A stretch of DNA of 64,000 nt from Candidatus Bathyarchaeota archaeon (lineage in GTDB: Archaea > Thermoproteota > Bathyarchaeia > TCS64): contig JBDRQD010000048.1 of assembly GCA_043826455.1 (NCBI GenBank), positions 32,001-96,000 on the forward strand. Reading direction: 5' to 3'. Position numbers and translations under genes: made by a program. The notes beneath the pieces were generated by a model, which saw only the letters and a list, made by a program, of their open reading frames with translations, had not been told where the DNA came from and searched no databases. Positions 1 to 64,000 of this stretch are shown one piece after another (within the stretch, counting starts at the first letter, position 1; each line of letters starts with the position of its first letter).

Positions 1-363
1 GGGTCTAACGTGGTGTGGAGCTTCAACGTGGATGGCGTCAGGTTCACCCACACCGGCGACCTGGGCCACCACCTCAGCGTCAGGCAGCTGTCCGAGATAG
101 GCCCAACGGACGTCCTGTTCCTCGCCACCGGCTCAGACCTACCCCTGGCCGAGGAGAACGCAGCCCTCCTGGACCCCCGGGTCGTGGTGCCCATGCACTA
201 CGAGACCCCCGGCATTGTCTTCCAGTGGTTCAAGATGAAGACGGTGGACGAGTTCATAGGGGGCAAGCAGCGGGTGGTGAATGTCGGCAGAAGCCACGAG
301 TACGCCCCGGAGACCCTGCCCCAGAGACCCGAGATACACGTCTACACGCCGCCTAAGTTATAG
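1..363 (+). CDS. MBL-fold metallo-hydrolase, 5'-truncated by window edge
   Basis: Frame is open from base 1; contains HTGDLGH and VVVPMHY motifs typical of Zn-dependent beta-lactamase-fold hydrolases. Confidence 0.8.
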   Translation, partial: GSNVVWSFNVDGVRFTHTGDLGHHLSVRQLSEIGPTDVLFLATGSDLPLAEENAALLDPRVVVPMHYETPGIVFQWFKMKTVDEFIGGKQRVVNVGRSHEYAPETLPQRPEIHVYTPPKL

Positions 364-386
364 AGGGCCGCCGCTGAACCATACCC

Positions 387-1016
387 ATGGAAGGCGTCAG
401 GCAGATCATAGCGGAGGCGGTGAGGGGGCTCAGGGACAGGGAGACGGCAAGGGATGAGGCCCTGGGCCGGGCACGCCGCGCCAGGATGCTATCCAAGCGG
501 GCCATCCTCCACCTCCACAACCTGGAGCCGGGGGACGCAGAGGACAGGCTCCTGGAGGCGGGGCGACTCCTGATGGAGATCGTGGGCTACACGGCGGAGC
601 ACCCAGAGATGGAGTTCTACGAGGCCGTGGAGGCCGCCCGCCAGGAGTACGCGGAGGCCCAGATACTCTACGGGCTGAACACAGGCGCAGGGTACCCCTC
701 GCCTGAGAGCCTGGGAGTCCCAGAGACCGACTACATTATGGGGCTGGCCGATGTCCCCGGCGAGCTCAGGAGGCAGAGCCTGGACCACCTCAGGGCGGGC
801 AGCCTGGACAGAGCCGAGGCCAACCTGAGGGAGATGGAGGAGATATACATGAGCCTGGTGGAGGCCGAGGAGGCCAGCCTCCTCCTCAGGGGGCTCCGCA
901 GGAAACTGGACGTGGCCAGGGCCGTGAACGAGCGGACCAGGGCCGAGATCACTGAGGAGGCCAGCAGAGCCAAGCTCACGTCGGAGCTCAGGAAGCTGGG
1001 AGACCGGCTGAGCTAG
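387..1016 (+). CDS. Translin/TRAX family protein (archaeal C3PO-like)
   Basis: All-helical 209 aa; QEYAEA and DYIMGLADVPGELRR motifs, C-terminal LRRKLDVAR. Confidence 0.85.
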   Translation: MEGVRQIIAEAVRGLRDRETARDEALGRARRARMLSKRAILHLHNLEPGDAEDRLLEAGRLLMEIVGYTAEHPEMEFYEAVEAARQEYAEAQILYGLNTGAGYPSPESLGVPETDYIMGLADVPGELRRQSLDHLRAGSLDRAEANLREMEEIYMSLVEAEEASLLLRGLRRKLDVARAVNERTRAEITEEASRAKLTSELRKLGDRLS

Positions 1017-2229
1017 GGCTAGCCTCCTCCGGGGGCCTTACGTCCTTGAAGAGGAGGTACATGAGGGCCGCGGAGGCGAACTGGAAACCCGCTGCGAACA
1101 TGAAGGGCAGGTCCACCGAGACGTACTGGATTATGTACCCGGAGACCAGGGGCGCCCCTGCGGCGGTGAACCTGCTTATTATGGACACCATGCCGACGGC
1201 TGAGGCTTTCCGCCTGCTCCTTATGACCCCCATGAGGTAGCTTTGCCGGAGGGGCACATCGATCATGCTGAAGAAGGACTTGAACACCTGCATGTAGGCG
1301 GCTACAGCGAAGCTAGGGGCCAGTGGCGTCAGGAAGTTAACCGCCACTCCTGGCATCCTTGATAAGACTATGGCTTTAATGGTACCGACCCTCTGAGCCA
1401 TCCTCAGCCCCAGGTAGTAGCTGAGGGATGAGAAGAGGCGTGTGGCCCCGAAGAGGACCCCTATCTGGGCGGGCCCCATGCCCCACTTGAGGTAGAACCA
1501 GTAGCTGAGGAAGTTCGTGATGAAGCTGCCCCCGATCACGTCCAGGGCCAGGACGGCGCTCCACTTGAGAACCAGCGTCCTCTCGTACTCCGTCGGCTCA
1601 TCCTCCTGGCTGTGAACCGTTTTTTCTATCCTGGTCTCCCGGACAACGGTGTAGAGCAGAAAGGAGGCCGTCCCGCTCAACGCGAACAGCAGAAAAACAG
1701 GCCTGTAGCTCTCCAGCTCGGCCACCCCCCAGCCCTGAAGAACCTCGGGGGCAGCCGCCACCAGGGACCCGAAGACCCCGGCCATGGTCTCCATGAAGCT
1801 GTTGAGGCTGAACACAGAGGTCCGGTGCTCCGGGGCCACCTTCTCGCTCAGCATGGCCTGCTCAGCAGGCGTGTAGGGAAGGGAGCCGCTCACCGTGAAG
1901 ACCACGGCGGAGGCCATGAGCGGCCAAAGCTCTGTGGTCAGGACGTAGACGAGGCCTCCGGCGGCCATGATGGCCCCAGTGAAGAGGAGCACCGGCTTAC
2001 GCCCCCACCTGTCAGCCACCAGGCCCTCGGGGAGACTGCGGACCGCTGCGAAGAGGCTGGTGGCCGTGAACAGGAGGCCCAGGGTGAGGCTTGAGGCCCC
2101 CAGCTTGCTTAGGTAGATGGCCAGGCTGACGCTGAGGATGGAGGCGCTGAAGCTCCTGAGGGCCCTGGTGGAGAGGAGAATCCACGCGTCCCTGTCGAGG
2201 GACCTGAGCACCCCCAAGCTTCCAGACAT
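988..2229 (-). CDS. MFS transporter
   Basis: About 12 hydrophobic segments; motif A GLVADRWGRK. Start placed at ATG 2229 (MSGSLG) rather than the longer ORF start; 3' end overlaps translin by 29 bp. Confidence 0.85.
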   Translation of the reverse strand: MSGSLGVLRSLDRDAWILLSTRALRSFSASILSVSLAIYLSKLGASSLTLGLLFTATSLFAAVRSLPEGLVADRWGRKPVLLFTGAIMAAGGLVYVLTTELWPLMASAVVFTVSGSLPYTPAEQAMLSEKVAPEHRTSVFSLNSFMETMAGVFGSLVAAAPEVLQGWGVAELESYRPVFLLFALSGTASFLLYTVVRETRIEKTVHSQEDEPTEYERTLVLKWSAVLALDVIGGSFITNFLSYWFYLKWGMGPAQIGVLFGATRLFSSLSYYLGLRMAQRVGTIKAIVLSRMPGVAVNFLTPLAPSFAVAAYMQVFKSFFSMIDVPLRQSYLMGVIRSRRKASAVGMVSIISRFTAAGAPLVSGYIIQYVSVDLPFMFAAGFQFASAALMYLLFKDVRPPEEASPSSAGLPAS

Positions 2230-2254
2230 GTCTCCCCATACTGGTCTCAACCTG

Positions 2255-2260
2255 TATATA
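2255..2260. promoter_or_regulatory. Putative shared bidirectional TATA box
   Basis: TATATA sits centrally in a 55-bp gap, about 25 bp from both divergent ATGs (2229 and 2285). Confidence 0.5.
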
Positions 2261-2284
2261 GATGATGAGAGCAGTGATACGTAC

Positions 2285-4114
2285 ATGGTGGACGCCGGGG
2301 AAGGGTACAGCCCCTCAGACTGGGAGCTCACCAGGCGGCTCCTAGGCTACATGAGGCCCTTCATGGGCATATTCGTGGGCATAGTTTTGACGGCCTTCGG
2401 CCGCCACGGCGTCTACGCCCTCATAGTGCCCCTCCTAGTGATGCTCATCATAGACTATATTCTGTTGCCGGTGCCGGGCGCGTCCCACTGGTTCCTGGAG
2501 CTGGTGAAGAGCCTCACCGGGGTGCAGACCCAGATGGGGCTCCTGGCGGCCCTGTGCCTGCTGATAGTGGCCCTGGCCGTGGTCAGGGGCCTCTTCCACG
2601 TCACCCACATAACCCTCCGCGCCGCCCTCAGCCAGAACATCCTCAGAGTCATGCGCAGGGACTTCTACTACGCCCTCATCCACAAGAGCTTCAGCTACCT
2701 GGACCGGGTCATGTCCGGCCAGATAATAAGCAGAGTCACCAGCGACATGGGGGCCATCGACCTCTTCTACAGCGAGACCGTCCGGGAGATATTCAGGCAC
2801 GGCATGCAGTTCCTGTTCACCATCTACATCCTGTACACGGTGGACCCGGGCCTCACCCTGGCGTGCTGCCTGCCCTTGCCCGTCATCTTCCTCTTCACCA
2901 GGCTCTACAGCAGCAGGGTCAGCGGCTATCTGGCGCGCGCCAAGAACCAGTTCGGGGACCTGAGCGGCATACTGGTGGAGGGCATAGTGGGCCACAAGCT
3001 CATAGTCACCCACGGCCAGGAGAGCCACATCACAGCCCGCTTCAGAGAGGAGAACCAGGCCTACGTGGACACCAGCCTGGGCGCAGCCCGCATCCAGAGC
3101 CTGTACAGGCCCAGCTCGGCTGTGATGGTGGCCGCGGGCCTCAGCCTCGTGGTCTACTACGGGGGCCAGCGGGTGGTAGCGGGGCAGCTTACCGTCGGCG
3201 AGATGGTGCTCTTCGGCATCTACTTCACCCAGCTGGTAGGCCCCGTCCGCATGTTCGCCCGCCTCATCATGTTCTACCAGGACGCCCTGGCCAGCGCCCG
3301 ACGGGTCTTCGAGGTCATAGACGTAGGGGAGGACGTACCGGAGCCAGAGAACCCCGTGGAGCTGGGCGAGGTGCAGGGGGAGATAGCCTTCGAAGGCGTA
3401 TCATTCAGCTACGGCGGCGCCGAGACCCTCACAGACATCAACCTGCGGGTGGCGCCCGGCGAGAAGGTGGCCCTCATGGGGTATGTGGGCAGCGGCAAGA
3501 CCACCCTAGCCGAGCTGGTGCCCAGGTTCTACGACGTGTCCGCGGGCCGGGTCACAGTGGACGGCGTGGACGTAAGAGAGATCAAGCTGGACACCCTGAG
3601 GCGCAACGTAGGCATAGTCCTCCAGGACGTATACGTGTTCAGCGACACCATAAGGAACAACATAGCCTTCGGTAAACCCGACGCCACCACCGAGGAGGTG
3701 GAGAATGCCGCCAGGGCCGCCCAGATACACGACTTCATAGCGGGGCTGCCGGAGGGCTACGAGACAGTCATCGGGGAGCGGGGCATCACCCTCTCGGGGG
3801 GCCAGAGGCAGAGGCTCACCATAGCCCGGGCCCTCCTCACGGACCCCAGGATACTGATACTGGACGACAGCACCAGCAACGTGGACGCGGAGACCGAGAC
3901 CCTCATCAGGCGAGCCATAGACGAGCTGCTCAGGGGCAGAACCGCCCTCATAATAACCCAGAGGGCGTCCACATGCGAAGCCGCGGACAGGGTCCTGGTC
4001 ATGGAGAAGGGTCGGGTCACCGCCCAGGGCACCCACAAGAAGCTGCTGAGAGGCAGCCCAGACTACAGGAGGCTGATAGAGAGCCAGGCCTTCCAGATAG
4101 GAGGTGAGGCCTAG
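2285..4114 (+). CDS. ABC exporter TMD-NBD half transporter (degenerate-site subunit)
   Basis: 6 TM helices; GYVGSGKT, LSGGQRQR; Walker B ILILDD (E to D) and H-loop ITQR (H to Q), as in TM287/TmrB-type heterodimers. Confidence 0.9.
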   Translation: MVDAGEGYSPSDWELTRRLLGYMRPFMGIFVGIVLTAFGRHGVYALIVPLLVMLIIDYILLPVPGASHWFLELVKSLTGVQTQMGLLAALCLLIVALAVVRGLFHVTHITLRAALSQNILRVMRRDFYYALIHKSFSYLDRVMSGQIISRVTSDMGAIDLFYSETVREIFRHGMQFLFTIYILYTVDPGLTLACCLPLPVIFLFTRLYSSRVSGYLARAKNQFGDLSGILVEGIVGHKLIVTHGQESHITARFREENQAYVDTSLGAARIQSLYRPSSAVMVAAGLSLVVYYGGQRVVAGQLTVGEMVLFGIYFTQLVGPVRMFARLIMFYQDALASARRVFEVIDVGEDVPEPENPVELGEVQGEIAFEGVSFSYGGAETLTDINLRVAPGEKVALMGYVGSGKTTLAELVPRFYDVSAGRVTVDGVDVREIKLDTLRRNVGIVLQDVYVFSDTIRNNIAFGKPDATTEEVENAARAAQIHDFIAGLPEGYETVIGERGITLSGGQRQRLTIARALLTDPRILILDDSTSNVDAETETLIRRAIDELLRGRTALIITQRASTCEAADRVLVMEKGRVTAQGTHKKLLRGSPDYRRLIESQAFQIGGEA

Positions 4115-5988
4115 TGGCCGAGTACGTTGACAGGTACGACGTGGGCAGCCTAGAGTCCACCCAGAGAAGGTACACCGACGCCCAGCTGGTGAGGCGCCTG
4201 GTGGGCTATATGTTGAGGCACAAGGCTCTGCTGGCCCTGGAGCTGGTCCTGTTGACACTGAAGACGGCCACGGTGCTGGCGGGCCCCTACCTCTACAAGG
4301 TGACCCTGGACTTCTACATAGTGAACACCCCGACGAGCGACGGCGCCTGGCTGGCTGACACCATCAAGAGCCTGGCAACCACCCTAACAGGGATCACCGT
4401 TCCGGGAACCGCTCAGCTGCTGTTATCGGCGGCCCTAATCTACGCGGCCATTGCCCTGTGCGAGTGGGCCGCCACCAGCGCCCAGCTCTACTACGTGGAG
4501 AAGCTGGGACTCCTAGTCATAGCCGACATAAGGATGGACTTCTTCGACCAGATAAACAGGCTCAGCCAAAGGTTCTTCGAGTACGGGAACACGGGGAGAC
4601 TGGTTTCCAGGGTAACCAACGACGCCGAGGCCCTGAAGAAGGTCCTCAACACGGGCGTCATAGGGCTCCTGGCCGACCTCCTCATGGCCTTCAGCATATT
4701 GGCCATGATGGCCGCCCTGGACCTGCAGCTCACCCTCATAGCGCTGCTGCTGGCGCCCCTCCTGGCTCTGGTGAGCAAGGTCTTCCAGGGGTGGATACAG
4801 GAGGCCTGGAGGACGGCCAGGAGGAACGTGGCGAGCCTCACAGGCAAGGTCCAGGACCTGATGTACGGAGCCAAGGTCACCAAGGCCCTCAACCAGGAGG
4901 CGAGGAGCCTCCGGGAGTTCGATGCTGTGAACGAGCAGAACATGGAGAGCCAGATAAAGGCCGAGACCGTGTCGGTGGCCTTCAGCAGCGTGGTGACGGT
5001 GCTGAGCAGCGTAATGACGGCGGCCATCTGGTACCTGGGCGGAAGCAAGGTGATGACAGCGGCCCAGACCCTAGGCAGACTGGTTGCCTTCAGCAACTAC
5101 GCCGAGACCTTCTTCGAGCCCATACAGAACCTGGCCACCATGTACGGCGAGATCCAGAGCGCCCTCGCCGGCGCCGAACGCATCTTCGTCATACTGGACC
5201 AGGAGCCCGAGGTCAGGGAGGCCCCGGAGCCGGTGGAGTCGGAGACTGTACGGGGCGAGGTGGAGTTCAGGGACGTAGGGTTCAGCTACGTCAAGGATCA
5301 GCCCGTCATCAGGGGCGTCAGCTTCAAGGCGGTGCCCGGGGAGATACTGGCCATATTCGGGCCCACAGGCTCAGGCAAGAGCACCATAATAAACCTCATG
5401 GGCAGGTTCTACGACCCCACTCAGGGATCGGTGAGCCTGGACGGCGTAGACCTCCGGCAGCTCAGCTTCAAGACCCTCAGGCGGAGCACCTCCATAGTCC
5501 TCCAAGAGCCCTACATCTTCGCGGGCACTGTGGAGTACAACCTCAAGTTCGGGCGGCCCGAGGCCACCGACGAGGAGATGATTCACGTGGCCGAGGTGCT
5601 GGGCATCCACGACACCATAACCAGGCTGCCGGACGGCTACAAGACCGCCATCCACGAAAAGGGGAGCAACCTGAGCTACGGGCAGAGGCAGCTACTGTGC
5701 CTGGCCCGGGCCATAATTGCTGACCCCCGGGTCATAGTCTTCGACGAGGCCACCAGCAGCGTAGACCCCTACACAGAGTCCATGATCCAGGGTGCCCTCA
5801 GGAGGGAGATGGAGAAGCGGACCGTGGTACTGGTGACCCACAGGGTCTCCACGGTGAGGGACGCAGACAGGATCATTGTCTTGGACGGGGGCCTGATAGT
5901 TGGTGAGGGGCCCCACGAGGAGCTGGTGGAGAACAACGAGATGTACCGTAGGCTCTGCGAGATGCAACTAGTGGAGATACAGGATTAG
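4114..5988 (+). CDS. ABC exporter TMD-NBD half transporter (partner subunit)
   Basis: GPTGSGKS, LSYGQRQ, VIVFDEATS, VTHR; start overlaps the stop of the previous gene. Confidence 0.9.
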   Translation: MAEYVDRYDVGSLESTQRRYTDAQLVRRLVGYMLRHKALLALELVLLTLKTATVLAGPYLYKVTLDFYIVNTPTSDGAWLADTIKSLATTLTGITVPGTAQLLLSAALIYAAIALCEWAATSAQLYYVEKLGLLVIADIRMDFFDQINRLSQRFFEYGNTGRLVSRVTNDAEALKKVLNTGVIGLLADLLMAFSILAMMAALDLQLTLIALLLAPLLALVSKVFQGWIQEAWRTARRNVASLTGKVQDLMYGAKVTKALNQEARSLREFDAVNEQNMESQIKAETVSVAFSSVVTVLSSVMTAAIWYLGGSKVMTAAQTLGRLVAFSNYAETFFEPIQNLATMYGEIQSALAGAERIFVILDQEPEVREAPEPVESETVRGEVEFRDVGFSYVKDQPVIRGVSFKAVPGEILAIFGPTGSGKSTIINLMGRFYDPTQGSVSLDGVDLRQLSFKTLRRSTSIVLQEPYIFAGTVEYNLKFGRPEATDEEMIHVAEVLGIHDTITRLPDGYKTAIHEKGSNLSYGQRQLLCLARAIIADPRVIVFDEATSSVDPYTESMIQGALRREMEKRTVVLVTHRVSTVRDADRIIVLDGGLIVGEGPHEELVENNEMYRRLCEMQLVEIQD

Positions 5989-5996
5989 CACGGGCG

Positions 5997-6290
5997 CTAC
6001 TTGTGGCGCTTGATCCTGTCCGCCTTTCTCTCAGCCGCCCTATAGGCGAACTTGCGGGTGCCGCTTATCTGGCTCCTGTGGAACCGGTGCCCCTGATCGC
6101 CCTTGTTCACGGCATCATAGAACTCCGGGTACGATATCTCCTCCCCGTGAAGCTTGGTGATCACCTCATTGAGAGACTCGCGCCTCTCGTCGTCGGCTCC
6201 GTCGAAGGCGTCGCTGTAAGCCTTGTACGCCACATTGAACTTGAAATCGGAGCCGTCGAAAACCAGTTTCTCTACGCGTCTATCGCTCAT
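5997..6290 (-). CDS. Hypothetical protein with basic C-terminal tail
   Basis: 97-aa ORF filling the gap, genome-typical codon usage, TATA-like element near 6330. Confidence 0.65.
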   Translation of the reverse strand: MSDRRVEKLVFDGSDFKFNVAYKAYSDAFDGADDERRESLNEVITKLHGEEISYPEFYDAVNKGDQGHRFHRSQISGTRKFAYRAAERKADRIKRHK

Positions 6291-6450
6291 ACTCTAACTT
6301 TCCAGCACCACGAATATGTGTGAGGCTTCATTTAAGTCTCTTCATGGGGTCCAGGGTGAAACCCTTAAATGACGCGGGTAAGGCGATAAAACTGGATGCA
6401 TGAGGGCCCAGGGGCCCTGAGTGTATACCGACGAAGTAGGAGTGAAAGAG

Positions 6451-6615
6451 TTGAGTCAGAGAAGGCGAAGCTTCGACAGAGGCCCCCGTGAGATGACAAA
6501 GGCCGTCTGTTCAGACTGCGGCCAGGAGTGCGAGGTCCCGTTCAAGCCCACCGAGGGCAGGCCCGTGTACTGCCGCGAGTGCTTCGATAAGCACCGGCCT
6601 CCGCGCCGATACTAA
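6451..6615 (+). CDS. CxxC-x17-CxxC zinc-ribbon domain protein
   Basis: PREMTKAVCSDCGQECEVPFKPTEGRPVYCRECF; GGAGTG SD before TTG 6451. Confidence 0.9.
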   Translation: MSQRRRSFDRGPREMTKAVCSDCGQECEVPFKPTEGRPVYCRECFDKHRPPRRY

Positions 6616-6734
6616 AATATCGTACGTAATTACGCACGATATTCATCGTTTTTTGCAGAAACCATCCCCCTGAGGATGAGCTGATTTCTCTGTTGGCTTA
6701 ACAGGAATATTTTCGTATGTAATTACGTACGAAA
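6616..6734. repeat. Two related long palindromes (6616-6643 and 6711-6734)
   Basis: AATATCGTACGTAATTACGCACGATATT and TTTCGTATGTAATTACGTACGAAA, each with one mismatched pair; shared core CGTAYGTAATTACGYACG. Confidence 0.8.
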
Positions 6735-6792
6735 CCTTTGAGTTATAGCATCTAACCAACATAATTTATATCTCACCCGCCCCATCCTTTCA

Positions 6793-6885
6793 CCGCTAGA
6801 CAGGGAAGAATGAGACTATTGTGTACCTTAGCCTAACCAGGGTCTCACAAACGGCTGGCCTAGCGGGTTCTATGGAGGAAGCAAC
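6793..6885 (+). promoter_or_regulatory. Structured 5' leader of cysS containing a uORF
   Basis: TATA TTTATA 6765-6770; stems CCGCTAG(6793-99)/CTAGCGG(6860-66) and TGAGAC(6811-16)/GTCTCA(6842-47); SD GGAGG 6874-78. Confidence 0.6.
6810..6836 (+). CDS. Putative cysS leader peptide MRLLCTLA
   Basis: ATG AGA CTA TTG TGT ACC TTA GCC TAA, preceded by AGGGAAGA; contains a Cys codon. Confidence 0.45.
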   Translation: MRLLCTLA

Positions 6886-8331
6886 ATGAGAGAGCACCCC
6901 ATCCGGATCTATGACACCATGACCAGGCGGAAACGCCAGTTCAAGCCCCTCAACCCACCGGAGGTGACCATGTACGTCTGTGGCCCCACAGTCTACGGGG
7001 AACCCCACATAGGCAACCTGCGGACCTTCACCAGCGGCGACCTTATACGCCGGTGGCTGGAGTACCGGGGCTACAGGGTGAAGTACGTGATGAACATCAC
7101 GGATATCGAGGACAAGACCATCAGGGACAGCGGCAGGGCCGGGAAGACACTGAAGGAGTTCACCGACCACTACACCGGCGTATTCCTCCGCGGCCTCGAC
7201 ACCCTCAACAACAGGCGCGCCACGGCCCACCCCAGGGCCACAGTCTACGTGCCCCAGATGATAGAGTTCATCTCGGAGCTGATGGCGAGAGGCTTCGCCT
7301 ACGACGCCGAGGACGGCGTCTACTTCGACATCGACAAGTTCCCCGGCTACGGCCGCCTCAGCGGCGTGGACGTCACCAAGACTGAGCGCACCGAGCGGGT
7401 GGCCGACGACGAGTACGACAAGGAGGACGCCCAGGACTTTGCGCTCTGGAAGAAGGCCACCCCCGAGGAGCTGGAGCGGGGCATCTACTTCGAGTCACCC
7501 TGGGGCAGGGGCCGCCCCGGTTGGCACATAGAATGCAGCGTCATGACCCGGGAGCTCCTGGGCGACACCATAGACATCCACGCAGGCGGCGAGGACCTGA
7601 CCTTCCCCCACCACGAGAACGAGGTGGCCCAATCCGAGAGCCTGACCGGCAAGCAGTTCGTCAGGTTCTGGCTCCACATGAGGTTCCTCAGGGTCGGCGG
7701 CAGAAGGATGGGTAAGAGCCTGGGCAACTACGTGAGCTTCGACCAGATACTGGAGAAGCACAGCCCCGAGGCCCTCCGCTACTTCTACATAAGCACCCAG
7801 TACAGGAGGCCCCTAGACTTCACCTGGCAGGCCATGGAGGCAGCCGAGAACACGGTCCGGCGCCTGGGAAACACCCTAGACCTGATAGAGAACGCCATGA
7901 GGGGCCCCGACGACAACCTGGACTACGGTGAACGGGAGAACCTGCTCCTCAAGAAGGTGCATGCAGAGGAGGAGGCCTTCGGCGCCGCCATGGATGACGA
8001 CTTCGACACCCCTGTGGCTCTGGGCCACTTACACGCCGCGGCCGGCACCGTCAACGAGTACATCACGGGCCCCGCCAACAAGGGGGTGCTTCTGGAGGCC
8101 GCGGACGCCTATCGGAGGATGCTTAACGTCCTAGGCCTCTTCGAGGAGAAGAAAGGAGGCTCCGACGAGGCCACCGAGCAGCTCATGGGCATCATCCTCG
8201 ACATTCGGGATGAGCAGAGAAAGGCTAAGAACTACGCCTTCGCCGACATTATCAGGGACAGGCTTCAGGAGGCGGGGGTGACCATTCAGGACACCGCCGG
8301 CGGAGCCACCTGGAAGATAGCCAAGAGGTAG
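6886..8331 (+). CDS. cysS: Cysteine--tRNA ligase
   Basis: YVCGPTVY, HIGN, DFALWK, GRPGWHIECS, HAGGEDLTFPHHENE, RMGKS (KMSKS-like). Confidence 0.97.
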   Translation: MREHPIRIYDTMTRRKRQFKPLNPPEVTMYVCGPTVYGEPHIGNLRTFTSGDLIRRWLEYRGYRVKYVMNITDIEDKTIRDSGRAGKTLKEFTDHYTGVFLRGLDTLNNRRATAHPRATVYVPQMIEFISELMARGFAYDAEDGVYFDIDKFPGYGRLSGVDVTKTERTERVADDEYDKEDAQDFALWKKATPEELERGIYFESPWGRGRPGWHIECSVMTRELLGDTIDIHAGGEDLTFPHHENEVAQSESLTGKQFVRFWLHMRFLRVGGRRMGKSLGNYVSFDQILEKHSPEALRYFYISTQYRRPLDFTWQAMEAAENTVRRLGNTLDLIENAMRGPDDNLDYGERENLLLKKVHAEEEAFGAAMDDDFDTPVALGHLHAAAGTVNEYITGPANKGVLLEAADAYRRMLNVLGLFEEKKGGSDEATEQLMGIILDIRDEQRKAKNYAFADIIRDRLQEAGVTIQDTAGGATWKIAKR

Positions 8332-8332
8332 C

Positions 8333-8980
8333 ATGTACGCCAACGCCCGACCACCCCATGAGGAGCTCCTCAGGCTGGAGGAGGAGCAGCTAGCCCGCTC
8401 CCTAGAGGTGACCTCTGACGGCCCCGAAGGCGGCTTCGAGCTGGTGGCCGGCGTGGACGTAGCCTACCGGGAAGGGGTGGCCTACGCGGCCGCCGTGGTG
8501 ATGGACGAGGAACTGGGCCTGGTGGAGACGGCGGGCGCCCAGTGCGTCGCCGAGTTTCCCTACGTCCCGGGCTTCCTCAGCTACCGTGAGCTCAAGCCGG
8601 CCAGGCTGGCCGTGGAGAAGCTCACGGAGTACGATGTGCTCATGGTGAACGGTCACGGCCTTGCACACCCCAGAGGCTTAGGCCTCGCCAGCCACCTTGG
8701 CCTAACCCTCGGTAAACCCACGGTGGGTGTCGCCCGGAGGCTGCTGGTGGGCGCCCTCGCCGACCCAGGCTCCGAGGAGACCCATGTAACGTTAAACGGG
8801 AAGGTCATAGGGGCCAGACTCCTGTCCCCGACGGGCGCCCCCGTGTATGTCTCCGTGGGCCACATGATCTCCCTGGAGGCCGCCGTGGAGTTGGTCATGG
8901 ACTACACCTTGGAGGGCAGGCTACCGGAGCCTCTGCGGCTGGCCCACGAGGCCGCGAGGATGCTGATGGAGGAGAGCTGA
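8333..8980 (+). CDS. nfi: Endonuclease V (second catalytic Asp appears as Asn)
   Basis: AGVDVAY, FPYVPGFLSYRE, NGHGLAHPRGLGLASHLG, VYVSVGH, RLPEPLRLAH. Confidence 0.92.
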   Translation: MYANARPPHEELLRLEEEQLARSLEVTSDGPEGGFELVAGVDVAYREGVAYAAAVVMDEELGLVETAGAQCVAEFPYVPGFLSYRELKPARLAVEKLTEYDVLMVNGHGLAHPRGLGLASHLGLTLGKPTVGVARRLLVGALADPGSEETHVTLNGKVIGARLLSPTGAPVYVSVGHMISLEAAVELVMDYTLEGRLPEPLRLAHEAARMLMEES

Positions 8981-9041
8981 GACCGCGCACCCCGAGCCCC
9001 AAGGGTAACCATCTTTTATCTCCACCCCCCATCTTCAAGCC

Positions 9042-10493
9042 ATGAACGAAGCTAAACGCACGGCCTTAAGCTGGCTCCAGGACAACGCCGCCGAAATGAA
9101 CCGGATGAGCGACCAGCTGTTCAAGTGGGCGGAGCCTGGGCTCAGAGAGTACAGGAGCAGCAAGCTGTTGGCCGACTTCCTAAAGAGCTACGGCTTCGAG
9201 GTGGACAGCGGCGTCAGCGGCATGCCCACGGCCTTCACCTCAGAGTGGGGCGAAGGCGGACCCGTCGTGGGCTTCTTCGCCGAGTACGACGCCACACCGG
9301 GCCACAGCCAAAGGCCTGTGCCTTACGAGGAGCCCGAGGTGTCCTACGGGCCCGGGTTCACGGACGCCCACAACATGCTGGGGGTGGCCAGCGTCATGGC
9401 CGCCCTGGCCCTGAAAAACGCCTCCGAGGAGCACGGCCTCCCTGTGAGGATCAGGCTCCTGGGGACGCCCGCCGAGAAGCTGTGCGTGGGCAAGCCCTAC
9501 ATGGCCCGGGACGGCTTCTTCGACGGCATGGATGCTCTATTGGCTTGGCACCCTGGGGGCCCGACCACGGTTCTCGGCGATGAGTGGCCCCGCACCTACA
9601 AGAGCGTCCTGTACAGCTTCAGGGTGGAGGCCGCCTCGGAGGGCCAGAGCGGCGCTGTCTCCTACCCTGGGGCCCTGGACGCGGCCGTTCTCATGTACGG
9701 CAACGTTAACATGATGAAGGAGCATATGCCTGCCCTCATGCGCCGCGGTGGCAGCGTCAACGAGTTCATGATGACGGGGGGCCAGTGCACTGTGGCTACC
9801 CCGGAGTTCAGCCAGCTGGTCTACGCCTGGAGGAACAGCAATCTGGCGGACCAGGAGGCCGTGGGCAGAGTCATCGACCGGTGCGCCCGGGGTGCCGCCC
9901 TGGTGGCCGACTGCGTCGTTGAGCCCAGGGTCCTGACGGCTGTCCGCACCGGGCTGCCAAACACCGTGATGAGGGACATGGTGTGGAGGAACCTCACCGA
10001 GATCGGGGCCCCCGCCTACACGGAGGAGGACAAGGAGTTCGCCAGGGCCATCCAGCGCACCCTGGGCGTCAAGCCCATGAAGGAGCCCCTCTACACGGAG
10101 ATCGTGGCCCCGGAGAAGGCGTACGGCGACTTCTACCCCGCCGACGACGTCAACGAGTTCACCTGGCACTGCCCAACGGCGCGCCTCTACGTCAGCAAGG
10201 CCCTGACCCCCGCCCCCGGCGTATCCTACCCGCGCTGGGCCTCCAGTGCCCTGTGCGGAGTCGGCGTCACCCACAGGATGGGGATGTGCGCGGCCCAGGT
10301 GCTCAGCGTGAGCGCCGTGGAGCTCCTCCTGAAGCCCCGGCTGCTGAAGGAGGCCAAGGCCGAGTTCCTGGAGCGTAAGAAGCTTCACGACGAGCCTCCT
10401 TTACTACCAAAGGACTTGAGGCCTCCCGTTGAGCTCAGGTGGCCCGAGTGGGTGGGCAGACCCGGGGATCAGTGGTGGATTCCTCCACCGTGA
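9042..10493 (+). CDS. M20-family amidohydrolase, AbgB-like
   Basis: GMPTAF, AEYDATPG, TDAHNMLG, GTPAEK, AWHP; overall AbgB architecture. Confidence 0.8.
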   Translation: MNEAKRTALSWLQDNAAEMNRMSDQLFKWAEPGLREYRSSKLLADFLKSYGFEVDSGVSGMPTAFTSEWGEGGPVVGFFAEYDATPGHSQRPVPYEEPEVSYGPGFTDAHNMLGVASVMAALALKNASEEHGLPVRIRLLGTPAEKLCVGKPYMARDGFFDGMDALLAWHPGGPTTVLGDEWPRTYKSVLYSFRVEAASEGQSGAVSYPGALDAAVLMYGNVNMMKEHMPALMRRGGSVNEFMMTGGQCTVATPEFSQLVYAWRNSNLADQEAVGRVIDRCARGAALVADCVVEPRVLTAVRTGLPNTVMRDMVWRNLTEIGAPAYTEEDKEFARAIQRTLGVKPMKEPLYTEIVAPEKAYGDFYPADDVNEFTWHCPTARLYVSKALTPAPGVSYPRWASSALCGVGVTHRMGMCAAQVLSVSAVELLLKPRLLKEAKAEFLERKKLHDEPPLLPKDLRPPVELRWPEWVGRPGDQWWIPPP

Positions 10494-10610
10494 TCCCTTT
10501 TCACCTCTTTTTTATGGTGTACGGTAGGTACTCTTTATATTACGGAAGGAATTTCGTCGCAAGTACTTTATAGAAAAAAGGGAACCTTGTAACCACTCAA
10601 GGTGTGTTTA

Positions 10611-11768
10611 ATGTCAAGCGATAACACTAAGCTGTACGCCGGAGTAGTCATCGCCCTCATACTGGGGGCGGCAGTGGGCTGGTTCGCCAAGCCCGCACCA
10701 CCAACTGGAGATACGGTGCCTAAGGCAACGTACGACGCGTTACAAGCGCAGCTCACTCAGACGCAGAGTCAACTCACGCAGAAGCAGAGCCAGCTGGCGC
10801 AGGCTCAGGCCCAGATAGCTGAGCTGAGCAAGCCGCCGAAGGTTGGCATCGTATTCGCCACAGGCGGCCTCGGGGATAAGTCCTTCAACGACATCAGCAT
10901 GGCTGGTGCCCAGAGAGCCTATGACAACCTGGGAGTAGAGTTCGACTACGTGGAGCCCACGGCCATCGCCGAGTACGAGGGCTTCCAGAGGGACTTCGCC
11001 ATGTCGGGTGAGTACATCCTCATAGTCTGCATAGGCTTCGACCAGGCTGACGCGCTGACCGTGGTCGCCTCCGAGTACCCTGACCAGAACTTCGCCCTTG
11101 TGGACATGGTGGTGGACAACGCCAACGTGGCCAGCCTCACCTTCAGGGCCAACGAGGGCAGTTTCCTCACGGGGGTCGTCGCCGGCCTCACCACCACCAC
11201 GGATAAGGTGGGCTTCGTGGGCGGCATGGACATCCCCCTCATCAGGGACTTCTACGTGGGCTACAAGGCGGGCGCCGAGTGGGCCAAGCCGGGTGTCCAG
11301 GTCCTTGAACCAGTCTTCGTCGGCAACTGGGCCGACCCCACCAAAGGGAAGGAGCTGGCAGTGGGCCTCTGGGAGCTGGGCGCCGACTGCATCTTCTCAG
11401 CCGCCGGCAAGAGCGGCCTAGGTGCCCTTGAGGCGTGCGACGAGAAGAACATCAACGGGTTCGGCGTCGACGCCTGCCAGTGCTACCTCAACGACAACAT
11501 GGTGGCCTCCATGACCAAGCGGGTCGACGAGGCCGTCTACCAGATGATCCTGAACGCCCTCGTGGACAAGTTCCAGGGAGGCTTCTACAGCGGCGGCCTG
11601 TCCGAGGGATGGGTTGGCATGTGCCAGCTTCCCGACGAGAAGGCCCTCTGGGAGGAGACCTTCGACTTCACCCACAAGGATCTACCCGACACGGTCATAA
11701 ACAAGGTCCTGGAAGCCAAGAGCAAGATCATCTCAGGCGACATCTCTGTCCCCAGCGGGTACGGCTAA
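10611..11768 (+). CDS. BMP/PnrA-like nucleoside ABC substrate-binding protein
   Basis: N-terminal TM anchor, Gln-rich coiled-coil linker, GGLGDKSFN, GFVGGM, GVD and KRVD motifs. Confidence 0.9.
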   Translation: MSSDNTKLYAGVVIALILGAAVGWFAKPAPPTGDTVPKATYDALQAQLTQTQSQLTQKQSQLAQAQAQIAELSKPPKVGIVFATGGLGDKSFNDISMAGAQRAYDNLGVEFDYVEPTAIAEYEGFQRDFAMSGEYILIVCIGFDQADALTVVASEYPDQNFALVDMVVDNANVASLTFRANEGSFLTGVVAGLTTTTDKVGFVGGMDIPLIRDFYVGYKAGAEWAKPGVQVLEPVFVGNWADPTKGKELAVGLWELGADCIFSAAGKSGLGALEACDEKNINGFGVDACQCYLNDNMVASMTKRVDEAVYQMILNALVDKFQGGFYSGGLSEGWVGMCQLPDEKALWEETFDFTHKDLPDTVINKVLEAKSKIISGDISVPSGYG

Positions 11769-11812
11769 GGAAAACCCTAAATCCCCTCCTCTTACCCTTT
11801 TTTCCATCACCC

Positions 11813-13327
11813 ATGACCCCAGCAATCCAGATGCAGGGCATCACCAAGTCCTTCCCAGGGGTACTAGCCAACGACCACATAGACTTCTCCGTGGAGAAGG
11901 GGGAGATACATGGACTGCTGGGGGAGAACGGCGCAGGCAAGACCGTCCTCATGAGCATCCTGTACGGTCTGTACCGCCCGGATGAGGGCAGCATAGCGGT
12001 GGACGGCCGGGAGGTACGGATGGATAGCCCGGGCCACGCCATGAGGCTCGGCATAGGGATGGTGCACCAGCACTTCATGTTGGTGCCTAGCCTCACCGTC
12101 CTTGAGAACATAACCCTGGGCCGGGAGCCCGTGAGGAACGGGTTCCTCCTGGACAGGAAGCGCATGCACCGGGACGCCAAAGAGTTCTGCGACCGGTACA
12201 AGCTCGACGTGGACCTCACCGCCCCAGTGTACACGCTGCCCGTGGGGGTGCAGCAGAAAGTGGAGATACTGAAGGCCCTCTACAGGGGCGCCGATGTCCT
12301 CATCCTGGACGAGCCCACCGCGGTGCTTACACCCATAGAGGCCGAGGAGCTGTTCGGCGCCGTTAGGGCGCTGAAGGCTGAGGGGAAGACGGTGATCTTC
12401 ATCAGCCACAAGCTCAGGGAGGTGCTCGCCATCTGCGACAGGATAACGGTGCTGAAACGGGGCAGGGTGGTGGACACCGTTGCCGCCGAAGCCTCCACCG
12501 AGGAAAGCCTGGCCCAGATGATGGTGGGCAGGAAGATCGTCTACGAGTTCCAGAAGGGGGATGCCGCCGGCCAGAAGCCCGTGCTTACGGTTAGTGGGTT
12601 AAAGGCCCTCAGCGACAGAGGCATCCCCGCCCTCAAAGAGATCGACTTGGAGGTCCGCAGCCACGAGATACTGGGCCTCGCAGGCGTGGAGGGGAACGGC
12701 CAGACCGAGCTGGTGGAGGCCTTGACGGGTCTCAGGGAGGCCGTTGAGGGCACAGTTATCCTAAACGGTGAGGACATCACGAAGGCGACTCCCCTGAAGA
12801 GGATAAGGATGGGGGTAGCCCACATCCCCGAGGACAGGTACAAGCGGGGCGTGGTCCCTGACTTCTCCGTTATGGAGAACCTCATCATGGGCGGCCAGAG
12901 GGATAGGTTCGCCAGGAACAGCGTCGCCATCGACTTCCGTGAGGCCTCCAGCTTCTCCAATGAGATGATGAGGGACTACCAGATACAGGCCCCGGGGAAG
13001 GATACCCCCGTGATGTACCTGTCGGGCGGTAACCAGCAGAGGGTGGTGGTGGCCAGGGAGTTCAGCAGGAACCCGAGGCTTGTGGTGGCGGCCCAGCCCA
13101 CTAGGGGCCTGGACGTTGGGGCCACCGAGTACGTCCGCGGCAAGCTGGCGGAGATGCGGGACAACGGGGCAGCCGTGCTGCTCATATCCGCGGACCTGGA
13201 CGAGATCTGGGCCCTCAGCAACAGGATCGCGGTCATCTACGAGGGCAAGATCGTGGCGGTGAAACCCGTGGGCGAGACCACGGAGCAGGAGATCGGGTTG
13301 CTGATGGCGGGGGGCAGGAATGATTGA
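11813..13327 (+). CDS. Nucleoside/sugar (CUT2) ABC ATP-binding protein
   Basis: Tandem NBDs: GENGAGKT, GMVHQHF, LILDEPT, LSGGNQQ, QPTRGLD; start placed at ATG 11813. Confidence 0.92.
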   Translation: MTPAIQMQGITKSFPGVLANDHIDFSVEKGEIHGLLGENGAGKTVLMSILYGLYRPDEGSIAVDGREVRMDSPGHAMRLGIGMVHQHFMLVPSLTVLENITLGREPVRNGFLLDRKRMHRDAKEFCDRYKLDVDLTAPVYTLPVGVQQKVEILKALYRGADVLILDEPTAVLTPIEAEELFGAVRALKAEGKTVIFISHKLREVLAICDRITVLKRGRVVDTVAAEASTEESLAQMMVGRKIVYEFQKGDAAGQKPVLTVSGLKALSDRGIPALKEIDLEVRSHEILGLAGVEGNGQTELVEALTGLREAVEGTVILNGEDITKATPLKRIRMGVAHIPEDRYKRGVVPDFSVMENLIMGGQRDRFARNSVAIDFREASSFSNEMMRDYQIQAPGKDTPVMYLSGGNQQRVVVAREFSRNPRLVVAAQPTRGLDVGATEYVRGKLAEMRDNGAAVLLISADLDEIWALSNRIAVIYEGKIVAVKPVGETTEQEIGLLMAGGRND

Positions 13328-14390
13328 GAGGCTGACAGGGGCCGCCAGAAAGACGCTGGCGGACGTGAGGCGGGGCTCAGAGGGTGCCCTGTTCCAGGTG
13401 GCGGCGATCCTGTTGGCGTTCATCGTGGGTGCCCTGGTTCTCTACGCATCCGGCTACGACCCAGTCTTAGCCTACGCTGCCATGTTTAAGGGGGCCTTCG
13501 GCGACATGTACGGCGTAGGCCAGACCCTGACCCAGGCGACGCCCATCATATTCACGTCCCTCGCCTTCCTCATATCCAGCAAGGCCGGCCTGTTCAACAT
13601 TGGCGCCGAGGGCCAGTTCCTAGTGGGGGCTTTCACATCCTCCTTAGTCGGGATATATTTAGCGGGGCTGCCCTGGATATTGCACATCCCCCTGGCGCTT
13701 CTGGCGGGGGCCATGGCCGGGGGCGCCTGGGGGCTCATCGCCGCCGTCCTCAAGGCTCGCTTCAACGCCCACGAAGTCATAACCACAATGATGCTGAGCT
13801 ACGTTGCAGCGTACCTGACCGGGTACATGGTGAACTATCCCTTCAAGGCCCCCGGATGGGTCAGCCAGACAGTCAAGATCGCCCCGTCCGCTGAACTCCC
13901 TCGTATACTACCTCCAACCCAGCTGTCGGCCGGCATCCTAGTCGCCCTAGCCCTGGTGGCATCCACTACATACTTGCTCAGGAAAACCATCCTGGGCTTC
14001 GAGCTACGCGCCATTGGACTGAACCCTTCGGCGGCTGAGAGCGCCGGAATAAGCATCAACCGGGGCATAATGGTGGCCATGTTCCTCAGCGGAGCCATGG
14101 CGGGCCTGGGCGGAGCCTGCGAGATCCTGGGGGTCCACAGGCGGTTCATCGAGGGCTTCTCTCCAGGCTACGGGTGGGACGGCCTGGCCGTGGCCCTAGT
14201 CGGCGGCCTGGACCCCGTGGGCTCGCTCCTAGCATCCATCCTGTTCGGGGCGCTGAGGAGCGGCGGAATGATAATGACCCGGGCCACCAAGGTGCCCCTG
14301 GATATAGTGATAATCCTACAAGCCCTTGTCATCCTGTTCGTGGCCGCCCCCATGTTCATCCGTTCCCTGCTCAAGAGGAGGAGTAGATGA
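13320..14390 (+). CDS. Nucleoside ABC permease (NupB-like)
   Basis: GLFNIGAEGQ, EVITTMML, GYGWDGLAVAL. Confidence 0.9.
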   Translation: MIERLTGAARKTLADVRRGSEGALFQVAAILLAFIVGALVLYASGYDPVLAYAAMFKGAFGDMYGVGQTLTQATPIIFTSLAFLISSKAGLFNIGAEGQFLVGAFTSSLVGIYLAGLPWILHIPLALLAGAMAGGAWGLIAAVLKARFNAHEVITTMMLSYVAAYLTGYMVNYPFKAPGWVSQTVKIAPSAELPRILPPTQLSAGILVALALVASTTYLLRKTILGFELRAIGLNPSAAESAGISINRGIMVAMFLSGAMAGLGGACEILGVHRRFIEGFSPGYGWDGLAVALVGGLDPVGSLLASILFGALRSGGMIMTRATKVPLDIVIILQALVILFVAAPMFIRSLLKRRSR

Positions 14391-15316
14391 TGGTAAACCT
14401 GCTTGACGTCATCAGTGTGGGTCTCTTCGCGGCGGCCATCCGCATGGCCACCCCGATAGTCTATGCCGCCCTGGGGGGCATGTTCAGCGAGAGGGTGGGC
14501 GTCGTCAACATAGGGATGGAGGGCATGATGCTCACCAGCGCCCTGGGCGGCGTCACCGTCAGCTACTACACGGGGAACCCGTGGCTAGGCGTCGCAGCCG
14601 CAGTGGCTACTGGAGGCCTCCTAGGCCTCATCCACGCCGTGGTGACAGTGAAGTACGCCGGCAACCAGATCGTGAGCGGCACGGGCCTCAACATCCTAGC
14701 CATGGGGTTCACGGCCTACATGAGCCAGATCCTGTGGGGCTCCAGGGGCGCCTCTGAGAGGGTGGCCGGCATCAAGGACATAACCATACCCATTCTGAGC
14801 GATGTGCCCGTCATCGGCCCCATCATTGGCACCCACTCGCCTCTTGTCTACCTCATGCCCGTGGTCACCATCCTATGCTACGTGGTCCTCTTCAGGACGC
14901 CTCTGGGGCTCCACATAAGGGCCGTGGGTGAGCACCCCACCGCGGCGGAGACGGCGGGCATCGACGTCGTCAAGATAAAGTACATGGGGGTCATAGTCAG
15001 CGGGATGCTGGCGGGCCTCGGCGGCGCCTTCCTCAGCCTCAGCCACCTTAACCTCTTCGCCCGGGGCATGACGGGAGGCCGCGGCTTCATAGCGTTGGCC
15101 GCCCTCATCTTCGGCAAGTGGATGCCCTTCGGCGTCCTGGGGGCGGGCCTCCTCTTCGGTTTCGCTGACGCCCTACAGATGCGGCTGCAGAGCCTGGGCA
15201 TCCTGCCGCCTCAGATAATCCTCATGATCCCCTACGTCTTGACGGTGGCCATCCTGGCGGGGATGGTGGGCAGGGCGAGGCCACCCAGTGACTACAAACC
15301 CTACAAGAGGGAGTAG
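14387..15316 (+). CDS. Nucleoside ABC permease (NupC-like)
   Basis: SERVGVVNIGMEG, RAVGEHP, GRGFIALAALIFG, IPYVLT. Confidence 0.9.
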   Translation: MMVNLLDVISVGLFAAAIRMATPIVYAALGGMFSERVGVVNIGMEGMMLTSALGGVTVSYYTGNPWLGVAAAVATGGLLGLIHAVVTVKYAGNQIVSGTGLNILAMGFTAYMSQILWGSRGASERVAGIKDITIPILSDVPVIGPIIGTHSPLVYLMPVVTILCYVVLFRTPLGLHIRAVGEHPTAAETAGIDVVKIKYMGVIVSGMLAGLGGAFLSLSHLNLFARGMTGGRGFIALAALIFGKWMPFGVLGAGLLFGFADALQMRLQSLGILPPQIILMIPYVLTVAILAGMVGRARPPSDYKPYKRE

Positions 15317-16066
15317 CTAGCCCTCATCCAGCATCTGTATGGCTCTGACGGCTACCCTGATCTCGTCCTCTATGCTCCTCTGGACCCTGTCCGCGAGCTC
15401 CCCGCTCCTCTCCCCGGGCTCGAACTCGCCTTTGCCGGTGCCTTTGAAGATGTTGCCGTCCACCGTGCATATGGCTCCGGCTCGGACGCCTCTGACGGAG
15501 GCCAGGGTGAACATGAGGCTGCTCTCCATCTCTATGGCCAGCACGTTGGCCTCGCCGAATTTTCTCAGCACCTCGTCGTTGCCCCCGTAGAAGGCGTCGC
15601 TGCTGATGATGATCCCCGGGTGAACCTTCACCTTCAGCTCCTCGGCTGCCCCTAGGAGGGCGTTCACCACCTGGTAGCTCGCTACGGCGGGGTACTCCAG
15701 AGGCACATAGGTTCTGGAGGTGCCCTCCCACCTGACCGCGCCGGTGGCCACCACTATGTCGCCGCTATCCAGGCTGGGTACCAGGGCGCCGATGGTCCCT
15801 ACCCTGATGAAGGTGTCAGCCCCAATCTTCATGAGCTCCTCCATGGCTATGGCGGTGGACGGGCACCCTATCCCGGTTGAGCACGCAGAGATTTCCACGC
15901 CACCAGCCTTGCCAGTGTAGGTCACGTAGCCGCGGTACGACGCCACCTTACGGGCCTCATCGAAGAAGCCCGCGATCCTCTCGACACGGTTAGGGTCCCC
16001 GGGCATGAGCACGTACCGCGCGACGTCGCCGACCCCGCACATTATGTGGGGCTGAATGCGCTTCAT
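15317..16066 (-). CDS. udp: Uridine/nucleoside phosphorylase (NP-I family)
   Basis: MPGDPNR, STGIGCPS, IRVGT, SDAFY, IEME. Confidence 0.8.
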   Translation of the reverse strand: MKRIQPHIMCGVGDVARYVLMPGDPNRVERIAGFFDEARKVASYRGYVTYTGKAGGVEISACSTGIGCPSTAIAMEELMKIGADTFIRVGTIGALVPSLDSGDIVVATGAVRWEGTSRTYVPLEYPAVASYQVVNALLGAAEELKVKVHPGIIISSDAFYGGNDEVLRKFGEANVLAIEMESSLMFTLASVRGVRAGAICTVDGNIFKGTGKGEFEPGERSGELADRVQRSIEDEIRVAVRAIQMLDEG

Positions 16067-16168
16067 ACCTGAAGCCTCGGTTTCAACCTATAAAACATCA
16101 ACTATGAGGCTGCTCAGCCTCTGGAATGGGTTTAAAGGTAGGCTCCACACCCCTATCCGTGATTCCAA

Positions 16169-17137
16169 GTGAAGATCATTGAAGGCGTGCACCAGCTGGA
16201 GATACCCATGGAGAGGAACCCCCTGGGTAAGACCTTCAGCTACCTGCTGACAGAGTCCAAGACCTTGATAGACACGGGGGTGCCCACAGATTACGCCTAC
16301 AAGGGCCTCCAGAGGCAGCTGGAGGAGCACAGCCTCAAGCCCCAGGACATTGAGCGGGTCATCATAACGCATCTGCACAACGACCACATCGGACTCGCGC
16401 AGACGCTCCAGGAGCACGGTGCTGAGCTGGTTGCCAGCAGGGTCGCCGCGGAGAAGCAGGCCCAGGTGCAGGAGGAGTACAGGAACCTCTACGAGCTCAC
16501 CGTGGAGGAGACCCGGCTCTTCGGGGGCGCAGAGTACCTGAACTTCCTAGCCCGATTCGTGTACGCCTTTAGGGACGTCCCCCGGCCCCTCAAAATCGAC
16601 GGGACCCTGGAGGACGGTGAAACCTTCAGCCTGGATGGGTTCAGTTTCAAGGTGATCTGGACTCCGGGCCACAGCCATGAACATATAGTGCTATACGATG
16701 AGGCGGACAGGCTTCTCTTCAGCGGCGACCATGTTCTACCTAAGATCACCAGCCACGTGGCCCTCCACAGCTACGAGCACCGGGACCCCCTGGGCGAGTA
16801 CCTGGACAGCCTGGAGAAGGTGAAGGACCTAGACGTGGAGACGGTGCTGCCGGGCCACGAGTGGGCCTTCCATAACCTCAAGGAGCGCGTAGAGCAGCTC
16901 CGCTCCCACCACAGCAGGCGCCTCCAGGAGATGAGGGACACCCTCCAGGACGGCGAGAGGACCGTCTACCAGGTGGGCAGCAGAGTCCACTGGGACAGCC
17001 GTCCATGGCCCGAGATGAGCTTCTGGACCAAACGCATGGCCGCCACCGAGACCTACGCCCACCTAGTGTACCTGAGAAACAGAGGCGAGGTCAAAGAGGA
17101 GAAAAAGGGCGACACCCTGTACTACAGTTTAACTTGA
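16169..17137 (+). CDS. MBL-fold metallo-hydrolase with C-terminal wHTH-like tail
   Basis: IDTG, THLHNDHIG, TPGHS, SGDH, LPGH. Confidence 0.9.
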   Translation: MKIIEGVHQLEIPMERNPLGKTFSYLLTESKTLIDTGVPTDYAYKGLQRQLEEHSLKPQDIERVIITHLHNDHIGLAQTLQEHGAELVASRVAAEKQAQVQEEYRNLYELTVEETRLFGGAEYLNFLARFVYAFRDVPRPLKIDGTLEDGETFSLDGFSFKVIWTPGHSHEHIVLYDEADRLLFSGDHVLPKITSHVALHSYEHRDPLGEYLDSLEKVKDLDVETVLPGHEWAFHNLKERVEQLRSHHSRRLQEMRDTLQDGERTVYQVGSRVHWDSRPWPEMSFWTKRMAATETYAHLVYLRNRGEVKEEKKGDTLYYSLT

Positions 17138-17147
17138 GTGAAGGGGT

Positions 17148-17182
17148 GCCCCCTCCCCTCCCCAGGGAGGGGGCGGTTTTTT
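17148..17182. terminator. GC hairpin plus T-tract between convergent genes
   Basis: Perfect 10-bp stem GCCCCCTCCC/GGGAGGGGGC with 7-nt loop, followed by GGTTTTTT. Confidence 0.5.
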
Positions 17183-17205
17183 GGGGGAGTTATGGGGAGA
17201 GTGAT

Positions 17206-17868
17206 TCACCGCCAGACCTTGATGCCGCGCTCGTGGAGGTACTGGGCGGCCAGGTCCGCGATGTCTGGGCCCTTGAAGGGTATCTTCAGCTCCCTCACCT
17301 GGAGCATGATGTCCCTGTAGTTGATCTCCAGGGGTATACCCTTCTCGGCGAACTCGTCAAGGATGGTCTGGGCTACTTCCTCGGCCACCCTGAACTTGGG
17401 GCTCAGCATCCTGTAGTGGTGCTTCAGGGCGGTGCTGACCTCCTCCGGGGTGGCGCTGTCTATGGCCCACACCGTTGGCCGGGGGCCACCCTTGCTGCGC
17501 TTCACCTTGCTCACCTTCAGGGCGGGCACCACGACCCCCATGGCGCGGAGTCTCTTCAGGGCCCTGTATACGGTGGCCTCGGGCATGTTGAGCTCGCACT
17601 GGAGAACCCAGGCAGTGCTCGCGCCGTGGAGGCAGAAGTACAGGAACGCCTCGCTGACCGCGCTGCTGCTGAAGATCTTCTCGCTGAAGCTCATGAGCTC
17701 CTGGATATTCTTCAGGGTCGTGGCCAGGTCGTTCTTCTCGTTTAAGAGTAACAATTTCCGGAAAACATCTACATATTTGGCGAAGTTCGCCTCTCTCCCG
17801 CTGGGTACTCGGACCGAGCGTTTTTTATTCTTGGAGAGTGTCTTATCTAGGGCTACCGTGTTTGACAC
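17206..17868 (-). CDS. Winged-helix DNA-binding protein
   Basis: ELNMPEATVYRALKRLRAMGVV...GGPRPTVW wHTH pattern; start codon uncertain. Confidence 0.65.
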   Translation of the reverse strand: MSNTVALDKTLSKNKKRSVRVPSGREANFAKYVDVFRKLLLLNEKNDLATTLKNIQELMSFSEKIFSSSAVSEAFLYFCLHGASTAWVLQCELNMPEATVYRALKRLRAMGVVVPALKVSKVKRSKGGPRPTVWAIDSATPEEVSTALKHHYRMLSPKFRVAEEVAQTILDEFAEKGIPLEINYRDIMLQVRELKIPFKGPDIADLAAQYLHERGIKVWR

Positions 17869-17940
17869 TTACATCTAACTCCGGACTCCCCACCCGGGGC
17901 TAAAATGTAAACAGCCCCGATAAGTTTATAAGTATACTTG

Positions 17941-17988
17941 TTAACAAGTAAACAAGTTAACAAATAAACAGGTGCAACAGTAAACATG
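17941..17988 (+). repeat. Six tandem 8-bp units, consensus T(T/A)AACA(A/G)G
   Basis: TTAACAAG TAAACAAG TTAACAAA TAAACAGG TGCAACAG TAAACATG; the last unit contains the start codon of the downstream gene. Confidence 0.8.
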
Positions 17989-18429
17989 CCGCGTAAAACC
18001 GTCGCAATAAGGGGCCTGAACACGGATTTGTACAACGAGGTCTTCTCCATGGCCAAGAAGGACGGTAAGAACGTGGCCGACGTCGTCAACAACGCCCTCG
18101 AGGCCTTCATAAACGGTGAGGGTGATGACCCCGACGCCACCGTCAGCCTTGGTCAAGCATCTAACTCCGGACCAGAATTTGTATTGACCATCGACGACGA
18201 CGGCGAGGTGAGCCTTTCTAAGGAGGACATCAAGGAGATCGCCTCCGAGATGGGTCCCTTCGCCATCGAGAGCAACGGTAGCCTGGTTTTTGAGAAGGAC
18301 GTCGACAAGAACGCATTGCAGTGCATCAGCAGAATCACTGTGAAGTCGGGGACCGTCAAGGTCCCCAAGTCGGCCTACGCCCAATTCCTAATAAAGACCA
18401 AGATCCAAGGAAAACTCGACAAGTATTGA
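17986..18429 (+). CDS. Putative ribbon-helix-helix protein with beta-rich C-terminal domain
   Basis: KTVAIRGL (beta strand), then NTDLYNEVFSMAKKDG and NVADVVNNALEAF (two helices). Confidence 0.65.
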   Translation: MPRKTVAIRGLNTDLYNEVFSMAKKDGKNVADVVNNALEAFINGEGDDPDATVSLGQASNSGPEFVLTIDDDGEVSLSKEDIKEIASEMGPFAIESNGSLVFEKDVDKNALQCISRITVKSGTVKVPKSAYAQFLIKTKIQGKLDKY

Positions 18430-19025
18430 GACCCCATTATACGGTAGCGGGGGTCGAAGACGGCAGCTTCGAGGCTTTCCGCAGGGGCTCAGCGGATGCT
18501 GGCCAGTACACCTTACTTTGTTTAACAGTGATGCGGGGCTCTGTTATACAGGATGTGCGGCTCCGCAGGATACTTGTGGATGGGCTGGACGCCACGGATG
18601 CTTTGTTAAACATGTTATCGGGGCTGGATGTGGACGCCATCATTCTTGGAGGCGTCACCTTCGGGGGCTTCAACGTGGCAGATGTTGAACAAATACACCG
18701 CGCAACAGACACCCCTATAATAGTTTTCAGCACGGAGCGCCCCGACGTGGAGGCAACCCTTGGCGCTCTCAGTAAACATTTCAGTGACTGGCGTGAGCGG
18801 TGGAGGCGCTACGAGGCCCTGGGCCCGCTCCACAGTTTGAGGATGGGCGACTGGCCTGAAGTGTTCTACGAGGCTGTGGGTTGTTCAGCGGAGCTGGCCG
18901 AGAAGATCATTAGAGACCAAGCCTTAACCTCCAGGACCCCTGAGGCGCTCCGTGTGGCTAATATGGTTGCAAAGGGTCTCAGTTTAGTCGTTCAAGGTCT
19001 AGAGGTATGTGCTGATGGGTCATGA
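18426..19025 (+). CDS. DUF99/UPF0215 family protein (EndoV-like fold)
   Basis: AGVEDGSF, VDGLDAT, GGVTFGGFNV, RTPEALRVA; TTG start overlaps the upstream TGA. Confidence 0.85.
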   Translation: MRPHYTVAGVEDGSFEAFRRGSADAGQYTLLCLTVMRGSVIQDVRLRRILVDGLDATDALLNMLSGLDVDAIILGGVTFGGFNVADVEQIHRATDTPIIVFSTERPDVEATLGALSKHFSDWRERWRRYEALGPLHSLRMGDWPEVFYEAVGCSAELAEKIIRDQALTSRTPEALRVANMVAKGLSLVVQGLEVCADGS

Positions 19026-20445
19026 GGTTATAGACGGAGATGACCCCGGGCGTAGGCTCCAGCTTCATGCGCTTCTGGAAGGGCGTCTGGTCCTGGAAGC
19101 TGCCTGAGCAGATGAGGGATAAGCCGTGGTACTTCCTCATCTCGTGGATGTGGATGTGGCCGCAGACAACCACGTCAGGTATGGTGTCTACCACCAGGCG
19201 GTCCACCTTCTCGGGGGCTATGGGCGTGCTCTGCCCGTAGATGGGGGCGACGTGGCGGCACCTCATGAGGAGCTCCAGGCCTTTCACCGGGCTGTGGAAG
19301 TCGTAGCCCGGGGTGGAGCTCAGTATATCGTCCAGGGCTTTGCCGTGGAAGATGAGAGCCTTGACTCCGTGGAGGCTCAGGTTGCACGGGTTTGGCAGCA
19401 GGTGTATCCTAGGGTCCTTGTATAGGGCTGGGGCGTACTTTTCGGGGATGGGGGGCTGGGGTAGGCTGCGCCTCACGGCGTCGTGGTTCCCCGGTATGAC
19501 GAGTATCTCTACGTGCTCAGGAAGCTGGGACAAGAGCCGGGCGGCCTCCTCGTACTGGGCCTTCTGGGTGGTGATGGTGAGCTCGTCCAGCTGCTCAGGG
19601 TAGATGCCTATGCCGTCCACCAGGTCACCTGTAACTACCAGGTACTTCACTAAGCCGGCCAGCTCCCTGCTGGCCGGTGGCCCCAGGTCCCTGTTCATCC
19701 ACTTGATGAACTTGTCGAAGAGGTCGGCCCGGAAGTACTTGCTGCCCACGTGGATGTCTCCCACGAATACGGCGCACACGTTCTCATCGGCCCGGCTTAT
19801 GTCGTGCATGGGGACGTCGGGCCATATGAGGTCGTTGGCTATGATGAGGTCGTCCCTGTACTTGAGGCCGTCCACGCATATGATCTGGTCGTCCAGGATC
19901 TCCAGGCCTTTCCTGGAGACCTCCTCCCCTGACACCATGACGGTGACGCTGGTGTCAGGGTCCTCCAGGTCCAGGAATAGGCGGCTGCTCCTTGTGCTCT
20001 TGCCAGCCACCAGGCCGATGGTCTTGAACTTGGTTTTCACAGGCTGCTTCACGGCCTGGCTGAGGGGGATGGCGTCCCTGACATCGAACCTGTTCTTGAG
20101 TATGGCCTCCAGCTGTCTGAACCTGCTGTTGAAGTAGTCGATGAAGCCGTTCACGTCCCCCACAGGCTGGGACTCCCTGCCTGAGAGAAGCTCTATCCTC
20201 GACTGGAGCCGGGCTACTGGGGGTTTCATTGCTGGACGGGTCTGCTTGTGCTCCTCGAGGCCTCGCAGGAACTCCTCGTCTATTATGAATAGGTCTGGCC
20301 GAGTCTCAGCCGCTTCCAAGGCTCTCCTGATCACCTTGTCCAGCCTTTCGGCGGGCATGGACTGTAGGAGGTTGAAGGCCTCCGGGGTCAGCTGTAAACC
20401 GACCTCTATGATCTTGTTGATGACTGGTTGGAGTTCCTGTGTCAA
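18979..20445 (-). CDS. polB: DNA polymerase D small subunit DP1 (3'-5' exonuclease)
   Basis: OB fold plus calcineurin-like motifs GDIHVG, GDLVDGIGIYP, PGNHD, FHG, RHVAPIYG, GHIH. Confidence 0.95.
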   Translation of the reverse strand: MTQELQPVINKIIEVGLQLTPEAFNLLQSMPAERLDKVIRRALEAAETRPDLFIIDEEFLRGLEEHKQTRPAMKPPVARLQSRIELLSGRESQPVGDVNGFIDYFNSRFRQLEAILKNRFDVRDAIPLSQAVKQPVKTKFKTIGLVAGKSTRSSRLFLDLEDPDTSVTVMVSGEEVSRKGLEILDDQIICVDGLKYRDDLIIANDLIWPDVPMHDISRADENVCAVFVGDIHVGSKYFRADLFDKFIKWMNRDLGPPASRELAGLVKYLVVTGDLVDGIGIYPEQLDELTITTQKAQYEEAARLLSQLPEHVEILVIPGNHDAVRRSLPQPPIPEKYAPALYKDPRIHLLPNPCNLSLHGVKALIFHGKALDDILSSTPGYDFHSPVKGLELLMRCRHVAPIYGQSTPIAPEKVDRLVVDTIPDVVVCGHIHIHEMRKYHGLSLICSGSFQDQTPFQKRMKLEPTPGVISVYNLMTHQHIPLDLERLN

Positions 20446-20454
20446 CCTTGTTCC

Positions 20455-20796
20455 TTATCTCACCTTGATGACGTAGTCGGTCCTGGGTGGGGCGAAGGTC
20501 TCTATGATGACGGCGGGCTCCTTGCCCGTGGTCTCAAACTTGTGCTCCTCGTTGGGCTGGAGGAACCAAGCTGCCCCAGGCTTGGCCTTCACCTTCCGGG
20601 CTCGGGTGCTTAGCTCCCCAGCCCCCGATAGGAGGGTGCCCATCTGCTCGTGGGGGTGGCTGTGCCAGTCCACCACGGCTCCTGGCTGGATGACTATGTA
20701 GCACTGGGTGGCGTGCATGCCGTTTCCTATTACGCTTATCTTTACTCCGGGTACGGGTTCGAAGCTCGGGGCTTTCTCCCATGTCGTGTCCTGCAT
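20455..20796 (-). CDS. Cupin domain protein
   Basis: HSHPHEQ and PNEEH cupin metal-binding motifs. Confidence 0.85.
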   Translation of the reverse strand: MQDTTWEKAPSFEPVPGVKISVIGNGMHATQCYIVIQPGAVVDWHSHPHEQMGTLLSGAGELSTRARKVKAKPGAAWFLQPNEEHKFETTGKEPAVIIETFAPPRTDYVIKVR

Positions 20797-20832
20797 GGGC
20801 AGAGAATAGGTGGCGAGGGTATATGAATTAAG

Positions 20833-21513
20833 CTAGAGGCCTATGGTTGCCTCTCTTTTCTCCAGGAGGAGGTCCTTGATCTCCTTTCTCACGGCGTACC
20901 TGTAAGGCATGCTGTTGGTGTTGCGGTCTATGAAGCCGCTGTCGTAGAGCTTCTTGAGGAGCCTGGCCGTGTGCTCCCGGGTCTTGTTGATCTTGTCCCT
21001 GATCTCGGGGACGGAGCCCTCATCTAGGTCCATGATCATCTGGAGGACCTCCAGCTCCGTGTCGGTGAGCCTCTGGAAGATGTCCTCTCCCTGAACGGGG
21101 ATGGGGGCGTCCACTGGGGTGGCGGCGGGGGCAGCGGCTCTCGGTAGGGACGCTAGCTTCTGGAGTTCGCCCCGCATCTTCTCGATGCTGCCCTCTATGT
21201 TTTCGACTCTGCCTGAGAGCTCCTTCACCTTCTCCAGCTCTTGGAGGGCGGCCTCGCTTGTTCCTTGCCCGGCCTTCAGGGCCTCAGCGGCCATGTACTT
21301 GGCCTGGATGGCGTCGCCCTCAATTTTTTGGAGGCCTGACTCCATCTTCTTCACCTGGCGGGTGAACCCGGAGGTGATGTTCATTACTGACTCCTTGCTG
21401 CCCTCGTACTCGGCCTGAGCCATTTTGATGCGCTTGTAGAATATGTAGCTGGCCACTATGGTCACCGTGAACAGCGCTATGGTTGTGAAAACCAGCTCCA
21501 ATTCTTTCCCCAT
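20833..21513 (-). CDS. Membrane-anchored coiled-coil protein with C-terminal winged helix
   Basis: N-terminal TM (LVFTTIALFTVTIVASYIFY), heptad-like middle, Pro/Ala linker, LTDTELEVL...KTREHTARLLKKLYDSGFIDR. Confidence 0.8.
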   Translation of the reverse strand: MGKELELVFTTIALFTVTIVASYIFYKRIKMAQAEYEGSKESVMNITSGFTRQVKKMESGLQKIEGDAIQAKYMAAEALKAGQGTSEAALQELEKVKELSGRVENIEGSIEKMRGELQKLASLPRAAAPAATPVDAPIPVQGEDIFQRLTDTELEVLQMIMDLDEGSVPEIRDKINKTREHTARLLKKLYDSGFIDRNTNSMPYRYAVRKEIKDLLLEKREATIGL

Positions 21514-21611
21514 GATAGTTGTGACAGTCACCCCTTTTTACCGTTTCGTATCAGAAGATGATTCTATGTTAATATTCGAAATGATCTTTTCATAGGACAA
21601 TCGTAGTGATA

Positions 21612-21628
21612 GTAAACGATTCGTTTAC
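21612..21628. promoter_or_regulatory. Perfect 17-bp inverted repeat, candidate operator
   Basis: GTAAACGA-T-TCGTTTAC in the divergent wHTH/hypF intergenic region. Confidence 0.55.
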
Positions 21629-21689
21629 CTGGCTCCGAGCTTGTTGCCCATAGTTTAAATTACGCTGTTCATCATAGACGTGAATACCG

Positions 21690-24014
21690 TTGAGTTCTGG
21701 CGGAAAGGTTGAGGCGAAGGTAAGCATCACGGGCAGGGTCCAGGGGGTAGGCTTCAGGCCCTTCATCTACAGGATGGCCGCCAGGAACGGGCTCAGGGGA
21801 TACGTGATTAACCTTGGGGACGCTGGGGTTGAGGCCGTCGTGGAGGGCACAGAGCCCCAGGTTAAAAGGTTCCTCGACGATGTCAGAGAGAGCGCCCCAG
21901 AGGTCTCCGAGATCGAGGACATCTCGTACGAGCTCAAGCCCTATAGGGGCAGGTTCAAGGGTTTCCGGATCGATAAGAGCCAGAACCGCGGAAAAGTCGC
22001 CTCAGGCATTTTTCCGCCGGACATAGGCATTTGCCCCCAATGCCTCGCCGACATGGCTACTCCTAGGGGTCGGTGGTACGATTACCCTTTCACCGCCTGC
22101 GCCTGGTGCGGGCCTAGGTTCACGGGCGTCAACGCCCTGCCCTACGACAGGGAGAGGACTCACATGCACGGGTTCCCCATGTGCAGCGACTGCCACGGAG
22201 ACTACTATGATCCCATGGACAGGCGGTTCGACGCCCAGGGCATGACCTGCAGCCAGTGCGGGCCCACCATGAGCCTTCACGACAGCGAAGGGAGACTGCT
22301 TGAGACGGAGGACATCTTCACTGAGACAGCTAAACTTCTGCTGGAAGGTAGCATCGTCGCCGTGAAGGGCATCGGCGGCGTACACCTCGCCTCGCTTGCC
22401 ACCCGAGACGACATCATCGAGGAGTTCAGGAGGCGTAAACGCCGTCCCTACCAGCCCTTCGCCTTGATGTCACCCAGCCTCGATGACGTTGAGATTTATT
22501 CGGAGTTCACATCAGATGAGAGAAGGTTCCTGGTGTCTTGGCGTAAACCCATCGTTTTGCTGAAGAAGAGGTTTAAGGTCATCTCGGAGCTGGTTGCCCC
22601 GGGCCTGGACAGGGTGGGCGTGATGCTCCCCTACACGGGGATCCAGACCATGCTCTTCAGACGGCTGAGTGAGCCGGCCCTGATAATGACCAGCGGAAAC
22701 AAGCCTGGACTGCCCATGGCAATAACAAACGAGGCCGCGTTCAAGGAGCTGGGTGGCCTGGCGGACTATTTTCTGCTTCACAACAGGGACATCGTCAACA
22801 GGAGTGATGACTCCGTTCTCAGAGTTATCAGGGGTCATCCGTCATTTACTAGGCGCTCCAGGGGCTACGTTCCTGACCCGATTGATATTCCTTTCAAGAA
22901 GGGCACATGTATCGCATTGGGGGCGGAGCTCAGGAACGCGGCGGCTGTGGCCACCAATGGCAAGGTCTTCATGACCCAGTATCTCGGAGACACCGTTAAC
23001 CTTGAGGGCTTGGAGTTCGAGAAGCATGCCCTGCACATCATGTGTGACCTGCTAAATATCACACGTAACCCGGATGTGATTGGCTGTGACCTGCACCCAG
23101 AGTATATGACATCACAGTACGCTCAAGTGATATCACAGGAGATAGGTGTTGAAGCCGTGAGGTCACAACACCATCACGCCCATATAGCCTCAGTTATGGC
23201 GGAAAACATGGTTCCAGCGGAGGAAGAGGTACTGGGTATCGCTTTGGATGGCGCGGGATACGGCCAAGATACGCAAATTTGGGGCGGAGAGGTACTAAAA
23301 TCAACATACTCGGGCTTCGAGAGGCTCGGACAACTAGAATACCTACCCATGCCCGGAGGAGATCAATGCGCCTATTATCCCTACAGGATGCTTGTGGCCG
23401 GCCTCACAAACATTGTCACAGATGATATTATACGTGATATCACAGAAAATCACGTCGAAAATGCGTTACCTCACGGTAAAAAAGAGCTGGAACTGATACT
23501 CAGACAGTCAAGAAAATTGGATGTGCTTAAAACTTCAGGGGCTGGGCGATTCCTGGATGCTGTGGCTTCTCTCCTTGATCTAACATATTACAGGACTTAT
23601 GAAGGCGAACCCGCTATGCGATTGGAGGCTTTAATCTCAAGGAATGTATCCGATACTTTACATTTCGAGCCCGAAATATCCGTTATAGATGAAGAATATA
23701 TCCTTAAAACATCAAATATACTCTATAATTATTTAATAAATAAAAATAGTCACAAATATGCCGATATTGCTTATTCTGCCCATAAATATTTGGCAGAAGG
23801 AATGAGCAACATAGTAATCTCTGCCTCAGAGGCAACTGGCATAAAAAAAGTCGCACTGTCTGGTGGAGTCTTGATCAACGAATTCATCGCAGAGACCATA
23901 CATCGAACTCTTTCAACCACCGGATTAGAGGTAATGTTCAATCGTAAAGTCCCTCCAGGTGACGGTGGGACAGCTCTTGGCCAGTGCTGTGTAGCCCTTT
24001 CATCTGTGATATGA
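21690..24014 (+). CDS. hypF: Carbamoyltransferase HypF
   Basis: Acylphosphatase GRVQGVGFRPF, two Zn fingers, YrdC-like KGIGG and MTSGN, CDLHPEY, QHHHAH, DGAGYG, PPGDGG. Confidence 0.95.
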   Translation: MSSGGKVEAKVSITGRVQGVGFRPFIYRMAARNGLRGYVINLGDAGVEAVVEGTEPQVKRFLDDVRESAPEVSEIEDISYELKPYRGRFKGFRIDKSQNRGKVASGIFPPDIGICPQCLADMATPRGRWYDYPFTACAWCGPRFTGVNALPYDRERTHMHGFPMCSDCHGDYYDPMDRRFDAQGMTCSQCGPTMSLHDSEGRLLETEDIFTETAKLLLEGSIVAVKGIGGVHLASLATRDDIIEEFRRRKRRPYQPFALMSPSLDDVEIYSEFTSDERRFLVSWRKPIVLLKKRFKVISELVAPGLDRVGVMLPYTGIQTMLFRRLSEPALIMTSGNKPGLPMAITNEAAFKELGGLADYFLLHNRDIVNRSDDSVLRVIRGHPSFTRRSRGYVPDPIDIPFKKGTCIALGAELRNAAAVATNGKVFMTQYLGDTVNLEGLEFEKHALHIMCDLLNITRNPDVIGCDLHPEYMTSQYAQVISQEIGVEAVRSQHHHAHIASVMAENMVPAEEEVLGIALDGAGYGQDTQIWGGEVLKSTYSGFERLGQLEYLPMPGGDQCAYYPYRMLVAGLTNIVTDDIIRDITENHVENALPHGKKELELILRQSRKLDVLKTSGAGRFLDAVASLLDLTYYRTYEGEPAMRLEALISRNVSDTLHFEPEISVIDEEYILKTSNILYNYLINKNSHKYADIAYSAHKYLAEGMSNIVISASEATGIKKVALSGGVLINEFIAETIHRTLSTTGLEVMFNRKVPPGDGGTALGQCCVALSSVI

Positions 24015-24021
24015 TGTGATA

Positions 24022-24480
24022 TCACACCATTTTGATGCTAGTGGGAGAACCTAAACGTGATATTCCCTCCACCAGTTCTGTCTCAATCTGTTTCAGAAGA
24101 TCCTTTGAAGCGTTTAACTCTCTGCTCTCCAGCATGATAACGTATTCTTTTAATTTTTCAGCTAAAAAATAATAGTCGTCGAAGGGCCTGGCCTCAAACA
24201 CACCGATATAACTCAACAAAACAATGGTAAAGATGCTTGAGATAACGTTACCACGAGCCTGAGCTAACGAGCGGCTAAATGAGCCCCTACTTACTTTTTT
24301 ACGTCTAAAATATGCTTTTTGATGAAAAGGGATTTTTTTATCTGATATTATGTCAGTTAGTAAATCAATTACAAGCGATTCAAATTGTACTCTTGTTAAA
24401 TTACTGTTTTTAAGTAATAGGTCTGATATCGGGTCCTGAAACGTTTTTTGGATAATATTTTGGTAATTCTCTGACGCCAA
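24022..24480 (-). CDS. Hypothetical protein, HTH-like
   Basis: 152-aa low-GC ORF; LTRVQFESL...KVSRGSFSRSLAQAR resembles an HTH recognition helix. Confidence 0.7.
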   Translation of the reverse strand: MASENYQNIIQKTFQDPISDLLLKNSNLTRVQFESLVIDLLTDIISDKKIPFHQKAYFRRKKVSRGSFSRSLAQARGNVISSIFTIVLLSYIGVFEARPFDDYYFLAEKLKEYVIMLESRELNASKDLLKQIETELVEGISRLGSPTSIKMV

Positions 24481-24610
24481 TCTAGGCTCGCCTCACAGTG
24501 ATATCACATTAACGAGATATAACGTTGTCTACAAAATCGTATACCAATGAGCGTGGTCTTGTATTGAAAGTGATTGCCTTCTACAACACTAAAACTTTAC
24601 GTTTTGATGC

Positions 24611-24656
24611 AATATACATGTAAATAGATTAATAATATTTATATAAAAATGTAAAT
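24611..24656. other. AT-rich element (DUE-like, or the nadE promoter)
   Basis: Only 4 G/C in 46 bp, with a pure A/T run at 24628-24650. Confidence 0.5.
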
Positions 24657-24703
24657 GGGCTGGATGGAAGTCTTTATTATCACTTAATTCAAGTCATCTA
24701 AAC

Positions 24704-25498
24704 ATGGTCACGGTCAAAGATCTAGAGATAAACTGCGAGAAAATTGAGCCAAAAATCAAAGAATTCATAGCTGACAACATTAAAAATGCAGGCCTAAAAG
24801 GAGCAGTCGTGGCTGTCAGCGGAGGAATAGACTCAGCCGTAGCCCTTTCACTGACAGTTAAGGCACTAGGCCCCGAGAAGGTCACAACTGTCACACTTCC
24901 AGACCGTGATGCGACACCTAAGCGTGATATCATGGATGTGATGCAACACTGTGAGAGCCTCGGCGTCACATGTAACACGGTGGATATCACGCCAATATTA
25001 CATGTGATACGTGATACGCTACCCCTCTATGACATCACAGACAGAATATCCAGCGGCAACATCAAATCCAGGCTCAGGATGATAGCGGCCTACCACTTCG
25101 CCAACAGGCTGAACCGGATGGTGATAGGCACCTCCAACAAGACCGAGCTCATTACAGGGTTCTTCACCAAACACGGCGACGGCGGAGTGGACCTGATGCC
25201 CCTTGCTGACCTCTACAAGACCCAGATAAGGCAGCTGGCCGGGCACCTCAACGTACCAAATGGCATCATCAGGAAGCCTCCGTCACCGGGGTTCTTTCCG
25301 GGGCAGACGGACGAAGGCGAACTGGGGATAGACTACACGACGCTGGACCTGATCCTCTTCAGCTTGGAGAAGGGTATGAGCGCCCAGATGATAGCAGAGG
25401 ATCTGAAAATTGAAGTTGATCAAGTTGAGGCTGTTCTGAGACGAATAAAAGCAAACGAACATAAACGGCGGCTTCCACTACTCTTAAGACTAACCTAG
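24704..25498 (+). CDS. nadE: NH3-dependent NAD+ synthetase
   Basis: SGGIDS, NIKSRLRM, GTSNKTE, GFFTKHGDG, LYKTQ, QTDE. Confidence 0.95.
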   Translation: MVTVKDLEINCEKIEPKIKEFIADNIKNAGLKGAVVAVSGGIDSAVALSLTVKALGPEKVTTVTLPDRDATPKRDIMDVMQHCESLGVTCNTVDITPILHVIRDTLPLYDITDRISSGNIKSRLRMIAAYHFANRLNRMVIGTSNKTELITGFFTKHGDGGVDLMPLADLYKTQIRQLAGHLNVPNGIIRKPPSPGFFPGQTDEGELGIDYTTLDLILFSLEKGMSAQMIAEDLKIEVDQVEAVLRRIKANEHKRRLPLLLRLT

Positions 25499-25526
25499 AG
25501 GACTCCTAACCAACAGAGGGAGCAAG

Positions 25527-25775
25527 ATGGGACGAAAAAGACAGAAAGTAGTCAAAATAATAAAGAGGAGACTGCCAGACCAGTACCTATGCCCCAACTG
25601 CGGCATGAACACGGTTGGCATCATAATTCACCCGAGCGAAGGCCTGGCCAGGATCATCTGCAGCAGCTGCTCCCTCAAGAACCAGTTCCCGGTCCCGGAG
25701 AACACCGACCCCGTAGACGCCTACTGTATCTTCGTGGACAAGTTCTACGGCGTTGAGGAGCCTCCGAAGCAATGA
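25527..25775 (+). CDS. elf1: Transcription elongation factor Elf1
   Basis: Basic N-terminus MGRKRQK, CPNCG...CSSC zinc ribbon, PVDAY. Confidence 0.85.
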   Translation: MGRKRQKVVKIIKRRLPDQYLCPNCGMNTVGIIIHPSEGLARIICSSCSLKNQFPVPENTDPVDAYCIFVDKFYGVEEPPKQ

Positions 25776-26521
25776 CCGGAAAAGTGGAGCAGTACCTACT
25801 CGACAAGATCAGGGAAGACGGCTGCATACACATCACACTGGTAGACCCCGACAAGAGCTCGGGCCACGACTGCGCAGCCACGGCTCACGAGGCCGAGAAG
25901 GGCGGCACAGCAGCCATCATGGTGGGCGGCTCAACCCTGGCAGCCAAGGAGGACCTGGACGCAGCCATCCAGAGGATAAACGAGAAGGTCGACGTGCCTG
26001 TGATCCTCTTCCCCAATGGCCCCATGGGGGTCAGCAGACACGCCGACGCCATCTGGTTCATGAGTCTGCTGAACAGCCAGAACACCTACTACATCATCGA
26101 CGCCCAGGTCATAAGCGCCCCACTGGTCAAAAGGTACGGCCTTGAGGCCATACCCATGGGCTACATAATTGCTGGGGAGGGCTGCGTGGCCGGCTACATA
26201 GGCCAGGCCAGGCTCATCAACTACAGGCACCCTGAGCTGGCCGTGGGGTACAGCCTGGCCGCTGAGAGCCTGGGCATGAGGTTCGTGTACCTGGAGGCGG
26301 GCTCAGGCGCCAGGGAACCCATACCTCCTGCGATGATAGGCGCGGTCAAGAAACACCTCAGCGTCCCGCTGGTGGTGGGTGGAGGCATCAGGTCCCCGGA
26401 AGCCGCGGCAGCCGCGAGCAAGGCTGGCGCGGACGCCATTGTGACTGGCACCCTAGTAGAGGAGGAGAATCAGATCAAGGATAAGATAGGTGCCCTCGTC
26501 CAGGCCATGAAGAAGACGTGA
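25772..26521 (+). CDS. Geranylgeranylglyceryl phosphate synthase (group II)
   Basis: TLVDPDK, MVGGS, ILFP, SLLNS, YLEAGSGA, VGGGIR, VTGT. Confidence 0.93.
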   Translation: MTGKVEQYLLDKIREDGCIHITLVDPDKSSGHDCAATAHEAEKGGTAAIMVGGSTLAAKEDLDAAIQRINEKVDVPVILFPNGPMGVSRHADAIWFMSLLNSQNTYYIIDAQVISAPLVKRYGLEAIPMGYIIAGEGCVAGYIGQARLINYRHPELAVGYSLAAESLGMRFVYLEAGSGAREPIPPAMIGAVKKHLSVPLVVGGGIRSPEAAAAASKAGADAIVTGTLVEEENQIKDKIGALVQAMKKT

Positions 26522-26600
26522 GCCGGCTCGAGTAAAAGTAAAGAGCCTTGAGCCACCAGTATCATACACCCACTTAGATAGCCCATAGGAAACCCCCAAG

Positions 26601-29600
26601 TTGATTGAAGTCCAGATGCCCCCGGCCTACAAGACGTACTTCAAAGAGTTAGAGGACAAGCTCAACAGCCTGTACGAGGTGGCGGAGGAGGCCCGGCTGA
26701 AAGGCCTGGACGCCGCCCTAAAGCCTGAGCCGGCGATAACCACGGACATCGCGGACCGGATCGAGAAGCTCATCGGTCCGCCGGGCATCACTCAGAGGAT
26801 GCGGGAGCTGGAGGGCATGGACCGCCAGGAGATGAGCTTCAAGATAGCCCAAGAGATAACGCTGGGCAGGTTCGGCTCCATGGAGCGGGAGAGAGCCGCG
26901 GACCAGGCCATCAGGACGGCCCTCGCCATCATGACCGAGGGAGTCACCATAGCCCCCATAGAGGGCATACCCAAGATCGTCATCAAACAGAACCCGGACC
27001 GCTCCGAGTATCTCAGCGTCTACTTCGCTGGCCCCATCAGGCCCGCCGGAGGAACCGCCCAGGCCCTCACCCTGGTCATCGCCGACGTCGTGCGGCGCTC
27101 CCTGGGGCTAGAAAAGTACCAGCCCAGCGAGGACGTCGTCAACAGGTTCATCGAGGAGGTTCGCATCTACGAGCGCAGCGTCAGACGGTTCCAGTACCAC
27201 GTCACCGACGAGGACCTGGAACTAGCCATGAAGCACATCCCCGTCGAGGCCACCGGCGTCTCCACCGACCCCTACGAGGCCTCTAACTACAGGGACGTCC
27301 CAGGAATCGAGACCAACAGGCTCAGGGGCGGCGCCCTTATAGTGGTCGTCGACGGCGTGGTCGGCCGCGCCCGCAAGCTCTGCGGTGTATGCGAGACCAT
27401 AGGCATAGATGGCTGGGACTGGCTCAACAAGCTGGGTAGGAAGAAGCCCAGCAACGGCGAGGAGGAGACCAGGAAGCCCACCGCGGCCTTCATGGAGGAG
27501 ATAATCGTGGGCCGCCCCGTGTTCAGCTTCCCCAACACCCCCGGCGGCTTCCGGCTCAGGTACGGCAGAGCCCGTACCACGGGGCTGGCCGCCTGCGGAG
27601 TCCACCCGGCCACCATGATCACCCTCAACGGCTTCATGACCACCGGCCTGCAGCTGAGGATAGAGCTGCCCGGCAAGTCAGCGGCCGTGTGCCCCGTGGA
27701 CACCATCGAGCCGCCCGTCGTACGCCTCAAGGACGGTAGCGTGGTGCGCGTGGACGACGAGGAGACGGCCCGCAGGGTCTACGACAGGGTTGACCGGATA
27801 CTGTTTAACGGCGATGTCCTCATCAACGCCGGGGACTTCATCCAGTTCAACCACCCGCTGCTGCCAGCCGGCTACGACGAGGATCAGTGGCGGTACGACA
27901 TTGAATTCGCCCTCGAGGCGCTCGGAGAGAAGCCTGTCGAGGAACTCACAGGGATCAGCGAGGAACGGATTCGTGGACTCCTGGGTGATTCCTCCGAGGC
28001 GCCGACGCCTGAGGAGGCCCTAGCCCTCACCAAGATAGATGCGCCCCTCCACCCCCGCTACACCTATGACTGGTCCAAGGTACCCATGCAGCGGCTGCTG
28101 AGCCTCAGGAACATGTTAGCCGAGGACTGGGGCGCCCCAGAGATAAAGCTGAGCCCTGAGGACAAGGAGGCCCTCGAGATTCTTCTGGTGCCCCACAAGA
28201 CGGAAAATGGCGGGGTGGTTCTGGAGGGGGCCGCCCCCATCCTTGAACGCTGCCTGGCCCTGGGCTCGAAGTACGTGGAGGCAAAGGAGGCTGAGCCCCT
28301 CGCCCAGGTGAACACATGGGCCGGCTTCAGGGTCATGGAGAAGGCCTACGTCTACGTGGGGGCCCGCATGGGCCGCCCCGAGAAAGCCAAGGAGAGGAAG
28401 ATGAACCCCTACGTCCACGGCCTGTTCCCCGTGGGCAACGCGGGTGGCCCCCAGAGGGACATCACCAGGGCCAGGCGCGGGGAGAAGGTCAGGGTCGAAC
28501 TGGCGCAGAGGGAGTGCCCAACGTGCGGCTACTACTCTACCACGCCGCTGTGCGAGAACTGCGGAGGCCTCACCAGGGTCACCAAGAAGTGCCCCCGGTG
28601 CAGGAGGCCCGTGGAGGGTGACAGGTGCCCAGCCTGCAACGTTGAACCCGTGATGTATGAGACGTTGGAGCTGGACCTCCGCGAGGAGCTGGAGAAGGCA
28701 CGCAGGCACGTAGGTGGCAGCATCCCTGACAGGATCAAGTGCGTCAAGAGGCTGATGAACAAGGCCAGGATGCCGGAGCACCTGGGCAAGGCCATACTCA
28801 GGGCCCGGTACGACCTCAGCGTGTTCAAGGACGGCACCCTACGGTACGACCTCACGGACATACCACTGACCCACTTCAAGCCCTCCGAGGTGGGGGTCCC
28901 AGTGGATAGGCTGCGTGAGCTGGGGTACACCCACGACGTGGACGGAGAACCCCTGACCCGGGGCAGCCAGATGCTGGAGCTTATGGTCCAGGACGTGGTT
29001 CTGCCCGAGGACTGTGGCGACTACCTGGTCAAGGCAGCCAGGTTCCTGGACGACGAGCTGCGCGACTTCTACAAGTTGGAGCCCTACTACAAGGTGGAGA
29101 ACAGGAACCAGCTGGTGGGCCACATAATTGTCGGGTTGGCGCCTCACACCTCCGCCTCCATAGTGGGCCGCCTCATAGGTTGGAGCAAGGTGAGGAACTG
29201 CTACGCCCACCCCTACTGGCACGCGGCCAAGCGCAGGAACTGCGACGGCGACGAGGACGCCGTGCTTTTAGCCCTGGACCCGCTGCTCAACTTCTCCAAG
29301 GCCTATCTCCCCGAGCAGAGTGGCGGCCTCATGGATGCGCCCCTATTCATAATACCCAACCTGAACCCCGAGGAGGTGGACAAGGAGAGCCACAACATGG
29401 ACGTCGTGGGCAGGTACCCGCCCGAGTTCTACGACATGACCATGAGGAGGGCCAAGCCGGGCGACTTCGAGGGACTGGTGGACACCCTGGGCGGCAGGCT
29501 GGGCACCCAGGCCCAGTACGCGGGCTTCAGCTACACCAAGGAGTGCAGCGACATCAACCTCGGAAGCCACCTCGGCGCCTACACCACCCTGCAGACTATG

Positions 29601-30026
29601 CTGGACAAGCTGGATAGCCAGCTGGACCTCACCAGGAAGCTGCGAGCCGTGGACGGCCAGACCGTAGCCCTGAAGATACTGAACAGCCACTTCATGAAGG
29701 ACATTGTCGGTAACCTCCGCGCCTTCACACGCCAGGGCTTCAGGTGCAGCAAATGCAACAAGAAGTTCAGGAGGCCCCCGCTGAAGGGCGGCTGCGACAG
29801 GTGCGGAGGCAACATAATCATGACGGTGCACAGGGGCGGGATAGAGAAGTACCTGGACCCCGCCGCCAAGATAGTGGACAAGTACAACCTGGGGGACTAC
29901 TACAGCGACAGGTTAGAGCTGGTGAGGGAGGAGCTGGACAGCATCTTCGTGGACGAGAAGCCCAAGGAGGATGAGCCCACCCAGTTTAACCTCACCGACT
30001 TCATGAGGCCCAAGGAGAAGAGGTAA
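26601..30026 (+). CDS. polC: DNA polymerase D large subunit DP2, no intein
   Basis: AGPIRPAGGTAQA, GGFRLRYGR, RMGRPEKA, KDGTLRYD, LAPHTS, KRRNCDGDED, C-terminal Zn finger. Confidence 0.97.
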   Translation: MIEVQMPPAYKTYFKELEDKLNSLYEVAEEARLKGLDAALKPEPAITTDIADRIEKLIGPPGITQRMRELEGMDRQEMSFKIAQEITLGRFGSMERERAADQAIRTALAIMTEGVTIAPIEGIPKIVIKQNPDRSEYLSVYFAGPIRPAGGTAQALTLVIADVVRRSLGLEKYQPSEDVVNRFIEEVRIYERSVRRFQYHVTDEDLELAMKHIPVEATGVSTDPYEASNYRDVPGIETNRLRGGALIVVVDGVVGRARKLCGVCETIGIDGWDWLNKLGRKKPSNGEEETRKPTAAFMEEIIVGRPVFSFPNTPGGFRLRYGRARTTGLAACGVHPATMITLNGFMTTGLQLRIELPGKSAAVCPVDTIEPPVVRLKDGSVVRVDDEETARRVYDRVDRILFNGDVLINAGDFIQFNHPLLPAGYDEDQWRYDIEFALEALGEKPVEELTGISEERIRGLLGDSSEAPTPEEALALTKIDAPLHPRYTYDWSKVPMQRLLSLRNMLAEDWGAPEIKLSPEDKEALEILLVPHKTENGGVVLEGAAPILERCLALGSKYVEAKEAEPLAQVNTWAGFRVMEKAYVYVGARMGRPEKAKERKMNPYVHGLFPVGNAGGPQRDITRARRGEKVRVELAQRECPTCGYYSTTPLCENCGGLTRVTKKCPRCRRPVEGDRCPACNVEPVMYETLELDLREELEKARRHVGGSIPDRIKCVKRLMNKARMPEHLGKAILRARYDLSVFKDGTLRYDLTDIPLTHFKPSEVGVPVDRLRELGYTHDVDGEPLTRGSQMLELMVQDVVLPEDCGDYLVKAARFLDDELRDFYKLEPYYKVENRNQLVGHIIVGLAPHTSASIVGRLIGWSKVRNCYAHPYWHAAKRRNCDGDEDAVLLALDPLLNFSKAYLPEQSGGLMDAPLFIIPNLNPEEVDKESHNMDVVGRYPPEFYDMTMRRAKPGDFEGLVDTLGGRLGTQAQYAGFSYTKECSDINLGSHLGAYTTLQTMLDKLDSQLDLTRKLRAVDGQTVALKILNSHFMKDIVGNLRAFTRQGFRCSKCNKKFRRPPLKGGCDRCGGNIIMTVHRGGIEKYLDPAAKIVDKYNLGDYYSDRLELVREELDSIFVDEKPKEDEPTQFNLTDFMRPKEKR

Positions 30027-30071
30027 GAAAACCTTATTATTCCAGCCCCGTGTACCCTTTGGCGAACAACT

Positions 30072-30245
30072 ATGAGCAAGAAAAAGAAGCAAAGCAGCGC
30101 CGGTATGCCTCAGAGCAGCGCCGGACTAATGAGGTTCTTCCAGGACGAGACGAACGGGGTCAAGATTCCGCCGGAGTTCGTGATTGGCGCTTCAGTGGTG
30201 CTCATAGCTGCAGTGGTACTCGCCCGGGTGTTCTTCCCTTTTTAG
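30072..30245 (+). CDS. secG: Preprotein translocase subunit Sec61beta (absent from ORF track)
   Basis: Hand translation: MSKKKKQSSAGMPQSSAGLMRFFQDETNGVKIPPEFVIGASVVLIAAVVLARVFFPF. Confidence 0.9.
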   Translation: MSKKKKQSSAGMPQSSAGLMRFFQDETNGVKIPPEFVIGASVVLIAAVVLARVFFPF

Positions 30246-30316
30246 AGCACCCGTCGGCTCCGAGGACGACGCAGCCTCACATTGTTCACATTTATCGCAT
30301 CTAAAGGAGCTCAAAG

Positions 30317-30619
30317 GTGGAGAGACAGATATCAAGCAGTGAACCCAGGAAGAGAAACGTGGTCATAATGGGCATTAAACCCATAATGAACTACGTGGTG
30401 GCCTGCCTGACCCTGTTCAACGCCGGCGCCGAGACGGTGCTCATAAGGGCCCGTGGCAAGCACATCAACAAGGCGGTAGACCTGGTGGAGCTCCTCAGGA
30501 GGGTGTTCCTCAAGGACGCCGTAATCAGGAACATCAGGGTGAGCACTGACAATTTAAAACGGGACGACGGCAATGAGGCCCACGTCTCCGTCATCGAGAT
30601 AACCCTCTCCCCCAGCTAA
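30317..30619 (+). CDS. albA: Alba DNA/RNA-binding protein
   Basis: GIKPIMNYV, IRARGKHINKAVD, VSVIEITL. Confidence 0.9.
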   Translation: MERQISSSEPRKRNVVIMGIKPIMNYVVACLTLFNAGAETVLIRARGKHINKAVDLVELLRRVFLKDAVIRNIRVSTDNLKRDDGNEAHVSVIEITLSPS

Positions 30620-30659
30620 GGCAGCCTTTTAAAGCCGAGAAACAGAGTTCAGAGGAAGG

Positions 30660-32003
30660 GTGTCAACTTTGACATATCCAAAGATAAAAGTAACACCGCC
30701 CGGCCCCAAGGCCAAGAAGATCGTTGAGAGGGACGCGGCGGTCATATCCCCCAGCTTCGGTAGAGCCTACCCCCTGGCAATAGAGCGAGGCGAGGGCAAC
30801 ATAGTCATCGACGTAGACGGCAACGAGTTCATAGACATGAACGCGGGCCTAGCCGTCTGCAATGTGGGCCACAGCCACCCCAAGGTGGTGAAAGCCATCA
30901 AGGACCAGGTGGACAAGTTCATCCACTACAGCTACACGGACTTCTACTACGACGACTACGTGAACCTGGGCGAGACCCTCCACGACCTGGTGCCGGGTAA
31001 ACACAAGAAAAAGTTCTTCTACGGCAACAGCGGCGCCGAGGCCATCGAGGCCGCCATAAAGGTGAGCCGCTGGCACAGCCAGAGGCAGGGCCTGCTAGCC
31101 TACATAGGCAGCTTCCACGGCCGCACCATGGGCGCCGTCAGCCTGACCGCGTCCAAGCCCTACCAGAGGCGCAGGTTCAGCCCCCTGGTGCCCGGCGTTG
31201 AGCACATCTTCTACCCGTACTGCTATAGGTGCCCGTTCCACCTGGAGTGCCCCAGCTGCAACTATGCCTGCGTAGACTACATCGACGAGTACCTGTTCCA
31301 CAAGTACGTGCCCGGAGAGGAGGTGGCCATGCTGCTGGCGGAGCCCATCCAGGGCGAGGGCGGCTACGTGGTGCCCCCCGACGGCTACTTCAAGAAGCTG
31401 AAGAAGCTGCTGGACGAGAATGGCATCCTGTTCGCCGTGGACGAGGTGCAGTCAGGCATCGGCCGCACGGGGAAGTGGTTCGCCATAGAGCACTGGGGCG
31501 TGGTGCCGGACATCGTGTGCATGGCTAAGGGCATCGCCGCGGGCATGCCGTTAGGCGTCATGGCGTCCCGGGCCGACATCCAGGACTGGACACCGGGCAG
31601 CCACGCATCCACCTTCGGCGGCAACCCGGTGAGCTGCGCCGCGGCCCTGGCTGTCATCGACATCATCAAGTCGGAGAAGCTGCTGGAGAACGCCCAGAGA
31701 GAGGGCGGTTACATCAAGAAGCGGCTGGAGGAGATGATGGAGAAGCACCCCATGATAGGTGACGTCCGAGGCAAGGGCCTCATGGTGGGCGTGGAGCTGG
31801 TGAAGGACAAGGACAGCAAGGAGTACGCCAGGAAGGAGACGGAGGACGTGATGATGGAGTGCTTCAGGCAGGGACTGGCTATCGTCAACTGCGGCGTCAA
31901 CGTCATCCGTTGGATGCCCCCACTGACCATAACCCGGGACCTGGTGGAGCCCAGCCTGGAGATATTCGAGAGGAGCCTCAGCAAGGTGGAGAAGGGCAAA
32001 TAA
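30660..32003 (+). CDS. Class III PLP aminotransferase (4-aminobutyrate/acetylornithine family)
   Basis: NSGAEA, FHGRT, EPIQGEGG, DEVQSG, MAKG, HASTFGGN. Confidence 0.92.
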   Translation: MSTLTYPKIKVTPPGPKAKKIVERDAAVISPSFGRAYPLAIERGEGNIVIDVDGNEFIDMNAGLAVCNVGHSHPKVVKAIKDQVDKFIHYSYTDFYYDDYVNLGETLHDLVPGKHKKKFFYGNSGAEAIEAAIKVSRWHSQRQGLLAYIGSFHGRTMGAVSLTASKPYQRRRFSPLVPGVEHIFYPYCYRCPFHLECPSCNYACVDYIDEYLFHKYVPGEEVAMLLAEPIQGEGGYVVPPDGYFKKLKKLLDENGILFAVDEVQSGIGRTGKWFAIEHWGVVPDIVCMAKGIAAGMPLGVMASRADIQDWTPGSHASTFGGNPVSCAAALAVIDIIKSEKLLENAQREGGYIKKRLEEMMEKHPMIGDVRGKGLMVGVELVKDKDSKEYARKETEDVMMECFRQGLAIVNCGVNVIRWMPPLTITRDLVEPSLEIFERSLSKVEKGK

Positions 32004-32169
32004 ACCCCTCTTTTTCATGTGTCGGACAGGGTTGCCGGTTAAGGGACTCCTTCCGCCCTCTATTTTATGACTGAAAAAATCGCTATAATAGGGTACCACC
32101 CCTACCTTTTTCACACTTACAGTCGGGTCTCTCTGAGCCAAGGAAACGTATCGGCGGAGAGAGGTGAGT

Positions 32170-33678
32170 TTACTCCCGCTCCACCACGATCTTTGTGAAG
32201 GCTCCGCTGCTTACCTGTATGAGGCCGTCGAAGGGCTCCCGGACGTTCATGTACTCCAGCCTCACCTGAGCCCCCGCGGTCAGGTCCATGGCCTTCTCAG
32301 CGTGGTCTCTCCACAGGCTCACCCTGGCCTCCCCTGTGCCGTCGTCGATCCTGAAGTTGGCTACGGTGGCGGGGCCTCGGACCGTGTCTATGTCGCGTTG
32401 AACGGGGTCGTCCAGGAGCTGGCCGCGGACGGTGACGTTCCTCTGGTCCTCCCTGAGGTCTACGATGGGCGTGATCTTGCGCTCCAGCTCGGGGAGCTCC
32501 ACCTCCAAGTCGTCGGGGTCTATGTGGACCCTGCCGTTGCGGCCCGCGTTGAGGTCTATGCCCTGGAACCCGGCGCGGGTGTACCCGTTCTCCACTACGA
32601 TGATGCTCCCGGACTCGATGTTCGCGGTGAGGTCCACGTCGTCGTCCCAGAGGCTGAGCCTGACGGTGCCCGTGCCGTCCTCCAAGAGCACCGAGACCAC
32701 CCGGCCCTCGGTGCCGTCCCTCCTGATGAACCCGCGGGTCTCACCCACCTGGGTGGCTAGTGCGGCCACGTTGACGCTGCTCATGCCCTCCTTGAGGTCC
32801 CCGATCTTGGTCCAGTGGGGCACAGGCTCCTTGGGTTTGACGCCCCGGGCCACCACCTGGATCTGGGTGTCCCAGCTCACGTGGACCTCGGGACCGCCCT
32901 GGTTCCCGGTCCGCGTGTTACCTGAGATGACCCTGACCCGTGACCCCGGCTCCAGGCCCCCGAACTCATCAACCTTGTCGTCCCAGAGCACCAAGTTGAT
33001 GCGTGCGCCGCCCTCCTCGATGACCACCCGGCTCACCTTACCCTCGGAGCCGTCCTGCCTGCTGAAGGTGTTGGTGGGGAAGCTGTCCACCACCACTCCC
33101 TGGAGGTGTACGGTGCCCTCGCCGAAAACGTCGGCCGGGGTGTGGAAGAACGTCTCCAGCTTGGGGCAGTCCTCCTCGTAGGCGTCCAGGGGGTTCAGTA
33201 TCAACTGGCCCCTGTTGCCCATGTTAACCTCTATGTTCCCCCGCCGCTCCCTGCTGTACCCGTGGAGCACCCTGACGATGGTGCCGGGCTCCAGCTTGCT
33301 GGCCTCCACGTGGTCGGCCTTCTCGTCCCAGAACACCACGGTGACCGTCCCTGACTTGTCCCCCAGTATCATGCGCAGCACCTTGCCCTTCCTCTGGCTG
33401 TCTCTGTCGAAGCTGCGGCTGGGGAATATGTGGAGGACTCGGCCGGTGAGGCTCACGTCGCTGAGGTTGGTGGTCAGGTCACCTATCTTGAGTTTGGCCT
33501 CTATCCGCTCCCCTGCGCCGTTGATGCCCAGGTTGCTGGCCACCAGGTGAGCCGCGGCCTCAGCCGTTAGTAGCCCCGCGGCCTTGGCCCGCTCCTCCTC
33601 TATCATCTTCTGGACTGCCTCCTTGGTGATGTTGGGCTTCAAGGCCAGTATGCGTTTAATGATCTCTTCGGTGGACAT
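32170..33678 (-). CDS. rpa: Replication protein A (four OB folds)
   Basis: N-terminal LLTAEAAAHLVA helix domain; four OB folds with DxT/SG..V/L.(F/L)W signatures. Confidence 0.85.
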   Translation of the reverse strand: MSTEEIIKRILALKPNITKEAVQKMIEEERAKAAGLLTAEAAAHLVASNLGINGAGERIEAKLKIGDLTTNLSDVSLTGRVLHIFPSRSFDRDSQRKGKVLRMILGDKSGTVTVVFWDEKADHVEASKLEPGTIVRVLHGYSRERRGNIEVNMGNRGQLILNPLDAYEEDCPKLETFFHTPADVFGEGTVHLQGVVVDSFPTNTFSRQDGSEGKVSRVVIEEGGARINLVLWDDKVDEFGGLEPGSRVRVISGNTRTGNQGGPEVHVSWDTQIQVVARGVKPKEPVPHWTKIGDLKEGMSSVNVAALATQVGETRGFIRRDGTEGRVVSVLLEDGTGTVRLSLWDDDVDLTANIESGSIIVVENGYTRAGFQGIDLNAGRNGRVHIDPDDLEVELPELERKITPIVDLREDQRNVTVRGQLLDDPVQRDIDTVRGPATVANFRIDDGTGEARVSLWRDHAEKAMDLTAGAQVRLEYMNVREPFDGLIQVSSGAFTKIVVERE

Positions 33679-33718
33679 GGGGACTCAGAATGGATAGGGT
33701 CGAAGATGCGTAATAAAT

Positions 33719-33841
33719 CTACTTGGTCCGGGCCTTCTTGGCCTCTGTGGCGTACATGTAGGCGAAGGCTAGGGCAAAGGCGGTGAACCCCAGGAGCAGT
33801 ATGAGCACCCGGACCCAGTTGAAGAGCACCGGTAAAGTCAT
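33719..33841 (-). CDS. Small single-TM protein, 40 aa (absent from ORF track)
   Basis: MTLPVLFNWVRVLILLLGFTAFALAFAYMYATEAKKARTK; genome-like codons; TATA-like element about 25 bp upstream. Confidence 0.6.
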   Translation of the reverse strand: MTLPVLFNWVRVLILLLGFTAFALAFAYMYATEAKKARTK

Positions 33842-33880
33842 CAGCAACACTGAACCCCGCTTATCTATTTAGGTTTAGCC

Positions 33881-34300
33881 CTAGTCCATCACCGAGTACC
33901 GTTTCCAGATGCCTGTCAGCTCCCTATAAGCCTCATCGTCCTCCAGGATGGTGTCGTAGTGGCTGATAGCCTCGGCCAGCCTCTGAGCCAGCACGTGGTA
34001 GCAGAGGGCCACCTCCTGGTCCAGGACCCTGAAGTAGAAGTCGCTGCAGCTGCAGTACCCGGCGTGGGGGTAGATCATGTACTCGGCGTTGTTACCCACG
34101 GCTATCCACAGCTCGCGGCCGCTGGGCCTGAAAACGTACCTCTTCACACGGTTCTCGGTGACCAGCCTCCACGCCCTTGTGAACCTGTTTCCGAAGGTCC
34201 TGCGGAGTCTCTGCCAGTTGAGCCTGCTGATCTCCTTCTCGGTGCGCAGCTCCCGCAGTATCTGCTCTAGAACCAGGTGCTCCTGGGTGGGCTCGGCCAT
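33881..34300 (-). CDS. SWIM zinc-finger protein
   Basis: YCSCSDF...CYHVLA (CxC...CxH). Confidence 0.85.
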   Translation of the reverse strand: MAEPTQEHLVLEQILRELRTEKEISRLNWQRLRRTFGNRFTRAWRLVTENRVKRYVFRPSGRELWIAVGNNAEYMIYPHAGYCSCSDFYFRVLDQEVALCYHVLAQRLAEAISHYDTILEDDEAYRELTGIWKRYSVMD

Positions 34301-34388
34301 CAATGATACCTGCGCTTCACCCCTCATTACTCTTTTCCAGGGCCCCGGGCCTCATGATTTAAATTCCTTGGCACTGGGAGACACCTGT

Positions 34389-35231
34389 ATGATCCGTCTG
34401 CTGACGCCCCACCCGGCCCTCATGGTGGAGATCGGTGAGAGGGTGATGCTGGCGGCGGATCTGCACCTGGGCATGGAGTACGACCTGGCTAAGCAGGGCA
34501 TCAGCATCCCCTACCAGTGGAGTAGGATGCTGGACGAGCTCATGGTGCTCCTGGAGGAGCACAGGCCCGACAGGCTGGTGCTTCTGGGGGACGTGAAGCA
34601 CGGGGTGCCGGCCACCAGCTTCCAGGAGAGGAGGGAGATTCCTGGCTTCTTCGAGACACTCCTGGGGGCCGTGGAGGAGATTGATGTCACCCGGGGCAAC
34701 CACGACGCCAACATTCAGCAGTTCCTACCCAAGGAGGTGCATCTACACAGCAGCAAGGGCATCATGTTTGGGGAAGGTTTCAGGGTGGCTGCCATGCACG
34801 GCCACGCCTGGCCTCCACCCGAGTCCGCGGCCGCTGACTGCATGATTATGGCCCATAACCACCCCACCGTGCTGCTGAACACGCCCCTAGGCATCAAGAT
34901 CAGCCAGAGAGCATGGGTCAGGGGCGTCTGCGACCAAGCGAACCTGGCCAGGGCCTTCCTGGAACAAGACAACGTCATGGCTGAGGGTAACCCGGTGGCC
35001 GAGTTCAGGGACAGGTACGAGGTGGAGCCCGGGTGCCCCGAGATCATCATCATGCCCATGTTCAACGATCTCCTGGGCGGGCTGCCGGTGAACGCGGAGT
35101 CCCCCAAGAGCCTCCTTGGGCCCCTCTTCAGGACCGATGCCGTGAACATGGAGGGCTTCGACGTGTACCTCCTGGACGGCACCTACGTGGGCAAGGTGGG
35201 CTTCCTGCGGCGGCGCCTAGAGAGTGTGTAG
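34389..35231 (+). CDS. Calcineurin-like metallophosphoesterase
   Basis: DLHLG, GDVKH, GNHD, HGH, AHNHP. Confidence 0.9.
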   Translation: MIRLLTPHPALMVEIGERVMLAADLHLGMEYDLAKQGISIPYQWSRMLDELMVLLEEHRPDRLVLLGDVKHGVPATSFQERREIPGFFETLLGAVEEIDVTRGNHDANIQQFLPKEVHLHSSKGIMFGEGFRVAAMHGHAWPPPESAAADCMIMAHNHPTVLLNTPLGIKISQRAWVRGVCDQANLARAFLEQDNVMAEGNPVAEFRDRYEVEPGCPEIIIMPMFNDLLGGLPVNAESPKSLLGPLFRTDAVNMEGFDVYLLDGTYVGKVGFLRRRLESV

Positions 35232-35357
35232 GGAGCGGCTACATACACTGTCTTTTAGATGCAGACGCGGAGGATCAAATAGCTCAAAGGGTATGCCGAG
35301 AGCTAAGCCAAAACCACTGCCGAAAAGCCATTGGGGCCCGGAAGGGCCCTCCTTCCA

Positions 35358-36245
35358 CTAAACTTCTCCGAAGTGCCTGTAGCACGCGTGGCAGCGGCTC
35401 GCGTAGCCTCCGCTTGCTTGGAAACCGTCCCTTATCCTCGTGAGCCTGTCATCCTTCCAGGCTCTCGCGAGTATCTGCTCCAGGGACTCGTCGCGTAGGT
35501 TGCCCAGAACAGCGTCCTCTCTGCACCCAAGGGGCCCGCAGCAGGGGAGAACGTCGCCGCCCGGGGTGACGCCGATGTCCGCGAGAGCGGACTCGCATCG
35601 AATAGTCGCCGCCTCAAGGAGCTCAACAACCGCATCAGGTGTGATGCACCCGCCTCTGCCGATAGGAGTGAAGGGTGTCTCCATGGCCAGGGCCGATGGG
35701 TTAGGCTTTCGTGGCTCACCCAGCACCTGTATGTCGGGGTCACCCATGAGATTGGACAGTGAGCCAGCCGTTATCCTACTGCCATTCCTCGTGGCCACCA
35801 TAAAGACAGGTTTTACGCCCAGCATCTTGACCGCGCTGAAGCAGTGCCTCACCCGCTCCAATGGGATGTGCTCTTGGTGGAAGTCGTCCACGCTCATGTT
35901 CAGGGCCGTCAAACCGGCTTCAGACAGCGGCCTTAGGGTCTCTGCGGCGGCTTCCGTCGTCGTCGCCCAGCTGCAGTTGGTGACGACCTCCGTGTAGAAG
36001 CCCTTCTCAGAGGCGTATCGGACCAAACCGAGCAGGAGGCGGGGCTCCAGAAAGGGCTCTCCTCCGGTGAAGCTCACCCAGTGGGCGCCAAGGCCCTTTG
36101 ACTGGTCTATAGCCTTCTCGGCTGTGGCCTGAGGCATGGTCTCTGTTCTGTCCGGGCCGCAGCTGAACCAGCAGTGGCCGCATGCAACGTTGCACCTGTC
36201 TGTGAGAAGCAGGCCGACGCGGAAAAGAGAGGGAGAAATTGGCAT
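35358..36245 (-). CDS. Radical SAM protein with SPASM/twitch domain
   Basis: CNVACGHC, TGGEP, GDVLPCC, C-terminal CHAC. Confidence 0.9.
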   Translation of the reverse strand: MPISPSLFRVGLLLTDRCNVACGHCWFSCGPDRTETMPQATAEKAIDQSKGLGAHWVSFTGGEPFLEPRLLLGLVRYASEKGFYTEVVTNCSWATTTEAAAETLRPLSEAGLTALNMSVDDFHQEHIPLERVRHCFSAVKMLGVKPVFMVATRNGSRITAGSLSNLMGDPDIQVLGEPRKPNPSALAMETPFTPIGRGGCITPDAVVELLEAATIRCESALADIGVTPGGDVLPCCGPLGCREDAVLGNLRDESLEQILARAWKDDRLTRIRDGFQASGGYASRCHACYRHFGEV

Positions 36246-36248
36246 GGC

Positions 36249-38045
36249 CTACTGCAGCTTCTCCAGGGTCCCCCGGATGAGCTTGTTGGCCTGGTGGAAC
36301 CCCTCCTCCACGGCGTTCCTCTGCCGCAGCAGGTGGTTCCGCAGCAGCTTGAACTCGTGGCTCTGGTGGAGGGTCATGTTAGCCAGGTCCACGATGCCGA
36401 CGATCCTGGGGAACGGGGTGGCGCCGAAGGTCTCCATGGTCATCTGTTCGCTGGGCCCGGCGTTGCTGTGGGCCACGGGGTTGATGTGCCTGCTGACCCA
36501 CATGAGGCTGTAGTTGAGTTGCGAGAGCTCCTCGTCGCTCAGTTTCTCAGCTTTCGACTGGACGGCCTTCTCCAGGGCTACGGCCTGTTCCTTGAACTCC
36601 TCGGCCTCCTCGATGACGGGGTGCAGGTTGAAGTAGCCCACGATCTTGTCGGACTTTTTCTGGAGGTCCACCAGGATGTTGTACAGCTTCACGGAGTAGT
36701 GGGTGAAGTCAAGGGGCAGAACGGGGCTGTTCACCATCCTCACTACGAAGTTGAGCTCCGCCCGGACATCCAGCTCCAGGATGTTCACGTCGCCGTGCTC
36801 CATGGTCTCGTAGGGCGTGTGCCACCACCAGCCGCCGCCGCTGTAGTTCACGTGCGGGTCGTAGAGCTCCTTGGGCCTGCTGGTGATGATGCTCACATGG
36901 GGCATCCCCGTGCCCCAGAAGCTGCCGTCCCCGGCCCTGGTCGCCCACCTGTAGCTCTCCACGCCCTTACCCGTGACGGCCTTTACGCTGTCCAAGGCGG
37001 CGTCCATGACCTCCGTGATCTGGATGTCCCTGAACTCGGTGGCCCCCTCCACCCCAGGGCTGTCGATGTTGTAGCTGCAGAAGCAGTGGTGCCTAAGCTT
37101 CATCCACATGGCGTCGTTGTACCAGGTGCTGCCAGCGTAGCGGCCTATCTCGTGGCCCGCCCAGAAGGCGAAGCGCACGCTCCTGCGCAGCTTGCCCTTG
37201 TGCTTGTTGAGGAGCCGGGCTATCTCCAGGACCGCCGTGTCGCCGGAGAGGTTGTCTACGGCGCCTGGGCTGAAGGGGGGTGTGTCCACGTGGGCGTTCA
37301 CCAGCATGAACTTGTCGGGCTCCACTGCGCCCCTGATCTCGGCCTCCAGTACGGGCAGCTTCTTCCAGCCCGTGTCCATGACGCTGACTATGTGGGCTTT
37401 GACTCCGCCCTGCCTGACCAGCTTCTTCAGGGCCTGTCCGTCCCTGTTGCTGACGTGGAGGATGGCGGGGATGGTCTGTATGTCCTTGATGTTCTCCGGG
37501 GTGGGGTTGCCGCTGACGCTGAAGTCGGCCCTCTGGTGAACCACCGTGGGCATGTAGTCGTCCTGCTCTATGACTACGAGGCCCCGGACGCCCATGTTCT
37601 GCAGCCGCAGCAGGAAACCGGCCCTGAGCCCCATCCAGTCGCCGCTGGTCCTCTGCTCGCACAGAACCACCTTGCCTCGGCAGTCGGCGTACCCTATCTC
37701 CTCCGGCGGCACGTAGATGACCTCGGCCTCGAAGCCCTCTGGGGTGGTGGTGCCCACCTGCCTGTAGGGGGTGCACTGGACCTCCATCTCCACGGGGTAG
37801 GTGATCCTGAGGCGGCTATACTTGGGGTCGCTGATGTAGGCCTCGAACATGTGGAGCCTGGGCTCCAGACCGTACTCCTCCAGCCTCTCCCTGAGGAACC
37901 CTATGGTCAGCATCTCCTCCGGGCTTCCGCTGTGAATGGGCGTGAAGGTGTTCAACGTGTCCCAGTTGGCCTGCATCCGCTTCTTATCGATGCCCTTCTC
38001 CAGGTCGGCTAACAGCTTCCTGGTCTCTTCTGTGAGAATGATCAT
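36249..38045 (-). CDS. M28-family peptidase with PA domain
   Basis: AHVD, GAVDNLSG, WAGHEIGRYAGS, NIDSPG, WWWHT. Confidence 0.85.
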   Translation of the reverse strand: MIILTEETRKLLADLEKGIDKKRMQANWDTLNTFTPIHSGSPEEMLTIGFLRERLEEYGLEPRLHMFEAYISDPKYSRLRITYPVEMEVQCTPYRQVGTTTPEGFEAEVIYVPPEEIGYADCRGKVVLCEQRTSGDWMGLRAGFLLRLQNMGVRGLVVIEQDDYMPTVVHQRADFSVSGNPTPENIKDIQTIPAILHVSNRDGQALKKLVRQGGVKAHIVSVMDTGWKKLPVLEAEIRGAVEPDKFMLVNAHVDTPPFSPGAVDNLSGDTAVLEIARLLNKHKGKLRRSVRFAFWAGHEIGRYAGSTWYNDAMWMKLRHHCFCSYNIDSPGVEGATEFRDIQITEVMDAALDSVKAVTGKGVESYRWATRAGDGSFWGTGMPHVSIITSRPKELYDPHVNYSGGGWWWHTPYETMEHGDVNILELDVRAELNFVVRMVNSPVLPLDFTHYSVKLYNILVDLQKKSDKIVGYFNLHPVIEEAEEFKEQAVALEKAVQSKAEKLSDEELSQLNYSLMWVSRHINPVAHSNAGPSEQMTMETFGATPFPRIVGIVDLANMTLHQSHEFKLLRNHLLRQRNAVEEGFHQANKLIRGTLEKLQ

Positions 38046-38198
38046 AAGTTATCACTGATATCGCGGAAACTGAGCCTTTAACACTTGCTGAGGCGGGTGA
38101 GTCGGTCATAAAATGACTGCTGCGTGGAAGAATGTGAAATTTTTTCGGGTTGCATTTAACTAAATTTTGGTACTTGCACACGTTTTTATTGTGTGGGG

Positions 38199-38277
38199 TG
38201 GTGGGACCGCCCGGATTTGAACCGGGGACCACGCGGTCCCGAACCGCGTATCTTAGACCAAGCTTGACCACGGTCCC
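38199..38277 (-). tRNA. tRNA-Pro(CGG), CCA encoded, no intron
   Basis: GGGACCG...CGCGG TTCGGGA CCGCG...GGTTCAAATCC...CGGTCCC A CCA. Confidence 0.95.
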
Positions 38278-38362
38278 AGCAGGATACTCACCAAGGCTGA
38301 GGGGCTTAAAAAAGGTTCTGAGGCTGGCAACGGTTTATCATCCACGGTTCACTTACCTTAAC

Positions 38363-38609
38363 ATGACACTGACTCTCTGCCACCCGTTTGGCGTCCTGGA
38401 CGCCGCCATGATGGGCACAGGATGGATGGGCTTGCATGTGGTTCTGGTTTCTAGTGTTGGCTGGTCTAAGCTACGTGGCCTACACGTGGTTCAGGCCTAG
38501 AAGGCGCATTGTGAGGGACGACCCACTGGAGACCGCCCGCCTAAGGCTCGCCCGGGGCGAGATCACTGCAGAGGAGTACGAAGAGATAGTGAGGAGGCTG
38601 AAGCGGTGA
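38363..38609 (+). pseudogene. SHOCT-domain membrane protein, apparently frameshifted near 38434 (or a 57-aa CDS from 38436)
   Basis: MMGTGWMG in one frame; MWFWFLVLAG...DPLETARLRLARGEITAEEYEE in the +1 frame. Confidence 0.6.
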
Positions 38610-39193
38610 AAGGAAGCCAGTACTTCGTCGCCGCGGCCCTCATACTGCTTGGAGTCCTCGCAGGAGCCCTCATCATGGGAGTACTACCCGGGAGAGGGCT
38701 GAACATCGACGCCGCCATGAAGGTGGCGGAGAGGTATAGAGACGGCTTCGGGGACCCGGACATAGAGATAGACGAGGTGATGGAGTTCGAGTACAACTTC
38801 TATGTGATCTACTACGAGAAGTCCACAGGCGTCGGCGCCTTCGAGATGCTTATAGACAAGTCCACGGGGCGCATATACCCCGAGTACGGGCCCAACATGA
38901 TGTGGAACACAAAGTACGGCCACGGCGGGATGATGGGCCCAGGCCACATGGGCGGAGGCACCGGCCCGACCACCGTAGACGAGGCGCAGGCCCTATCCAT
39001 AGCCCAGGAGTGGCTGGACAGAGTCTACCCGGGCTCAGAGGCCGAAGAATCCCACCCCTTCTACGGGTACTACACCATACACACCATGAGGAACGGCAAG
39101 GTGACCGGTATGCTGAGCGTCAACCAGTACACGGGCGCCGTCTGGTACCACAACTGGCACGGGGCCTACATAATAAGCCTGGAAGCCCACTAG
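38606..39193 (+). CDS. Secreted PepSY-like repeat protein with Met/Gly/His-rich linker
   Basis: Signal/TM segment, PEYGPNMMWNTKYG, GMLSVNQYTGAVWYHNWHG. Confidence 0.7.
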   Translation: MKGSQYFVAAALILLGVLAGALIMGVLPGRGLNIDAAMKVAERYRDGFGDPDIEIDEVMEFEYNFYVIYYEKSTGVGAFEMLIDKSTGRIYPEYGPNMMWNTKYGHGGMMGPGHMGGGTGPTTVDEAQALSIAQEWLDRVYPGSEAEESHPFYGYYTIHTMRNGKVTGMLSVNQYTGAVWYHNWHGAYIISLEAH

Positions 39194-39272
39194 TCCCCGC
39201 TCTTCCTGAGCAGACGATAGCCGACTACGGCCCAACAGCCAGATACGCGCACATTTTTTCATATGACAGGGG

Positions 39273-40325
39273 TTAGGCCTCTGTAACAGCCTCCCTCACC
39301 GTCATGTTGAGGACGACCTCGGCTATGTCTGCGCCGTACTCGGCTGTGCGCAGGATGCTCTCCACAATGAGCCTGAGGGCGGGAACCTCCTCGGGGGGCG
39401 CGTGCTTCACTATCTGGTGGATGACCTCCGCCTCCATGCCTCTGGCCTGCTGGGCCTTCTCCAGGACCCTGTCGGCCTCCATGTAGTCCTCATCGAAGAC
39501 GGCCTCCATGCTGGTCTCAAAGACCTCTAGGGCTATGGCGCTGAGCTTCTGGAGCTCCTGCAGGATCTCCGGGTCCGGGGTGCTTAGGGTGAGCTCCAGC
39601 CTGTTCTGGGCTATGTTGACGGCGTGGTCAGCCATGCGCTCAACGCTCTTGGTGATGAGCCGGTAGCCTAGGCACTCCCGCTGGGACCTGAGGCCGCTCT
39701 CCTTGAGTATGTAGCTGTCCGAGACGGCCACCTTCAGGAGCCTTATGATGTAGAGGTTGAACCTGTCCACCTCGTCGTCCATGGACACTATCTCCCGGGC
39801 CAGGTGGGTGTCCTCGGTGCCCAGGGCGGTGATGCTGTCCCTGTGCATGGAGGCCGCTATGACGCTCATCCTGCGCAGCGCGTCCTTCACGGAGAGCTCC
39901 GAGTAGCTGAGGAGCACCTGGAGGGTGAGCTCCTGGGGAAGGTCGGAGAGGATCTCGGTGCCCACCAGCTTCTTCCGGGTGAAGTCCTTGACGGCGAACC
40001 TCTGACCGCTGTCTAACCGTTTCTGGCTGCTGCGAAGCTGGATGATGTTGTACCCCATGAGGTAGGCCGAGACTACGCGTCTGACGATGCTCTCAGGCTT
40101 GTCCTCGGGTTTAGGATTTATGACCGCCTTCTTAGTACCCATGGTGGTCTCAGCTCCCTGGGGCTGAAGCCACAGGGTCATGTCGTCCTTCTGGGATATG
40201 CGGATGATGCTTCCCTTCTGCAGCCCCATCTGCTCCACCCAGTTCTTGGGGAGGGATACTATGTAGGTGGAGCCGCCCGTAACCTGTATCTTACGCAGCT
40301 CCTCCGGATCTGAACCTTTTGACAT
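39273..40325 (-). CDS. phoU: Phosphate uptake regulator, AbrB-like DNA-binding domain plus PhoU
   Basis: RKIQVTGGSTYIVSLPKNW; DDEVDR; ERMADHA; RTAEYGADIAE. Confidence 0.9.
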   Translation of the reverse strand: MSKGSDPEELRKIQVTGGSTYIVSLPKNWVEQMGLQKGSIIRISQKDDMTLWLQPQGAETTMGTKKAVINPKPEDKPESIVRRVVSAYLMGYNIIQLRSSQKRLDSGQRFAVKDFTRKKLVGTEILSDLPQELTLQVLLSYSELSVKDALRRMSVIAASMHRDSITALGTEDTHLAREIVSMDDEVDRFNLYIIRLLKVAVSDSYILKESGLRSQRECLGYRLITKSVERMADHAVNIAQNRLELTLSTPDPEILQELQKLSAIALEVFETSMEAVFDEDYMEADRVLEKAQQARGMEAEVIHQIVKHAPPEEVPALRLIVESILRTAEYGADIAEVVLNMTVREAVTEA

Positions 40326-40509
40326 GTATTTTTACCAGTCTATGGATCTGTGACGTGTCTAAAATACATATATGTTCTATTTATATGCGCCATATAAAAC
40401 ATAGAAAAATATATTGAGTTATTTAGCTATAATTATTTACACCGTCTATATATATTATAGGAGTGATCTATTTATCCCGTCGAGGGGTCGTAGCCCCATA
40501 AGACAGAAA
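40326..40509. promoter_or_regulatory. AT-rich divergent phoU/pst control region
   Basis: Imperfect palindrome TTCTAT-TTATATG-CGC-CATATAA-AAC-ATAGAA (40375-40406) and recurring CTAT/ATAG. Confidence 0.5.
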
Positions 40510-41382
40510 ATGAGTAACAGGCTCAAGGCCGCGGGGATAATAGCGTTCCTAGTAATCTCGGCGGGCGCCTACAACAGGTGGGCCACAGAGCAGAACGCCA
40601 GCGGCGGGTTGACGGGCACCATTGAGATCGATGGCTCAAGCACCGTGTTCCCCATAACCCAGGCAGTGGCCGAGGAGTTCCAGAAGGTGTACCCGTCCAT
40701 AAGGGTCAACGTGGGGGTCTCCGGAACCGGGGGAGGCTTCAAGAGGTTCACTGCCGGGGAGACGGATATCAACGACGCCTCACGGCCAATAAAGGGGAGT
40801 GAGGAGGAGCGGGCGGCCCAGAACGGAGTCCAGTACTTGGAGCTCAGGGTGGCCCTCGACGGCATTGCAGTGGTGGTCAGCACGAGCAACACCATCCAGA
40901 TCATGGCCGAGGAGGTGGAGGACCGGGCCACCGAGCTCATTGCCCTTCACCAGCCCATGGCCGGCGACCTCCGCACACTGAAGGCTTACATCAAGATCGC
41001 CTACGATCTGGAGAGGTACGGCAGGTACGCCATGTTTGTAAGCGAGATACAGTACCGCCTGGGCGTCTGGAAGCCCCTGGAGGACGAGGCCCTCAGTGTG
41101 AAGGAGCTGTCGGACAAGACCCTCCAAGTCATAGATATGAGCCTAGCAATGATCGAGACCTTGGATGAGAAGATGATCTTCGACCTAAGCAAGGTGGAAA
41201 CCGAGACCGATGAGCTGTACTTCGAGAACATGAGGCTCTTCAGCGAGTGCAAGGGTGACCCCAAGACTGTGGTGGCCTACCTGCTCACCATCCGGTACCT
41301 GGAGCGCATCGCTGACCACGGGAGCTACATAGCGGAGAGCATCAGCTACGCCGCCACGGGCAAGAGGATAAGCATAAGGTAG
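40510..41382 (+). pseudogene. In-frame chimera of PstS N-terminus and PhoU C-terminus
   Basis: [28 protein letters not shown], then abruptly [13 protein letters not shown]...DLERYGRYA...LERIADH. Confidence 0.85.
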
Positions 41383-41429
41383 CCGAAGCAAAGGTAAGGG
41401 GTATAAGCTGCGGTTCACATGCATCTGCG

Positions 41430-41891
41430 ATGTATAAAGTCGCTGAACTCCGCAAACGATCCGAGGCCATCCTAGAGTACCTGGAGAAGTCCAAGGACAA
41501 GACGGACAGGTTCATGGAGCGTTTCCACGGCTACAAGCTGGACCACGAGACAGCGGACAAGATTAAAGGACACGCCGAAGAAGCCTTGGTCATCGTGTTC
41601 TCCGCGGAGTGGTGCCCCGACTGCTACAGGAACGTGCCGGTTCTGGGCCTCATCCATGAGGCCACCGGCCTGGAGGTGAGGGTCTTCGGCCACATGATGA
41701 GGGACTCTAAGAGCAGCACCAGGAAGTGGGCTGTGCCCCCCAGCCCCTCGGAGGTGGACGAGTTCAACGTCGCTAAGATACCCTACGTCGTGGTCCTGAG
41801 CCGGAAGGGGGAGAAGCTTGGGGAGATCGTGGAGAACCCGCCCCAGGGTAAGACTATGGAGCAGGCCCTCCTCGACATCTTGGAGCCCTAG
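41430..41891 (+). CDS. Thioredoxin-family protein
   Basis: WCPDC and cis-Pro KIP motifs. Confidence 0.85.
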   Translation: MYKVAELRKRSEAILEYLEKSKDKTDRFMERFHGYKLDHETADKIKGHAEEALVIVFSAEWCPDCYRNVPVLGLIHEATGLEVRVFGHMMRDSKSSTRKWAVPPSPSEVDEFNVAKIPYVVVLSRKGEKLGEIVENPPQGKTMEQALLDILEP

Positions 41892-42384
41892 TTACTTTTT
41901 ATTGATGATTGTGATTATCTTCTTTTTCGGTGCCTCGGTCGTCGACTTAATTGTGGGCTGGTGTCCCGTCTATTAATGAAAGTAATCGCCATTAGTTGAT
42001 ACCCCCTTACCTTTTTTCACATCAGGCTCTCCATCACGCCTTGCTTTATGTGTTGAATGGGCCGCGTTTTTGTATGGAATGGATAGCGTTTTTGCGTAGA
42101 TTGGGATCGAAAAGGCGGGTTTCCTGGCCTCCTTTTGGGGTGGGGCGGCTGTTTCCGGTTTTTCTTGCTCTACCCCCCTCCCCCCTCACCGTGGCTCCGG
42201 TGCTGGCGTGGTGGGCGTATCGTTCGCTTGGTGCTTATACCGTCCTAGAGGGTATAAGGCGGAAAAAAAGTCCATCTTTTATTACATGCTTACCCTCGGT
42301 GAGATGTTTCCTCATGTTAAGCTGAAGAGTCTCAGAAAACACGGTAAATCGAAAACCTCTATTAACGTACCACCCCTTTGAGGT

Positions 42385-42951
42385 GTGGTGACAGCCTTGA
42401 AGCCCGGCACCATCCATAATAGGTTCACAGCCAGAGACGGCAGAGAAGTCATCCTCCGGACTCCAAAATGGGACGACCTAGACGACATGCTGGATTTCAT
42501 CAACAGCCTCGTCGAGGAGGAGGTCATGATCACCGTCAACCAGAAGCAGACCCGAGAATCAGAGATAGACTGGCTCGCACGCAAACTCACAAACCTGGAG
42601 AAGGACAAGATCATCAACGTGGTCGCCGAAGTGGAGGGAAGAATGGTGGGCAGCTGCGAGGTGGAGCCCAGACCCGGGAGGTTCAGCCACGTGGGCATCC
42701 TAGGCATCTCCGTGAAGCAGGGCTACAGGGAGGTGGGAATAGGCCAAGAACTCATGAAGGAAGTCGAGAGGCAAGCCGCCCAGATGGGCCTCGAGAGCAT
42801 CATACTGGAGGTGTTCGACACCAACGACCGAGCCGTACACGTCTACCAGAAGATGGGGTACACAAGAATCGGGGCCATCCCTGACGGCATAAAGTACAAG
42901 GGAGAGTACGTGGACAGCGTCTACATGGTCAAAAAACTTTGCTCATCATAG
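42385..42951 (+). CDS. GNAT acetyltransferase
   Basis: YREVGIG, NDRAVHVYQKMGY. Confidence 0.9.
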   Translation: MVTALKPGTIHNRFTARDGREVILRTPKWDDLDDMLDFINSLVEEEVMITVNQKQTRESEIDWLARKLTNLEKDKIINVVAEVEGRMVGSCEVEPRPGRFSHVGILGISVKQGYREVGIGQELMKEVERQAAQMGLESIILEVFDTNDRAVHVYQKMGYTRIGAIPDGIKYKGEYVDSVYMVKKLCSS

Positions 42952-42984
42952 TTATCAACGTGGAGTCCAATACATGGAACGCGG

Positions 42985-43527
42985 GTGAATACCGTGTTCA
43001 AGGCTTTCTCGTCTAAAGGCGGTGCAGATGTGATTCTCAGACCGTTGAAGTGGAGAGACCTAGACGATATATTGGAGCTCATCAACGAGCTCATCGAGGA
43101 GGAGGCCATGATCGGCGACGATAAACCCACGACAAGAGACCAGCAGGTGGACCGCCACGCGGACAGGATGAAAGCCATCGAAAGCGGCCGATCCGTTGTC
43201 ATCACCGCTGAGGCCGACGGCAAGGCGGTGGGGATGGCCAACGCCAGGAAAAGAGGGGGCCGTCTAAGCCACACGGCAGGACTCGGCGTCTTCGTCCGGA
43301 GAACGCATAGGAACCAAGGCATCGGCTCAGAGATGATGAGGGAGCTTGAAGCCCAGACCAAGAACATGGGCGTCGAGATACTCTACCTAGAAGTCTACTC
43401 CATAAGCCCGGCCGTCGAACTCTACAAGAGGCTAGGATACACTGAGTACGGCAAGCTACCGGGCGGCATCAAGTACCGCGGAGAGTACGTGGACATGATC
43501 TCCATGTACAAGCGGATAGCCGGGTAA
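42985..43527 (+). CDS. GNAT acetyltransferase (tandem paralog)
   Basis: HRNQGIG, LYKRLGY; shares the GIKY.GEYVD tail with the upstream gene. Confidence 0.9.
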   Translation: MNTVFKAFSSKGGADVILRPLKWRDLDDILELINELIEEEAMIGDDKPTTRDQQVDRHADRMKAIESGRSVVITAEADGKAVGMANARKRGGRLSHTAGLGVFVRRTHRNQGIGSEMMRELEAQTKNMGVEILYLEVYSISPAVELYKRLGYTEYGKLPGGIKYRGEYVDMISMYKRIAG

Positions 43528-43566
43528 CGGATACCTTTTTAAAAGCCTCAGCCACAATTCATACTC

Positions 43567-43705
43567 GGAGACAAGGGAATGAGTGTGCATCACTCGGACT
43601 GGACAGACTCCTCCTAGCGGAGGAAGCCATTTCTAAAAGCCACCCTAGTCCCGACCAAGCCAACGACCCAGCGGCAACGCTGCGCGTGAAAGGAGAAAAC
43701 AAGGG
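43567..43705 (+). promoter_or_regulatory. Structured 5' leader of trpS containing a uORF
   Basis: TATA TTTAAAAG 43538-45; hairpins 43580-96, 43610-23 and 43669-82 (GCAA loop); SD AGGAG 43691-95. Confidence 0.6.
43579..43617 (+). CDS. Putative trpS leader peptide MSVHHSDWTDSS
   Basis: ATG...TGG (codon 8)...TAG, preceded by GGAGACAAGGGA. Confidence 0.45.
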   Translation: MSVHHSDWTDSS

Positions 43706-44842
43706 ATGACGAACCAGAACAAACAGGAGATGGTGGTGACGCCCTGGGAGGTCAGCGGCGACATCGACTACGGAAAGCTCATGGAGCAGTTCGGAGTCCA
43801 GCCCATGACCACGGACCTGGCGGAGCGCATCGCTAAGCACGCCGGAGGCATGCACCTGCAGCTACGGCGAGGAGTATACATAAGTCACAGGGACCTAGAC
43901 TGGTGGCTGGGGGAGTACGAGAAAGGCAACAGGGTGGGCCTCTACACGGGCCGCGGACCCAGCGGCCACGTCCACCTGGGCCACCTGCTGCCCTGGTTCT
44001 TCTGCAAGTACCTCCAGGACGCCTTCGGCGCCGACCTGTACTTCCAGATGACGGACGACGAAAAGTTCCTCCACCGGGAGGACCTGACGCTGGAGGAGGC
44101 CATCCGGCTGACCTACGACAACTCCCTGGACGTCATAGCATGCGGCCTTGACCCGGAGAAGACGCACATAATAAGCGACTCGGACCACATCAGCCACATC
44201 TACAAGCTAGGCCTCAAGGTGGCCAAGAGGATCACCTTCAGCACAGTGAAGGCCGTGTTCGGGTTCAACAACAGCGACAACATCGGAGTCATCTGGCACC
44301 CCGCCCTCCAGGCCATGGTGAGCTTCCTCCAATCATACAGAGAAGGACAAAACATACCGTGCCTCATACCGGCGGCCATCGACCAGGACCCCTACTGGAG
44401 GATGACCAGGGACATAGCCGAGAAGATGGGCTACTACAAGCCGGCCCAGATCCACGCCAAGTTCCTGCCAGGCCTCGCCGAAGGGGGTAAGATGAGCGCC
44501 AGCCAGCCGGAGACCGCCATATTCACCACTGACCCGCCCAAGGTAGCGGCCAAGAAGGTGATGAGCGCCTTCACAGGCGGCAGGGACACCGTGGAGGAGC
44601 AGAGACGCCTCGGCGGAAGGCCGGAGAAATGCAACGTCTACGCCTACTACTATTTCCTCTTCGAGGACGACGACGAGAAGCTGGTAGACCGGGAGATGAT
44701 GTGCAAGAACGGTTCCATCCTCTGCGGCGAGTGCAAGAAGCAGCTTGCCGACAGGGTGAAGACCTTCCTCACGGACTTCCAGGCGAAGCGGGAGAAGGCC
44801 AAGGACGTGCTGGAGGACTTCCTCCTCAAACCCGTGAAATAG
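43706..44842 (+). CDS. trpS: Tryptophan--tRNA ligase (archaeal/eukaryotic type)
   Basis: VTPWEV, YTGRGPS, HLGH, TDDEKFL, AIDQDPY, KMSAS. Confidence 0.97.
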   Translation: MTNQNKQEMVVTPWEVSGDIDYGKLMEQFGVQPMTTDLAERIAKHAGGMHLQLRRGVYISHRDLDWWLGEYEKGNRVGLYTGRGPSGHVHLGHLLPWFFCKYLQDAFGADLYFQMTDDEKFLHREDLTLEEAIRLTYDNSLDVIACGLDPEKTHIISDSDHISHIYKLGLKVAKRITFSTVKAVFGFNNSDNIGVIWHPALQAMVSFLQSYREGQNIPCLIPAAIDQDPYWRMTRDIAEKMGYYKPAQIHAKFLPGLAEGGKMSASQPETAIFTTDPPKVAAKKVMSAFTGGRDTVEEQRRLGGRPEKCNVYAYYYFLFEDDDEKLVDREMMCKNGSILCGECKKQLADRVKTFLTDFQAKREKAKDVLEDFLLKPVK

Positions 44843-45184
44843 CTACCCCACTGAAGCTCTGAGGACCCTCCTCAGGGCGTCGTAAGGAAACTCGTCTTTC
44901 TCATTGAACCTGACGCAGCTCACCCCGTGGCTCAGACCTGGGAAGTTGTCTGCGATCCTTTTCCTCTGCTCGTCGTCGAAGAGGTATACGCTGATGTAGT
45001 GCTTCTGGCTGGCGAAGGCCACCACGTTTTCTTCGAGCATGTAGGTGGGCATGCCGTGTTCCATTGTCTCCGCCGCCCCATGCAACTCCTCCATTATGAT
45101 TTCTCGCAGCTTCCTCAGAGTGCCGCGCCTGGCCTCGGGGGCCTTGGAGCTGTACTCCTCGACGCCGTCAGCATCGATTTTCAT
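44843..45184 (-). CDS. DUF1801/YdhG-like protein
   Basis: LREII...ETMEHGMPTY...FASQKHYISVY...CVRF. Confidence 0.75.
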   Translation of the reverse strand: MKIDADGVEEYSSKAPEARRGTLRKLREIIMEELHGAAETMEHGMPTYMLEENVVAFASQKHYISVYLFDDEQRKRIADNFPGLSHGVSCVRFNEKDEFPYDALRRVLRASVG

Positions 45185-45284
45185 GGCAAATATATCGGCT
45201 ACTGTGTTTTATTGGTTTTCAGTTTCAGACCTAGGCCGGGCCAGGGGGAGAGACGTTAACTGTGGCACAGCCCCATAATTGTCC

Positions 45285-45629
45285 ATGAGCGTCGTGAAGG
45301 ATATGGGCCAGATAGAGGCGAGGCCCCACCCCTTCCTAAGAGGTATAACCATGAGGGTCCTGTACTCAAGGGAGGGTGACGGCGGGGACGCCACCTGCTT
45401 CACAGTAACCTGCCCGGTGGGCTCAGAGATCGAGGAGCACGTCCACCCCAGCGAGACGGATATGATCTATGTGCTCAGGGGCAGGGCCACCATGTGGATC
45501 GAGGACCGGGGCGAGGTGGTGCTAGAGCCGGGTGTCTTCGTGGCCGTCCCCAGGGGTCTGAGGCACCGAACCTACGACGTGGAAGAAGAGCTCCACATCT
45601 ACGACGTATTCACCCCACCCATGTTCTAA
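45285..45629 (+). CDS. Cupin domain protein
   Basis: HVHPSETD and PRGLRH motifs. Confidence 0.85.
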   Translation: MSVVKDMGQIEARPHPFLRGITMRVLYSREGDGGDATCFTVTCPVGSEIEEHVHPSETDMIYVLRGRATMWIEDRGEVVLEPGVFVAVPRGLRHRTYDVEEELHIYDVFTPPMF

Positions 45630-45699
45630 TATTATAGAATTCCCAGTAGCTGGATCACACCCTTCGAGAAAGATTAAAGCAACCAGAGACAAAATATCC

Positions 45700-47241
45700 A
45701 TGATATTGATGTCAAGCGACCTGTCAAAGCAGTACCAGGCACTACTTGAACGATCCAAGGAGCTGGCCGTCATAGGCTCAGCCGGCGCCATACTCAACTG
45801 GGACATGGAGACCAAGATGCCCCCCGGAGCCGTGGAGCTCAAGAGCCAGCAGCTGGCCTTCATCCAGAAGGTGGGCCACCAGAGGCTCACTGACCCCGAG
45901 AACGGGCGCACCCTGGACGCCATAGAGAAGCACCCGGGCTACGAGGGCCTAACACAGCTTCAGAAGAGGAACGTCCACCTGGCGCGGAAGGCCTACGACG
46001 AGAACACCAAGCTCCCCGAGGAGCTGGTTGTGGAGATCGCCAGGCACCAGACCGTGGCGGTGAACACCTGGAAGCGGGCCAAGGCGGCCAAGGACTATGC
46101 CATGTTCAAGCCCGACCTGGAGAAGATGATTGGGCTCCAGATGAGGCAGGCCGAGCTGCTGATGCCGGTGAAGGGCGCCAAGACCCCCTACGACGCGTTG
46201 ATAGACAACTTCGAGCCCAGGATGACCGCCGACAACATCACCAGGCTCTTCGACGAGATGAAGAAGGGCTTGAAGAAGGTTCTTGACAAGATCACTGCCC
46301 AGCCCAAGCCGGACACAGAGTTCCTGAAACGCAGAGTACCGGCGGCCACCCAGGAGAAGATAGCCGACAGCATCGCCGAGTTCCTCAACTACGACACAAA
46401 GTCGGACAAGGCGTCGGGCAGGATCGACACCACTGAGCACCCCTTCACCACCGGCTACTACACCGACGTCAGGATCACCACACATTACCATGAGGCCCAG
46501 TTCGCCTCCAGCCTCTTCAGCGTCCTCCACGAGGCCGGCCACGCCCTCTACGAGCTGGGACTACCCCGTGACTGGATGTACCAGCCAGTGGGCTCATCGA
46601 CCAGCTACGGCGTCCACGAGTCCATGAGCAGGTTCGTGGAGAACTACGTGGGCCGCAGTCCGGAGTTCTGGGCCCACTACCTGCCCGTCCTGAAGAAGCT
46701 GACGGGCAAGACCCTAAAGGATGTGAGCCTGGAGCAGATGGTGAAGGCCGTCAACTATGTGACGCCAAGCAAGATCAGGATAGAGGCGGATGAGGTCACA
46801 TACGGGCTCCACATAGTCATCCGGTTCGAGATGGAGAGGGACATCTTCGCCGGGAAGCTGACCGTGGACGAGCTGCCGGAGGCGTGGAACCAGAAGTACA
46901 GGGACTACCTGGGCGTCGAGGTCGAGCACGACAGCGAGGGAGTCATGCAGGACACCCACTGGGCCATCGGCTACTTCGGGTACTTCCCCAGCTACGCCCT
47001 GGGCAACCTCTACGACGGCATCTGGACCCAGAAGCTGGGCAGGGACATACCCGACTGGAGGACCAGGATCAGTGAGGGCGGCTTCAGTGAGGTGAAGGAC
47101 TGGCTCACCGAGAACGTGTATAGGTACGGCAACCTCTACGACCCCGAGGATCTGGTGAAGCACGTCACCGGGAAGCCGCTACAGGTGAAGCCCTTCATAG
47201 CGTACCTGGAAAAGAAGTTCCAGGCCCTCTACGGCTACTAG
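45700..47241 (+). CDS. Carboxypeptidase M32 (Taq-type)
   Basis: HPF, DVRIT, HEAGH, HESMS, IRIEADE, QDTHW, GYFPSY. Confidence 0.95.
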   Translation: MILMSSDLSKQYQALLERSKELAVIGSAGAILNWDMETKMPPGAVELKSQQLAFIQKVGHQRLTDPENGRTLDAIEKHPGYEGLTQLQKRNVHLARKAYDENTKLPEELVVEIARHQTVAVNTWKRAKAAKDYAMFKPDLEKMIGLQMRQAELLMPVKGAKTPYDALIDNFEPRMTADNITRLFDEMKKGLKKVLDKITAQPKPDTEFLKRRVPAATQEKIADSIAEFLNYDTKSDKASGRIDTTEHPFTTGYYTDVRITTHYHEAQFASSLFSVLHEAGHALYELGLPRDWMYQPVGSSTSYGVHESMSRFVENYVGRSPEFWAHYLPVLKKLTGKTLKDVSLEQMVKAVNYVTPSKIRIEADEVTYGLHIVIRFEMERDIFAGKLTVDELPEAWNQKYRDYLGVEVEHDSEGVMQDTHWAIGYFGYFPSYALGNLYDGIWTQKLGRDIPDWRTRISEGGFSEVKDWLTENVYRYGNLYDPEDLVKHVTGKPLQVKPFIAYLEKKFQALYGY

Positions 47242-48206
47242 CTCTTCTTATCCCACACTCTCTGGGTGCCCTCGAGCTCCCACCGGATTATCTCGTCCAG
47301 GTCCGTTGACCCGTACATCTCCATGAGCTGCTCCTCGGGCAGCACCTCCAGCTCCAGTCGCCTCCAACGAGATACGCCGACTAGTTCGTTGAACTCGGCC
47401 CAGCTCACACCCATCCCGGCCAGCTGCTTGACGTCCCTATGCTCTTTAAGCACCCTCAGGCTGTCCACCATGGCCTTGGTGGCGGAGTAGAGGCAGATCA
47501 TGGGGACAGATAGGTATTTTACACCCAACCTCTCCATGTCGCCGATCTCGAAGGGCGGCGTCTTGCCCCCGGGGATGATGTTGAAGGCCAGTGGAGCCGG
47601 CACCGTATCCACCAGAGTCTCAACCTCCTGGAGGCTCTGGGGCGCCTCAACGTACACGTAGTCGGCCCCCGCCTCTGCGTAGGCAGTGGCCCGCTTCAGG
47701 GCGTCCTCGAAGCCGTTGACGGTCCTGGCGTCGGTCCTCGCCCCCACCACCATGTCCGGGTTCTCCTCGTCCCGGCCCTTCAACGCGGCAGCCACCTTCT
47801 GGAGCATCTCCTCCACCGGGACGACCTGCTTGCCGGCCATGTGGCCGCACCGCTTGGGCCAAGTTTGGTCCTCGACTCTGACGCCGGCGGCGCCGACCCT
47901 GGCGAAGTTCTTCACGGTCCAGTACACGTTCAACGCGTTGCCGTACCCTGTGTCCACGTCTACGTCCACGGGCAGGCTCACCGCGTTCACTATGGTTCGG
48001 GTGCGCTCCAGCATCTCGTGGTACCCGATGAGGCCCATGTCGGGTTGCCCGATGAGTGAAGCCGATATGCCGTAGCCTGAGGTCCCCACCGCGGTGAACT
48101 CCGCCTTCTCTATGAGAACGGCTGACAGCGCGTCGTAGGCGCACGGCCGGAGCAGGAGCCCGGGCCGCCCCAGAAGCTCCCTGAACCTTTTTCCCTTCGA
48201 AGCCAT
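47238..48206 (-). CDS. Isocitrate lyase/PEP mutase family (2-methylisocitrate lyase-like)
   Basis: YDALSA, DVDTGYG, EDQTWPKRCGH, ARTDA. Confidence 0.9.
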   Translation of the reverse strand: MASKGKRFRELLGRPGLLLRPCAYDALSAVLIEKAEFTAVGTSGYGISASLIGQPDMGLIGYHEMLERTRTIVNAVSLPVDVDVDTGYGNALNVYWTVKNFARVGAAGVRVEDQTWPKRCGHMAGKQVVPVEEMLQKVAAALKGRDEENPDMVVGARTDARTVNGFEDALKRATAYAEAGADYVYVEAPQSLQEVETLVDTVPAPLAFNIIPGGKTPPFEIGDMERLGVKYLSVPMICLYSATKAMVDSLRVLKEHRDVKQLAGMGVSWAEFNELVGVSRWRRLELEVLPEEQLMEMYGSTDLDEIIRWELEGTQRVWDKKS

Positions 48207-48251
48207 GGTTGAAGGTGAGCCTGAGCCGTATTAATGGTTGCGTGATGCGTG

Positions 48252-48590
48252 TCACGTGGGCCTCTTCACGTGGATGGCGTGCTGGCTTCCCACGTTGTGA
48301 CAGCTTAACGCGGTCTCCGCCTCCTCGTCGGTACAACCGACCAGCAGCTTGGTCTCCACGTCGCCCTTCAGCAGGTCGACGGCGCAGATGACGCCCGTTA
48401 CTGCCCCGCCTTTCAGGCCCCCCACCCAAACGTCTACACCGGCCCCGTCCCCGGAAACCGTGCCCTCCAAGTAGCCGTAGTCGAGAGGGTAAACAAAGTC
48501 TTGGTACACCTTGTGGCGGCTTCCCTTAGGGCCGTTTATTACTAGTCTGTGAGTCGACACAAGCCTGTCCAGACCACTCCAGTAGTCCAT
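48252..48590 (-). CDS. Short inorganic pyrophosphatase-like protein
   Basis: PKGSRH, YPLDYGYLEGTVSGDGAGVDV. Confidence 0.75.
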   Translation of the reverse strand: MDYWSGLDRLVSTHRLVINGPKGSRHKVYQDFVYPLDYGYLEGTVSGDGAGVDVWVGGLKGGAVTGVICAVDLLKGDVETKLLVGCTDEEAETALSCHNVGSQHAIHVKRPT

Positions 48591-48641
48591 CTTTCCTCAC
48601 AGTTTCATTCATATTCCACGTATACGTATTTTCCCTCCGAG

Positions 48642-49604
48642 ATGAGCCTCCCCCCAGAGTTCAGGGCCAGCTACAGGAAGCAGAAGTACAGGCTGGTGGG
48701 CGCACACAGCGCCGTGAAGACGTGCCACTGGGTGCGCCGCAGCCTCAACACGGGGGGCCAGGAGAACTGCTACAAGAACAGGTTCTACGGGGTGCCGACA
48801 CACCGCTGCCTCCAGATGACCCCCAGCCTGGGCCACTGTACCCAGAGCTGCCTCTTCTGCTGGCGGGCCACCCCGGAGACGCTGGGCGTATCATGGGACC
48901 AGACCAGGGACATAGCTGACCCGGAGGACCCGGACAGCGTCGTAGATGGTGCGCTGGCTGCCCACAGGAAGGCCATGAACGGTTTCGGAGGCAACCCCAA
49001 CGTGGAGAAGAGGCTGCTGGACGAGGCTAGGAAGCCGCTCCACGCGGCCATCAGCCTGGAGGGAGAGCCGACACTATACCCGCGGCTTGGTGAACTCGTT
49101 GACTCGTTCAAGAGTAAAGGGTTCAAGTCGGTGTTCATAGTCACCAACGGCACCAGACCCGACGTGCTACAGAGCCTGAGCGCGGAGCCATCGCAGCTCT
49201 ATGTGAGCCTCTGCGCCCCCGACGAGGAGACATACAGCAGGGTCTGCAGGCCCATGGCGAAGGACGGGTGGGGTAGGGTAATGGAGACCGTGGAGCTCCT
49301 GCAGTCCTTCAGCTGTCCCACGGTGCTCAGGCACACCCTGGTGCCCGGCTTGAACATGGTGAACCCCGGGGGCTACGCCAGGCTGGCTGAGCAGTCCAAC
49401 GCCACCTACCTGGAGCCCAAGGCGGCCATGTCCGTGGGGGCTGCCAGGGCTAGGTTCGGGTACGACGAGATGGCCTGGTTCGAGGATGTGCAGAGGTTCG
49501 CTGCATTGATCGCTGAGGAGTGCAGCTACAGGGTGGTGGACGAGCACAGGTGGAGCAGCATAGTGCTTCTGAGCAGGCTGGATAAGCCCATCAGGTTGTA
49601 CTAA
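48642..49604 (+). CDS. taw1: 4-demethylwyosine synthase Taw1/TYW1 (radical SAM)
   Basis: HSAVKTCHW, CYKNRFYG, HRCLQMTP, CTQSCLFCWR, ISLEGEPTLYP. Confidence 0.93.
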   Translation: MSLPPEFRASYRKQKYRLVGAHSAVKTCHWVRRSLNTGGQENCYKNRFYGVPTHRCLQMTPSLGHCTQSCLFCWRATPETLGVSWDQTRDIADPEDPDSVVDGALAAHRKAMNGFGGNPNVEKRLLDEARKPLHAAISLEGEPTLYPRLGELVDSFKSKGFKSVFIVTNGTRPDVLQSLSAEPSQLYVSLCAPDEETYSRVCRPMAKDGWGRVMETVELLQSFSCPTVLRHTLVPGLNMVNPGGYARLAEQSNATYLEPKAAMSVGAARARFGYDEMAWFEDVQRFAALIAEECSYRVVDEHRWSSIVLLSRLDKPIRLY

Positions 49605-49638
49605 GCGTTAATAGCCAACGTTCGCGTATGGGTTCAGT

Positions 49639-50115
49639 ATGATCGATAAAATCGGCGTGAAGACCACCATCCGGGAGCTGGTGGCCTACAAGACGTTAAA
49701 GCCGGGGGAGAACGAGGTGGCGGAGTGCGCCAAGCTGAACAGGGTCCTCTATGAGCGGGGGGCCAAGCCCAAGGACCCCACCATGGTGCTCTTCTACGAC
49801 CCCAAGGACGAGCCCGGGTGCAGGCGCGAGGTGATTATCCCCATCGACAGGGAGGTGGAGGGGGTGGACACCAAGATGATGCCCGAGATCAAGGTGGCAT
49901 TCCTGGTGTTCATAGGCACCAGCAGGCCTGTGGAGTACTACTACGAGGAGCTTTACAGGTATGTTGAGGAGCGGGGCCTGAAGCCTTCATCTGAGATGTG
50001 CAGCATCGAGGCCGTGTACCAGCCTGCGGAGTACGGGCTGAGTTACGGCAGCTTTATCGATGAGGATACTCCGGAGCACTGGTCGACGGAGATCATGATC
50101 CCGGTCCAGGAGTAA
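49639..50115 (+). CDS. GyrI-like small-molecule-binding protein
   Basis: Duplicated beta-alpha pattern ending EVIIPI and TEIMIPV. Confidence 0.65.
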   Translation: MIDKIGVKTTIRELVAYKTLKPGENEVAECAKLNRVLYERGAKPKDPTMVLFYDPKDEPGCRREVIIPIDREVEGVDTKMMPEIKVAFLVFIGTSRPVEYYYEELYRYVEERGLKPSSEMCSIEAVYQPAEYGLSYGSFIDEDTPEHWSTEIMIPVQE

Positions 50116-50151
50116 ACTCTTTTAATCTCATGTTTGTTCTTGTTTGCCTGC

Positions 50152-50225
50152 GCGACCGTAGTCTAGTGGTAGGATCTTGGCCTTCCAAGCCAATAACCCG
50201 GGTTCAAATCCCGGCGGTCGCACCA
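50152..50225 (+). tRNA. tRNA-Gly(TCC), CCA encoded
   Basis: GCGACCG...TTGGC CTTCCAA GCCAA...GGTTCAAATCC...CGGTCGC A CCA. Confidence 0.95.
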
Positions 50226-50502
50226 ATTGTTTCCTTTTTTCAATGGTTCTGGGTTGAGATGTTTTGTTGTTTGTGTGCGCGTGGGGGGGAGGGGGGGGTC
50301 CCATCACCGCCACCGCTTTTCCCTGTTTTTAGGCTTGTTTTGTGTTTTAGGGGGTTTTTATGGGTTTTCTGGTGGCGGTGGAGGGCGGCGGTGTCCGCCG
50401 TGTTCTTTGCTCGCCCAGGTGTTAGGGGGGCCGTCGTGGCGGGTGTGGTTTCGTGAACTTCACTCCTAGGACATATAACTGGCGCAGGTGAATACAGACC
50501 CC

Positions 50503-51228
50503 ATGGGTCACAGGATCAGGGCAGTCACCTTCGACCTCTGGAACACGTTGATAGAGGTGGTCAGCTACACTGATGATAGGGTTGAGGCGCTTCACAGGGC
50601 TGCTGCCGGGGCCGGATTCGGGGGGCCTGTGGAGGCGGCTTTGGAGGCCTACCGGGGCTCGACGCTGATGTACGAGCGTGAATGGAGGACGCGGCACGTC
50701 CAGGTGGACTCGGGGGCGAGGCTGGACTATATGGTGGAGAAGCTGGGCGTCGAGATGGACGGAGAGGAGAAGGCGGCCCTGATCCGGGAGTTCGAGGACG
50801 TGTTCCTTAGGCACCCTCCGCCTCTGAAGCCTGGTGCATTGGAGGCGGTTAGAGCACTTTCGGGCAGGTACGGGCTCGGCGTGATCAGTGACACGGGCAT
50901 CACGCCGGGCAGGGTAATGCGGCGATACCTACAGGACAGGGGTCTCCTAAGTCACTTCAAGTCGCTGGTGTTCAGCGACGAGACGGGCCTCTGCAAGCCT
51001 CACCCACAAGTCTTCAGACGCGCCTTGGAGGAGCTGAGGGCCAAACCGTGTGAGGCGGTTCACGTTGGTGACCTCCTGCGGACGGATGTGGCAGGGGCCA
51101 AGGCCGCGGGGTTGACGGCGGTGTGGGTGAGGAGCCCGCGCCAGGATGGGGAAACCGACGCTGAGCCGGATTATATCATCGATTCGCTGCATGAGCTGCC
51201 GGGGATCATCGAGTCAATGAGCCGCTGA
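50503..51228 (+). CDS. HAD-superfamily hydrolase
   Basis: FDLWNTL, ISDT, KP, HVGD...DV. Confidence 0.9.
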   Translation: MGHRIRAVTFDLWNTLIEVVSYTDDRVEALHRAAAGAGFGGPVEAALEAYRGSTLMYEREWRTRHVQVDSGARLDYMVEKLGVEMDGEEKAALIREFEDVFLRHPPPLKPGALEAVRALSGRYGLGVISDTGITPGRVMRRYLQDRGLLSHFKSLVFSDETGLCKPHPQVFRRALEELRAKPCEAVHVGDLLRTDVAGAKAAGLTAVWVRSPRQDGETDAEPDYIIDSLHELPGIIESMSR

Positions 51229-51254
51229 ACTTCATATACTGGGGCCCACCATAC

Positions 51255-51977
51255 ATGGGTAGCTTGATAAGGGCAGTCACCTTCGATCTGTGGAACACGC
51301 TGGTGCACAACAGGAACTACGGGGAGTTCAGGCGGCCCAGGCTGGGGGAGTTTCTGAGGGCTAACGGCGTGGAGCTGGATGAAGCCCGTCTCCTAGATGT
51401 CTACCAGGCCGGTTTCAGGTACAGTTCGGAGCTTCACAGGGAGACGGGCCGCAGGCATGTGCAAACCGATGAGATCGTGGGCCACGTCATGGAGCAGGTG
51501 GGGCTCAGGGACAGGTGCGACTGGACGCCGGTGGTGGACGCCTACGAGGAGGCCGTACTGGGCGACCCGCCGAAGCTGAAGGAGGGTGCCCGGGAGACCT
51601 TGGAGGCACTGCACGGCAGGGTCCGGATCGGCCTAATAAGTGACACCGGGACTAGCCCGGGCCGCGTCATCCGCCGAATCCTAGGTGAGTACAGCGTCCT
51701 GCATTATTTTGATGTAACGGTGTTCAGCGACGAGGTTGGGTACTGCAAGCCCAACGACATTGTATTCAGGACAGCCCTGGAGGCGCTGGGAGTGGAGCCC
51801 GGGGAGGCCCTACACGTGGGCGACCTGATCAAGTCCGACATCGTCGGCGCCAAGAGGGCTGGAATGCGCACGGCGTGGCTCAAGACGGGGGAACAGGAAT
51901 ACGCGCCCGAGGACGCCCCCGATTACGTTATTATGAGCCTCACGGAGCTCATCGGGATCGTCGGAGCCGTGGGATGA
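51255..51977 (+). CDS. HAD-superfamily hydrolase (tandem paralog)
   Basis: FDLWNTL, ISDT, KP, HVGD...DI. Confidence 0.9.
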   Translation: MGSLIRAVTFDLWNTLVHNRNYGEFRRPRLGEFLRANGVELDEARLLDVYQAGFRYSSELHRETGRRHVQTDEIVGHVMEQVGLRDRCDWTPVVDAYEEAVLGDPPKLKEGARETLEALHGRVRIGLISDTGTSPGRVIRRILGEYSVLHYFDVTVFSDEVGYCKPNDIVFRTALEALGVEPGEALHVGDLIKSDIVGAKRAGMRTAWLKTGEQEYAPEDAPDYVIMSLTELIGIVGAVG

Positions 51978-52581
51978 ACCTGCCCGTCGTCTCCGCGTAG
52001 CGCCTGTACTCGTCTCCGAATCGGGAGACCAGCAACGCCTCCTCGGTGTCCACCAGGTTGACGTAGCCCGGCACAGCGATTAATGGTACCATTACCGCCG
52101 GGTTATTGACTAACAGCGCCAGCCCTGTAAACATGATGAAGTAGCCCGAGTAGGAGGGGTGCCTCACGTACTTGTAGGGACCCCAGGTCACCAGCCTGTG
52201 GTCGTCGGGCATCTCCCAGGAGACCGAGTACCTTCCCCGGGCCACCACGCTCCAGACGAACAGCAGGACCCCAGCGGCGATGAAGGCGAGGCCGAGGCTA
52301 CCTAAAGCTGCCTGAAACTCGCCTAATGGTACCATTATTAGTGGGATAGGGTCGCCGCCACCGAGCAGCCCCAGAAAACCATAGGCAACAGCCTCAACCA
52401 TGAAGATAATGGTACCAATAGACGCCAACATGGTCCAAAGGTTGCCCGGGCTAGGCACCTCAGCGTACCTCTCCTTCCCCCGGCGCACCCTCTGACCAAC
52501 GACGACGTTGTGGAGGTTCACCCCGAAGAAGAGGGCGAGGAGCCCCAGAAGCGCAGCTGAGGCGGCGAAACCGGGCACCAC
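51949..52581 (-). CDS. Isoprenylcysteine carboxyl methyltransferase/PEMT-family membrane protein
   Basis: LVTWGPYKYVRHPSY, EEALLVSRFGDEY. Confidence 0.88.
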   Translation of the reverse strand: MVPGFAASAALLGLLALFFGVNLHNVVVGQRVRRGKERYAEVPSPGNLWTMLASIGTIIFMVEAVAYGFLGLLGGGDPIPLIMVPLGEFQAALGSLGLAFIAAGVLLFVWSVVARGRYSVSWEMPDDHRLVTWGPYKYVRHPSYSGYFIMFTGLALLVNNPAVMVPLIAVPGYVNLVDTEEALLVSRFGDEYRRYAETTGRFIPRLRRSR

Positions 52582-52631
52582 AGCACTTGAGGAGACAGAT
52601 GAGGCTTTTATTCAAATCGGAGACAAGAGGC

Positions 52632-54092
52632 TCAGCCTCCGTCAACGTAGACGTTCATCCGTGTCTCGTCGCAGGTGAAACCGTAGCCCGCTGCGTTCAG
52701 CTCCTCCATGGACAACCTGAGCCAGTCACCGAAGCCTCCGCTGCGCGTGTTGTCAGGGTCCATGCTGGAGGTGCCGCCCCACCCGTTGTCCTCGCACACG
52801 GCGCATAGGATATGCTTGGAGCCCCAGTAGTCAACGGCCACGGGGTCGGTGCTCGCGGCCACGACGCCTACATATGTTGCCTCGCTGTAGGTGGCCCTGG
52901 GCCCCGCCCCCGGCCTAGCGTTTACATAGATAGCGTCCACTATGTTCAGGTCCGGGACCCTGGTCTGCGCCATCAGAGTGCCCATACCTCCGCTGCCTAC
53001 CGAACTATGGGCCCTGTAGCCCAGATCCCTGGTGAGCCTGTCGGAGGTCACCCCCATGTAGTGTTTGACGGCGCCTGTGACACCGAATATGCCGTGGGTC
53101 TTGAGGACTGGGACGTTGATGACCTTCAGCTTTCCCGGGTCGTAGTCGTCCTCCCCGGGCAGGTAGACGCCGTGCCGGAAGCTGACCATGGTGCCGTACT
53201 CGGTGGTGAACTTGGGGTAAGCCGATATGGATGAGGTTGACGTGGCCACCCTGGTGGAAACCACGTAGCCGTCCTCCAAGTCCCCATCAGCGAACTCCGA
53301 GACCACCGTGGCGGTGATACTGTCCCAGAGGTAGGCTGATACCCTGTGCTCAGGCTTGAAGCCGTTGACCACGTCCACCATGGACTGGCCGCGGTCCTGA
53401 GCGTTGCTGCTGCCCCAGTCCAGGCTGCCGCCTCCTCCAGCGGAGCCGTACTGGGCCTGCCCGTTATCCGCAACCACCACCTCTCCCTTGAAGCCGTCCG
53501 GGTGCTCAACTATGGCCTGAATAATGCTCTTCACTAGGTCCGTGTTGGTTCCTCCCCGCTGATCCCACTGACTGTTAACCTTGATGAGAACCACATCGTC
53601 GGCAGAGAAGAGCCCCTCAGGTCCGTTCAGGGACCCATGCTTGGCTGACCTGTAGAACTTGAGACCGTTACCGGCCATGACGTTCAGAAGCCTCTCCACC
53701 ACGTCGTCGGCGCCGTTTGTGCCGGTGACCACGTAAATGTCAGATGCTGGTGACGTCGAAGCCCTCATGGGGCTCAGCTCCAACTGGGAACCTGGGACCA
53801 TATCTGTTTCACCTACCATTAGATGCCGGTAACCTATATACCCGCCACCGACAACCAAGAGCCCGGCGACCAGAAACACCAGCCTCCTGTCGCTGAGCCT
53901 CTCCCCTATGGAGCCGACGTGAAGAACCGGGTACGCGTACGTGATGAGCCACAGGTTGGCGTTCACCTGCGCGGCCCTCTGGCAAGGATACACGGCCCTA
54001 GAAGGCTTCAGGCCCGACCTGACGAGAAACCATACGAGGCACAGCAGCCCGTAAATGAAGAAGCCGCGCCTGAGCCTACCTGATTGCATCAC
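52632..54092 (-). CDS. DUF362-domain membrane-anchored protein
   Basis: VLIKVN, INVPVLKTH, GVTGAVKHYMG, IVDA, DPVAVD; N-terminal KPSRAVYPCQR plus TM. Confidence 0.8.
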   Translation of the reverse strand: MMQSGRLRRGFFIYGLLCLVWFLVRSGLKPSRAVYPCQRAAQVNANLWLITYAYPVLHVGSIGERLSDRRLVFLVAGLLVVGGGYIGYRHLMVGETDMVPGSQLELSPMRASTSPASDIYVVTGTNGADDVVERLLNVMAGNGLKFYRSAKHGSLNGPEGLFSADDVVLIKVNSQWDQRGGTNTDLVKSIIQAIVEHPDGFKGEVVVADNGQAQYGSAGGGGSLDWGSSNAQDRGQSMVDVVNGFKPEHRVSAYLWDSITATVVSEFADGDLEDGYVVSTRVATSTSSISAYPKFTTEYGTMVSFRHGVYLPGEDDYDPGKLKVINVPVLKTHGIFGVTGAVKHYMGVTSDRLTRDLGYRAHSSVGSGGMGTLMAQTRVPDLNIVDAIYVNARPGAGPRATYSEATYVGVVAASTDPVAVDYWGSKHILCAVCEDNGWGGTSSMDPDNTRSGGFGDWLRLSMEELNAAGYGFTCDETRMNVYVDGG

Positions 54093-54187
54093 CTTGTCTA
54101 AACATGTGGCACCTTATCATAGTAATTGATGAAGGGCCATGACACCCCAGGATCGGTTTATATTGCTGAAGCCGAGTGGGGTTACCC

Positions 54188-55111
54188 ATGATCAGCAGGG
54201 TCGGCATCCCCGTGGTGGACGCCCACAGCCACTACTTCAGCTCAGGCACCCTGAAGGCGTGGGCCGAGCGGGGCAGAACCATGGACAGCTTCACCAGCAG
54301 GCTCAACACCCGCACCGACATGAAGAGCATCGAGATACCCGATCAGAACTGGGACACGGCCCAGAGGTGGGTGGACGAGCTGGACAGGTACGGCGTCCAG
54401 GCCATGGGGGTCATGGTGGGCAGGGAAGCCTACGACGAGTTCCAAGTGACCATGAAGCGGTTCCCGGGCAGGTTCATCGGGTACGCCAACATAAGTCCCT
54501 TCGATGAGGACGCCGCTGAGCAGGTGAGGCGCGCGGCCCGGGACGGCTTAAAGGGCATCAAGCTGTACCCCTCCAGCTGGAAGGACATGAAGGTGTACGA
54601 CGAGCCCCTGTACCCAGTATACGAGGAGTGCAGACGCAGCAAAATGGTCGTCTTCCTCCACTTTGGCATCACCATAGGCGGCCAAGCCGACCTAAGAAAC
54701 GGCAACCCCATAGACATCCAGGTGCCCAGCCGCGACTTCCCCGAACTCAAGTTCATCATAGCCCACTTCGGGGCCGGCTTCTTCCGTGAGGTCCTCCTCA
54801 TGCAGTACCAGGCCGACAACGTGTACATGGATAGCAGCGGCAGCAACAGCTGGATGAAGTACATGCCCTACGACCTGGACCTGAAACAGATATTCAGGAA
54901 AGCCGTCCAGGCCGGTGGCAGCCACAAGGTCCTCTTCGGCACCGACAGCACCTTCTTCCCCCGGGGCTGGAGGATCAACATCCTGGAGGCTCAGCACCAG
55001 GCCTGCACCGCGTTGAAGGCCGACGGGGTCCTCAAGGACGATGACATCCTCAAGATATTCGGCGGCAACATCCTGGACCTCACCGGCTTCAAGCCGGCCT
55101 CAACACTTTAA
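54188..55111 (+). CDS. Amidohydrolase-2 family metal-dependent hydrolase
   Basis: DAHSH, GIKLYP, FLHFG, IAHFG, LFGTD. Confidence 0.88.
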   Translation: MISRVGIPVVDAHSHYFSSGTLKAWAERGRTMDSFTSRLNTRTDMKSIEIPDQNWDTAQRWVDELDRYGVQAMGVMVGREAYDEFQVTMKRFPGRFIGYANISPFDEDAAEQVRRAARDGLKGIKLYPSSWKDMKVYDEPLYPVYEECRRSKMVVFLHFGITIGGQADLRNGNPIDIQVPSRDFPELKFIIAHFGAGFFREVLLMQYQADNVYMDSSGSNSWMKYMPYDLDLKQIFRKAVQAGGSHKVLFGTDSTFFPRGWRINILEAQHQACTALKADGVLKDDDILKIFGGNILDLTGFKPASTL

Positions 55112-55135
55112 ACCGGGGCCGCCGATCCTTCACTG

Positions 55136-55825
55136 ATGCCCCGAAGAAGACGAGGCTACCCAGTTGCAGTCCTCATAGGTCTCAACCAGGACCACGCCAC
55201 CCTGTGGGACGTTTTCAGCGAGTCCGTGAAGCCGGGGCCAAAAGTGTACGAGGCGTCAAAATATGCCCTCCACGAGGCCATCGTCAACCACCTCAGGCCA
55301 AGGTTCAGCGAAGGGGTGAAGACCGTGCTGGCGGCCGCCGAGAATGGAGACCTCTACGAAGGTTTCATGGCTCACATTAGGAAGCACCACAGTTGGCTAC
55401 TGAAGGGCTGGGAGCTCAACACGGTCACCTTCATCCGCCTAGAGGAACCGGCATCCGACGCGGAGGAGGTGAGGCGCCTGGTCTCGACTCCCATGTTCAA
55501 GTCAAAGCTATTGGAGGCGTCGGAGGGTGACCTGAACCAGGTGATGGGGGCCCTGGAGCGGCGGCTCAGCAGCCCGGAGGGAATTGAAACCGTGGTGTTC
55601 AGCCTTGAGGACGCGGAGGCCGCGGTCTACAGTGAAGCACCCCCCGAGTACCTGCTGGTGCTGGAGGCCTTCCAGAGGAAGCACGCGAGGAGAACCATGA
55701 GGCTTCTGCAGGTGGCCCAGAACCGGAACGTCAAGACAAGGGTGATCCCAGCAGGATCATCTCACACCGCGAGGCTGTCCCAGTTCGGTGGCCTCGTGTG
55801 CATGTTGAGAGATGAGCCCCGGTAA
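55136..55825 (+). CDS. Pelota/aRF1-like middle and C-terminal domain protein
   Basis: Starts with a beta-hairpin VAVLIGL..HATLW; ends RLSQFGGLVCMLR, like the L..xGGi.a.LR end of eRF1 domain 3. Confidence 0.55.
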   Translation: MPRRRRGYPVAVLIGLNQDHATLWDVFSESVKPGPKVYEASKYALHEAIVNHLRPRFSEGVKTVLAAAENGDLYEGFMAHIRKHHSWLLKGWELNTVTFIRLEEPASDAEEVRRLVSTPMFKSKLLEASEGDLNQVMGALERRLSSPEGIETVVFSLEDAEAAVYSEAPPEYLLVLEAFQRKHARRTMRLLQVAQNRNVKTRVIPAGSSHTARLSQFGGLVCMLRDEPR

Positions 55826-56180
55826 CTGAGAGTAACCCACTCAGAGATGTAAAAAGACGCTCAGAGAAAGCGTCAATGTAGCTTCCTGAAAGGATGAATC
55901 AAGTAAATGGATGACATACCGTGAATGGTTTACCTTTAAATTTAGGGGTAATCCTTCCGAAACGAGCCGTTCTACTTTAAAGCGTCGTTTTCAAGAGCTT
56001 TATTGACAACCTGTTATCATCACGGCGTGATGAATTCCCTTGACTTTTCTCCGCAAGATGAGAGCATCCCCCTTGTTATGTTAGTATTTCATCTAGTTAT
56101 TGATCTATAATGAAGGAAACACCAAGGAAAAGGCCGCGGCGAAAAAGAGAGAAACTCTCAACAAGCGGAAGAGTCTGAGG

Positions 56181-57557
56181 TTACCATTCCTCTATGAAGG
56201 CGTGAACCTCGTCCAGAAACTTAGAGGGCTTATAGGTGTCAATCATGGTGATACCCATCTTCCTCATCCTCTCGAAGCTCTCCTTGGTGTAGGGCCTGAA
56301 GATGCTCTTCCTGGCCAGGGGAGATACGCAGGCGCAGACCCGGACCCCCAGCTCCATCATCCTCTCTAGGATGTAATAGTTCTGGAGGTTCTGCTCCGAG
56401 ACCTCCCCGGGCTGCGTCAACACGAAGTCGCTGAATATGAAGACCAACCTGTCGCTGCGGTCGCTGATATCCGTGATCTCCTCGTAGGCCCACTGGAGGC
56501 TCTTCCCGGGGACGGTGCCACCCCAAGTCATGCTGGTGAAGCCGCCGCTGAACTTGCGCTCCATCTCCGTGGTGGTCATGGTCACCATGTTCACCAGGTC
56601 CTCCAGCACGTTGTTCAGGTTGGCCTCCTCGTAAAAGTCTTTGATGACGTGGCTGTTGCTCTCGTATAGGCAGAGGCCGTACTTCTCCCTGCGGAGCCCC
56701 CATACCAGAGGCACCATGCTGAGGACGCTGTAGCTGATGCTGTTGATGCCCTCAAGGTCATAGAACATGGTATTGCTGATGTCCAGAATGTACACTATGT
56801 GACGCTTCTGCTTCTCCCTCTGCTGCATGAGAAAGTCGTCGTACCTGATCTCATCTATCTGCCGCCCCAGGTCCAGGATGTTATCCAGGCTCCTCTCCTC
56901 GTCGATGAGGTCCGGGTCCTCCCCGGCCTGGAAGGGCGTCAGTGTCCTGTGCTTGGCCCACTCCTCCCGGCGCTCAAACTCGCGCCCGATCTTCAGGAGC
57001 TTCTCCTTCAGTATCTCGGCCAGTATCCTCCGCGTCTCCTCGTCCTTGCTCCCCTTCATCACCTTGACCCCGGCCTTGATGAGCTCGTCCTCGCCGGGGC
57101 CTACGCCTATGTCGGGCTGGTTCTTGTACTGGGTGAAGATGTCCACGTCAGAGTTGTGGGCCGCCGCGAACTCGTTCTCAAGGCCTTTGCCGAAGGGCGT
57201 CACGTAGACGGTGTCCTGGGTAGCCTTGCTGAGGAGGCTGAGGAGGGCCTCGCCGCTCATGTCATACTGGGGCTTATCGTCCTCGTACTGGGCGTTCACC
57301 ATGATCTCCACGGCTATCTTCTCGGCCGTCTTCTGGCTGTCCACGCCGCTGGTGACCACCGCCGCGTTCAGCAGATCATTGAAGCTCAGGTAACCCTTCC
57401 GTAGGAAGGGTGCCAGGAGTAGCCTGCCCATTGTGATGCCCTGCCGGGGGCTAGGCTTGTCCTCCACCTCCCGGTGCACCCGCATACGCGTAATAAACTC
57501 TGGTATAAAGTAGTGAGCAAACTGGAAAGGGTACCTCATGTAAGCGTTATCGGACAC
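56181..57557 (-). CDS. vWA-domain protein, MoxR partner
   Basis: MIDAS-like LDISNTM, WGGT, IFSD; DLIDEERSL preceding the vWA domain. Confidence 0.8.
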   Translation of the reverse strand: MSDNAYMRYPFQFAHYFIPEFITRMRVHREVEDKPSPRQGITMGRLLLAPFLRKGYLSFNDLLNAAVVTSGVDSQKTAEKIAVEIMVNAQYEDDKPQYDMSGEALLSLLSKATQDTVYVTPFGKGLENEFAAAHNSDVDIFTQYKNQPDIGVGPGEDELIKAGVKVMKGSKDEETRRILAEILKEKLLKIGREFERREEWAKHRTLTPFQAGEDPDLIDEERSLDNILDLGRQIDEIRYDDFLMQQREKQKRHIVYILDISNTMFYDLEGINSISYSVLSMVPLVWGLRREKYGLCLYESNSHVIKDFYEEANLNNVLEDLVNMVTMTTTEMERKFSGGFTSMTWGGTVPGKSLQWAYEEITDISDRSDRLVFIFSDFVLTQPGEVSEQNLQNYYILERMMELGVRVCACVSPLARKSIFRPYTKESFERMRKMGITMIDTYKPSKFLDEVHAFIEEW

Positions 57558-58457
57558 CTACCCGAGTCTCCTCTCCACGATCTCGTCAACAAGCATGGAG
57601 ATCGTCTTACCCTCCTCCCGGACCCTCATCTCCTTGCTGAGGACGGCCGGCGCGAAGAACCTTATGGCCGCGTTCTCGTCCCCGAACCTGGAGAGATACT
57701 TGTTCACCAGCCTGGTGAGGAAGATGCCTGACCTAGGAGAGGCCGGAACCTCAAAGGCCGGGTTATGCCGGGTCTCATCCACTATGTCGTAGATCTTGTC
57801 CAGGGCGGAGACGGGGAGGCTGAACGCGGGGGTGTTCTCCCTTATGATCTCCATCTCAGTCTCCCTGTTTGGGTACCCGAGCCTGATCCAGCACCCGATA
57901 CGGTCCACAAGCACCTTACTCAACCTATACGTCCCGGAGGTCTCTATGGGGTTCTGGGTGGCCACGAACGCAAAGTTCTCGTGGGCCTTGATCATGCCGA
58001 GGGGGAACAGGTGGTAGTGGCGCTCCTCCAGGGGGCTGATGAGGCTGTTCTGGCAGAACTCGGTCGCCCTGTTGAGCTCCTGGGCCACGAAGAGACCCCC
58101 CTCCACCATGGACCTTATGAGGGGCCCAGGCTCGAAGCTGCTTACGTTGCGGCCGTTCCTGACCACCAGGGCGGGGTCGAAGCTGCCTATGAGGCGGCTA
58201 GGGGTGACGTTCTCGTCGAAGAAGACCTCGTGGAAGGTGCGGCCCGTGTCCTCGGCCACCTTCCTGGCCAGCAGGCTCTTGCCGACGCCGGGGGGGCCCA
58301 CAAGGCACGGGGTGATGCCTGTGTCTAGGCTGTCGCGCAGGAGGTCGTAGGCTGTCTGGTACTGTCCCTTGAGCACCACCTGGTGCTCTATCTTGATGTT
58401 CTCGACGATGCTCTTCTCAAGCATCTTTCGGAAGCCCTGCTCCCTCTCCACCATCAT
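57558..58457 (-). CDS. MoxR-family AAA+ ATPase
   Basis: GPPGVGKS, FEPGPL, QELNRA, ATQNP, SPR lid motif. Confidence 0.9.
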   Translation of the reverse strand: MMVEREQGFRKMLEKSIVENIKIEHQVVLKGQYQTAYDLLRDSLDTGITPCLVGPPGVGKSLLARKVAEDTGRTFHEVFFDENVTPSRLIGSFDPALVVRNGRNVSSFEPGPLIRSMVEGGLFVAQELNRATEFCQNSLISPLEERHYHLFPLGMIKAHENFAFVATQNPIETSGTYRLSKVLVDRIGCWIRLGYPNRETEMEIIRENTPAFSLPVSALDKIYDIVDETRHNPAFEVPASPRSGIFLTRLVNKYLSRFGDENAAIRFFAPAVLSKEMRVREEGKTISMLVDEIVERRLG

Positions 58458-58673
58458 GACTAGTCCAACATGTTATCACATTGCTCAATAAAAAGGTTAA
58501 ACACGGGACATTGTTTTATCCCTGACATAGGCGACAAACCAAATAAGTAGTGCAGGGTGGTTTTGACTGGACGTTCTTAGAATGGTTTAAATGTCTGTAT
58601 TGTTCGTTTGATTTGAAATCGTTATTCTTAATAACTCAAGTGGGGTAGAGTAACGATTCAAAGAGGGAACAAT

Positions 58674-59498
58674 TTGATCGAGATAAGGTTGCACGGCAGG
58701 GGCGGCCAGGGAGCGGTCACCGCATCCAGGATCCTCGCCACTGCGGCATACGAGGAAGGCCAGTACAGTCAGGCCATACCCATGTACGGCACCGAGCGTC
58801 GTGGGGCGCCACTCACCGCCTTCGTTAGACTAGACAACCAGCGAGTCAGGGAGCGTATGCTTGTACATAACCCTGATATCAGCATCGTCCTAGACCCCCT
58901 TATCGCTAAACAGCAGGCAGTAGTGGACGATCTCAAGGAAGGCGGCCTGGTTCTCCTGAACACAGCAGAGGCCCCCGAGGAGGTCAAGCTGGGCGGCGAC
59001 TTCAAAGTCGCCACCGTAGACGCCACAACAATCGCCCTTGAGACCCTGGGAAGGCCCATCACCAACACAGCCATCCTGGGCGCCTTCGTGAAGGTCACGG
59101 GCGCCATGAAGCTGGAAAGCATCGAGAAGGCCATCAAGAAGTACTTCCCTGGAAGGCTGGGCGACATGAACATCGCCGCTGTACGGAGGAGCTACGAGGA
59201 GGTCAAGGGGCCCATCCAGGCCGTCGTTAAGAGCGCTACACAGGAGAAGATAGACATTAACGTCGGCGGCTACGGAGTCCTCAAGGACGTGTCTAGCTGG
59301 CGCGTATTCACACCCGAGATCGACGTGGACAAGTGCATTGGCTGTAAAAGCTGCTGGATATTCTGCCCCGAGACCGCCATACAGTGGGACGAGGCCAAGA
59401 AGAAGCCCTACATCGAGTACAGGAAGTGCAAGGGCTGCGGCGTCTGCGATAACGAGTGCCCAGTCAAGGCGATCGAAATGGTGAGAGTGGAGGTATAG
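58674..59498 (+). CDS. 2-oxoacid:ferredoxin oxidoreductase gamma-delta fusion
   Basis: EIRLHGRGGQG, ERRGAP, NTAILGA, then two CxxCxxCxxxCP ferredoxin motifs. Confidence 0.9.
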   Translation: MIEIRLHGRGGQGAVTASRILATAAYEEGQYSQAIPMYGTERRGAPLTAFVRLDNQRVRERMLVHNPDISIVLDPLIAKQQAVVDDLKEGGLVLLNTAEAPEEVKLGGDFKVATVDATTIALETLGRPITNTAILGAFVKVTGAMKLESIEKAIKKYFPGRLGDMNIAAVRRSYEEVKGPIQAVVKSATQEKIDINVGGYGVLKDVSSWRVFTPEIDVDKCIGCKSCWIFCPETAIQWDEAKKKPYIEYRKCKGCGVCDNECPVKAIEMVRVEV

Positions 59499-59502
59499 AA
59501 AG

Positions 59503-60672
59503 ATGTCATACGAAGTAATGGTAGGTAACAAGGCCGCCGCCACCGCGTGCAAGCTCGCGCGCGTACAGGTGGCCAGCGCTTTCCCCATCACACCCCAGAC
59601 AACCATCACACAGTATCTCTCCGAGATGCACGCCAACGCAGAGTGGGACTTCGACTTCGTCAACGTTGAGGGTGAGCTCACCAGCCAGGTTGTGGTCCAG
59701 GGAGCATCAAGGGTTGGCGCCCGCACATTCACGTGCACAAGCGGACCCGGGCTCCTCTACATGCACCACCCCATGCAGACAACGGGCAGCGGAAGGCTAC
59801 CCGTCATCATGGCCGTGGTACACAGAGGATACAAGGGGATGCAGCCAGACCACAGCGACCTCATGAGCCAGGAGTGGACCGGGTGGGGCCACTGGTATGT
59901 GGAGCACGCCCAGGAGATCCTGGACACACTTCTGATGGCGTACAAGGTGGCCGAGGACCCCAGGATCAGGATACCCATCGCCGTCGGCTACGACGGCTAC
60001 GTCCTCAGCTACACGGCCGAGCCCGTGGAGATACCCGAACAGGACCTGGTCGACGAGTGGCTGCCACCCAACAAGGCGATCCCAGAGATCCTGCCCGACA
60101 AGGTGGACCCCTCCACCTTCGGAAGGGGATGGGGCGGCGGCGACCCACAGATGGCCTGGAAGGTACACCACGACGCCATCCTCAAGATCGAGGAGGTCCA
60201 CAAGGAGGTCATGGACAGCTTCGAGAAGACCTTCGGCAGGCGCTACGGCAACAGCATGATCGAGACCTACAAGATGGAGGACGCCGAGGTGGCCATCATG
60301 GCCATGGGCACCATCGCAGGCACATGCAAGGCGGCCGTGGACAGGATGCAGGCGGACGGCAAGAAGGTCGGCCTCATCAAGCTGAGGAGCTACATACCCT
60401 TCCCCAACAAGGACATGCTGGAGTGGGGTAAGAAGCTGGACGGCATAGCCGTGGTCGACAGAAGCATCTGCCCAGGCAAGGGAGGACCAAGCTTCCAGAA
60501 GCTCAGGGACACTCTATACGACCTCAAAGACAAGGAGAGACCCAAGATGTTGCAGTTCCACGCCGGGCTTGGCGGCAAGGAGGTTCGCGTCCGAGACTTC
60601 GTGTCCATCGGCGACAAGATCCTCCAAGTTGCCAAGGGCGGAAAGGTAGAGAACCTAGTGACATGGGTTTAA
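59503..60672 (+). CDS. 2-oxoacid:ferredoxin oxidoreductase alpha subunit
   Basis: AFPITPQT, TSGPGLLYM, DHSD, DGYVLSYT, GLGG. Confidence 0.9.
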   Translation: MSYEVMVGNKAAATACKLARVQVASAFPITPQTTITQYLSEMHANAEWDFDFVNVEGELTSQVVVQGASRVGARTFTCTSGPGLLYMHHPMQTTGSGRLPVIMAVVHRGYKGMQPDHSDLMSQEWTGWGHWYVEHAQEILDTLLMAYKVAEDPRIRIPIAVGYDGYVLSYTAEPVEIPEQDLVDEWLPPNKAIPEILPDKVDPSTFGRGWGGGDPQMAWKVHHDAILKIEEVHKEVMDSFEKTFGRRYGNSMIETYKMEDAEVAIMAMGTIAGTCKAAVDRMQADGKKVGLIKLRSYIPFPNKDMLEWGKKLDGIAVVDRSICPGKGGPSFQKLRDTLYDLKDKERPKMLQFHAGLGGKEVRVRDFVSIGDKILQVAKGGKVENLVTWV

Positions 60673-60697
60673 GAGGAACGGAGTAGGTGAAAAACAG

Positions 60698-61591
60698 ATG
60701 AGTGAAAGAATAACTAGGGTCCAGATACCGATGGAAGAGATGGGCATCACCCCCGGCAGCGCTTGCCAGGGATGTGGTGCGGCTCTCGCCGCCAGGCTAG
60801 CCTTCAAGGCACTGGGTCCCAACGTCATAAGACACGGAATCCCATGCTGCCCTGACACTGTCACGGCGACTCCGCAGGTTGGCGGAGTCTTTGAGGGAGG
60901 AGGTGCCCTGCTCACAGGAACCTCCAGGGGTCTGAAGGCCATCGGCCGTGAGGACGTCCTTGCAGTCGGTTTCTTCGGAGACGGCGGTACCTACGACATC
61001 GGGTTCCAGGGTCTCAGCGCGGCCGCGGAGAGGAACGAGGACATCCTCGTCATCACCAAGGACAACGAGGCCTACATGAACACGGGTAACCAGCGCAGCA
61101 GTTCGACGCCAAAATACGCCATAACGAGCACCAACCCGGTAGGCCCCAACAGCAGGGGTAAGGGACAGCCCAAGAAGAACATACCCTTCATCTTCGCAGC
61201 CCACTACGTGCCCTACGTGGCCACCACCAGCGTCGCCTTCCCAGAGGACCTGATCGCCAAGGTGAACTACGCCAAGACCATCAAGGGCTTCAGAATAATC
61301 ATCATACAGAGCCCTTGCCCGGTTGGCTGGAGGTTTGAGCCAGAGAAGACCATAGAGATCGCCAGAGCCGGCGTACAGTCAGGAATCTGGCCGCTCTTCG
61401 AGATCATGGACGGCAAAGACTTCAAGCTGAACTACAAGCCCAAGGAGCTCAAACCCATCACTGAGTACCTGAAGCCCCAGGCCAGGTTCCGCCACATGAC
61501 CGAGGCAGAGATCGCTGAGGTCCAAGAGGACACCACGTCCAAATGGCAGAACGTGCTCAAGGCCGACGAGATGAAAAGGGTAGTCATCTAA
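60698..61591 (+). CDS. 2-oxoacid:ferredoxin oxidoreductase beta subunit (TPP-binding)
   Basis: CQGCG, GDGGTYDIG, DNEAYMNTG, SPCPVGW. Confidence 0.9.
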   Translation: MSERITRVQIPMEEMGITPGSACQGCGAALAARLAFKALGPNVIRHGIPCCPDTVTATPQVGGVFEGGGALLTGTSRGLKAIGREDVLAVGFFGDGGTYDIGFQGLSAAAERNEDILVITKDNEAYMNTGNQRSSSTPKYAITSTNPVGPNSRGKGQPKKNIPFIFAAHYVPYVATTSVAFPEDLIAKVNYAKTIKGFRIIIIQSPCPVGWRFEPEKTIEIARAGVQSGIWPLFEIMDGKDFKLNYKPKELKPITEYLKPQARFRHMTEAEIAEVQEDTTSKWQNVLKADEMKRVVI

Positions 61592-61667
61592 ACCATCTTT
61601 TCTATTCTTTTTAATTATACATGTTTTAGACAGCTTTATTTTGCGGTCGCAGGTATCAGGTTGCGTC

Positions 61668-62867
61668 TTGTTGCCCAAGCGGTTGCATGGGGGTCTGCCC
61701 ACGAGTTTCTATGTGGTGGCCTTCAGCGGCTTCCTCTTCCACATGGGCGCCTCCGTCACAGGACCCATACTAACACTCCACATGAGAGACGTCGGGGCCA
61801 CCATATTCCAGATAGGCAGTATACTTTCACTCCAGTCCGCCCTGCTGATCCTGTTAAGAATCCCTCTCACATTGTTGGCCCGGAGGGTGGGGGAGAAGCG
61901 GATGCTCGCCCTTGCCTTCCTCTCCGAGTCAGCAGCCCAACTCCTCTATGGGCGGGCCGACAGCCCGGCATGGTTCTGGCTCATACCAGCGGTACAGGTG
62001 CTGGCCACAGGCACCTTCTTCCAGCTAGCCACAGCCATAAACAGCAACCTGGCCCCCGAGAGCAAGCAGGGGGAGGCACTGGGAAGGCATATGACCATCA
62101 TGTCCATCCCCAGCTTCCTCGGGCCAGCCCTGTGTGGATTACTGGTATCGTCCCTCGGATACAGGCGCATGTTCTACATATCCTTCTCGTTCCCCATCGT
62201 CGGGCTCATTCTGTTCTGGTTCTTCACCCGGGACCTGAGCCTAGCTGGCACCGAGGTGCCGACCCAGCAGGTCCCCACGGCGGAGTCCCTGAGGGCCCTC
62301 GTGGCTAACAGAAACGTGGCTGTCCTCGCGTTCATCCGGACCCTGTACTCCACAGGCAACAACACCTTCCAGACCCTGTTCAGCTTGTACGCCGTCACTC
62401 AGCTTGGTTATCAGGCAAACCAGGTGGCGGCACTCTTCTCAGCCCTAGGCGTGGCTAACACGGCGGTCAAGATACCTATAGGCTCTTTCTCTGATAGGGT
62501 AGGGCGTAAACAAGTGCTTCTAGCCACCTTCACCATCATTATTCTCGTCTACCTTGCCTTAGCCAGTTTCACCGGATACGCCACAGTAGCCGTGGCGGTG
62601 ATCGTGTTCGGCGCCGCGTGGGGCAGCCGCGCCACCGTGGAGTGGGCCGCCCTCACAAGCCTGGTGAAGCCTGAGATGAAGACCCTGGCCGTGGGCTTCA
62701 TGGAGGGGTTCTGGGACCTGGGGGCCGCCGCCGGGAGCTTCCTAGCAGGTGTCTTATCCGGGTTCCTACCCGTACCAACTATAATGTTGCTCATGGCGGC
62801 GATCAACGCTCCCACCTTACCGGCTATACTGCTTATGCGTGAGAAGAAGGGAGGCGACAAGACGTAG
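61668..62867 (+). CDS. MFS transporter
   Basis: 12-TM pattern; ARRVGEK and SDRVGRK motif A; start codon uncertain. Confidence 0.85.
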   Translation: MLPKRLHGGLPTSFYVVAFSGFLFHMGASVTGPILTLHMRDVGATIFQIGSILSLQSALLILLRIPLTLLARRVGEKRMLALAFLSESAAQLLYGRADSPAWFWLIPAVQVLATGTFFQLATAINSNLAPESKQGEALGRHMTIMSIPSFLGPALCGLLVSSLGYRRMFYISFSFPIVGLILFWFFTRDLSLAGTEVPTQQVPTAESLRALVANRNVAVLAFIRTLYSTGNNTFQTLFSLYAVTQLGYQANQVAALFSALGVANTAVKIPIGSFSDRVGRKQVLLATFTIIILVYLALASFTGYATVAVAVIVFGAAWGSRATVEWAALTSLVKPEMKTLAVGFMEGFWDLGAAAGSFLAGVLSGFLPVPTIMLLMAAINAPTLPAILLMREKKGGDKT

Positions 62868-62878
62868 GCATCAAGGAA

Positions 62879-64000
62879 GTGTTAAGGTACCCCGGGGTGC
62901 TGCTCGGGGGCTTTTTGGCGCTGGCCACTCTCAGCGTCATGAACAGCGCATACAGCACCGTCTTGGACACCATAAAGGCGGAGATGAGCCTTAGCTACAG
63001 CCAGGCCGGGGCCCTCATGTCGGCCTACTTCATGGGGTACACCCTGGGCCAGATACCGTGGGGGCTTCTAGCCGACAGGAAAGGCAGCAGACAGGCTATA
63101 GCGTTGAGCGTCCTGGGCGTCTCAGCCGCCACCGTCCTCTTCGGCTTCAGCGGAGGCCTCACCTCGGCGCTCATCACCAGGTTCCTCGCAGGCATCTTGG
63201 GTGCGGGCGTCTTCGTGCCCTGCGTCCGCCTCGTGTCGGCTTGGTACAACTCGGATGAGCGAGGCACAGCCCTAGGTGTGCTGAACATCGGCGGCAGCCT
63301 GGGCCTCATACTGGCGTCTTGGGCCGCACCTCTCCTAGCGTTGCGCATAGGCTGGAGGCCCACTACGGGGCTCATAGGAGCAGCGGGCGTCCTCGTCGCG
63401 GCCCTCATCTGGCTCCTGGTCAAGGACCGTGACCAGTCCAGCTACGGTAGGATCGACCTCAGCTCTCTGCCCCTGAGGAGCAGGGGCTTCTGGCTCCTGG
63501 CCTCCACCCAGTTCATAAGGCTTGGCAGCTACTACACATTCATAGCCTGGCTGCCCCTAGTGCTGAAGGAGGAGTACGGGCTAGGAGTAGTGGCCACCAG
63601 CGGCGTCCTCAGCCTCTTCAACCTGGCGGGGATGTTCGCTAACCCCTTGGGTGGTGTGGTCTCCGACAAGGTGGGTAAGAGGGTGGTGATCCTGGCCAGC
63701 TTCCTCCTCCTGGGCCTCGACCTGCTGGTCTTCACACAGACCATCAGTGGTATACTTGTTTACGCCGCGGTTTTCCTTCTAGGCTGGTTCATCAACTTCG
63801 TCAGGAGCCCAGCCTTCACCATAATACCCGACATATTCGGCACCGAGTCAGCTGGAAGCATCTCGGGCATCCACAACACCTTCGCGTCCCTTGGGGCCCT
63901 GGCCTTGCCCTTCACCCTGGGCCTCATCAGGGACACAACCGCAGGCTACGCGGTCGGCTGGGCCGCCCTCTCAGTTCTCATGTTCACGGCTTCAACTCTC
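62879..64000 (+). CDS. MFS transporter, 3'-truncated by window edge
   Basis: Hand translation from GTG 62879: LRYPGVLLGG...GLLADRKGSR...GVVSDKVGKR; no stop seen before 64000. Confidence 0.85.
   Translation, partial: MLRYPGVLLGGFLALATLSVMNSAYSTVLDTIKAEMSLSYSQAGALMSAYFMGYTLGQIPWGLLADRKGSRQAIALSVLGVSAATVLFGFSGGLTSALITRFLAGILGAGVFVPCVRLVSAWYNSDERGTALGVLNIGGSLGLILASWAAPLLALRIGWRPTTGLIGAAGVLVAALIWLLVKDRDQSSYGRIDLSSLPLRSRGFWLLASTQFIRLGSYYTFIAWLPLVLKEEYGLGVVATSGVLSLFNLAGMFANPLGGVVSDKVGKRVVILASFLLLGLDLLVFTQTISGILVYAAVFLLGWFINFVRSPAFTIIPDIFGTESAGSISGIHNTFASLGALALPFTLGLIRDTTAGYAVGWAALSVLMFTASTL

What the first reader, a model, noticed from the sequence alone, without database searches (positions are those of the whole stretch)
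6765..6888. cysS leader encodes a Cys-containing uORF inside a structured 5' UTR: candidate archaeal leader-peptide attenuation
Seen: a TATA at 6765-70 implies a leader of about 90 nt, whereas many genes here have a TATA about 25 bp from the start codon. The leader holds AGACAGGGAAGA-ATG AGA CTA TTG TGT ACC TTA GCC TAA (MRLLCTLA, Cys at codon 5). The uORF lies within stems TGAGAC/GTCTCA and CCGCTAG/CTAGCGG, and TTAGCC/GGCTGG is a competing pairing. The trpS leader 37 kb away shares AGACA(A)GGGAA..ATGAG, CCTAGCGG and GGAGGAAGC and carries its own cognate codon. Known: bacteria couple aaRS or biosynthetic gene expression to tRNA charging through leader peptides (pheST, trpL) or T-boxes; I know of no such general mechanism for archaeal aaRS genes. 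Inference: ribosome stalling at the cognate codon switches leader folding and controls synthetase expression. One cognate codon per uORF is weak by itself; the case rests on the recurrence and shared motif.
Basis: partly seen in the sequence, partly recalled or inferred. Interest (0 to 1): 0.88.

Follow-up and report, generated by a model that had tools for sequence, protein, structure and literature searches.

The report
Cysteine-sensing frameshift switch before cysS
A tiny reading frame in front of this archaeon's cysteinyl-tRNA synthetase gene appears to make ribosomes that run short of cysteine slip back one base and be led straight to the gene's start, and the same switch, each time with the matching amino acid's codon, heads eight other genes or operons, a way of sensing amino-acid shortage not found in the papers searched.

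Summary
The uORF (6810-6836, Cys codon 5) is real and conserved in 58 cysS leaders of this Bathyarchaeia order (starts ATG/TTG/CTG). It is not a fold-switch attenuator. A second frame (-1) begins at the Leu-Cys codons, runs 6821-6889 and stops on the cysS start (ATGA). It is open in 33/33 orthologues and 25/25 held-out ones; the other shifted frame in 2/33 and 0/25. The same layout with the matching codon heads trpS and thrS (-1), valS and ileS (+1): 120/120 open versus 8/120. TrpB2 and a LeuA/CimA-family gene are themselves encoded in the shifted frame, mostly with no start codon (15/16, 12/18). ilvB carries tandem Val/Ile/Leu copies. Best reading (0.8): shortage of charged cognate tRNA causes a ribosomal frameshift that switches the gene on by translational coupling. 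Everything is comparative; no shift has been measured, and the Cys slip site is chemically poor. Nine literature searches found no report. This scan noted the same design earlier on other DNA (other Bathyarchaeia, tiny halophilic archaea); I saw those notes after reaching this reading.

The parts
6765..6770 (+). TATA box of cysS transcript; TSS inferred near 6790-6795 (not mapped)
   Evidence: TATA-like box 43-48 nt before uORF start in 30 of 33 orthologues
6793..6799 (+). 5' strand of outer stem P1
   Evidence: 89% cells paired, compensatory changes in 4 of 8 pairs
6804..6809 (+). SD-like GGAAGA directly before the uORF start; 9 nt from the P-site Leu codon, i.e. spaced like a -1 frameshift stimulator rather than an initiation SD (inference)
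   Evidence: anti-SD pairing peak at spacing 9; -1 stimulators lie 9-14 nt away (PMC5009743)
6810..6836 (+). uORF1 (sensor), MRLLCTLA*, Cys at codon 5
6818..6824 (+). proposed shift site A-TTG-TGT (P-site Leu, A-site Cys), invariant in 33/33; both codons rare in this genome (TTG 5.9, TGT 1.3 per 1000)
6821..6889 (+). ORF2 in the -1/+2 frame, 22 codons, its TGA overlaps the cysS ATG (ATGA)
   Evidence: open in 33/33 and 25/25 orthologues
6860..6866 (+). 3' strand of outer stem P1, inside ORF2, 7 nt before the cysS SD
6874..6878 (+). GGAGG Shine-Dalgarno of cysS
   Evidence: 16S 3' tail read from the genome
6886..8331 (+). cysS, cysteine--tRNA ligase, 481 aa, only 2 Cys
   Evidence: PF01406, TIGR00435 above cut-off
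43536..43544 (+). TATA box of trpS transcript
43579..43617 (+). trpS uORF1 (ATG 43579; invariant GTG 43585 is the likelier start), Trp codon 43600-43602, shift site G-GAC-TGG
43599..43709 (+). trpS ORF2 in the -1 frame, 36 codons, stop overlaps trpS ATG; its first codons are a relic of the TrpB2 N-terminus
   Evidence: open 25/25
43706..44842 (+). trpS, tryptophan--tRNA ligase
   Evidence: PF00579, NF008927 above cut-off

Best explanation
The leader is an amino-acid sensor that works by ribosomal frameshifting. Step 1 (shown as conserved sequence, translation inferred): a ribosome starts on the short uORF. Step 2 (inferred): with charged tRNA-Cys plentiful it reads UGU, stops four codons later, 50 nt short of cysS, and stem P1 closes over the uORF; cysS is made at a low level. 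Step 3 (inferred): when Cys-tRNA is scarce the A site stays empty at UGU, the peptidyl-tRNA-Leu on UUG slips into the -1/+2 frame, helped by an SD-like GGAAGA 9 nt upstream. Step 4 (frame constraint shown, coupling inferred): the ribosome reads ORF2 through P1 and terminates on the cysS start codon (AUGA), then reinitiates. The cassette is codon-programmable: Trp and Thr versions shift -1, Val, Ile and Leu versions +1; in trpB2 and a LeuA/CimA-family gene the shifted frame is the enzyme itself; in ilvB operons two or three cassettes in tandem give an OR gate for Val/Ile/Leu.
For: Shifted frame open from cognate codon to main start in 33/33 cys, 25/25 trp, 18/18 val, 18/18 ile, 26/26 thr (0 stops in 3279 codons) versus 8/120 for the other shifted frame; pairwise identity of these stretches 0.47-0.64; 10-16 stop gains expected per family from parsimony changes. 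Held-out cysS leaders 25/25 versus 0/25. ORF2 stop most often exactly AUGA-type (+1: 16/33, 12/25, 15/18, 10/18, 10/26). No ATG/GTG/TTG before the first conserved motif in 15/16 trpB2 and 12/18 LeuA/CimA genes, and family HMMs begin 4-5 codons after the shift site. Codon matches the gene: valS F-V 27/27, LeuA/CimA-family F-I 18/18, ilvB F-I 16, F-V 9, I-L 2; Trp core before trpS, trpB2 and trpD/E-like genes. Ile and Leu versions give TTA, TTC or AAA in the new frame, so no start codon is available there. SD-like pairing peaks 9-10 nt upstream in the three -1 families, 5-6 nt in the two +1 families. Cognate codons depleted in ORF2 for Trp (1 vs 15 and 8) and Thr (19 vs 92 and 70). ATGA coupling works in archaea (PMC6728339).
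Against: No experiment; no Ribo-seq, proteomics or mapped TSS. The Cys site offers poor re-pairing: UUG to AUU (-1) keeps one Watson-Crick pair, UUG to GUG (+2) two. In the Cys, Trp and Val versions the first shifted codon is an NUG (GUG, CUG, UUG), so alternative-frame initiation is not excluded for them; ileS has an invariant in-frame GUG 11 nt before the Ile codon. Orthologues are related, so counts overstate independence; per-leader shuffles are open by chance 21-46% of the time. In 4 of 33 plus 3 of 25 cysS leaders the ORF2 stop was scored 16-35 nt inside cysS (start picks uncertain). Cognate depletion is absent for Val and Ile and unclear for Cys (2 vs 11 and 3). Three family-f4 valS leaders lack the core. 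A few Trp cores precede unrelated genes (L159, L166, L169). The SD peaks of trp, thr and ile partly arise from the GUG start itself.
Confidence: 0.8

Rival explanations
1. ORF2 is translated from its own near-cognate start codon overlapping the sensor codon (GUG in cys, CUG in trp, UUG in val): a ribosome stalled at the hungry codon drops its 4-6 residue peptide and restarts in place in the other frame. Same logic and output, no tRNA slippage.
For: NUG at the shift point in cys 33/33, trp 25/25, val 18/18; uORF starts themselves use CUG and UUG, so near-cognate initiation is tolerated; poor re-pairing at the Cys site.
Against: Ile and Leu copies of the same cassette give UUA or UUC (18/18 LeuA/CimA, ilvB), thrS gives AAC/CAC; UG-starting codons make an NUG at -1 automatically; GAC never changes to a codon giving a better start in 25 trpS leaders.
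Confidence: 0.1
2. Classical leader-peptide attenuation: stalling at the Cys codon changes RNA folding and frees the cysS SD or prevents transcription termination; no frame change.
For: P1 is conserved with covariation; similar 5'/3' pairings are visible in val, ile and trp leaders (by eye).
Against: Does not explain a stop-free second frame in 145/145 leaders, nor start-less trpB2 and LeuA/CimA genes; the alternative pairings named are not conserved; cysS SD is outside P1; only one sensor codon.
Confidence: 0.05
3. The conserved cores are binding sites (T-box-like tRNA-binding RNA, synthetase-binding operator, or a DNA operator) and the ORFs are incidental.
For: Cores are conserved at nucleotide level including synonymous positions.
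Against: No Rfam match at gathering level or at E<=10; no T-box UGGN antiterminator conserved in cys leaders; stops of all three kinds at a fixed codon distance; the Val/Ile/Leu core differs only in the sensor codon and tracks the pathway.
Confidence: 0.03

Closest known systems
prfB (bacterial release factor 2) autoregulatory +1 frameshift
   Same: Short first ORF, slow A-site codon as sensor, internal SD-like stimulator, shift turns on the product that relieves the shortage (PMC5009743 passages).
   Different: Sensor is a stop codon/RF2, one gene, +1 only. Here sense codons for six amino acids, both directions, and usually a non-coding bridge ORF with reinitiation.
ermC leader ketolide-induced frameshift
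   Same: uORF ribosomes shift frame, read into the spacer and switch on the downstream gene (PMC5009743 passage).
   Different: Triggered by a drug, acts by unfolding RNA; not amino-acid specific; no evolved stop-on-start bridge described.
Bacterial leader-peptide attenuators (trpL, pheL/pheM, ilv; mycobacterial polycysteine sORFs)
   Same: Cognate codon in a short leader ORF senses charged tRNA (recalled; 10.1101/834739 seen as search listing only).
   Different: Those use runs of codons and RNA refolding; pheL frameshifting is judged incidental. Here one codon and a conserved second frame.
Hungry-codon frameshifting (Gallant) and Ty1 +1 shift
   Same: Aminoacyl-tRNA limitation in the A site drives slippage.
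   Different: The 2016 review says no example of starvation-specific functional use was known.
Termination-reinitiation at ATGA overlaps in archaea
   Same: ORF2 stop overlaps or lies near the main start (PMC6728339 abstract and passages).
   Different: There both ORFs are genes; here the upstream ORF is reachable only by a frame change.
C. elegans zip-2 oORF/mORF +1 frameshift
   Same: Slow elongation shifts upstream-initiated ribosomes into the productive frame (PMC11831180 abstract).
   Different: General elongation stress, eukaryote, single gene.

Membership tests
Leader-peptide attenuator | Short leader ORF with codon(s) for the regulated amino acid | tested here: met
   One cognate codon, invariant, in cys/trp/val/ile/thr sets
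Leader-peptide attenuator | Run of several cognate codons | tested here: not met
   Single codon in 28/33 cys leaders; two in family f4
Leader-peptide attenuator | Conserved mutually exclusive hairpins (terminator/antiterminator or SD sequestrator) | tested here: not met
   Only P1 conserved; inner and competing pairings not; SD outside P1
T-box riboswitch | Match to T-box covariance models (stem I, antiterminator) | tested here: not met
   No Rfam hit at gathering score or E<=10
prfB-type regulatory frameshift | Productive frame reachable only by a shift near the 5' end | tested here: met
   Start-less trpB2 15/16, LeuA/CimA 12/18; bridge frame open 120/120 and 25/25
prfB-type regulatory frameshift | CUU-UGA site with stop codon as sensor, SD 3 nt upstream | tested here: not met
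   Sense codon sensors; SD-like peaks at 9-10 nt (-1 sets) and 5-6 nt (+1 sets)
prfB-type regulatory frameshift | P-site tRNA can re-pair in the new frame | tested here: inconclusive
   Perfect for AAA-A (ile), two of three for UUU-N, G-GAC, C-CAA; weak for A-UUG (cys) (inference from pairing rules)
prfB-type regulatory frameshift | Measured frameshift that responds to the ligand | not testable with these tools
   Needs reporter, Ribo-seq or proteomics
Termination-reinitiation coupling | Upstream stop overlapping or close to downstream start | tested here: met
   Stop at +1 (ATGA) in 63 of 120, within -9..+19 in 115 of 120

The most novel reading that the evidence does not exclude
These archaea run a general, codon-programmable amino-acid sensing system in which starvation-induced ribosomal frameshifting (-1 or +1 according to the cassette) is the on-switch for tRNA synthetases and biosynthetic operons, including essential-pathway enzymes with no start codon of their own and tandem cassettes acting as OR gates; it fills the role that attenuators and T-boxes play in bacteria.
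Probability: 0.78. Interest if true: 0.93.

Novelty: categorically new. Interest (0 to 1): 0.9.

Why it matters
How archaea tune synthetase and amino-acid pathway genes to tRNA charging is largely open; reviews seen here list one demonstrated archaeal programmed frameshift (fucA1; PMC8211752) and no functional use of hungry-codon frameshifting (PMC5009743). A compact 75-160 nt cassette whose specificity is set by one codon would be a third solution beside attenuation and T-boxes, is directly testable in Haloferax, Thermococcus, Sulfolobus or cell-free systems, would make portable amino-acid biosensors, and means that trpB2 and citramalate/isopropylmalate synthase genes in this lineage are annotated with wrong or truncated N-termini.

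Tried and rejected
Rfam: nothing. Fold z-score not significant. Inner stem rejected; one search was the outer stem entered three columns out of register (35% paired) and is superseded. tRNA-Cys anticodon mimic (thrS-type operator): no conserved GCA loop. +5 hop GAC-to-GAC over the Trp codon: base after TGG is always a purine but the landing GAC is not conserved, so not required. alaS: apparent upstream ORF not conserved in 15 loci, own promoter close to the start, rejected. Other aaRS leaders of this genome are short by eye (part of the output cut). De novo scan gave 95 candidates of 1601 genes with long upstream gaps (about 6% background); it recovered cysS, trpS, valS, ileS, trpB2, both ilvB and revealed thrS; the other candidates were not tested. 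Start-less scan: 5 hits, two are trpB2 and LeuA/CimA, three untested. Cys core before genes other than cysS: 11 of 50 loci scored 'not cysS' (one, L402, looks like a cysS leader cut by the contig end); none showed a leader-like context, control pattern gave 17 hits in 79 genomes. RNA runs: only relatives' contigs, share of words under 0.1; one contig starts at 6805, joins leader and cysS and carries a 3-nt deletion at 6847, but contigs cannot show a TSS or transcription. Literature searches without a describing paper; subscription journals are mostly outside the library and no supplements were read.

Full report
Setting. The window is contig C48:32001-96000 of a 2.95 Mb, 58% GC genome. Close cysS relatives are labelled Candidatus Bathyarchaeia. 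cysS (6886-8331) and trpS (43706-44842) pass their family cut-offs.

Observation. TATA (6765-6770), the uORF MRLLCTLA* (6810-6836) and both stems are present as described. In 40 cysS loci with upstream DNA, 33 unique leaders carry the core NTG-AGA-NNA-TTG-TGT; 2 from other orders lack it, 5 were duplicates, and loci cut at contig ends were dropped earlier. Starts are ATG 13, TTG 10, CTG 10; the stop follows Cys by 3-6 codons and uses all three stop codons. The core pattern occurs in 68 of 79 genomes of the order, some hits being chance. The outer stem covaries (89% paired, 0/500 shuffles); the inner stem, the competing pairing and the cys/trp shared motifs do not hold up. Rfam gives nothing.

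The missed feature. A second copy of the trpS core lies before trpB2 in this genome. There the 'hairpin' after the Trp codon is the TrpB2 N-terminal coding sequence, in the -1 frame of the uORF, with no start codon. Looking back at cysS, the -1 frame opens at the Leu-Cys codons (6821) and runs 22 codons to a TGA that overlaps the cysS ATG. I fixed the frame from this genome for each gene and then tested orthologues. The shifted frame is free of stops up to the main start in 33/33 cysS, 25/25 trpS, 26/26 thrS (all -1/+2), 18/18 valS and 18/18 ileS (+1); the other shifted frame in 2, 1, 1, 0 and 4 of the same; stops counted 0 versus 206 over 3279 codons. Rows without the core were left out: 2 of 40, 3 of 28, 2 of 28, 6 of 24, 5 of 24, nearly all from other orders, but three valS leaders of family f4 and one of f3 are within the order. 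These stretches are diverged (mean identity 0.47-0.64), vary in length (cys 20-31 codons, trp 21-49), and would be expected to gain 10-16 stops per family (rough parsimony estimate, P of none 3e-5 to 1e-7 each). A held-out set of 25 new cysS leaders, mostly from other genera, gave 25/25 versus 0/25 (50 loci examined, 14 duplicates, 11 not before cysS). The ORF2 stop sits exactly at +1 (ATGA type) in 63 of 120 and within -9..+19 nt in 115 of 120; start picks in family f4 were imprecise and the stop there lies about 11-14 nt inside cysS.

The system. The valS core (ATG-GGG-TAT-NGY-TTT-GTN) has five more copies in this genome: one with an Ile codon whose +1 frame is a LeuA/CimA-family synthase heading a leuC-leuD-leuB-like operon, and tandem pairs (Val then Ile; Val then Leu) before two ilvB operons whose +1 frame runs through both cassettes to the ilvB start. 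The pattern occurs in 77 of 79 genomes of the order against 3 control hits; one genome has Val, Leu and Ile in triple tandem (L275). In the loci fetched, codon and gene match: valS F-V 27, LeuA/CimA F-I 18, ilvB F-I 16, F-V 9, I-L 2, other or cut 5. That the Ile-headed gene is citramalate synthase is my inference from pathway knowledge; the HMM says only LeuA/CimA family, and a second paralogue on C66 has an ordinary ATG and no cassette. No ATG/GTG/TTG precedes the first conserved motif in 12 of 18 of these genes and 15 of 16 trpB2 genes, while the HMMs match from 4-5 codons after the shift site. The Trp core is found in 38/43, 4/5 and 1/1 genomes of three families of the order, 0/1 of a fourth, and 3 of about 150 genomes outside it, of which two precede trpD-like or trpB2 genes with an open -1 frame and one looks like chance. 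thrS emerged from a de novo scan with about 6% background and held in orthologues. alaS lacks the design.

Mechanism. Shown: conserved sensor uORF with one cognate codon, an invariant preceding codon, a stop-free second frame tied to the downstream start, start-less enzymes in that frame, stem P1. Inferred: translation of the uORF, pausing when the cognate tRNA is uncharged, slippage, reinitiation, and a positive sign of control (shortage switches on). P-site codons are mostly rare, weak-pairing codons here (TTG, CAA, AAA, TTT). Pairing with this genome's own 16S tail peaks 9-10 nt before the P-site codon in the -1 families and 5-6 nt in the +1 families; internal SD stimulators lie 9-14 nt upstream for -1 and 3 nt for +1 shifts (PMC5009743). 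This is suggestive only, since a GUG start contributes to the pairing in three families; in cys the GGAAGA abuts the uORF start and is too close for ordinary initiation. Cognate codons are depleted in ORF2 for Trp and Thr, not for Val or Ile, unclear for Cys. The weak point for cysS itself is re-pairing of tRNA-Leu (one good pair at -1, two at +2) and the GUG that could serve as a restart; the Ile, Leu and Thr versions, which offer no start codon at the shift point, argue for slippage as the common mechanism. What P1 does (block basal initiation, or expose untranslated RNA to termination) is open.

Comparison. Works like prfB autoregulation and the ketolide-induced ermC leader shift, but is a member of neither; it fails the tests for attenuators and T-boxes. 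Papers seen: PMC5009743 passages (first 300,000 of 449,034 characters held), PMC8211752 passages, PMC6728339 abstract and passages, PMC6737238 passages on TrpY repression, PMC11831180 abstract; 10.1101/834739 and PMC3082878 as search listings only. A two-codon Trp leader before trpY of Methanothermobacter is recalled from memory and was not seen in any call. Nine searches returned no paper describing this system; subscription journals are mostly not covered and no supplements were read.

Earlier notes of this scan. After my reading was noted, look-ups showed the same idea recorded for other Bathyarchaeia (biosynthetic operons, +1), tiny halophilic archaea (aaRS leaders, +1) and a hot-spring archaeon (-1). 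They are unchecked AI notes and not used as support. What this locus adds: aaRS leaders in Bathyarchaeia, both shift directions in one genome with direction-matched SD spacing, and conversion between fused (trpB2) and bridged (trpS) forms of one cassette.

Verdict. Real, conserved, and more unusual than first proposed: a probable starvation-triggered frameshift switch. Confidence 0.8, interest 0.9.

Noticed in passing
window 6421-6615 (+): Small unannotated-size ORF (64 aa) encoding a CxxC-x17-CxxC domain protein (TIGR04272) just upstream of the cysS promoter; relatives' RNA contigs cover it.
   Followed up: partly
window 6624-6640 and 6715-6732: Inverted-repeat-like element (cgtacgtaattacg ... 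cgtatgtaattacgtacg) flanking an AT-rich spacer; a similar TAATTACGTACGAAAC string lies upstream of valS on C39.
   Followed up: no
L089, L090, L099 (family f4 valS leaders): Keep the 5'/3' stem and one frame open to the valS start, beginning with a Val codon right after a TGA, but lack the standard core; entry into that frame is unexplained.
   Followed up: partly
valS leader, G000 C39 (-) near 43563; L070-L084: Conserved GCGGACAACCTTTTAA motif inside ORF2 that resembles either a hairpin plus U-tract or an internal BRE-TATA promoter.
   Followed up: no
L159, L166, L169: Trp cassette placed before unrelated genes (a ferredoxin-like protein, a small conserved protein) with the -1 frame still ending at their start; suggests the cassette moves.
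   Followed up: partly
L341 (G026, family f3): thrS itself lies in the -1 frame of the Thr uORF (fused form); the only upstream in-frame ATG is next to the TATA box.
   Followed up: partly
L039-L048 and others: Many relatives carry a second, about 50% identical trpS paralogue directly downstream of trpS.
   Followed up: no
G000 C46:35109-36884, C72:27040-28488, C15:133402-136227: AlaRS (592 aa) and ThrRS (483 aa) lack editing domains, with free AlaX-like genes on C15 and C68; MetRS is unusually long (941-aa frame) with an extra internal domain.
   Followed up: no

Follow-up and report, generated by a model that had tools for sequence, protein, structure and literature searches.

A two-fold symmetric array of palindromic half-sites at an ancestral archaeal origin locus and its possible role as a centromere-like anchor

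Introduction

Short palindromes that are tolerated within genes include matS and the SBS sites of SlmA. Like ram, they are spread over long stretches; matS is linked to the terminus and has GTGAC/GTCAC arms with a 3-bp spacer. RacA with ram, and RocS, represent a bacterial kind of origin anchor to which RicO is comparable.

Several known systems come close to the locus reported here. In Staphylococcus aureus, RicO/ricS, with nine 18-bp ricS sites over ~700 kb, is a proposed origin-to-membrane anchor (bioRxiv 10.64898/2026.03.06.710092). SegB of Sulfolobus is a ribbon-helix-helix protein with a 23-bp imperfect palindrome as its site and with the SegA ATPase adjacent (PMC8682754). At the WhiP-oriC3 and Orc1-1/ORB origins, an AT-rich stretch lies between inverted repeats beside the gene for a DNA-binding protein (PMC4010727), and the parS of pSM19035 is recognized by the ribbon-helix-helix protein omega, which needs 7-10 contiguous heptads (PMC9499535). 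The array described below, from a Candidatus Bathyarchaeota archaeon, shares some features with each of these systems and differs from each in others.

Results

An array of palindromic sites at a single locus

The window, i.e. the whole 64,000-nucleotide stretch analyzed, contains four copies of the perfect palindrome GTGATATCAC (at 23127, 23434, 24016 and 24498; 0.03 expected), and our scan confirmed the initial annotation with respect both to their positions and to there being none elsewhere in the window. The 2.95-Mb genome holds five in total, four within 23127-24507 and one on contig C77. The core-site consensus is (T)GTGAYRTCAC(A); a matrix scan of the whole genome placed eight of nine matches inside the array, in agreement with the clustering proposed initially, and the densest 2 kb has 11 sites at ≤2 mismatches, compared with four in the runner-up elsewhere in the genome. 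Counts in 23040-25040 at ≤0/1/2/3 mismatches are 4/5/12/25, whereas 1000 dinucleotide shuffles of the same segment gave means of 0.004/0.07/1.1/9.1 and maxima of 1/2/5/19; local base composition, raised initially as a possible explanation, thus does not reproduce the array. Over the whole window the ≤2-mismatch sites, 23 compared with 19.8 by chance, are not in excess, so the signal lies in their clustering. Further exact matches in genomes G036 and G109 are few and far from the array. The array sites fall in codon offsets 0 and 1, and the spacings between them peak at 10 and 21 bp.

Two of the initial counts required revision. The "at least 11" near-matches are reached only when 3-mismatch sites are admitted, there being eight at ≤2 mismatches; and the location of most sites in coding sequence holds for two of the four perfect sites, both in hypF, but not for those at 24016 (at the stop codon of gene X) and 24498 (intergenic). 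Overall, the results support assignment of the array as a selected DNA signal at a single locus, unique in the genome, which constitutes a putative protein-binding field.

Architecture of the element

The midpoint of the two end modules is at 24033, 13 bp off the central site, and the centre of the array coincides with the stop codon of gene X (Table 1). The end module has two exact copies genome-wide, both bounding the array, and both modules are found at ≤2 mismatches in 25 of the 26 full-length family loci; the left module has an extra phased half-site at 23086 and conserved silent positions at 23066 and 23078. A site with ≤1 mismatch lies over the stop codon of X in 31/40 loci of the class, and the pair in nadE is present with ≤1 mismatch in 26/31 (24906) and 27/31 (24924) loci. 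The site at 23106 is 21 bp from the next, and the counterpart of site 23434 in G048 occurs at equal distance in a different reading frame. The AT-rich trough extends to the third codon positions of X. The two 23-bp end modules were absent from the initial annotation.

Table 1. Coordinates of the array, its component sites and the surrounding genes in the window
Feature	Position	Strand	Description
PolD small subunit (DP1)	18979..20445	-	landmark of the ancestral origin locus
Gene W	20833..21531	-	predicted N-terminal transmembrane helix, long coiled-coil-like helix and C-terminal winged HTH
hypF	21690..24014	+	carries left arm of array
Whole element	23058..25008	.	~1.95 kb; two-fold symmetric GTGAY/RTCAC half-site field
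Left end module, in hypF	23058..23080	-	ATCAC-N6-RTTAC-RY-GTGAT; 23 bp; outward-pointing
Core site ATGACATCAC, in hypF	23106..23115	.	≤1 mismatch to GTGAYRTCAC in 26/28 loci
Perfect core site, in hypF	23127..23136	.	≤1 mismatch in 26/28 loci
Weaker core site	23157..23166	.	encodes S of RSQHHHAH; ≤1 mismatch in 18/28 loci
Perfect core site, in hypF	23434..23443	.	582 bp from centre; ≤1 mismatch in 28/28 loci
AT-rich trough	23501..25000	.	37-41% GC; window ~59% GC
Central site	24006..24025	.	perfect copy 24016-24025 over TGA stop of gene X; degenerate tandem copy at 24006
Gene X	24022..24480	-	152 aa, all-helical; HTH-like part at residues 25-90
Perfect core site	24498..24507	.	18 bp upstream of X, intergenic; varies among relatives
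nadE	24704..25498	+	carries right arm of array
Core-site pair, in nadE	24906..24933	.	24906 (degenerate here) and 24924; ~890-910 bp from centre
Right end module, in nadE	24986..25008	+	23 bp; outward-pointing; silent position 25006 invariant
Outlying core site ATGACATCAC	25029..25038	.	poorly conserved; ≤1 mismatch in 11/30 loci
PolD large subunit (DP2)	26601..30026	+	landmark of the ancestral origin locus

Selection on the DNA and independence from the host genes

At four-fold degenerate positions the majority base averages 0.87 for the seven inside motifs, as against 0.49 for the 177 others, which bears out the synonymous-site constraint anticipated in the initial annotation; seven of the eight other positions at ≥0.9 lie in or beside half-sites. 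In several relatives hypF is missing and the sites are retained as non-coding DNA of 21-24% GC; the upstream end module sits in nadE or, in other orders, in an aminotransferase gene or intergenic DNA. The array goes with the X-W gene pair rather than with hypF, nadE or DP1-DP2; the suggestion that it would persist where host genes differ is borne out (hypF lost, nadE replaced), but its proposed tie to DP1-DP2 is not. A recent insertion of hypF was considered and discarded, because distant families also have hypF next to W. An effect of the array on HypF, also suggested previously, is apparent, the protein having S-Q-H-H-H at 8/9 loci of the window's order, compared with V-Q-H-H-H in 13/13 other HypF. 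The analogous claim for NadE did not hold with respect to VDIT, because DIT is also present in NadE far from the array.

Candidate binding proteins

Nearly every genome with a match to X carries just one copy, and X has no Pfam or NCBIfam family; sequence searches of solved structures and Pfam were empty, a Foldseek structure search returned nothing at E≤0.001, and a wide structure search gave only matches of Z 6-7, i.e. generic helical hairpins and three HTH domains over residues 25-98. W, for which the ATG at 21513 is a possible alternative start, has an invariant R-E-H-x-x-R in its winged HTH and a hydrophobic N-terminal helix in 28/32 aligned rows, the remaining four ending short of the start. 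With ~12 residues ahead of its transmembrane helix, W has no outside sensor domain. In several families W is without the transmembrane helix, and a search of genomes from f6, f52 and f54 found no W. Sites are present at 58/59 loci with X and a membrane W and at 4/6 with X and a soluble W, but at 0/7 with X only and 0/17 with W only, counts that derive from a few lineages and a matrix trained on loci with X and W, and to which one genome contributes two contigs, L081 and L133. X and W are the best candidates for motif-binding proteins, and either may be the one that reads the motif.

The gene at 17986-18429, the start of which we take to be ribbon-helix-helix-like, was rejected as an omega-like binder: it has no omega match (the sole match being a repeat artefact), is order-biased (7/76 genomes outside the order) and has its own, different upstream repeat.

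The origin locus, Orc1-1 and strand skew

Orders of the class other than that of the window have orc1-1 and ORB boxes within a few kb of the array, which identifies the array locus as the ancestral oriC region. An Orc1-1-type gene is present in 133 of 149 genomes of the other orders, but in one of 52 in the window's order, where the sole exception is on a 3.7-kb contig. G000 has one Orc1/Cdc6 paralogue (27% identity, contig C60) and no orc1-1 beside the array. The retained paralogue is closest to Pyrobaculum Cdc6 and has ACTTTC upstream; this would fit Orc1-2, which in Sulfolobus is a damage regulator. An ORB pattern that matches in other orders had no match in window positions 16001-32000 or in the order's loci, and three loose, scattered matches genome-wide. 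The array has 4.5 strong sites in the window's order (17 loci) versus 2.7 in other orders (28 loci), and its AT trough has a depth of -0.21 versus -0.08 for the same sets of loci, a comparison confounded by genome GC and kinship. Loci beyond the class mostly have no more than 1-2 sites. Families f38 and f43 have the X-W pair with its site away from orc1 and polD, as judged from 16 kb of sequence.

In the single-contig genome G109, orc1-1 (114 kb) and X (120 kb) both lie within the 100-140 kb interval to which skew assigns the origin (p 0.012). For two genomes of the window's order, the test detected no origin at the array of G036 (p 0.37, with the sign wrong), and 700 kb of G146 showed no consistent skew switch; G000 had no sign change; these tests at the locus cover sampled genomes and have low power. 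Raw cumulative skew (contigs C48 and C15) and codon-corrected skew (25-kb bins) gave no usable signal. The right flank of the array is more G/T-rich than the left in four of five genomes, which is the direction that an origin would give.

Discussion

The explanation that we favour, albeit tentatively, is that the array is a single-locus, centromere-like anchor that tethers the chromosome's origin region to the membrane. The palindromic core sites would be occupied by dimers of X (via its HTH) and/or W (via its winged HTH). Phased half-sites in the inverted pair of end modules would let X/W oligomerize, and the AT-rich 2 kb may be wrapped or looped into one complex, which the transmembrane helix and long helical stalk of W would keep at the membrane, such that new origin copies could be positioned and moved apart before division. 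This reading draws on the confinement of the sites to one locus, selection on the DNA, independence from the host genes, the architecture with its end modules, co-occurrence with X and a membrane W, linkage to the origin in other orders, the lack of an outside sensor domain in W and the existence of RicO as a bacterial analogue. With ParABS and SegAB systems the array shares a small number of palindromic sites in one origin-proximal cluster. Against an anchor, there is no ParA-like ATPase gene near the array and hence no motor is identified: PF13614 matches in G000, G036 and G109 are at least 200 kb from X or on another contig (in G000, ~200 kb off on C48, and on C76), and G367 has none at E≤1e-10. 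Further, known bacterial anchors have sites over hundreds of kb, rather than in a 2-kb field, and the lack of a transmembrane helix in W of several families, the 1-2 sites usual outside the class and the position of the X-W pair in f38 and f43 also speak against an anchor.

Far operators can work by DNA looping, as with lac and deo, and the sites may instead serve X and W as principal and auxiliary operators, the two proteins jointly regulating the genes that encode them and possibly also nadE, hypF or replication genes. X and W both have regulator-type HTH folds, X is preceded by a site at 18 bp, most sites in other orders lie between the stop of X and the start of W, and 1-2 sites are the rule outside the class. 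We nevertheless consider such a role unlikely. Among the four perfect sites, the one upstream of X varies most, sites are kept deep in the 3' half of hypF, and the W promoter, which in hypF-bearing members of the order is 2.5 kb from the centre, has no conserved site (nine loci). A global regulon is rejected by the genome-wide matrix scan, so the X-W pair would regulate little besides itself; the symmetric end modules and AT trough would be unnecessary for an operator.

It is slightly less likely still that the array is an initiation element, one that serves oriC1 as an accessory arm across most of the class and is itself the working origin of the window's order, with the inverted end modules flanking an AT-rich unwinding region and X or W as a WhiP-like initiator. 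The near-absence of Orc1-1 from the order, the lack of an ORB match at the locus, the Orc1-2-like nature of the retained paralogue, the bigger array with its deeper trough and the G/T-rich right flank are all consistent with this proposal. However, Orc1-1 loss has precedents, the trough comparison is subject to the confounding noted above, the array coexists in other orders with intact ORB origins up to ~5 kb away, and skew marks an origin in G109 but none at the array in G036, G146 or G000. The nucleoprotein platform of the initial annotation would, to judge from sequence, stand as a selected single-locus field, but with its initiation role unsupported by skew. We view as distinctly doubtful a combined scenario, in which X, W and the array are an ancient origin-membrane attachment system and, in the window's order after loss of Orc1-1 and ORB boxes, the enlarged AT-rich array became a replication start fired by a membrane-held winged-helix initiator unrelated to Orc1/Cdc6.

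In bacteria parS loads SMC, and a single origin-proximal site with loop-like symmetry might likewise load SMC or a different chromosome-folding machine, or set a boundary for it, and have no direct function at the membrane; this is improbable, since no SMC-related gene is among the identified neighbours and the conserved transmembrane helix of W would be left unexplained. Explanations by chance, by AT-rich composition, by transfer of a patch or by constraint at the protein level can be dismissed: although the region is AT-rich and DIT is common in NadE regardless, these explanations are already refuted by the local shuffles and an AT-matched background, by silent-site conservation, by intergenic copies and by the class-wide position.

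Among the papers listed in searches of the open-access literature, main texts only, none described the motif or the X-W pair; an earlier mention of these genes near the thaumarchaeal origin is possible. Chromosome segregation in archaea is largely open, with a 2024 review describing even the role of SegAB as not understood (PMC7617429), and the array offers an exactly placed site together with two candidate proteins. Its locus is constant throughout a class that is very abundant, and the array recurs in reduced form in other classes of the phylum. The lineages with the reduced form include the family of G367, the sampled genome without a ParA-like match; this family likely comprises marine ammonia oxidizers with cultured members, and the anchor proposal would therefore be testable there. 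In the window's order as a whole, the main initiator and the ORB boxes appear to have been lost while the array was kept and enlarged, which raises the question of how the order starts replication.

Comparison with known systems

The likeness to matS, SlmA SBS and ram drawn in the initial annotation fails with respect to distribution, the array being confined to 2 kb; matS shares its GTGAC/GTCAC arms with the array, but is dispersed over a macrodomain and terminus-linked, whereas the array is local and origin-linked. The distinction made there from ORB-type and SegB-type sites is, by contrast, upheld. AspA of pNOB8 (PDB 5K5Q), an archaeal winged-helix protein on a centromere, is among the fold matches of W, although at 11% identity as one of many tied MarR/ArsR-type matches, and it is plasmid-borne and without a membrane helix.

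The parS of pSM19035 shares an ATCAC core with the array, which in other orders has 7-bp direct repeats and inverted ATCAC-N2-GTGAT pairs, as in omega parS; however, the main unit of the array is the spacerless GTGAY-RTCAC, there are no runs of 7-10 WATCACW heptads, and no omega-like protein tracking the motif was found. With the WhiP-oriC3 and ORB origins the array has in common an AT-rich stretch, inverted repeats and an HTH gene, and it shares the oriC1 locus of other orders. Unlike ORB origins, it is without an ORB match or orc1-1, its repeats lie in coding sequence over 2 kb and it has no skew mark in the order; judged by match names, none of the library matches of X or W is WhiP.

SegAB, like the array, is archaeal and has palindromic, centromere-like sites adjoining the binder gene (a candidate in the present case), with SegAB forming an extended inter-site complex. 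The array differs in its 10-12-bp core, in its HTH and winged-HTH proteins and in having no adjacent ATPase; neither X, which is without strands, nor W, a winged HTH, has a ParB or SegB family match.

With RicO/ricS, the array shares sites near the origin, which are sequence-specific for ricS and candidates here. RicO acts as one protein with dispersed ricS, whereas here there is a two-gene pair and one 2-kb field. RicO has an amphipathic C-terminal helix and W an N-terminal transmembrane helix, and the two are likened by layout, with no homology found: RicO and, by prediction, W each join a DNA-binding domain, a coiled coil and a membrane-binding end.

The palindromic site field and its symmetry

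The site field that spans the 3' part of hypF, gene X and nadE is unique, symmetric, under selection, dependent on X and W, and linked to an origin region. The four perfect copies of GTGATATCAC reported in the initial annotation lie where it placed them, with 5 in the whole genome, whereas its near-matches, put at at least 11, number 8 at ≤2 mismatches. Positions 23040-25040 hold 4 perfect sites, 5 when one mismatch is allowed and 12 when two are; shuffling that stretch gives 0.004, 0.07 and 1.1, respectively. GTGATA occurs there 17 times, whereas AT-matched windows of the genome predict 1.05, and the stretch forms an AT trough (37-41% GC). The consensus, derived from 172 sites at 38 loci, is (T)GTGAYRTCAC(A), with 10 or 21 bp the commonest spacing of close sites. 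The whole-genome matrix scan for clustering that had been proposed returned 9 strong matches, 8 of them within the array (for 40 control matrices with permuted columns the median was 6.5 genome matches), and the motif marks a single locus, not a regulon.

The array is centred on the X stop codon, which is overlapped by a site with ≤1 mismatch in 31 of 40 Bathyarchaeia loci. The lineage was assigned to this class from the taxa in the Atlas clusters of two locally encoded proteins. Inspection revealed a second unit, ATCAC-N6-RTTAC-RY-GTGAT, with 2 exact copies in the genome, a uniqueness that is partly by construction, the pattern having been built from those copies; the genuine support for these end modules comes from conservation in family loci. 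Both are present at ≤2 mismatches in 25 of the 26 full-length loci among 30 surveyed, the four incomplete loci each having the one arm covered. They are oriented outward, ~950-980 bp on each side of the central site. Of 28 loci in other orders, 8 also carry the upstream module, there with RTCAC in its middle and at most 1 mismatch.

Coordinates of the array and associated features (window positions unless a contig of the window's genome, G000, is given)
Feature	Position	Strand	Remark
Array	23058-25008		field of short palindromes
Left end module	23058-23080	minus	in hypF
Right end module	24986-25008	plus	in nadE
X	24022-24480	minus	HTH-like gene
W	20833-21531	minus	winged-helix gene, predicted membrane anchor
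GTGAC-A-GTCAC palindrome	21521-21531		at W start
220-aa protein gene	17206-17868	minus	unannotated, winged-helix-like
TGTWAACA-like repeats	17930-17985		directly upstream of 147-aa gene
147-aa protein gene	17986-18429	plus	unannotated
Retained orc paralogue	C60:1923-3092
AT-rich island	C48:1-8000
AT-rich island	C48:257860-258444

Selection on the DNA and independence from host genes

At four-fold positions inside the named motifs (n=7) the majority base has a mean frequency of 0.87, compared with 0.49 at 177 others (24-30 related loci per position; nominal p 3e-5, with kin not independent), a measure of the synonymous-site constraint that had been proposed as a check; of the remaining four-fold positions at ≥0.9, 7 of 8 lie in or adjoin half-sites. 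Judged from these alignments, selection acts on the DNA itself. HypF is altered in the window's order, as had been claimed, with S-Q-H-H-H in 8 of 9 loci versus V-Q-H-H-H in 13 of 13 others, and in a related genome, G048, a site equally far from the centre is encoded in a different hypF frame. Persistence in relatives, also proposed as a check, was found, sites being kept despite the absence of hypF or replacement of nadE by another gene. In hypF-less loci they are kept between X and W, at five family loci within several hundred bp of non-coding DNA, the most GC-poor 500 bp of which has 21-24% GC in L031, L046, L114 and L115. Depending on the locus, nadE, an aminotransferase gene or intergenic DNA carries the upstream arm.

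At one locus, L037 (G050:C15), the sites extend over ~5 kb rather than 2 kb, from hypF to Elf1, across inserted DNA. The single palindrome at the W start is unconserved in the 8 other loci compared.

Association with X and W

Of 61 relatives, 48 have a match to X, as do 105 of the 201 genomes searched across the phylum. Protein-family searches gave no match for it; its model is all-helical and confident (pLDDT 91), and weak fold matches (Z about 6) point to an HTH-like part. W, found in 114 of these 201 genomes, is predicted to begin with a hydrophobic helix, followed by a long helical stalk and a winged HTH that has an invariant R-E-H-x-x-R.

Among 89 loci with X or W (L081 and L133 being one genome; 5 loci with neither excluded), strong sites lie within 1.1 kb at 58 of the 59 that pair X with a membrane-type W, at 4 of the 6 that pair it with a soluble W, and at none of the 7 X-only or 17 W-only loci, a pattern drawn from few independent lineages with a matrix trained on the X and membrane-W loci. 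At the latter, 179 sites lie in 237 kb near the genes versus 8 in 638 kb further off. Where insertions separate X and W from ORBs, the sites stay with X and W.

Soluble W homologues for which no X was detected (L117-L132; families f36, f49, f51, f57 and f58) adjoin ORB-like boxes, often hypF too, making W origin-linked across much of the phylum.

An ancestral oriC1 region in an order that appears to have lost Orc1-1

The usual gene order in other orders is DP1, (endonuclease), orc1-1, ORB boxes, W, sites, X, Elf1, GGGP synthase, DP2, and the orc1 product at these loci scores 411 bits against Sulfolobus Orc1-1; f31 and other families have this order with 1-2 sites. In one genome, G109, codon-corrected skew (20 sampled blocks) places the origin at 100-140 kb (p 0.012), an interval that includes orc1-1 and X. 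Gene order and skew together mark the array locus as the ancestral oriC1 region.

An Orc1-1-type gene (E≤1e-110) was found in 1 of 52 genomes of the window's order, compared with 133 of 149 elsewhere. The sole example (L107, G087:C37) lies with ORB boxes on a 3.7-kb contig that is possibly mis-binned or mobile. The retained orc paralogue is closest to Pyrobaculum Cdc6 and is probably Orc1-2. Loss of Orc1-1 has been inferred in Thermoproteales by Raymann et al. (PMC3914693), and Sulfolobus Orc1-2 is described as a damage regulator that binds ANTTTC (PMC6061795). ACTTTC lies upstream of the retained paralogue in G000, G036, G018 and G048. A conserved ACTTTCAC, resembling that damage-response box, lies upstream of the Orc1-2-like gene in L053-L056 and is absent from the corresponding place in L057.

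Arrays in the window's order have more strong sites (4.5 versus 2.7 in other orders) and a deeper AT trough (-0.21 versus -0.08; 17 versus 28 loci), comparisons confounded by GC content and kinship. Two unannotated genes, encoding 220-aa and 147-aa proteins, lie upstream of the endonuclease gene, the orc1-1 position in other orders; the latter is present in 22 of 25 genomes within the order versus 7 of 76 outside. The TGTWAACA-like repeats, behind a TTTATAA-like box, are conserved in 13 of 15 loci compared (two incomplete) and are probably this gene's own operator.

Possible functions

We tentatively favour the array as an origin-region anchor or centromere. In this view, dimers of X, W or both would occupy the sites and assemble into oligomers along the phased ends, folding the AT-rich 2 kb into a complex that W would hold at the membrane. 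No ParA-like gene linked to the array was found, so the anchor is proposed without a motor. The best ParA-like match in G000 falls at the second of two very AT-rich islands (to 25% GC) on the contig that carries the array, suggesting a mobile element.

That the sites are looped operators is doubtful: the W promoter lacks conserved sites once hypF intervenes, and W lacks an outside sensor domain. A replication-initiation element is unlikely. The nearest flanks differ as an origin predicts in G000, G146, G130 and G167 and not in G036 (4 of 5 genomes), these differences being single noisy blocks, but the skew test that locates the G109 origin fails to mark the array in G036 (p 0.37, with the sign reversed), and it gives no consistent switch in G146 and no sign change in G000. 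Sampling reached <1/5 of each genome, and these GC-rich genomes show little skew, so this outcome does no more than lower the probability of an origin here. An SMC-type role is very improbable, and chance, with site counts far above local shuffles, is negligible.

Comparison with known systems

The array is a real chromosomal element and apparently undescribed: among the papers listed by literature searches (open papers, main texts), none was seen to describe the motif or the X-W pair. It offers named candidate proteins, X and W, for a function that is a proposal. The likeness to matS suggested in the initial annotation does not hold for the feature compared, dispersal of sites through the terminus region; RacA, RocS, lac and deo were further comparison systems. 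Nor, on the features compared, does the array match ORB origins (PMC4010727), SegAB (PMC8682754) or omega/parS (PMC9499535). Closest in working is RicO/ricS (bioRxiv 10.64898/2026.03.06.710092), from which the array differs in being compact and two-component.

What the first reader, a model, noticed from the sequence alone, without database searches (positions are those of the whole stretch)
43538..43708. trpS leader encodes a Trp-containing uORF with the same opening motif and mutually exclusive hairpins
Seen: a TATA at 43538-45 gives a leader of about 140 nt. AGACAAGGGA-ATG starts MSVHHSDWTDSS* (43579-43617), with TGG at 43600-02. As in cysS, the ATGAG opens a stem (TGAGTG/CACTCG). The Trp codon can pair via TCGGACTGG with CTAGTCC(C)GA (43645-54). 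CTCCTCCT (43608-15), just 3' of the Trp codon, can pair either with local GGAGG (43619-23) or with the trpS SD AGGAG (43691-95). A GCAA tetraloop hairpin (43669-82) precedes the SD. Inference: a ribosome stalled on TGG would cover this anti-SD, which is the logic of translational attenuation. Direct tRNA sensing by the RNA is an alternative, although no canonical T-box sequence is present.
Basis: partly seen in the sequence, partly recalled or inferred. Interest (0 to 1): 0.85.

Follow-up and report, generated by a model that had tools for sequence, protein, structure and literature searches.

The report
Tryptophan-sensing frameshift leader before trpS
In front of the tryptophan-tRNA synthetase gene of this uncultured archaeon is a tiny reading frame with one tryptophan codon. 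When tryptophan is scarce, the ribosome most likely slips back one base there and runs on to the gene's start, and sister switches for five other amino acids suggest a so far untested way for archaea to sense amino-acid shortage.

Summary
The Trp uORF is real and conserved: in-frame TGG in 29 of 29 trpS leaders with upstream DNA. The proposed anti-SD switch is not supported (predicted in 1 of 49 leaders). Instead, the -1 frame from the Trp codon is stop-free to a stop at the trpS start in 49 of 49 distinct leaders (0 stops in 1638 codons, against 120 in each other frame). The same cassette overlaps trpB2, whose coding frame is that -1 frame and lacks ATG/GTG/TTG in 27 of 30 copies. Sister cassettes with the matching codon head cysS (-1) and valS, ilvB, cimA, ileS and thrB (+1). 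Best reading: hungry-codon programmed frameshifting, then translational coupling or direct fusion (about 0.65; about 0.85 for starvation-triggered entry into the second frame by any route). The mechanism is inferred, not shown. This scan noted the same design before in other archaeal lineages. The only printed precedent found is a speculation about haloarchaeal leuA2 (PMC8305020).

The parts
43536..43545 (+). TATA-like box of the trpS promoter (inferred)
   Evidence: the same T5-6/A4 stretch at the same distance in most genus relatives
43567..43578 (+). SD-like segment of the uORF; also 5' arm of a long-range stem with 43643-43654
   Evidence: MFE fold; at least 4 expected pairs in 36 of 49 leaders
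43579..43617 (+). Frame-0 uORF MSVHHSDWTDSS*; the in-frame GTG at 43585 is the start conserved across the family
   Evidence: SD 7-9 nt before this GTG in 30 of 30 trpB2 copies
43585..43602 (+). Conserved sensor core GTG-YAT-CAN-NNG-GAC-TGG; proposed shift site G_GAC_UGG with the Trp codon at 43600-43602
   Evidence: silent positions fixed while amino-acid-changing positions vary
43609..43624 (+). Hairpin 6 nt 3' of the Trp codon, placed like a -1 frameshift stimulator; its letters equal the trpB2 N-terminal codons ILLTED
   Evidence: (84 of 88 copies fold below their shuffled mean)
43599..43709 (+). Open -1 frame (36 codons, peptide not conserved) from CTG to the TGA that overlaps the trpS ATG (ATGA)
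43643..43654 (+). 3' arm of the long-range stem; weaker alternative pairing with GGACTGG
43669..43682 (+). GCAA-loop hairpin before the trpS SD
   Evidence: similar CAGC/GCTG arms in many relatives
43691..43695 (+). trpS SD, probably used for reinitiation
   Evidence: role inferred
43706..44842 (+). trpS, tryptophan--tRNA ligase, 378 aa
6810..6836 (+). Sister cassette: cysS uORF MRLLCTLA* with the Cys codon TGT at 6822-6824
   Evidence: start is ATG, TTG or CTG among relatives
6821..6889 (+). Open -1 frame of the cysS leader, from GTG to the TGA overlapping the cysS ATG
   Evidence: (29 of 29 open)
6886..8331 (+). cysS, cysteine--tRNA ligase

Best explanation
The leader is an amino-acid sensor that works by programmed ribosomal frameshifting. 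(1) Ribosomes start on the short frame-0 uORF (inferred from SD, start and stop conservation). (2) With ample Trp-tRNA they read UGG and stop a few codons later, so trpS is not reached. (3) When Trp-tRNA is scarce the ribosome waits with UGG in the A site, and the P-site tRNA slips back one base (G_GAC to GGA; G_GGC to GGG in one genus), helped by the hairpin 6-9 nt downstream (inferred). (4) The shifted ribosome runs through the stop-free -1 frame (shown), unwinds the leader stems and terminates on the stop overlapping the trpS start (shown), where it reinitiates (inferred from archaeal termination-reinitiation). In trpB2 the -1 frame is the enzyme itself, so the shift yields the protein directly. 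The same design serves Cys (cysS, -1), Val (valS, ilvB), Ile (cimA, ileS, ilvB), Leu (some ilvB) and Thr (thrB operon), the last four by +1 shifts at UUU_R, AUU_C or AAA_A. Starvation-triggered entry into the second frame by any route: about 0.85; by tRNA slippage: about 0.65.
For: Shifted frame open from sensor codon to 15 nt before the gene start in 49/49 trpS, 29/29 cysS, 40/40 valS, 30/30 ileS and 24/25 ilvB distinct leaders; for trpS 0 stops in 1638 codons against 120/1622 and 120/1597, over spacers of 63-209 nt; among 22 trpS leaders under 60% identical 22 are open where shuffles expect 4.8. The stop falls within -10 to +17 nt of the estimated trpS start, at +1 (ATGA) in 20 of 49. trpB2: -1 frame is the coding frame, no ATG/GTG/TTG in 27 of 30 copies; 74 of 75 trpB2 genes without the cassette have a normal start (1 of 80 loci too short). 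cimA-like gene: cassette in the same register in 30 of 30 loci, 16 with no NTG codon in the enzyme frame before DTTLRD, the rest at scattered places. The codon matches the target: Ile in 30/30 cimA, Val in 15/15 valS, Val/Ile/Leu in 32/32 ilvB cassettes, Ile in 29/30 ileS, Thr in the 11 thrB loci seen (these were picked by an AAA-AC pattern). Other Trp copies lead through an open -1 frame to a trpD match and a chorismate-mutase-like gene. Hungry-codon shifting, sensor frameshifts after short zero-frame ORFs and uORF frameshift activation of ermC are described in PMC5009743 (passages); coupling at ATGA overlaps in Haloferax in PMC6728339 (abstract).
Against: No translation data at all. tRNA re-pairing is poor for the two -1 families (GAC to GGA; UUG to AUU for Cys), and PMC5009743 says a slow A site matters more for +1 than for -1 shifts. 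A start-like codon overlaps the sensor codon in both (CUG for Trp, GUG for Cys), and in trpB2 the CUG stands where outgroups have their ATG (offset 0 or -3); CTG also occurs as uORF start in cysS leaders. ileS and thrB carry a +1-frame GTG inside the motif. Exceptions among 30 ileS leaders: one TAA and two CAA at the P-site codon, one GTT start, one Thr codon; one ilvB leader closed; valS of two family-f4 genomes lacks the cassette. The invariant GUGUAUCA letters are unexplained. The trpS start region is not strongly sequestered (mean unpaired 0.56), so what stops direct initiation at trpS is not shown. The genomes are kin, so the shuffle figures overstate significance.
Confidence: 0.65

Rival explanations
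1. Stall, then reinitiation. The ribosome stalled on the hungry UGG (or UGU), both one base from UGA, is terminated or rescued, and the small subunit reinitiates on the overlapping CUG (or GUG), the geometry of an AUGA overlap. Same input and output, no slippage; it would hold for the Trp and Cys cassettes only.
For: CUG at -1 is invariant in Trp cassettes and GUG in Cys cassettes; CUG stands at the ancestral start of trpB2; re-pairing for a -1 slip is weak; ATGA coupling is shown in archaea (PMC6728339 abstract).
Against: No ATG, GTG or TTG variant of the CUG in the copies listed (partly picked by a pattern that favours C); CUG is the weakest NUG. The G before GAC is invariant, as a -1 slip predicts. 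16 of 30 cimA loci have no NTG in the enzyme frame, so the sister family needs a true shift.
Confidence: 0.15
2. Direct initiation at the non-AUG codon (CUG), gated by an RNA element that binds uncharged tRNA or a protein (T-box-like). The uORF would be incidental.
For: Nucleotide-level invariance of the core; a purine follows UGG in nearly all copies; PMC8305020 offers an in-frame CTG start as one option for haloarchaeal leuA2.
Against: No Rfam match other than two tRNAs in the window. The SD is spaced for the frame-0 GTG (7-9 nt in 30 of 30). Frame-0 stops are kept with three stop codons. +1 families have slippery P-site codons. Motifs show no specific pairing to the tRNAs found (true tRNA-Trp and tRNA-Cys not recovered).
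Confidence: 0.07
3. One reading: a ribosome stalled on UGG covers CUCCUCCU and frees the trpS SD.
For: CTCCTCCT is complementary to AGGAG and lies within a footprint; conserved uORF with the cognate codon.
Against: Anti-SD pairing predicted in 1 of 49 leaders; masking does not change SD accessibility; 56.7% of cells paired in one alignment register, 79.2% in the best slid register, no covariation (register-dependent); the letters derive from trpB2 codons; does not explain the open -1 frame or the fusion genes.
Confidence: 0.05
4. Transcription attenuation coupled to uORF translation, or a constitutive set-ratio frameshift with no sensing.
For: Leader of about 140 nt with stems; a short U-run follows the hairpin in the genus.
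Against: Selection for one open frame ending at the start codon is a translational signature; the codon identity tracks the target pathway across six amino acids.
Confidence: 0.05
5. Vestige: the trpS leader is a decayed 5' piece of trpB2 and the open frame is a leftover.
For: The -1 peptide begins LDRLLLAEE, like TrpB2 LDRKILLTED.
Against: Spacers differ in length from 63 to 209 nt and in sequence, yet stay stop-free and end at the start; cysS, valS and ileS leaders show the same with unrelated sequences.
Confidence: 0.02

Closest known systems
Haloarchaeal leuA2 (HVO_1510) start-codon problem, Pfeiffer and Dyall-Smith 2021, PMC8305020 (passages of main text and supplement)
   Same: Archaeal amino-acid biosynthesis gene without a usable start, a conserved in-frame CTG and an out-of-frame ATG; the authors speculate about slippage and translation only when leucine is missing.
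   Different: One gene, a speculation, no cognate codon or shift site named in the passages seen; here a multi-gene regulon with synthetases, both shift directions and coupling through an open spacer frame.
Bacterial release factor 2 (prfB) autoregulatory +1 frameshift (PMC5009743 passages)
   Same: Short zero-frame ORF, slow A-site decoding, shift yields the product that relieves the shortage; upstream SD-like element (GGGGU and GGUGA in the +1 families here).
   Different: Sensor is a stop codon and release factor, not a sense codon and aminoacyl-tRNA; always +1 and always a fusion.
Ketolide-induced frameshifting in the ermC leader ORF (PMC5009743 passage)
   Same: uORF frameshift sends ribosomes through the spacer and turns on the downstream gene.
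   Different: Trigger is an antibiotic; output is unfolding of an SD-sequestering structure, whereas here the new frame ends on the start codon or is the gene.
Bacterial leader-peptide attenuators (trpL, pheL, thrL; features recalled; pheL passage)
   Same: uORF with the cognate codon before amino-acid genes; ribosome as sensor.
   Different: Those use runs of cognate codons and a terminator/antiterminator; here a single codon at a fixed place and a selected second frame. pheL frameshifting is described as incidental.
T-box riboswitch (features recalled)
   Same: Controls synthetase and biosynthesis genes with one specifier codon per amino acid.
   Different: No Rfam T-box match; codon lies in an SD-led ORF; no stem I or antiterminator seen.
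Sulfolobus fucA1 -1 frameshift (PMC8211752 passages)
   Same: Archaeal -1 frameshift; described in 2021 as the only reported archaeal case.
   Different: Internal heptamer slip in one catabolic gene; no amino-acid sensing.

Membership tests
Regulatory (sensor) programmed frameshift, prfB type | Short zero-frame ORF overlapping the functional ORF in another frame, conserved across genomes | tested here: met
   trpB2 30 copies, cimA 30 loci; thrB 11 loci
Regulatory (sensor) programmed frameshift, prfB type | Functional frame has no start of its own | tested here: met
   trpB2: no ATG/GTG/TTG in 27 of 30 but an invariant CTG; cimA: no NTG in 16 of 30; 74 of 75 outgroup trpB2 have a start. Not applicable to trpS, which has its own ATG
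Regulatory (sensor) programmed frameshift, prfB type | P-site tRNA can re-pair in the new frame | tested here: inconclusive
   Good for AAA_A and fair for UUU_R; weak for G_GAC and A_UUG
Regulatory (sensor) programmed frameshift, prfB type | Stimulator: internal SD 5' or structure 3' of the site | tested here: inconclusive
   3' hairpin in Trp cassettes (84 of 88 below shuffled mean; little covariation within the genus); SD pairing untested because no 16S 3' end was found in G000
Regulatory (sensor) programmed frameshift, prfB type | Trans-frame product and signal-dependent efficiency shown | not testable with these tools
   needs reporter, proteomics or ribosome profiling
Translational coupling by termination-reinitiation | Upstream frame ends on or next to the start codon | tested here: met
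   stop at +1 in 20/49 trpS, 17/29 cysS, 29/40 valS, 15/30 ileS; nearly all others within about 17 nt of the estimated start
Leader-peptide transcription attenuator | Run of cognate codons in the leader peptide | tested here: not met
   single Trp codon in all uORFs
Leader-peptide transcription attenuator | Conserved terminator/antiterminator pair | tested here: inconclusive
   consensus fold shows two small hairpins only; no terminator scan run; archaeal terminators need not be hairpins
Translational attenuator (anti-SD release) | Conserved anti-SD:SD pairing that the stalled ribosome opens | tested here: not met
   1 of 49 leaders; masking without effect
T-box riboswitch | Match to the Rfam T-box models | tested here: not met
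   (gathering threshold)
T-box riboswitch | Pairing with cognate tRNA anticodon and 3' end | tested here: inconclusive
   no credible tRNA-Trp gene recovered from G000
Arrest-peptide uORF (TnaC/AAP type) | Conserved peptide with free silent sites | tested here: not met
   silent sites fixed, residues H/Q and S/L/P/R vary, length after Trp varies

The most novel reading that the evidence does not exclude
An order of Bathyarchaeia controls a whole amino-acid regulon (Trp, Cys, Val, Ile, Leu, Thr; synthetases and biosynthetic operons) by portable hungry-codon cassettes that move starved ribosomes into a second frame. Tandem cassettes on one shared +1 frame before ilvB integrate several amino acids as an OR gate. 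This would be an archaeal counterpart of attenuators and T-boxes, and a productive use of starvation frameshifting, for which the 2016 review knew no example. For Trp and Cys the frame change may be a hungry-codon pseudo-termination with reinitiation, which would be a new recoding step.
Probability: 0.6. Interest if true: 0.92.

Novelty: new variant of a known kind. Interest (0 to 1): 0.85.

Why it matters
How archaea match synthetase and amino-acid biosynthesis genes to amino-acid supply is largely open (own knowledge), and a 2021 review lists one reported archaeal frameshift (PMC8211752). A 2016 review states that no functional product of starvation frameshifting was known (PMC5009743). These cassettes are 20-40 nt, name their own ligand and come with many natural variants, so they can be tested directly in Haloferax, Thermococcus or Sulfolobus reporters. 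They also mean that trpB2, cimA and probably thrB of this lineage are likely to get wrong starts in annotation, and they offer small amino-acid biosensors.

Tried and rejected
Rfam scan of the window: only two tRNAs. Anti-SD pairing rejected. The GGACTGG:CTAGTCC helix is possible (86.8% of cells paired, no change on both sides) but is less favoured than the 5' stem (at least 4 expected pairs in 12 against 36 of 49). Covariation within the genus is not above shuffles (86-94 of 500 reach it), because the sequences hardly vary. Motif-tRNA duplexes showed no cognate specificity, several ARAGORN calls were spurious long-intron hits, and no 16S 3' end was found. Other synthetase genes of G000 (Ser, Pro, Thr, Gly, His, Leu, Met, Asp, Asn, Phe, Ala, Arg, Lys, Tyr; names from Pfam family and my reading of the N-termini) showed no cassette on inspection; relatives were not checked for them. 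De novo scans of G000 gave 41 and 93 candidates; only trpB2, ilvB, ileS and thrB were followed up. ilvD, argH and the second cimA/leuA paralogue look normal by eye. No hisG was found in G000; searches gave no new cassette. RNA runs: 4 of 14 laid, contigs only; one contig (X1) joins the leader to the trpS coding start without gaps and no indel is listed at the Trp codon, but contigs show neither transcription nor start site. Sequence look-up in earlier findings was empty. Nine paper searches found no description of this system; most subscription journals and bioRxiv supplements are not covered.

Full report
Setting. The window is G000:C48:32001-96000. Earlier notes call the genome Bathyarchaeia, and three of the four named records that carry the same cassette are titled Bathyarchaeota or Bathyarchaeia. 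The gene at 43706-44842 is trpS and the gene at 6886-8331 is cysS.

Observation. Of 30 trpS loci fetched by protein search, 29 have upstream DNA, and all 29 carry GTG-YAT-CAN-NNG-GAC-TGG. The uORF stop varies among all three stop codons and one copy has an in-frame 3-nt insertion. Silent positions are fixed while amino-acid-changing ones vary, so the constraint is on the RNA and the frame, not on a peptide. The pattern is found in 64 of 70 other genomes of the family and 5 of 8 further genomes of the order, and only scattered elsewhere in the 401-genome class sample.

The missed feature. The -1 frame starting at the Trp codon is open for 36 codons and ends in the TGA overlapping the trpS ATG (43599-43709). 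In 49 distinct trpS leaders, 63-209 nt from codon to start, this frame has 0 stops in 1638 codons, against 120 in 1622 (frame 0, which includes the uORF stop) and 120 in 1597. Those 49 come from the protein search and from the pattern search; leaders with masked bases or identical spacers were dropped. Among 22 leaders under 60% identical, 22 are open where dinucleotide shuffles expect 4.8; kinship makes this an overstatement. The stop lies within -10 to +17 nt of the estimated start, at +1 in 20 and +8 in 9. The encoded peptide is not conserved beyond its first residues.

Same cassette at trpB2. A genome scan found a second copy at G000:C46:111271, overlapping the start of a TrpB-like enzyme (family confirmed on relative L117). 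There the -1 frame is the coding frame. In 30 distinct copies an SD lies 7-9 nt before the frame-0 GTG, and 27 have no ATG, GTG or TTG in the enzyme frame. Of 75 trpB2 genes without the cassette, 74 have a normal start, mostly at or 3 nt before the position of the CTG. The trpS hairpin letters equal the TrpB2 codons ILLTED, so the trpS leader probably arose from the trpB2 5' end (inference). Further copies lead through an open -1 frame to a trpD match, a chorismate-mutase-like gene, a TIGR04076 protein and a ferredoxin-like protein.

Sister cassettes. cysS in this window has NTG-AGA-CTA-TTG-TGT with an open -1 frame in 29 of 29 leaders. A second family, ATG-GGG-WAT-YGY-TTT plus sensor codon, occurs in 74 of 79 genomes of the order, with 3 hits for the reversed control. 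It heads valS (Val; +1 frame open in 40 of 40), ilvB-like genes (tandem Val and Ile or Leu cassettes on one +1 frame; 24 of 25 open) and a cimA/leuA-like gene (Ile in 30 of 30), where the +1 frame is the enzyme and 16 of 30 loci have no NTG codon before DTTLRD. A third family, GTG-NNN-GGT-GAC-NNN-AAA plus sensor codon, occurs in 50 of 79 genomes and heads ileS (Ile in 29 of 30; +1 frame open in 30 of 30) and the thrB-thrC-lysC-asd operon (Thr; +1 frame is ThrB). The names valS, ileS, ilvB, cimA, thrB, thrC and asd rest on Pfam family hits and my reading of the translations, not on curated models. Part of the output was cut; its counts come from the tally line that was shown.

Structure. The consensus fold gives the GAGUG/CACUC hairpin and the UCCUCC/GGAGGA hairpin. 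The 40 nt after UGG fold below their shuffled mean in 84 of 88 copies (mean -9.8 against -5.7 kcal/mol), and distant copies keep a hairpin with other letters. Pairing of the anti-SD with the trpS SD region is predicted in 1 of 49 leaders, the local hairpin in 39, a long-range stem closing over the uORF in 36. Masking a footprint on UGG does not change SD accessibility in the window's leader. Covariation within the genus is not above shuffles.

Mechanism. Shown: conserved SD-led uORF, single cognate codon matched to the target, selected open second frame, stop-start overlap or fusion. Inferred: translation of the uORF, stalling on the hungry codon, the shift itself, reinitiation. The +1 families have slippery P-site codons and, for cimA, often no alternative start, so a true frameshift fits best. 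For Trp and Cys re-pairing is weak and a CUG or GUG overlaps the sensor codon, so stall-induced reinitiation stays a serious rival (0.15). The invariant G before GAC, the use of the weakest NUG and the hairpin spacing favour a -1 slip. Against the model stand five deviant ileS cassettes among 30, one closed ilvB leader, two valS genes without a cassette, the +1-frame GTG inside the ileS/thrB motif, the unexplained GUGUAUCA letters and the lack of clear sequestration of the trpS start.

Known systems. PMC5009743 (passages only) describes prfB, ketolide-induced ermC leader frameshifting, incidental pheL frameshifting and hungry codons, and says no functional product of starvation frameshifting was known. 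PMC8211752 (passages) lists one reported archaeal case. PMC6728339 (abstract and outline) shows coupling at overlapping genes in Haloferax. Nine searches found no description of the system; subscription journals and bioRxiv supplements were not visible. It works like prfB or ermC frameshift control, but it is not an attenuator, T-box or arrest peptide by the tests above.

Earlier notes. My frameshift reading was written down, before one search showed six unchecked notes of this scan with the same design in other archaea. They are not independent support and I did not test their genomes.

Verdict. New variant of regulatory frameshifting; interest 0.85.

Noticed in passing
G-handle relatives, e.g. 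G029:C188:2208-3260, G036:C1:288225-289325: Many relatives have a second, about 50% identical trpS-like gene directly downstream of trpS; G000 has only one match.
   Followed up: no
window 6617-6732: Palindromic TACGTAATTACG-type repeats upstream of the cysS promoter; 5 matches to a 12-nt core in the genome, and a similar element before valS. Possibly the dispersed repeat of earlier notes on this genome.
   Followed up: partly
window 43588: The window has C where the Trp cassette consensus has T (GTGCATCA against GTGTATCA); related RNA-library contigs show T.
   Followed up: partly
L122, L126, L137, L144, L152, L155: Trp cassette leads to a small TIGR04076-family protein, and in L136 to a ferredoxin-like protein, which hints at a role of these genes in Trp or indole metabolism.
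   Followed up: partly
L155 (G282:C59): A decayed trpB2 5' piece of about 70 codons serves as the open -1 spacer before the TIGR04076 gene: a snapshot of cassette capture.
   Followed up: partly
L233 (G014:C323:14270): An ileS/thrB-type cassette with an Ile codon lies upstream of the two ilvB cassettes, all on one open +1 frame (three inputs); its second cassette has a Val codon.
   Followed up: partly
L311: A record titled Patescibacteria carries a trpB2 84% identical to this lineage with the full cassette; probably a mislabelled or mixed bin.
   Followed up: no
G000:C59:27-263 and C39:50900-51500: A second metG-like N-terminal piece at a contig end, and an A+C-rich strand-skewed stretch beside a tRNA gene, as in earlier notes on this genome.
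   Followed up: no
window 42385-43527: Two tandem GNAT acetyltransferase genes precede trpS; this neighbour is kept in many genus relatives.
   Followed up: no
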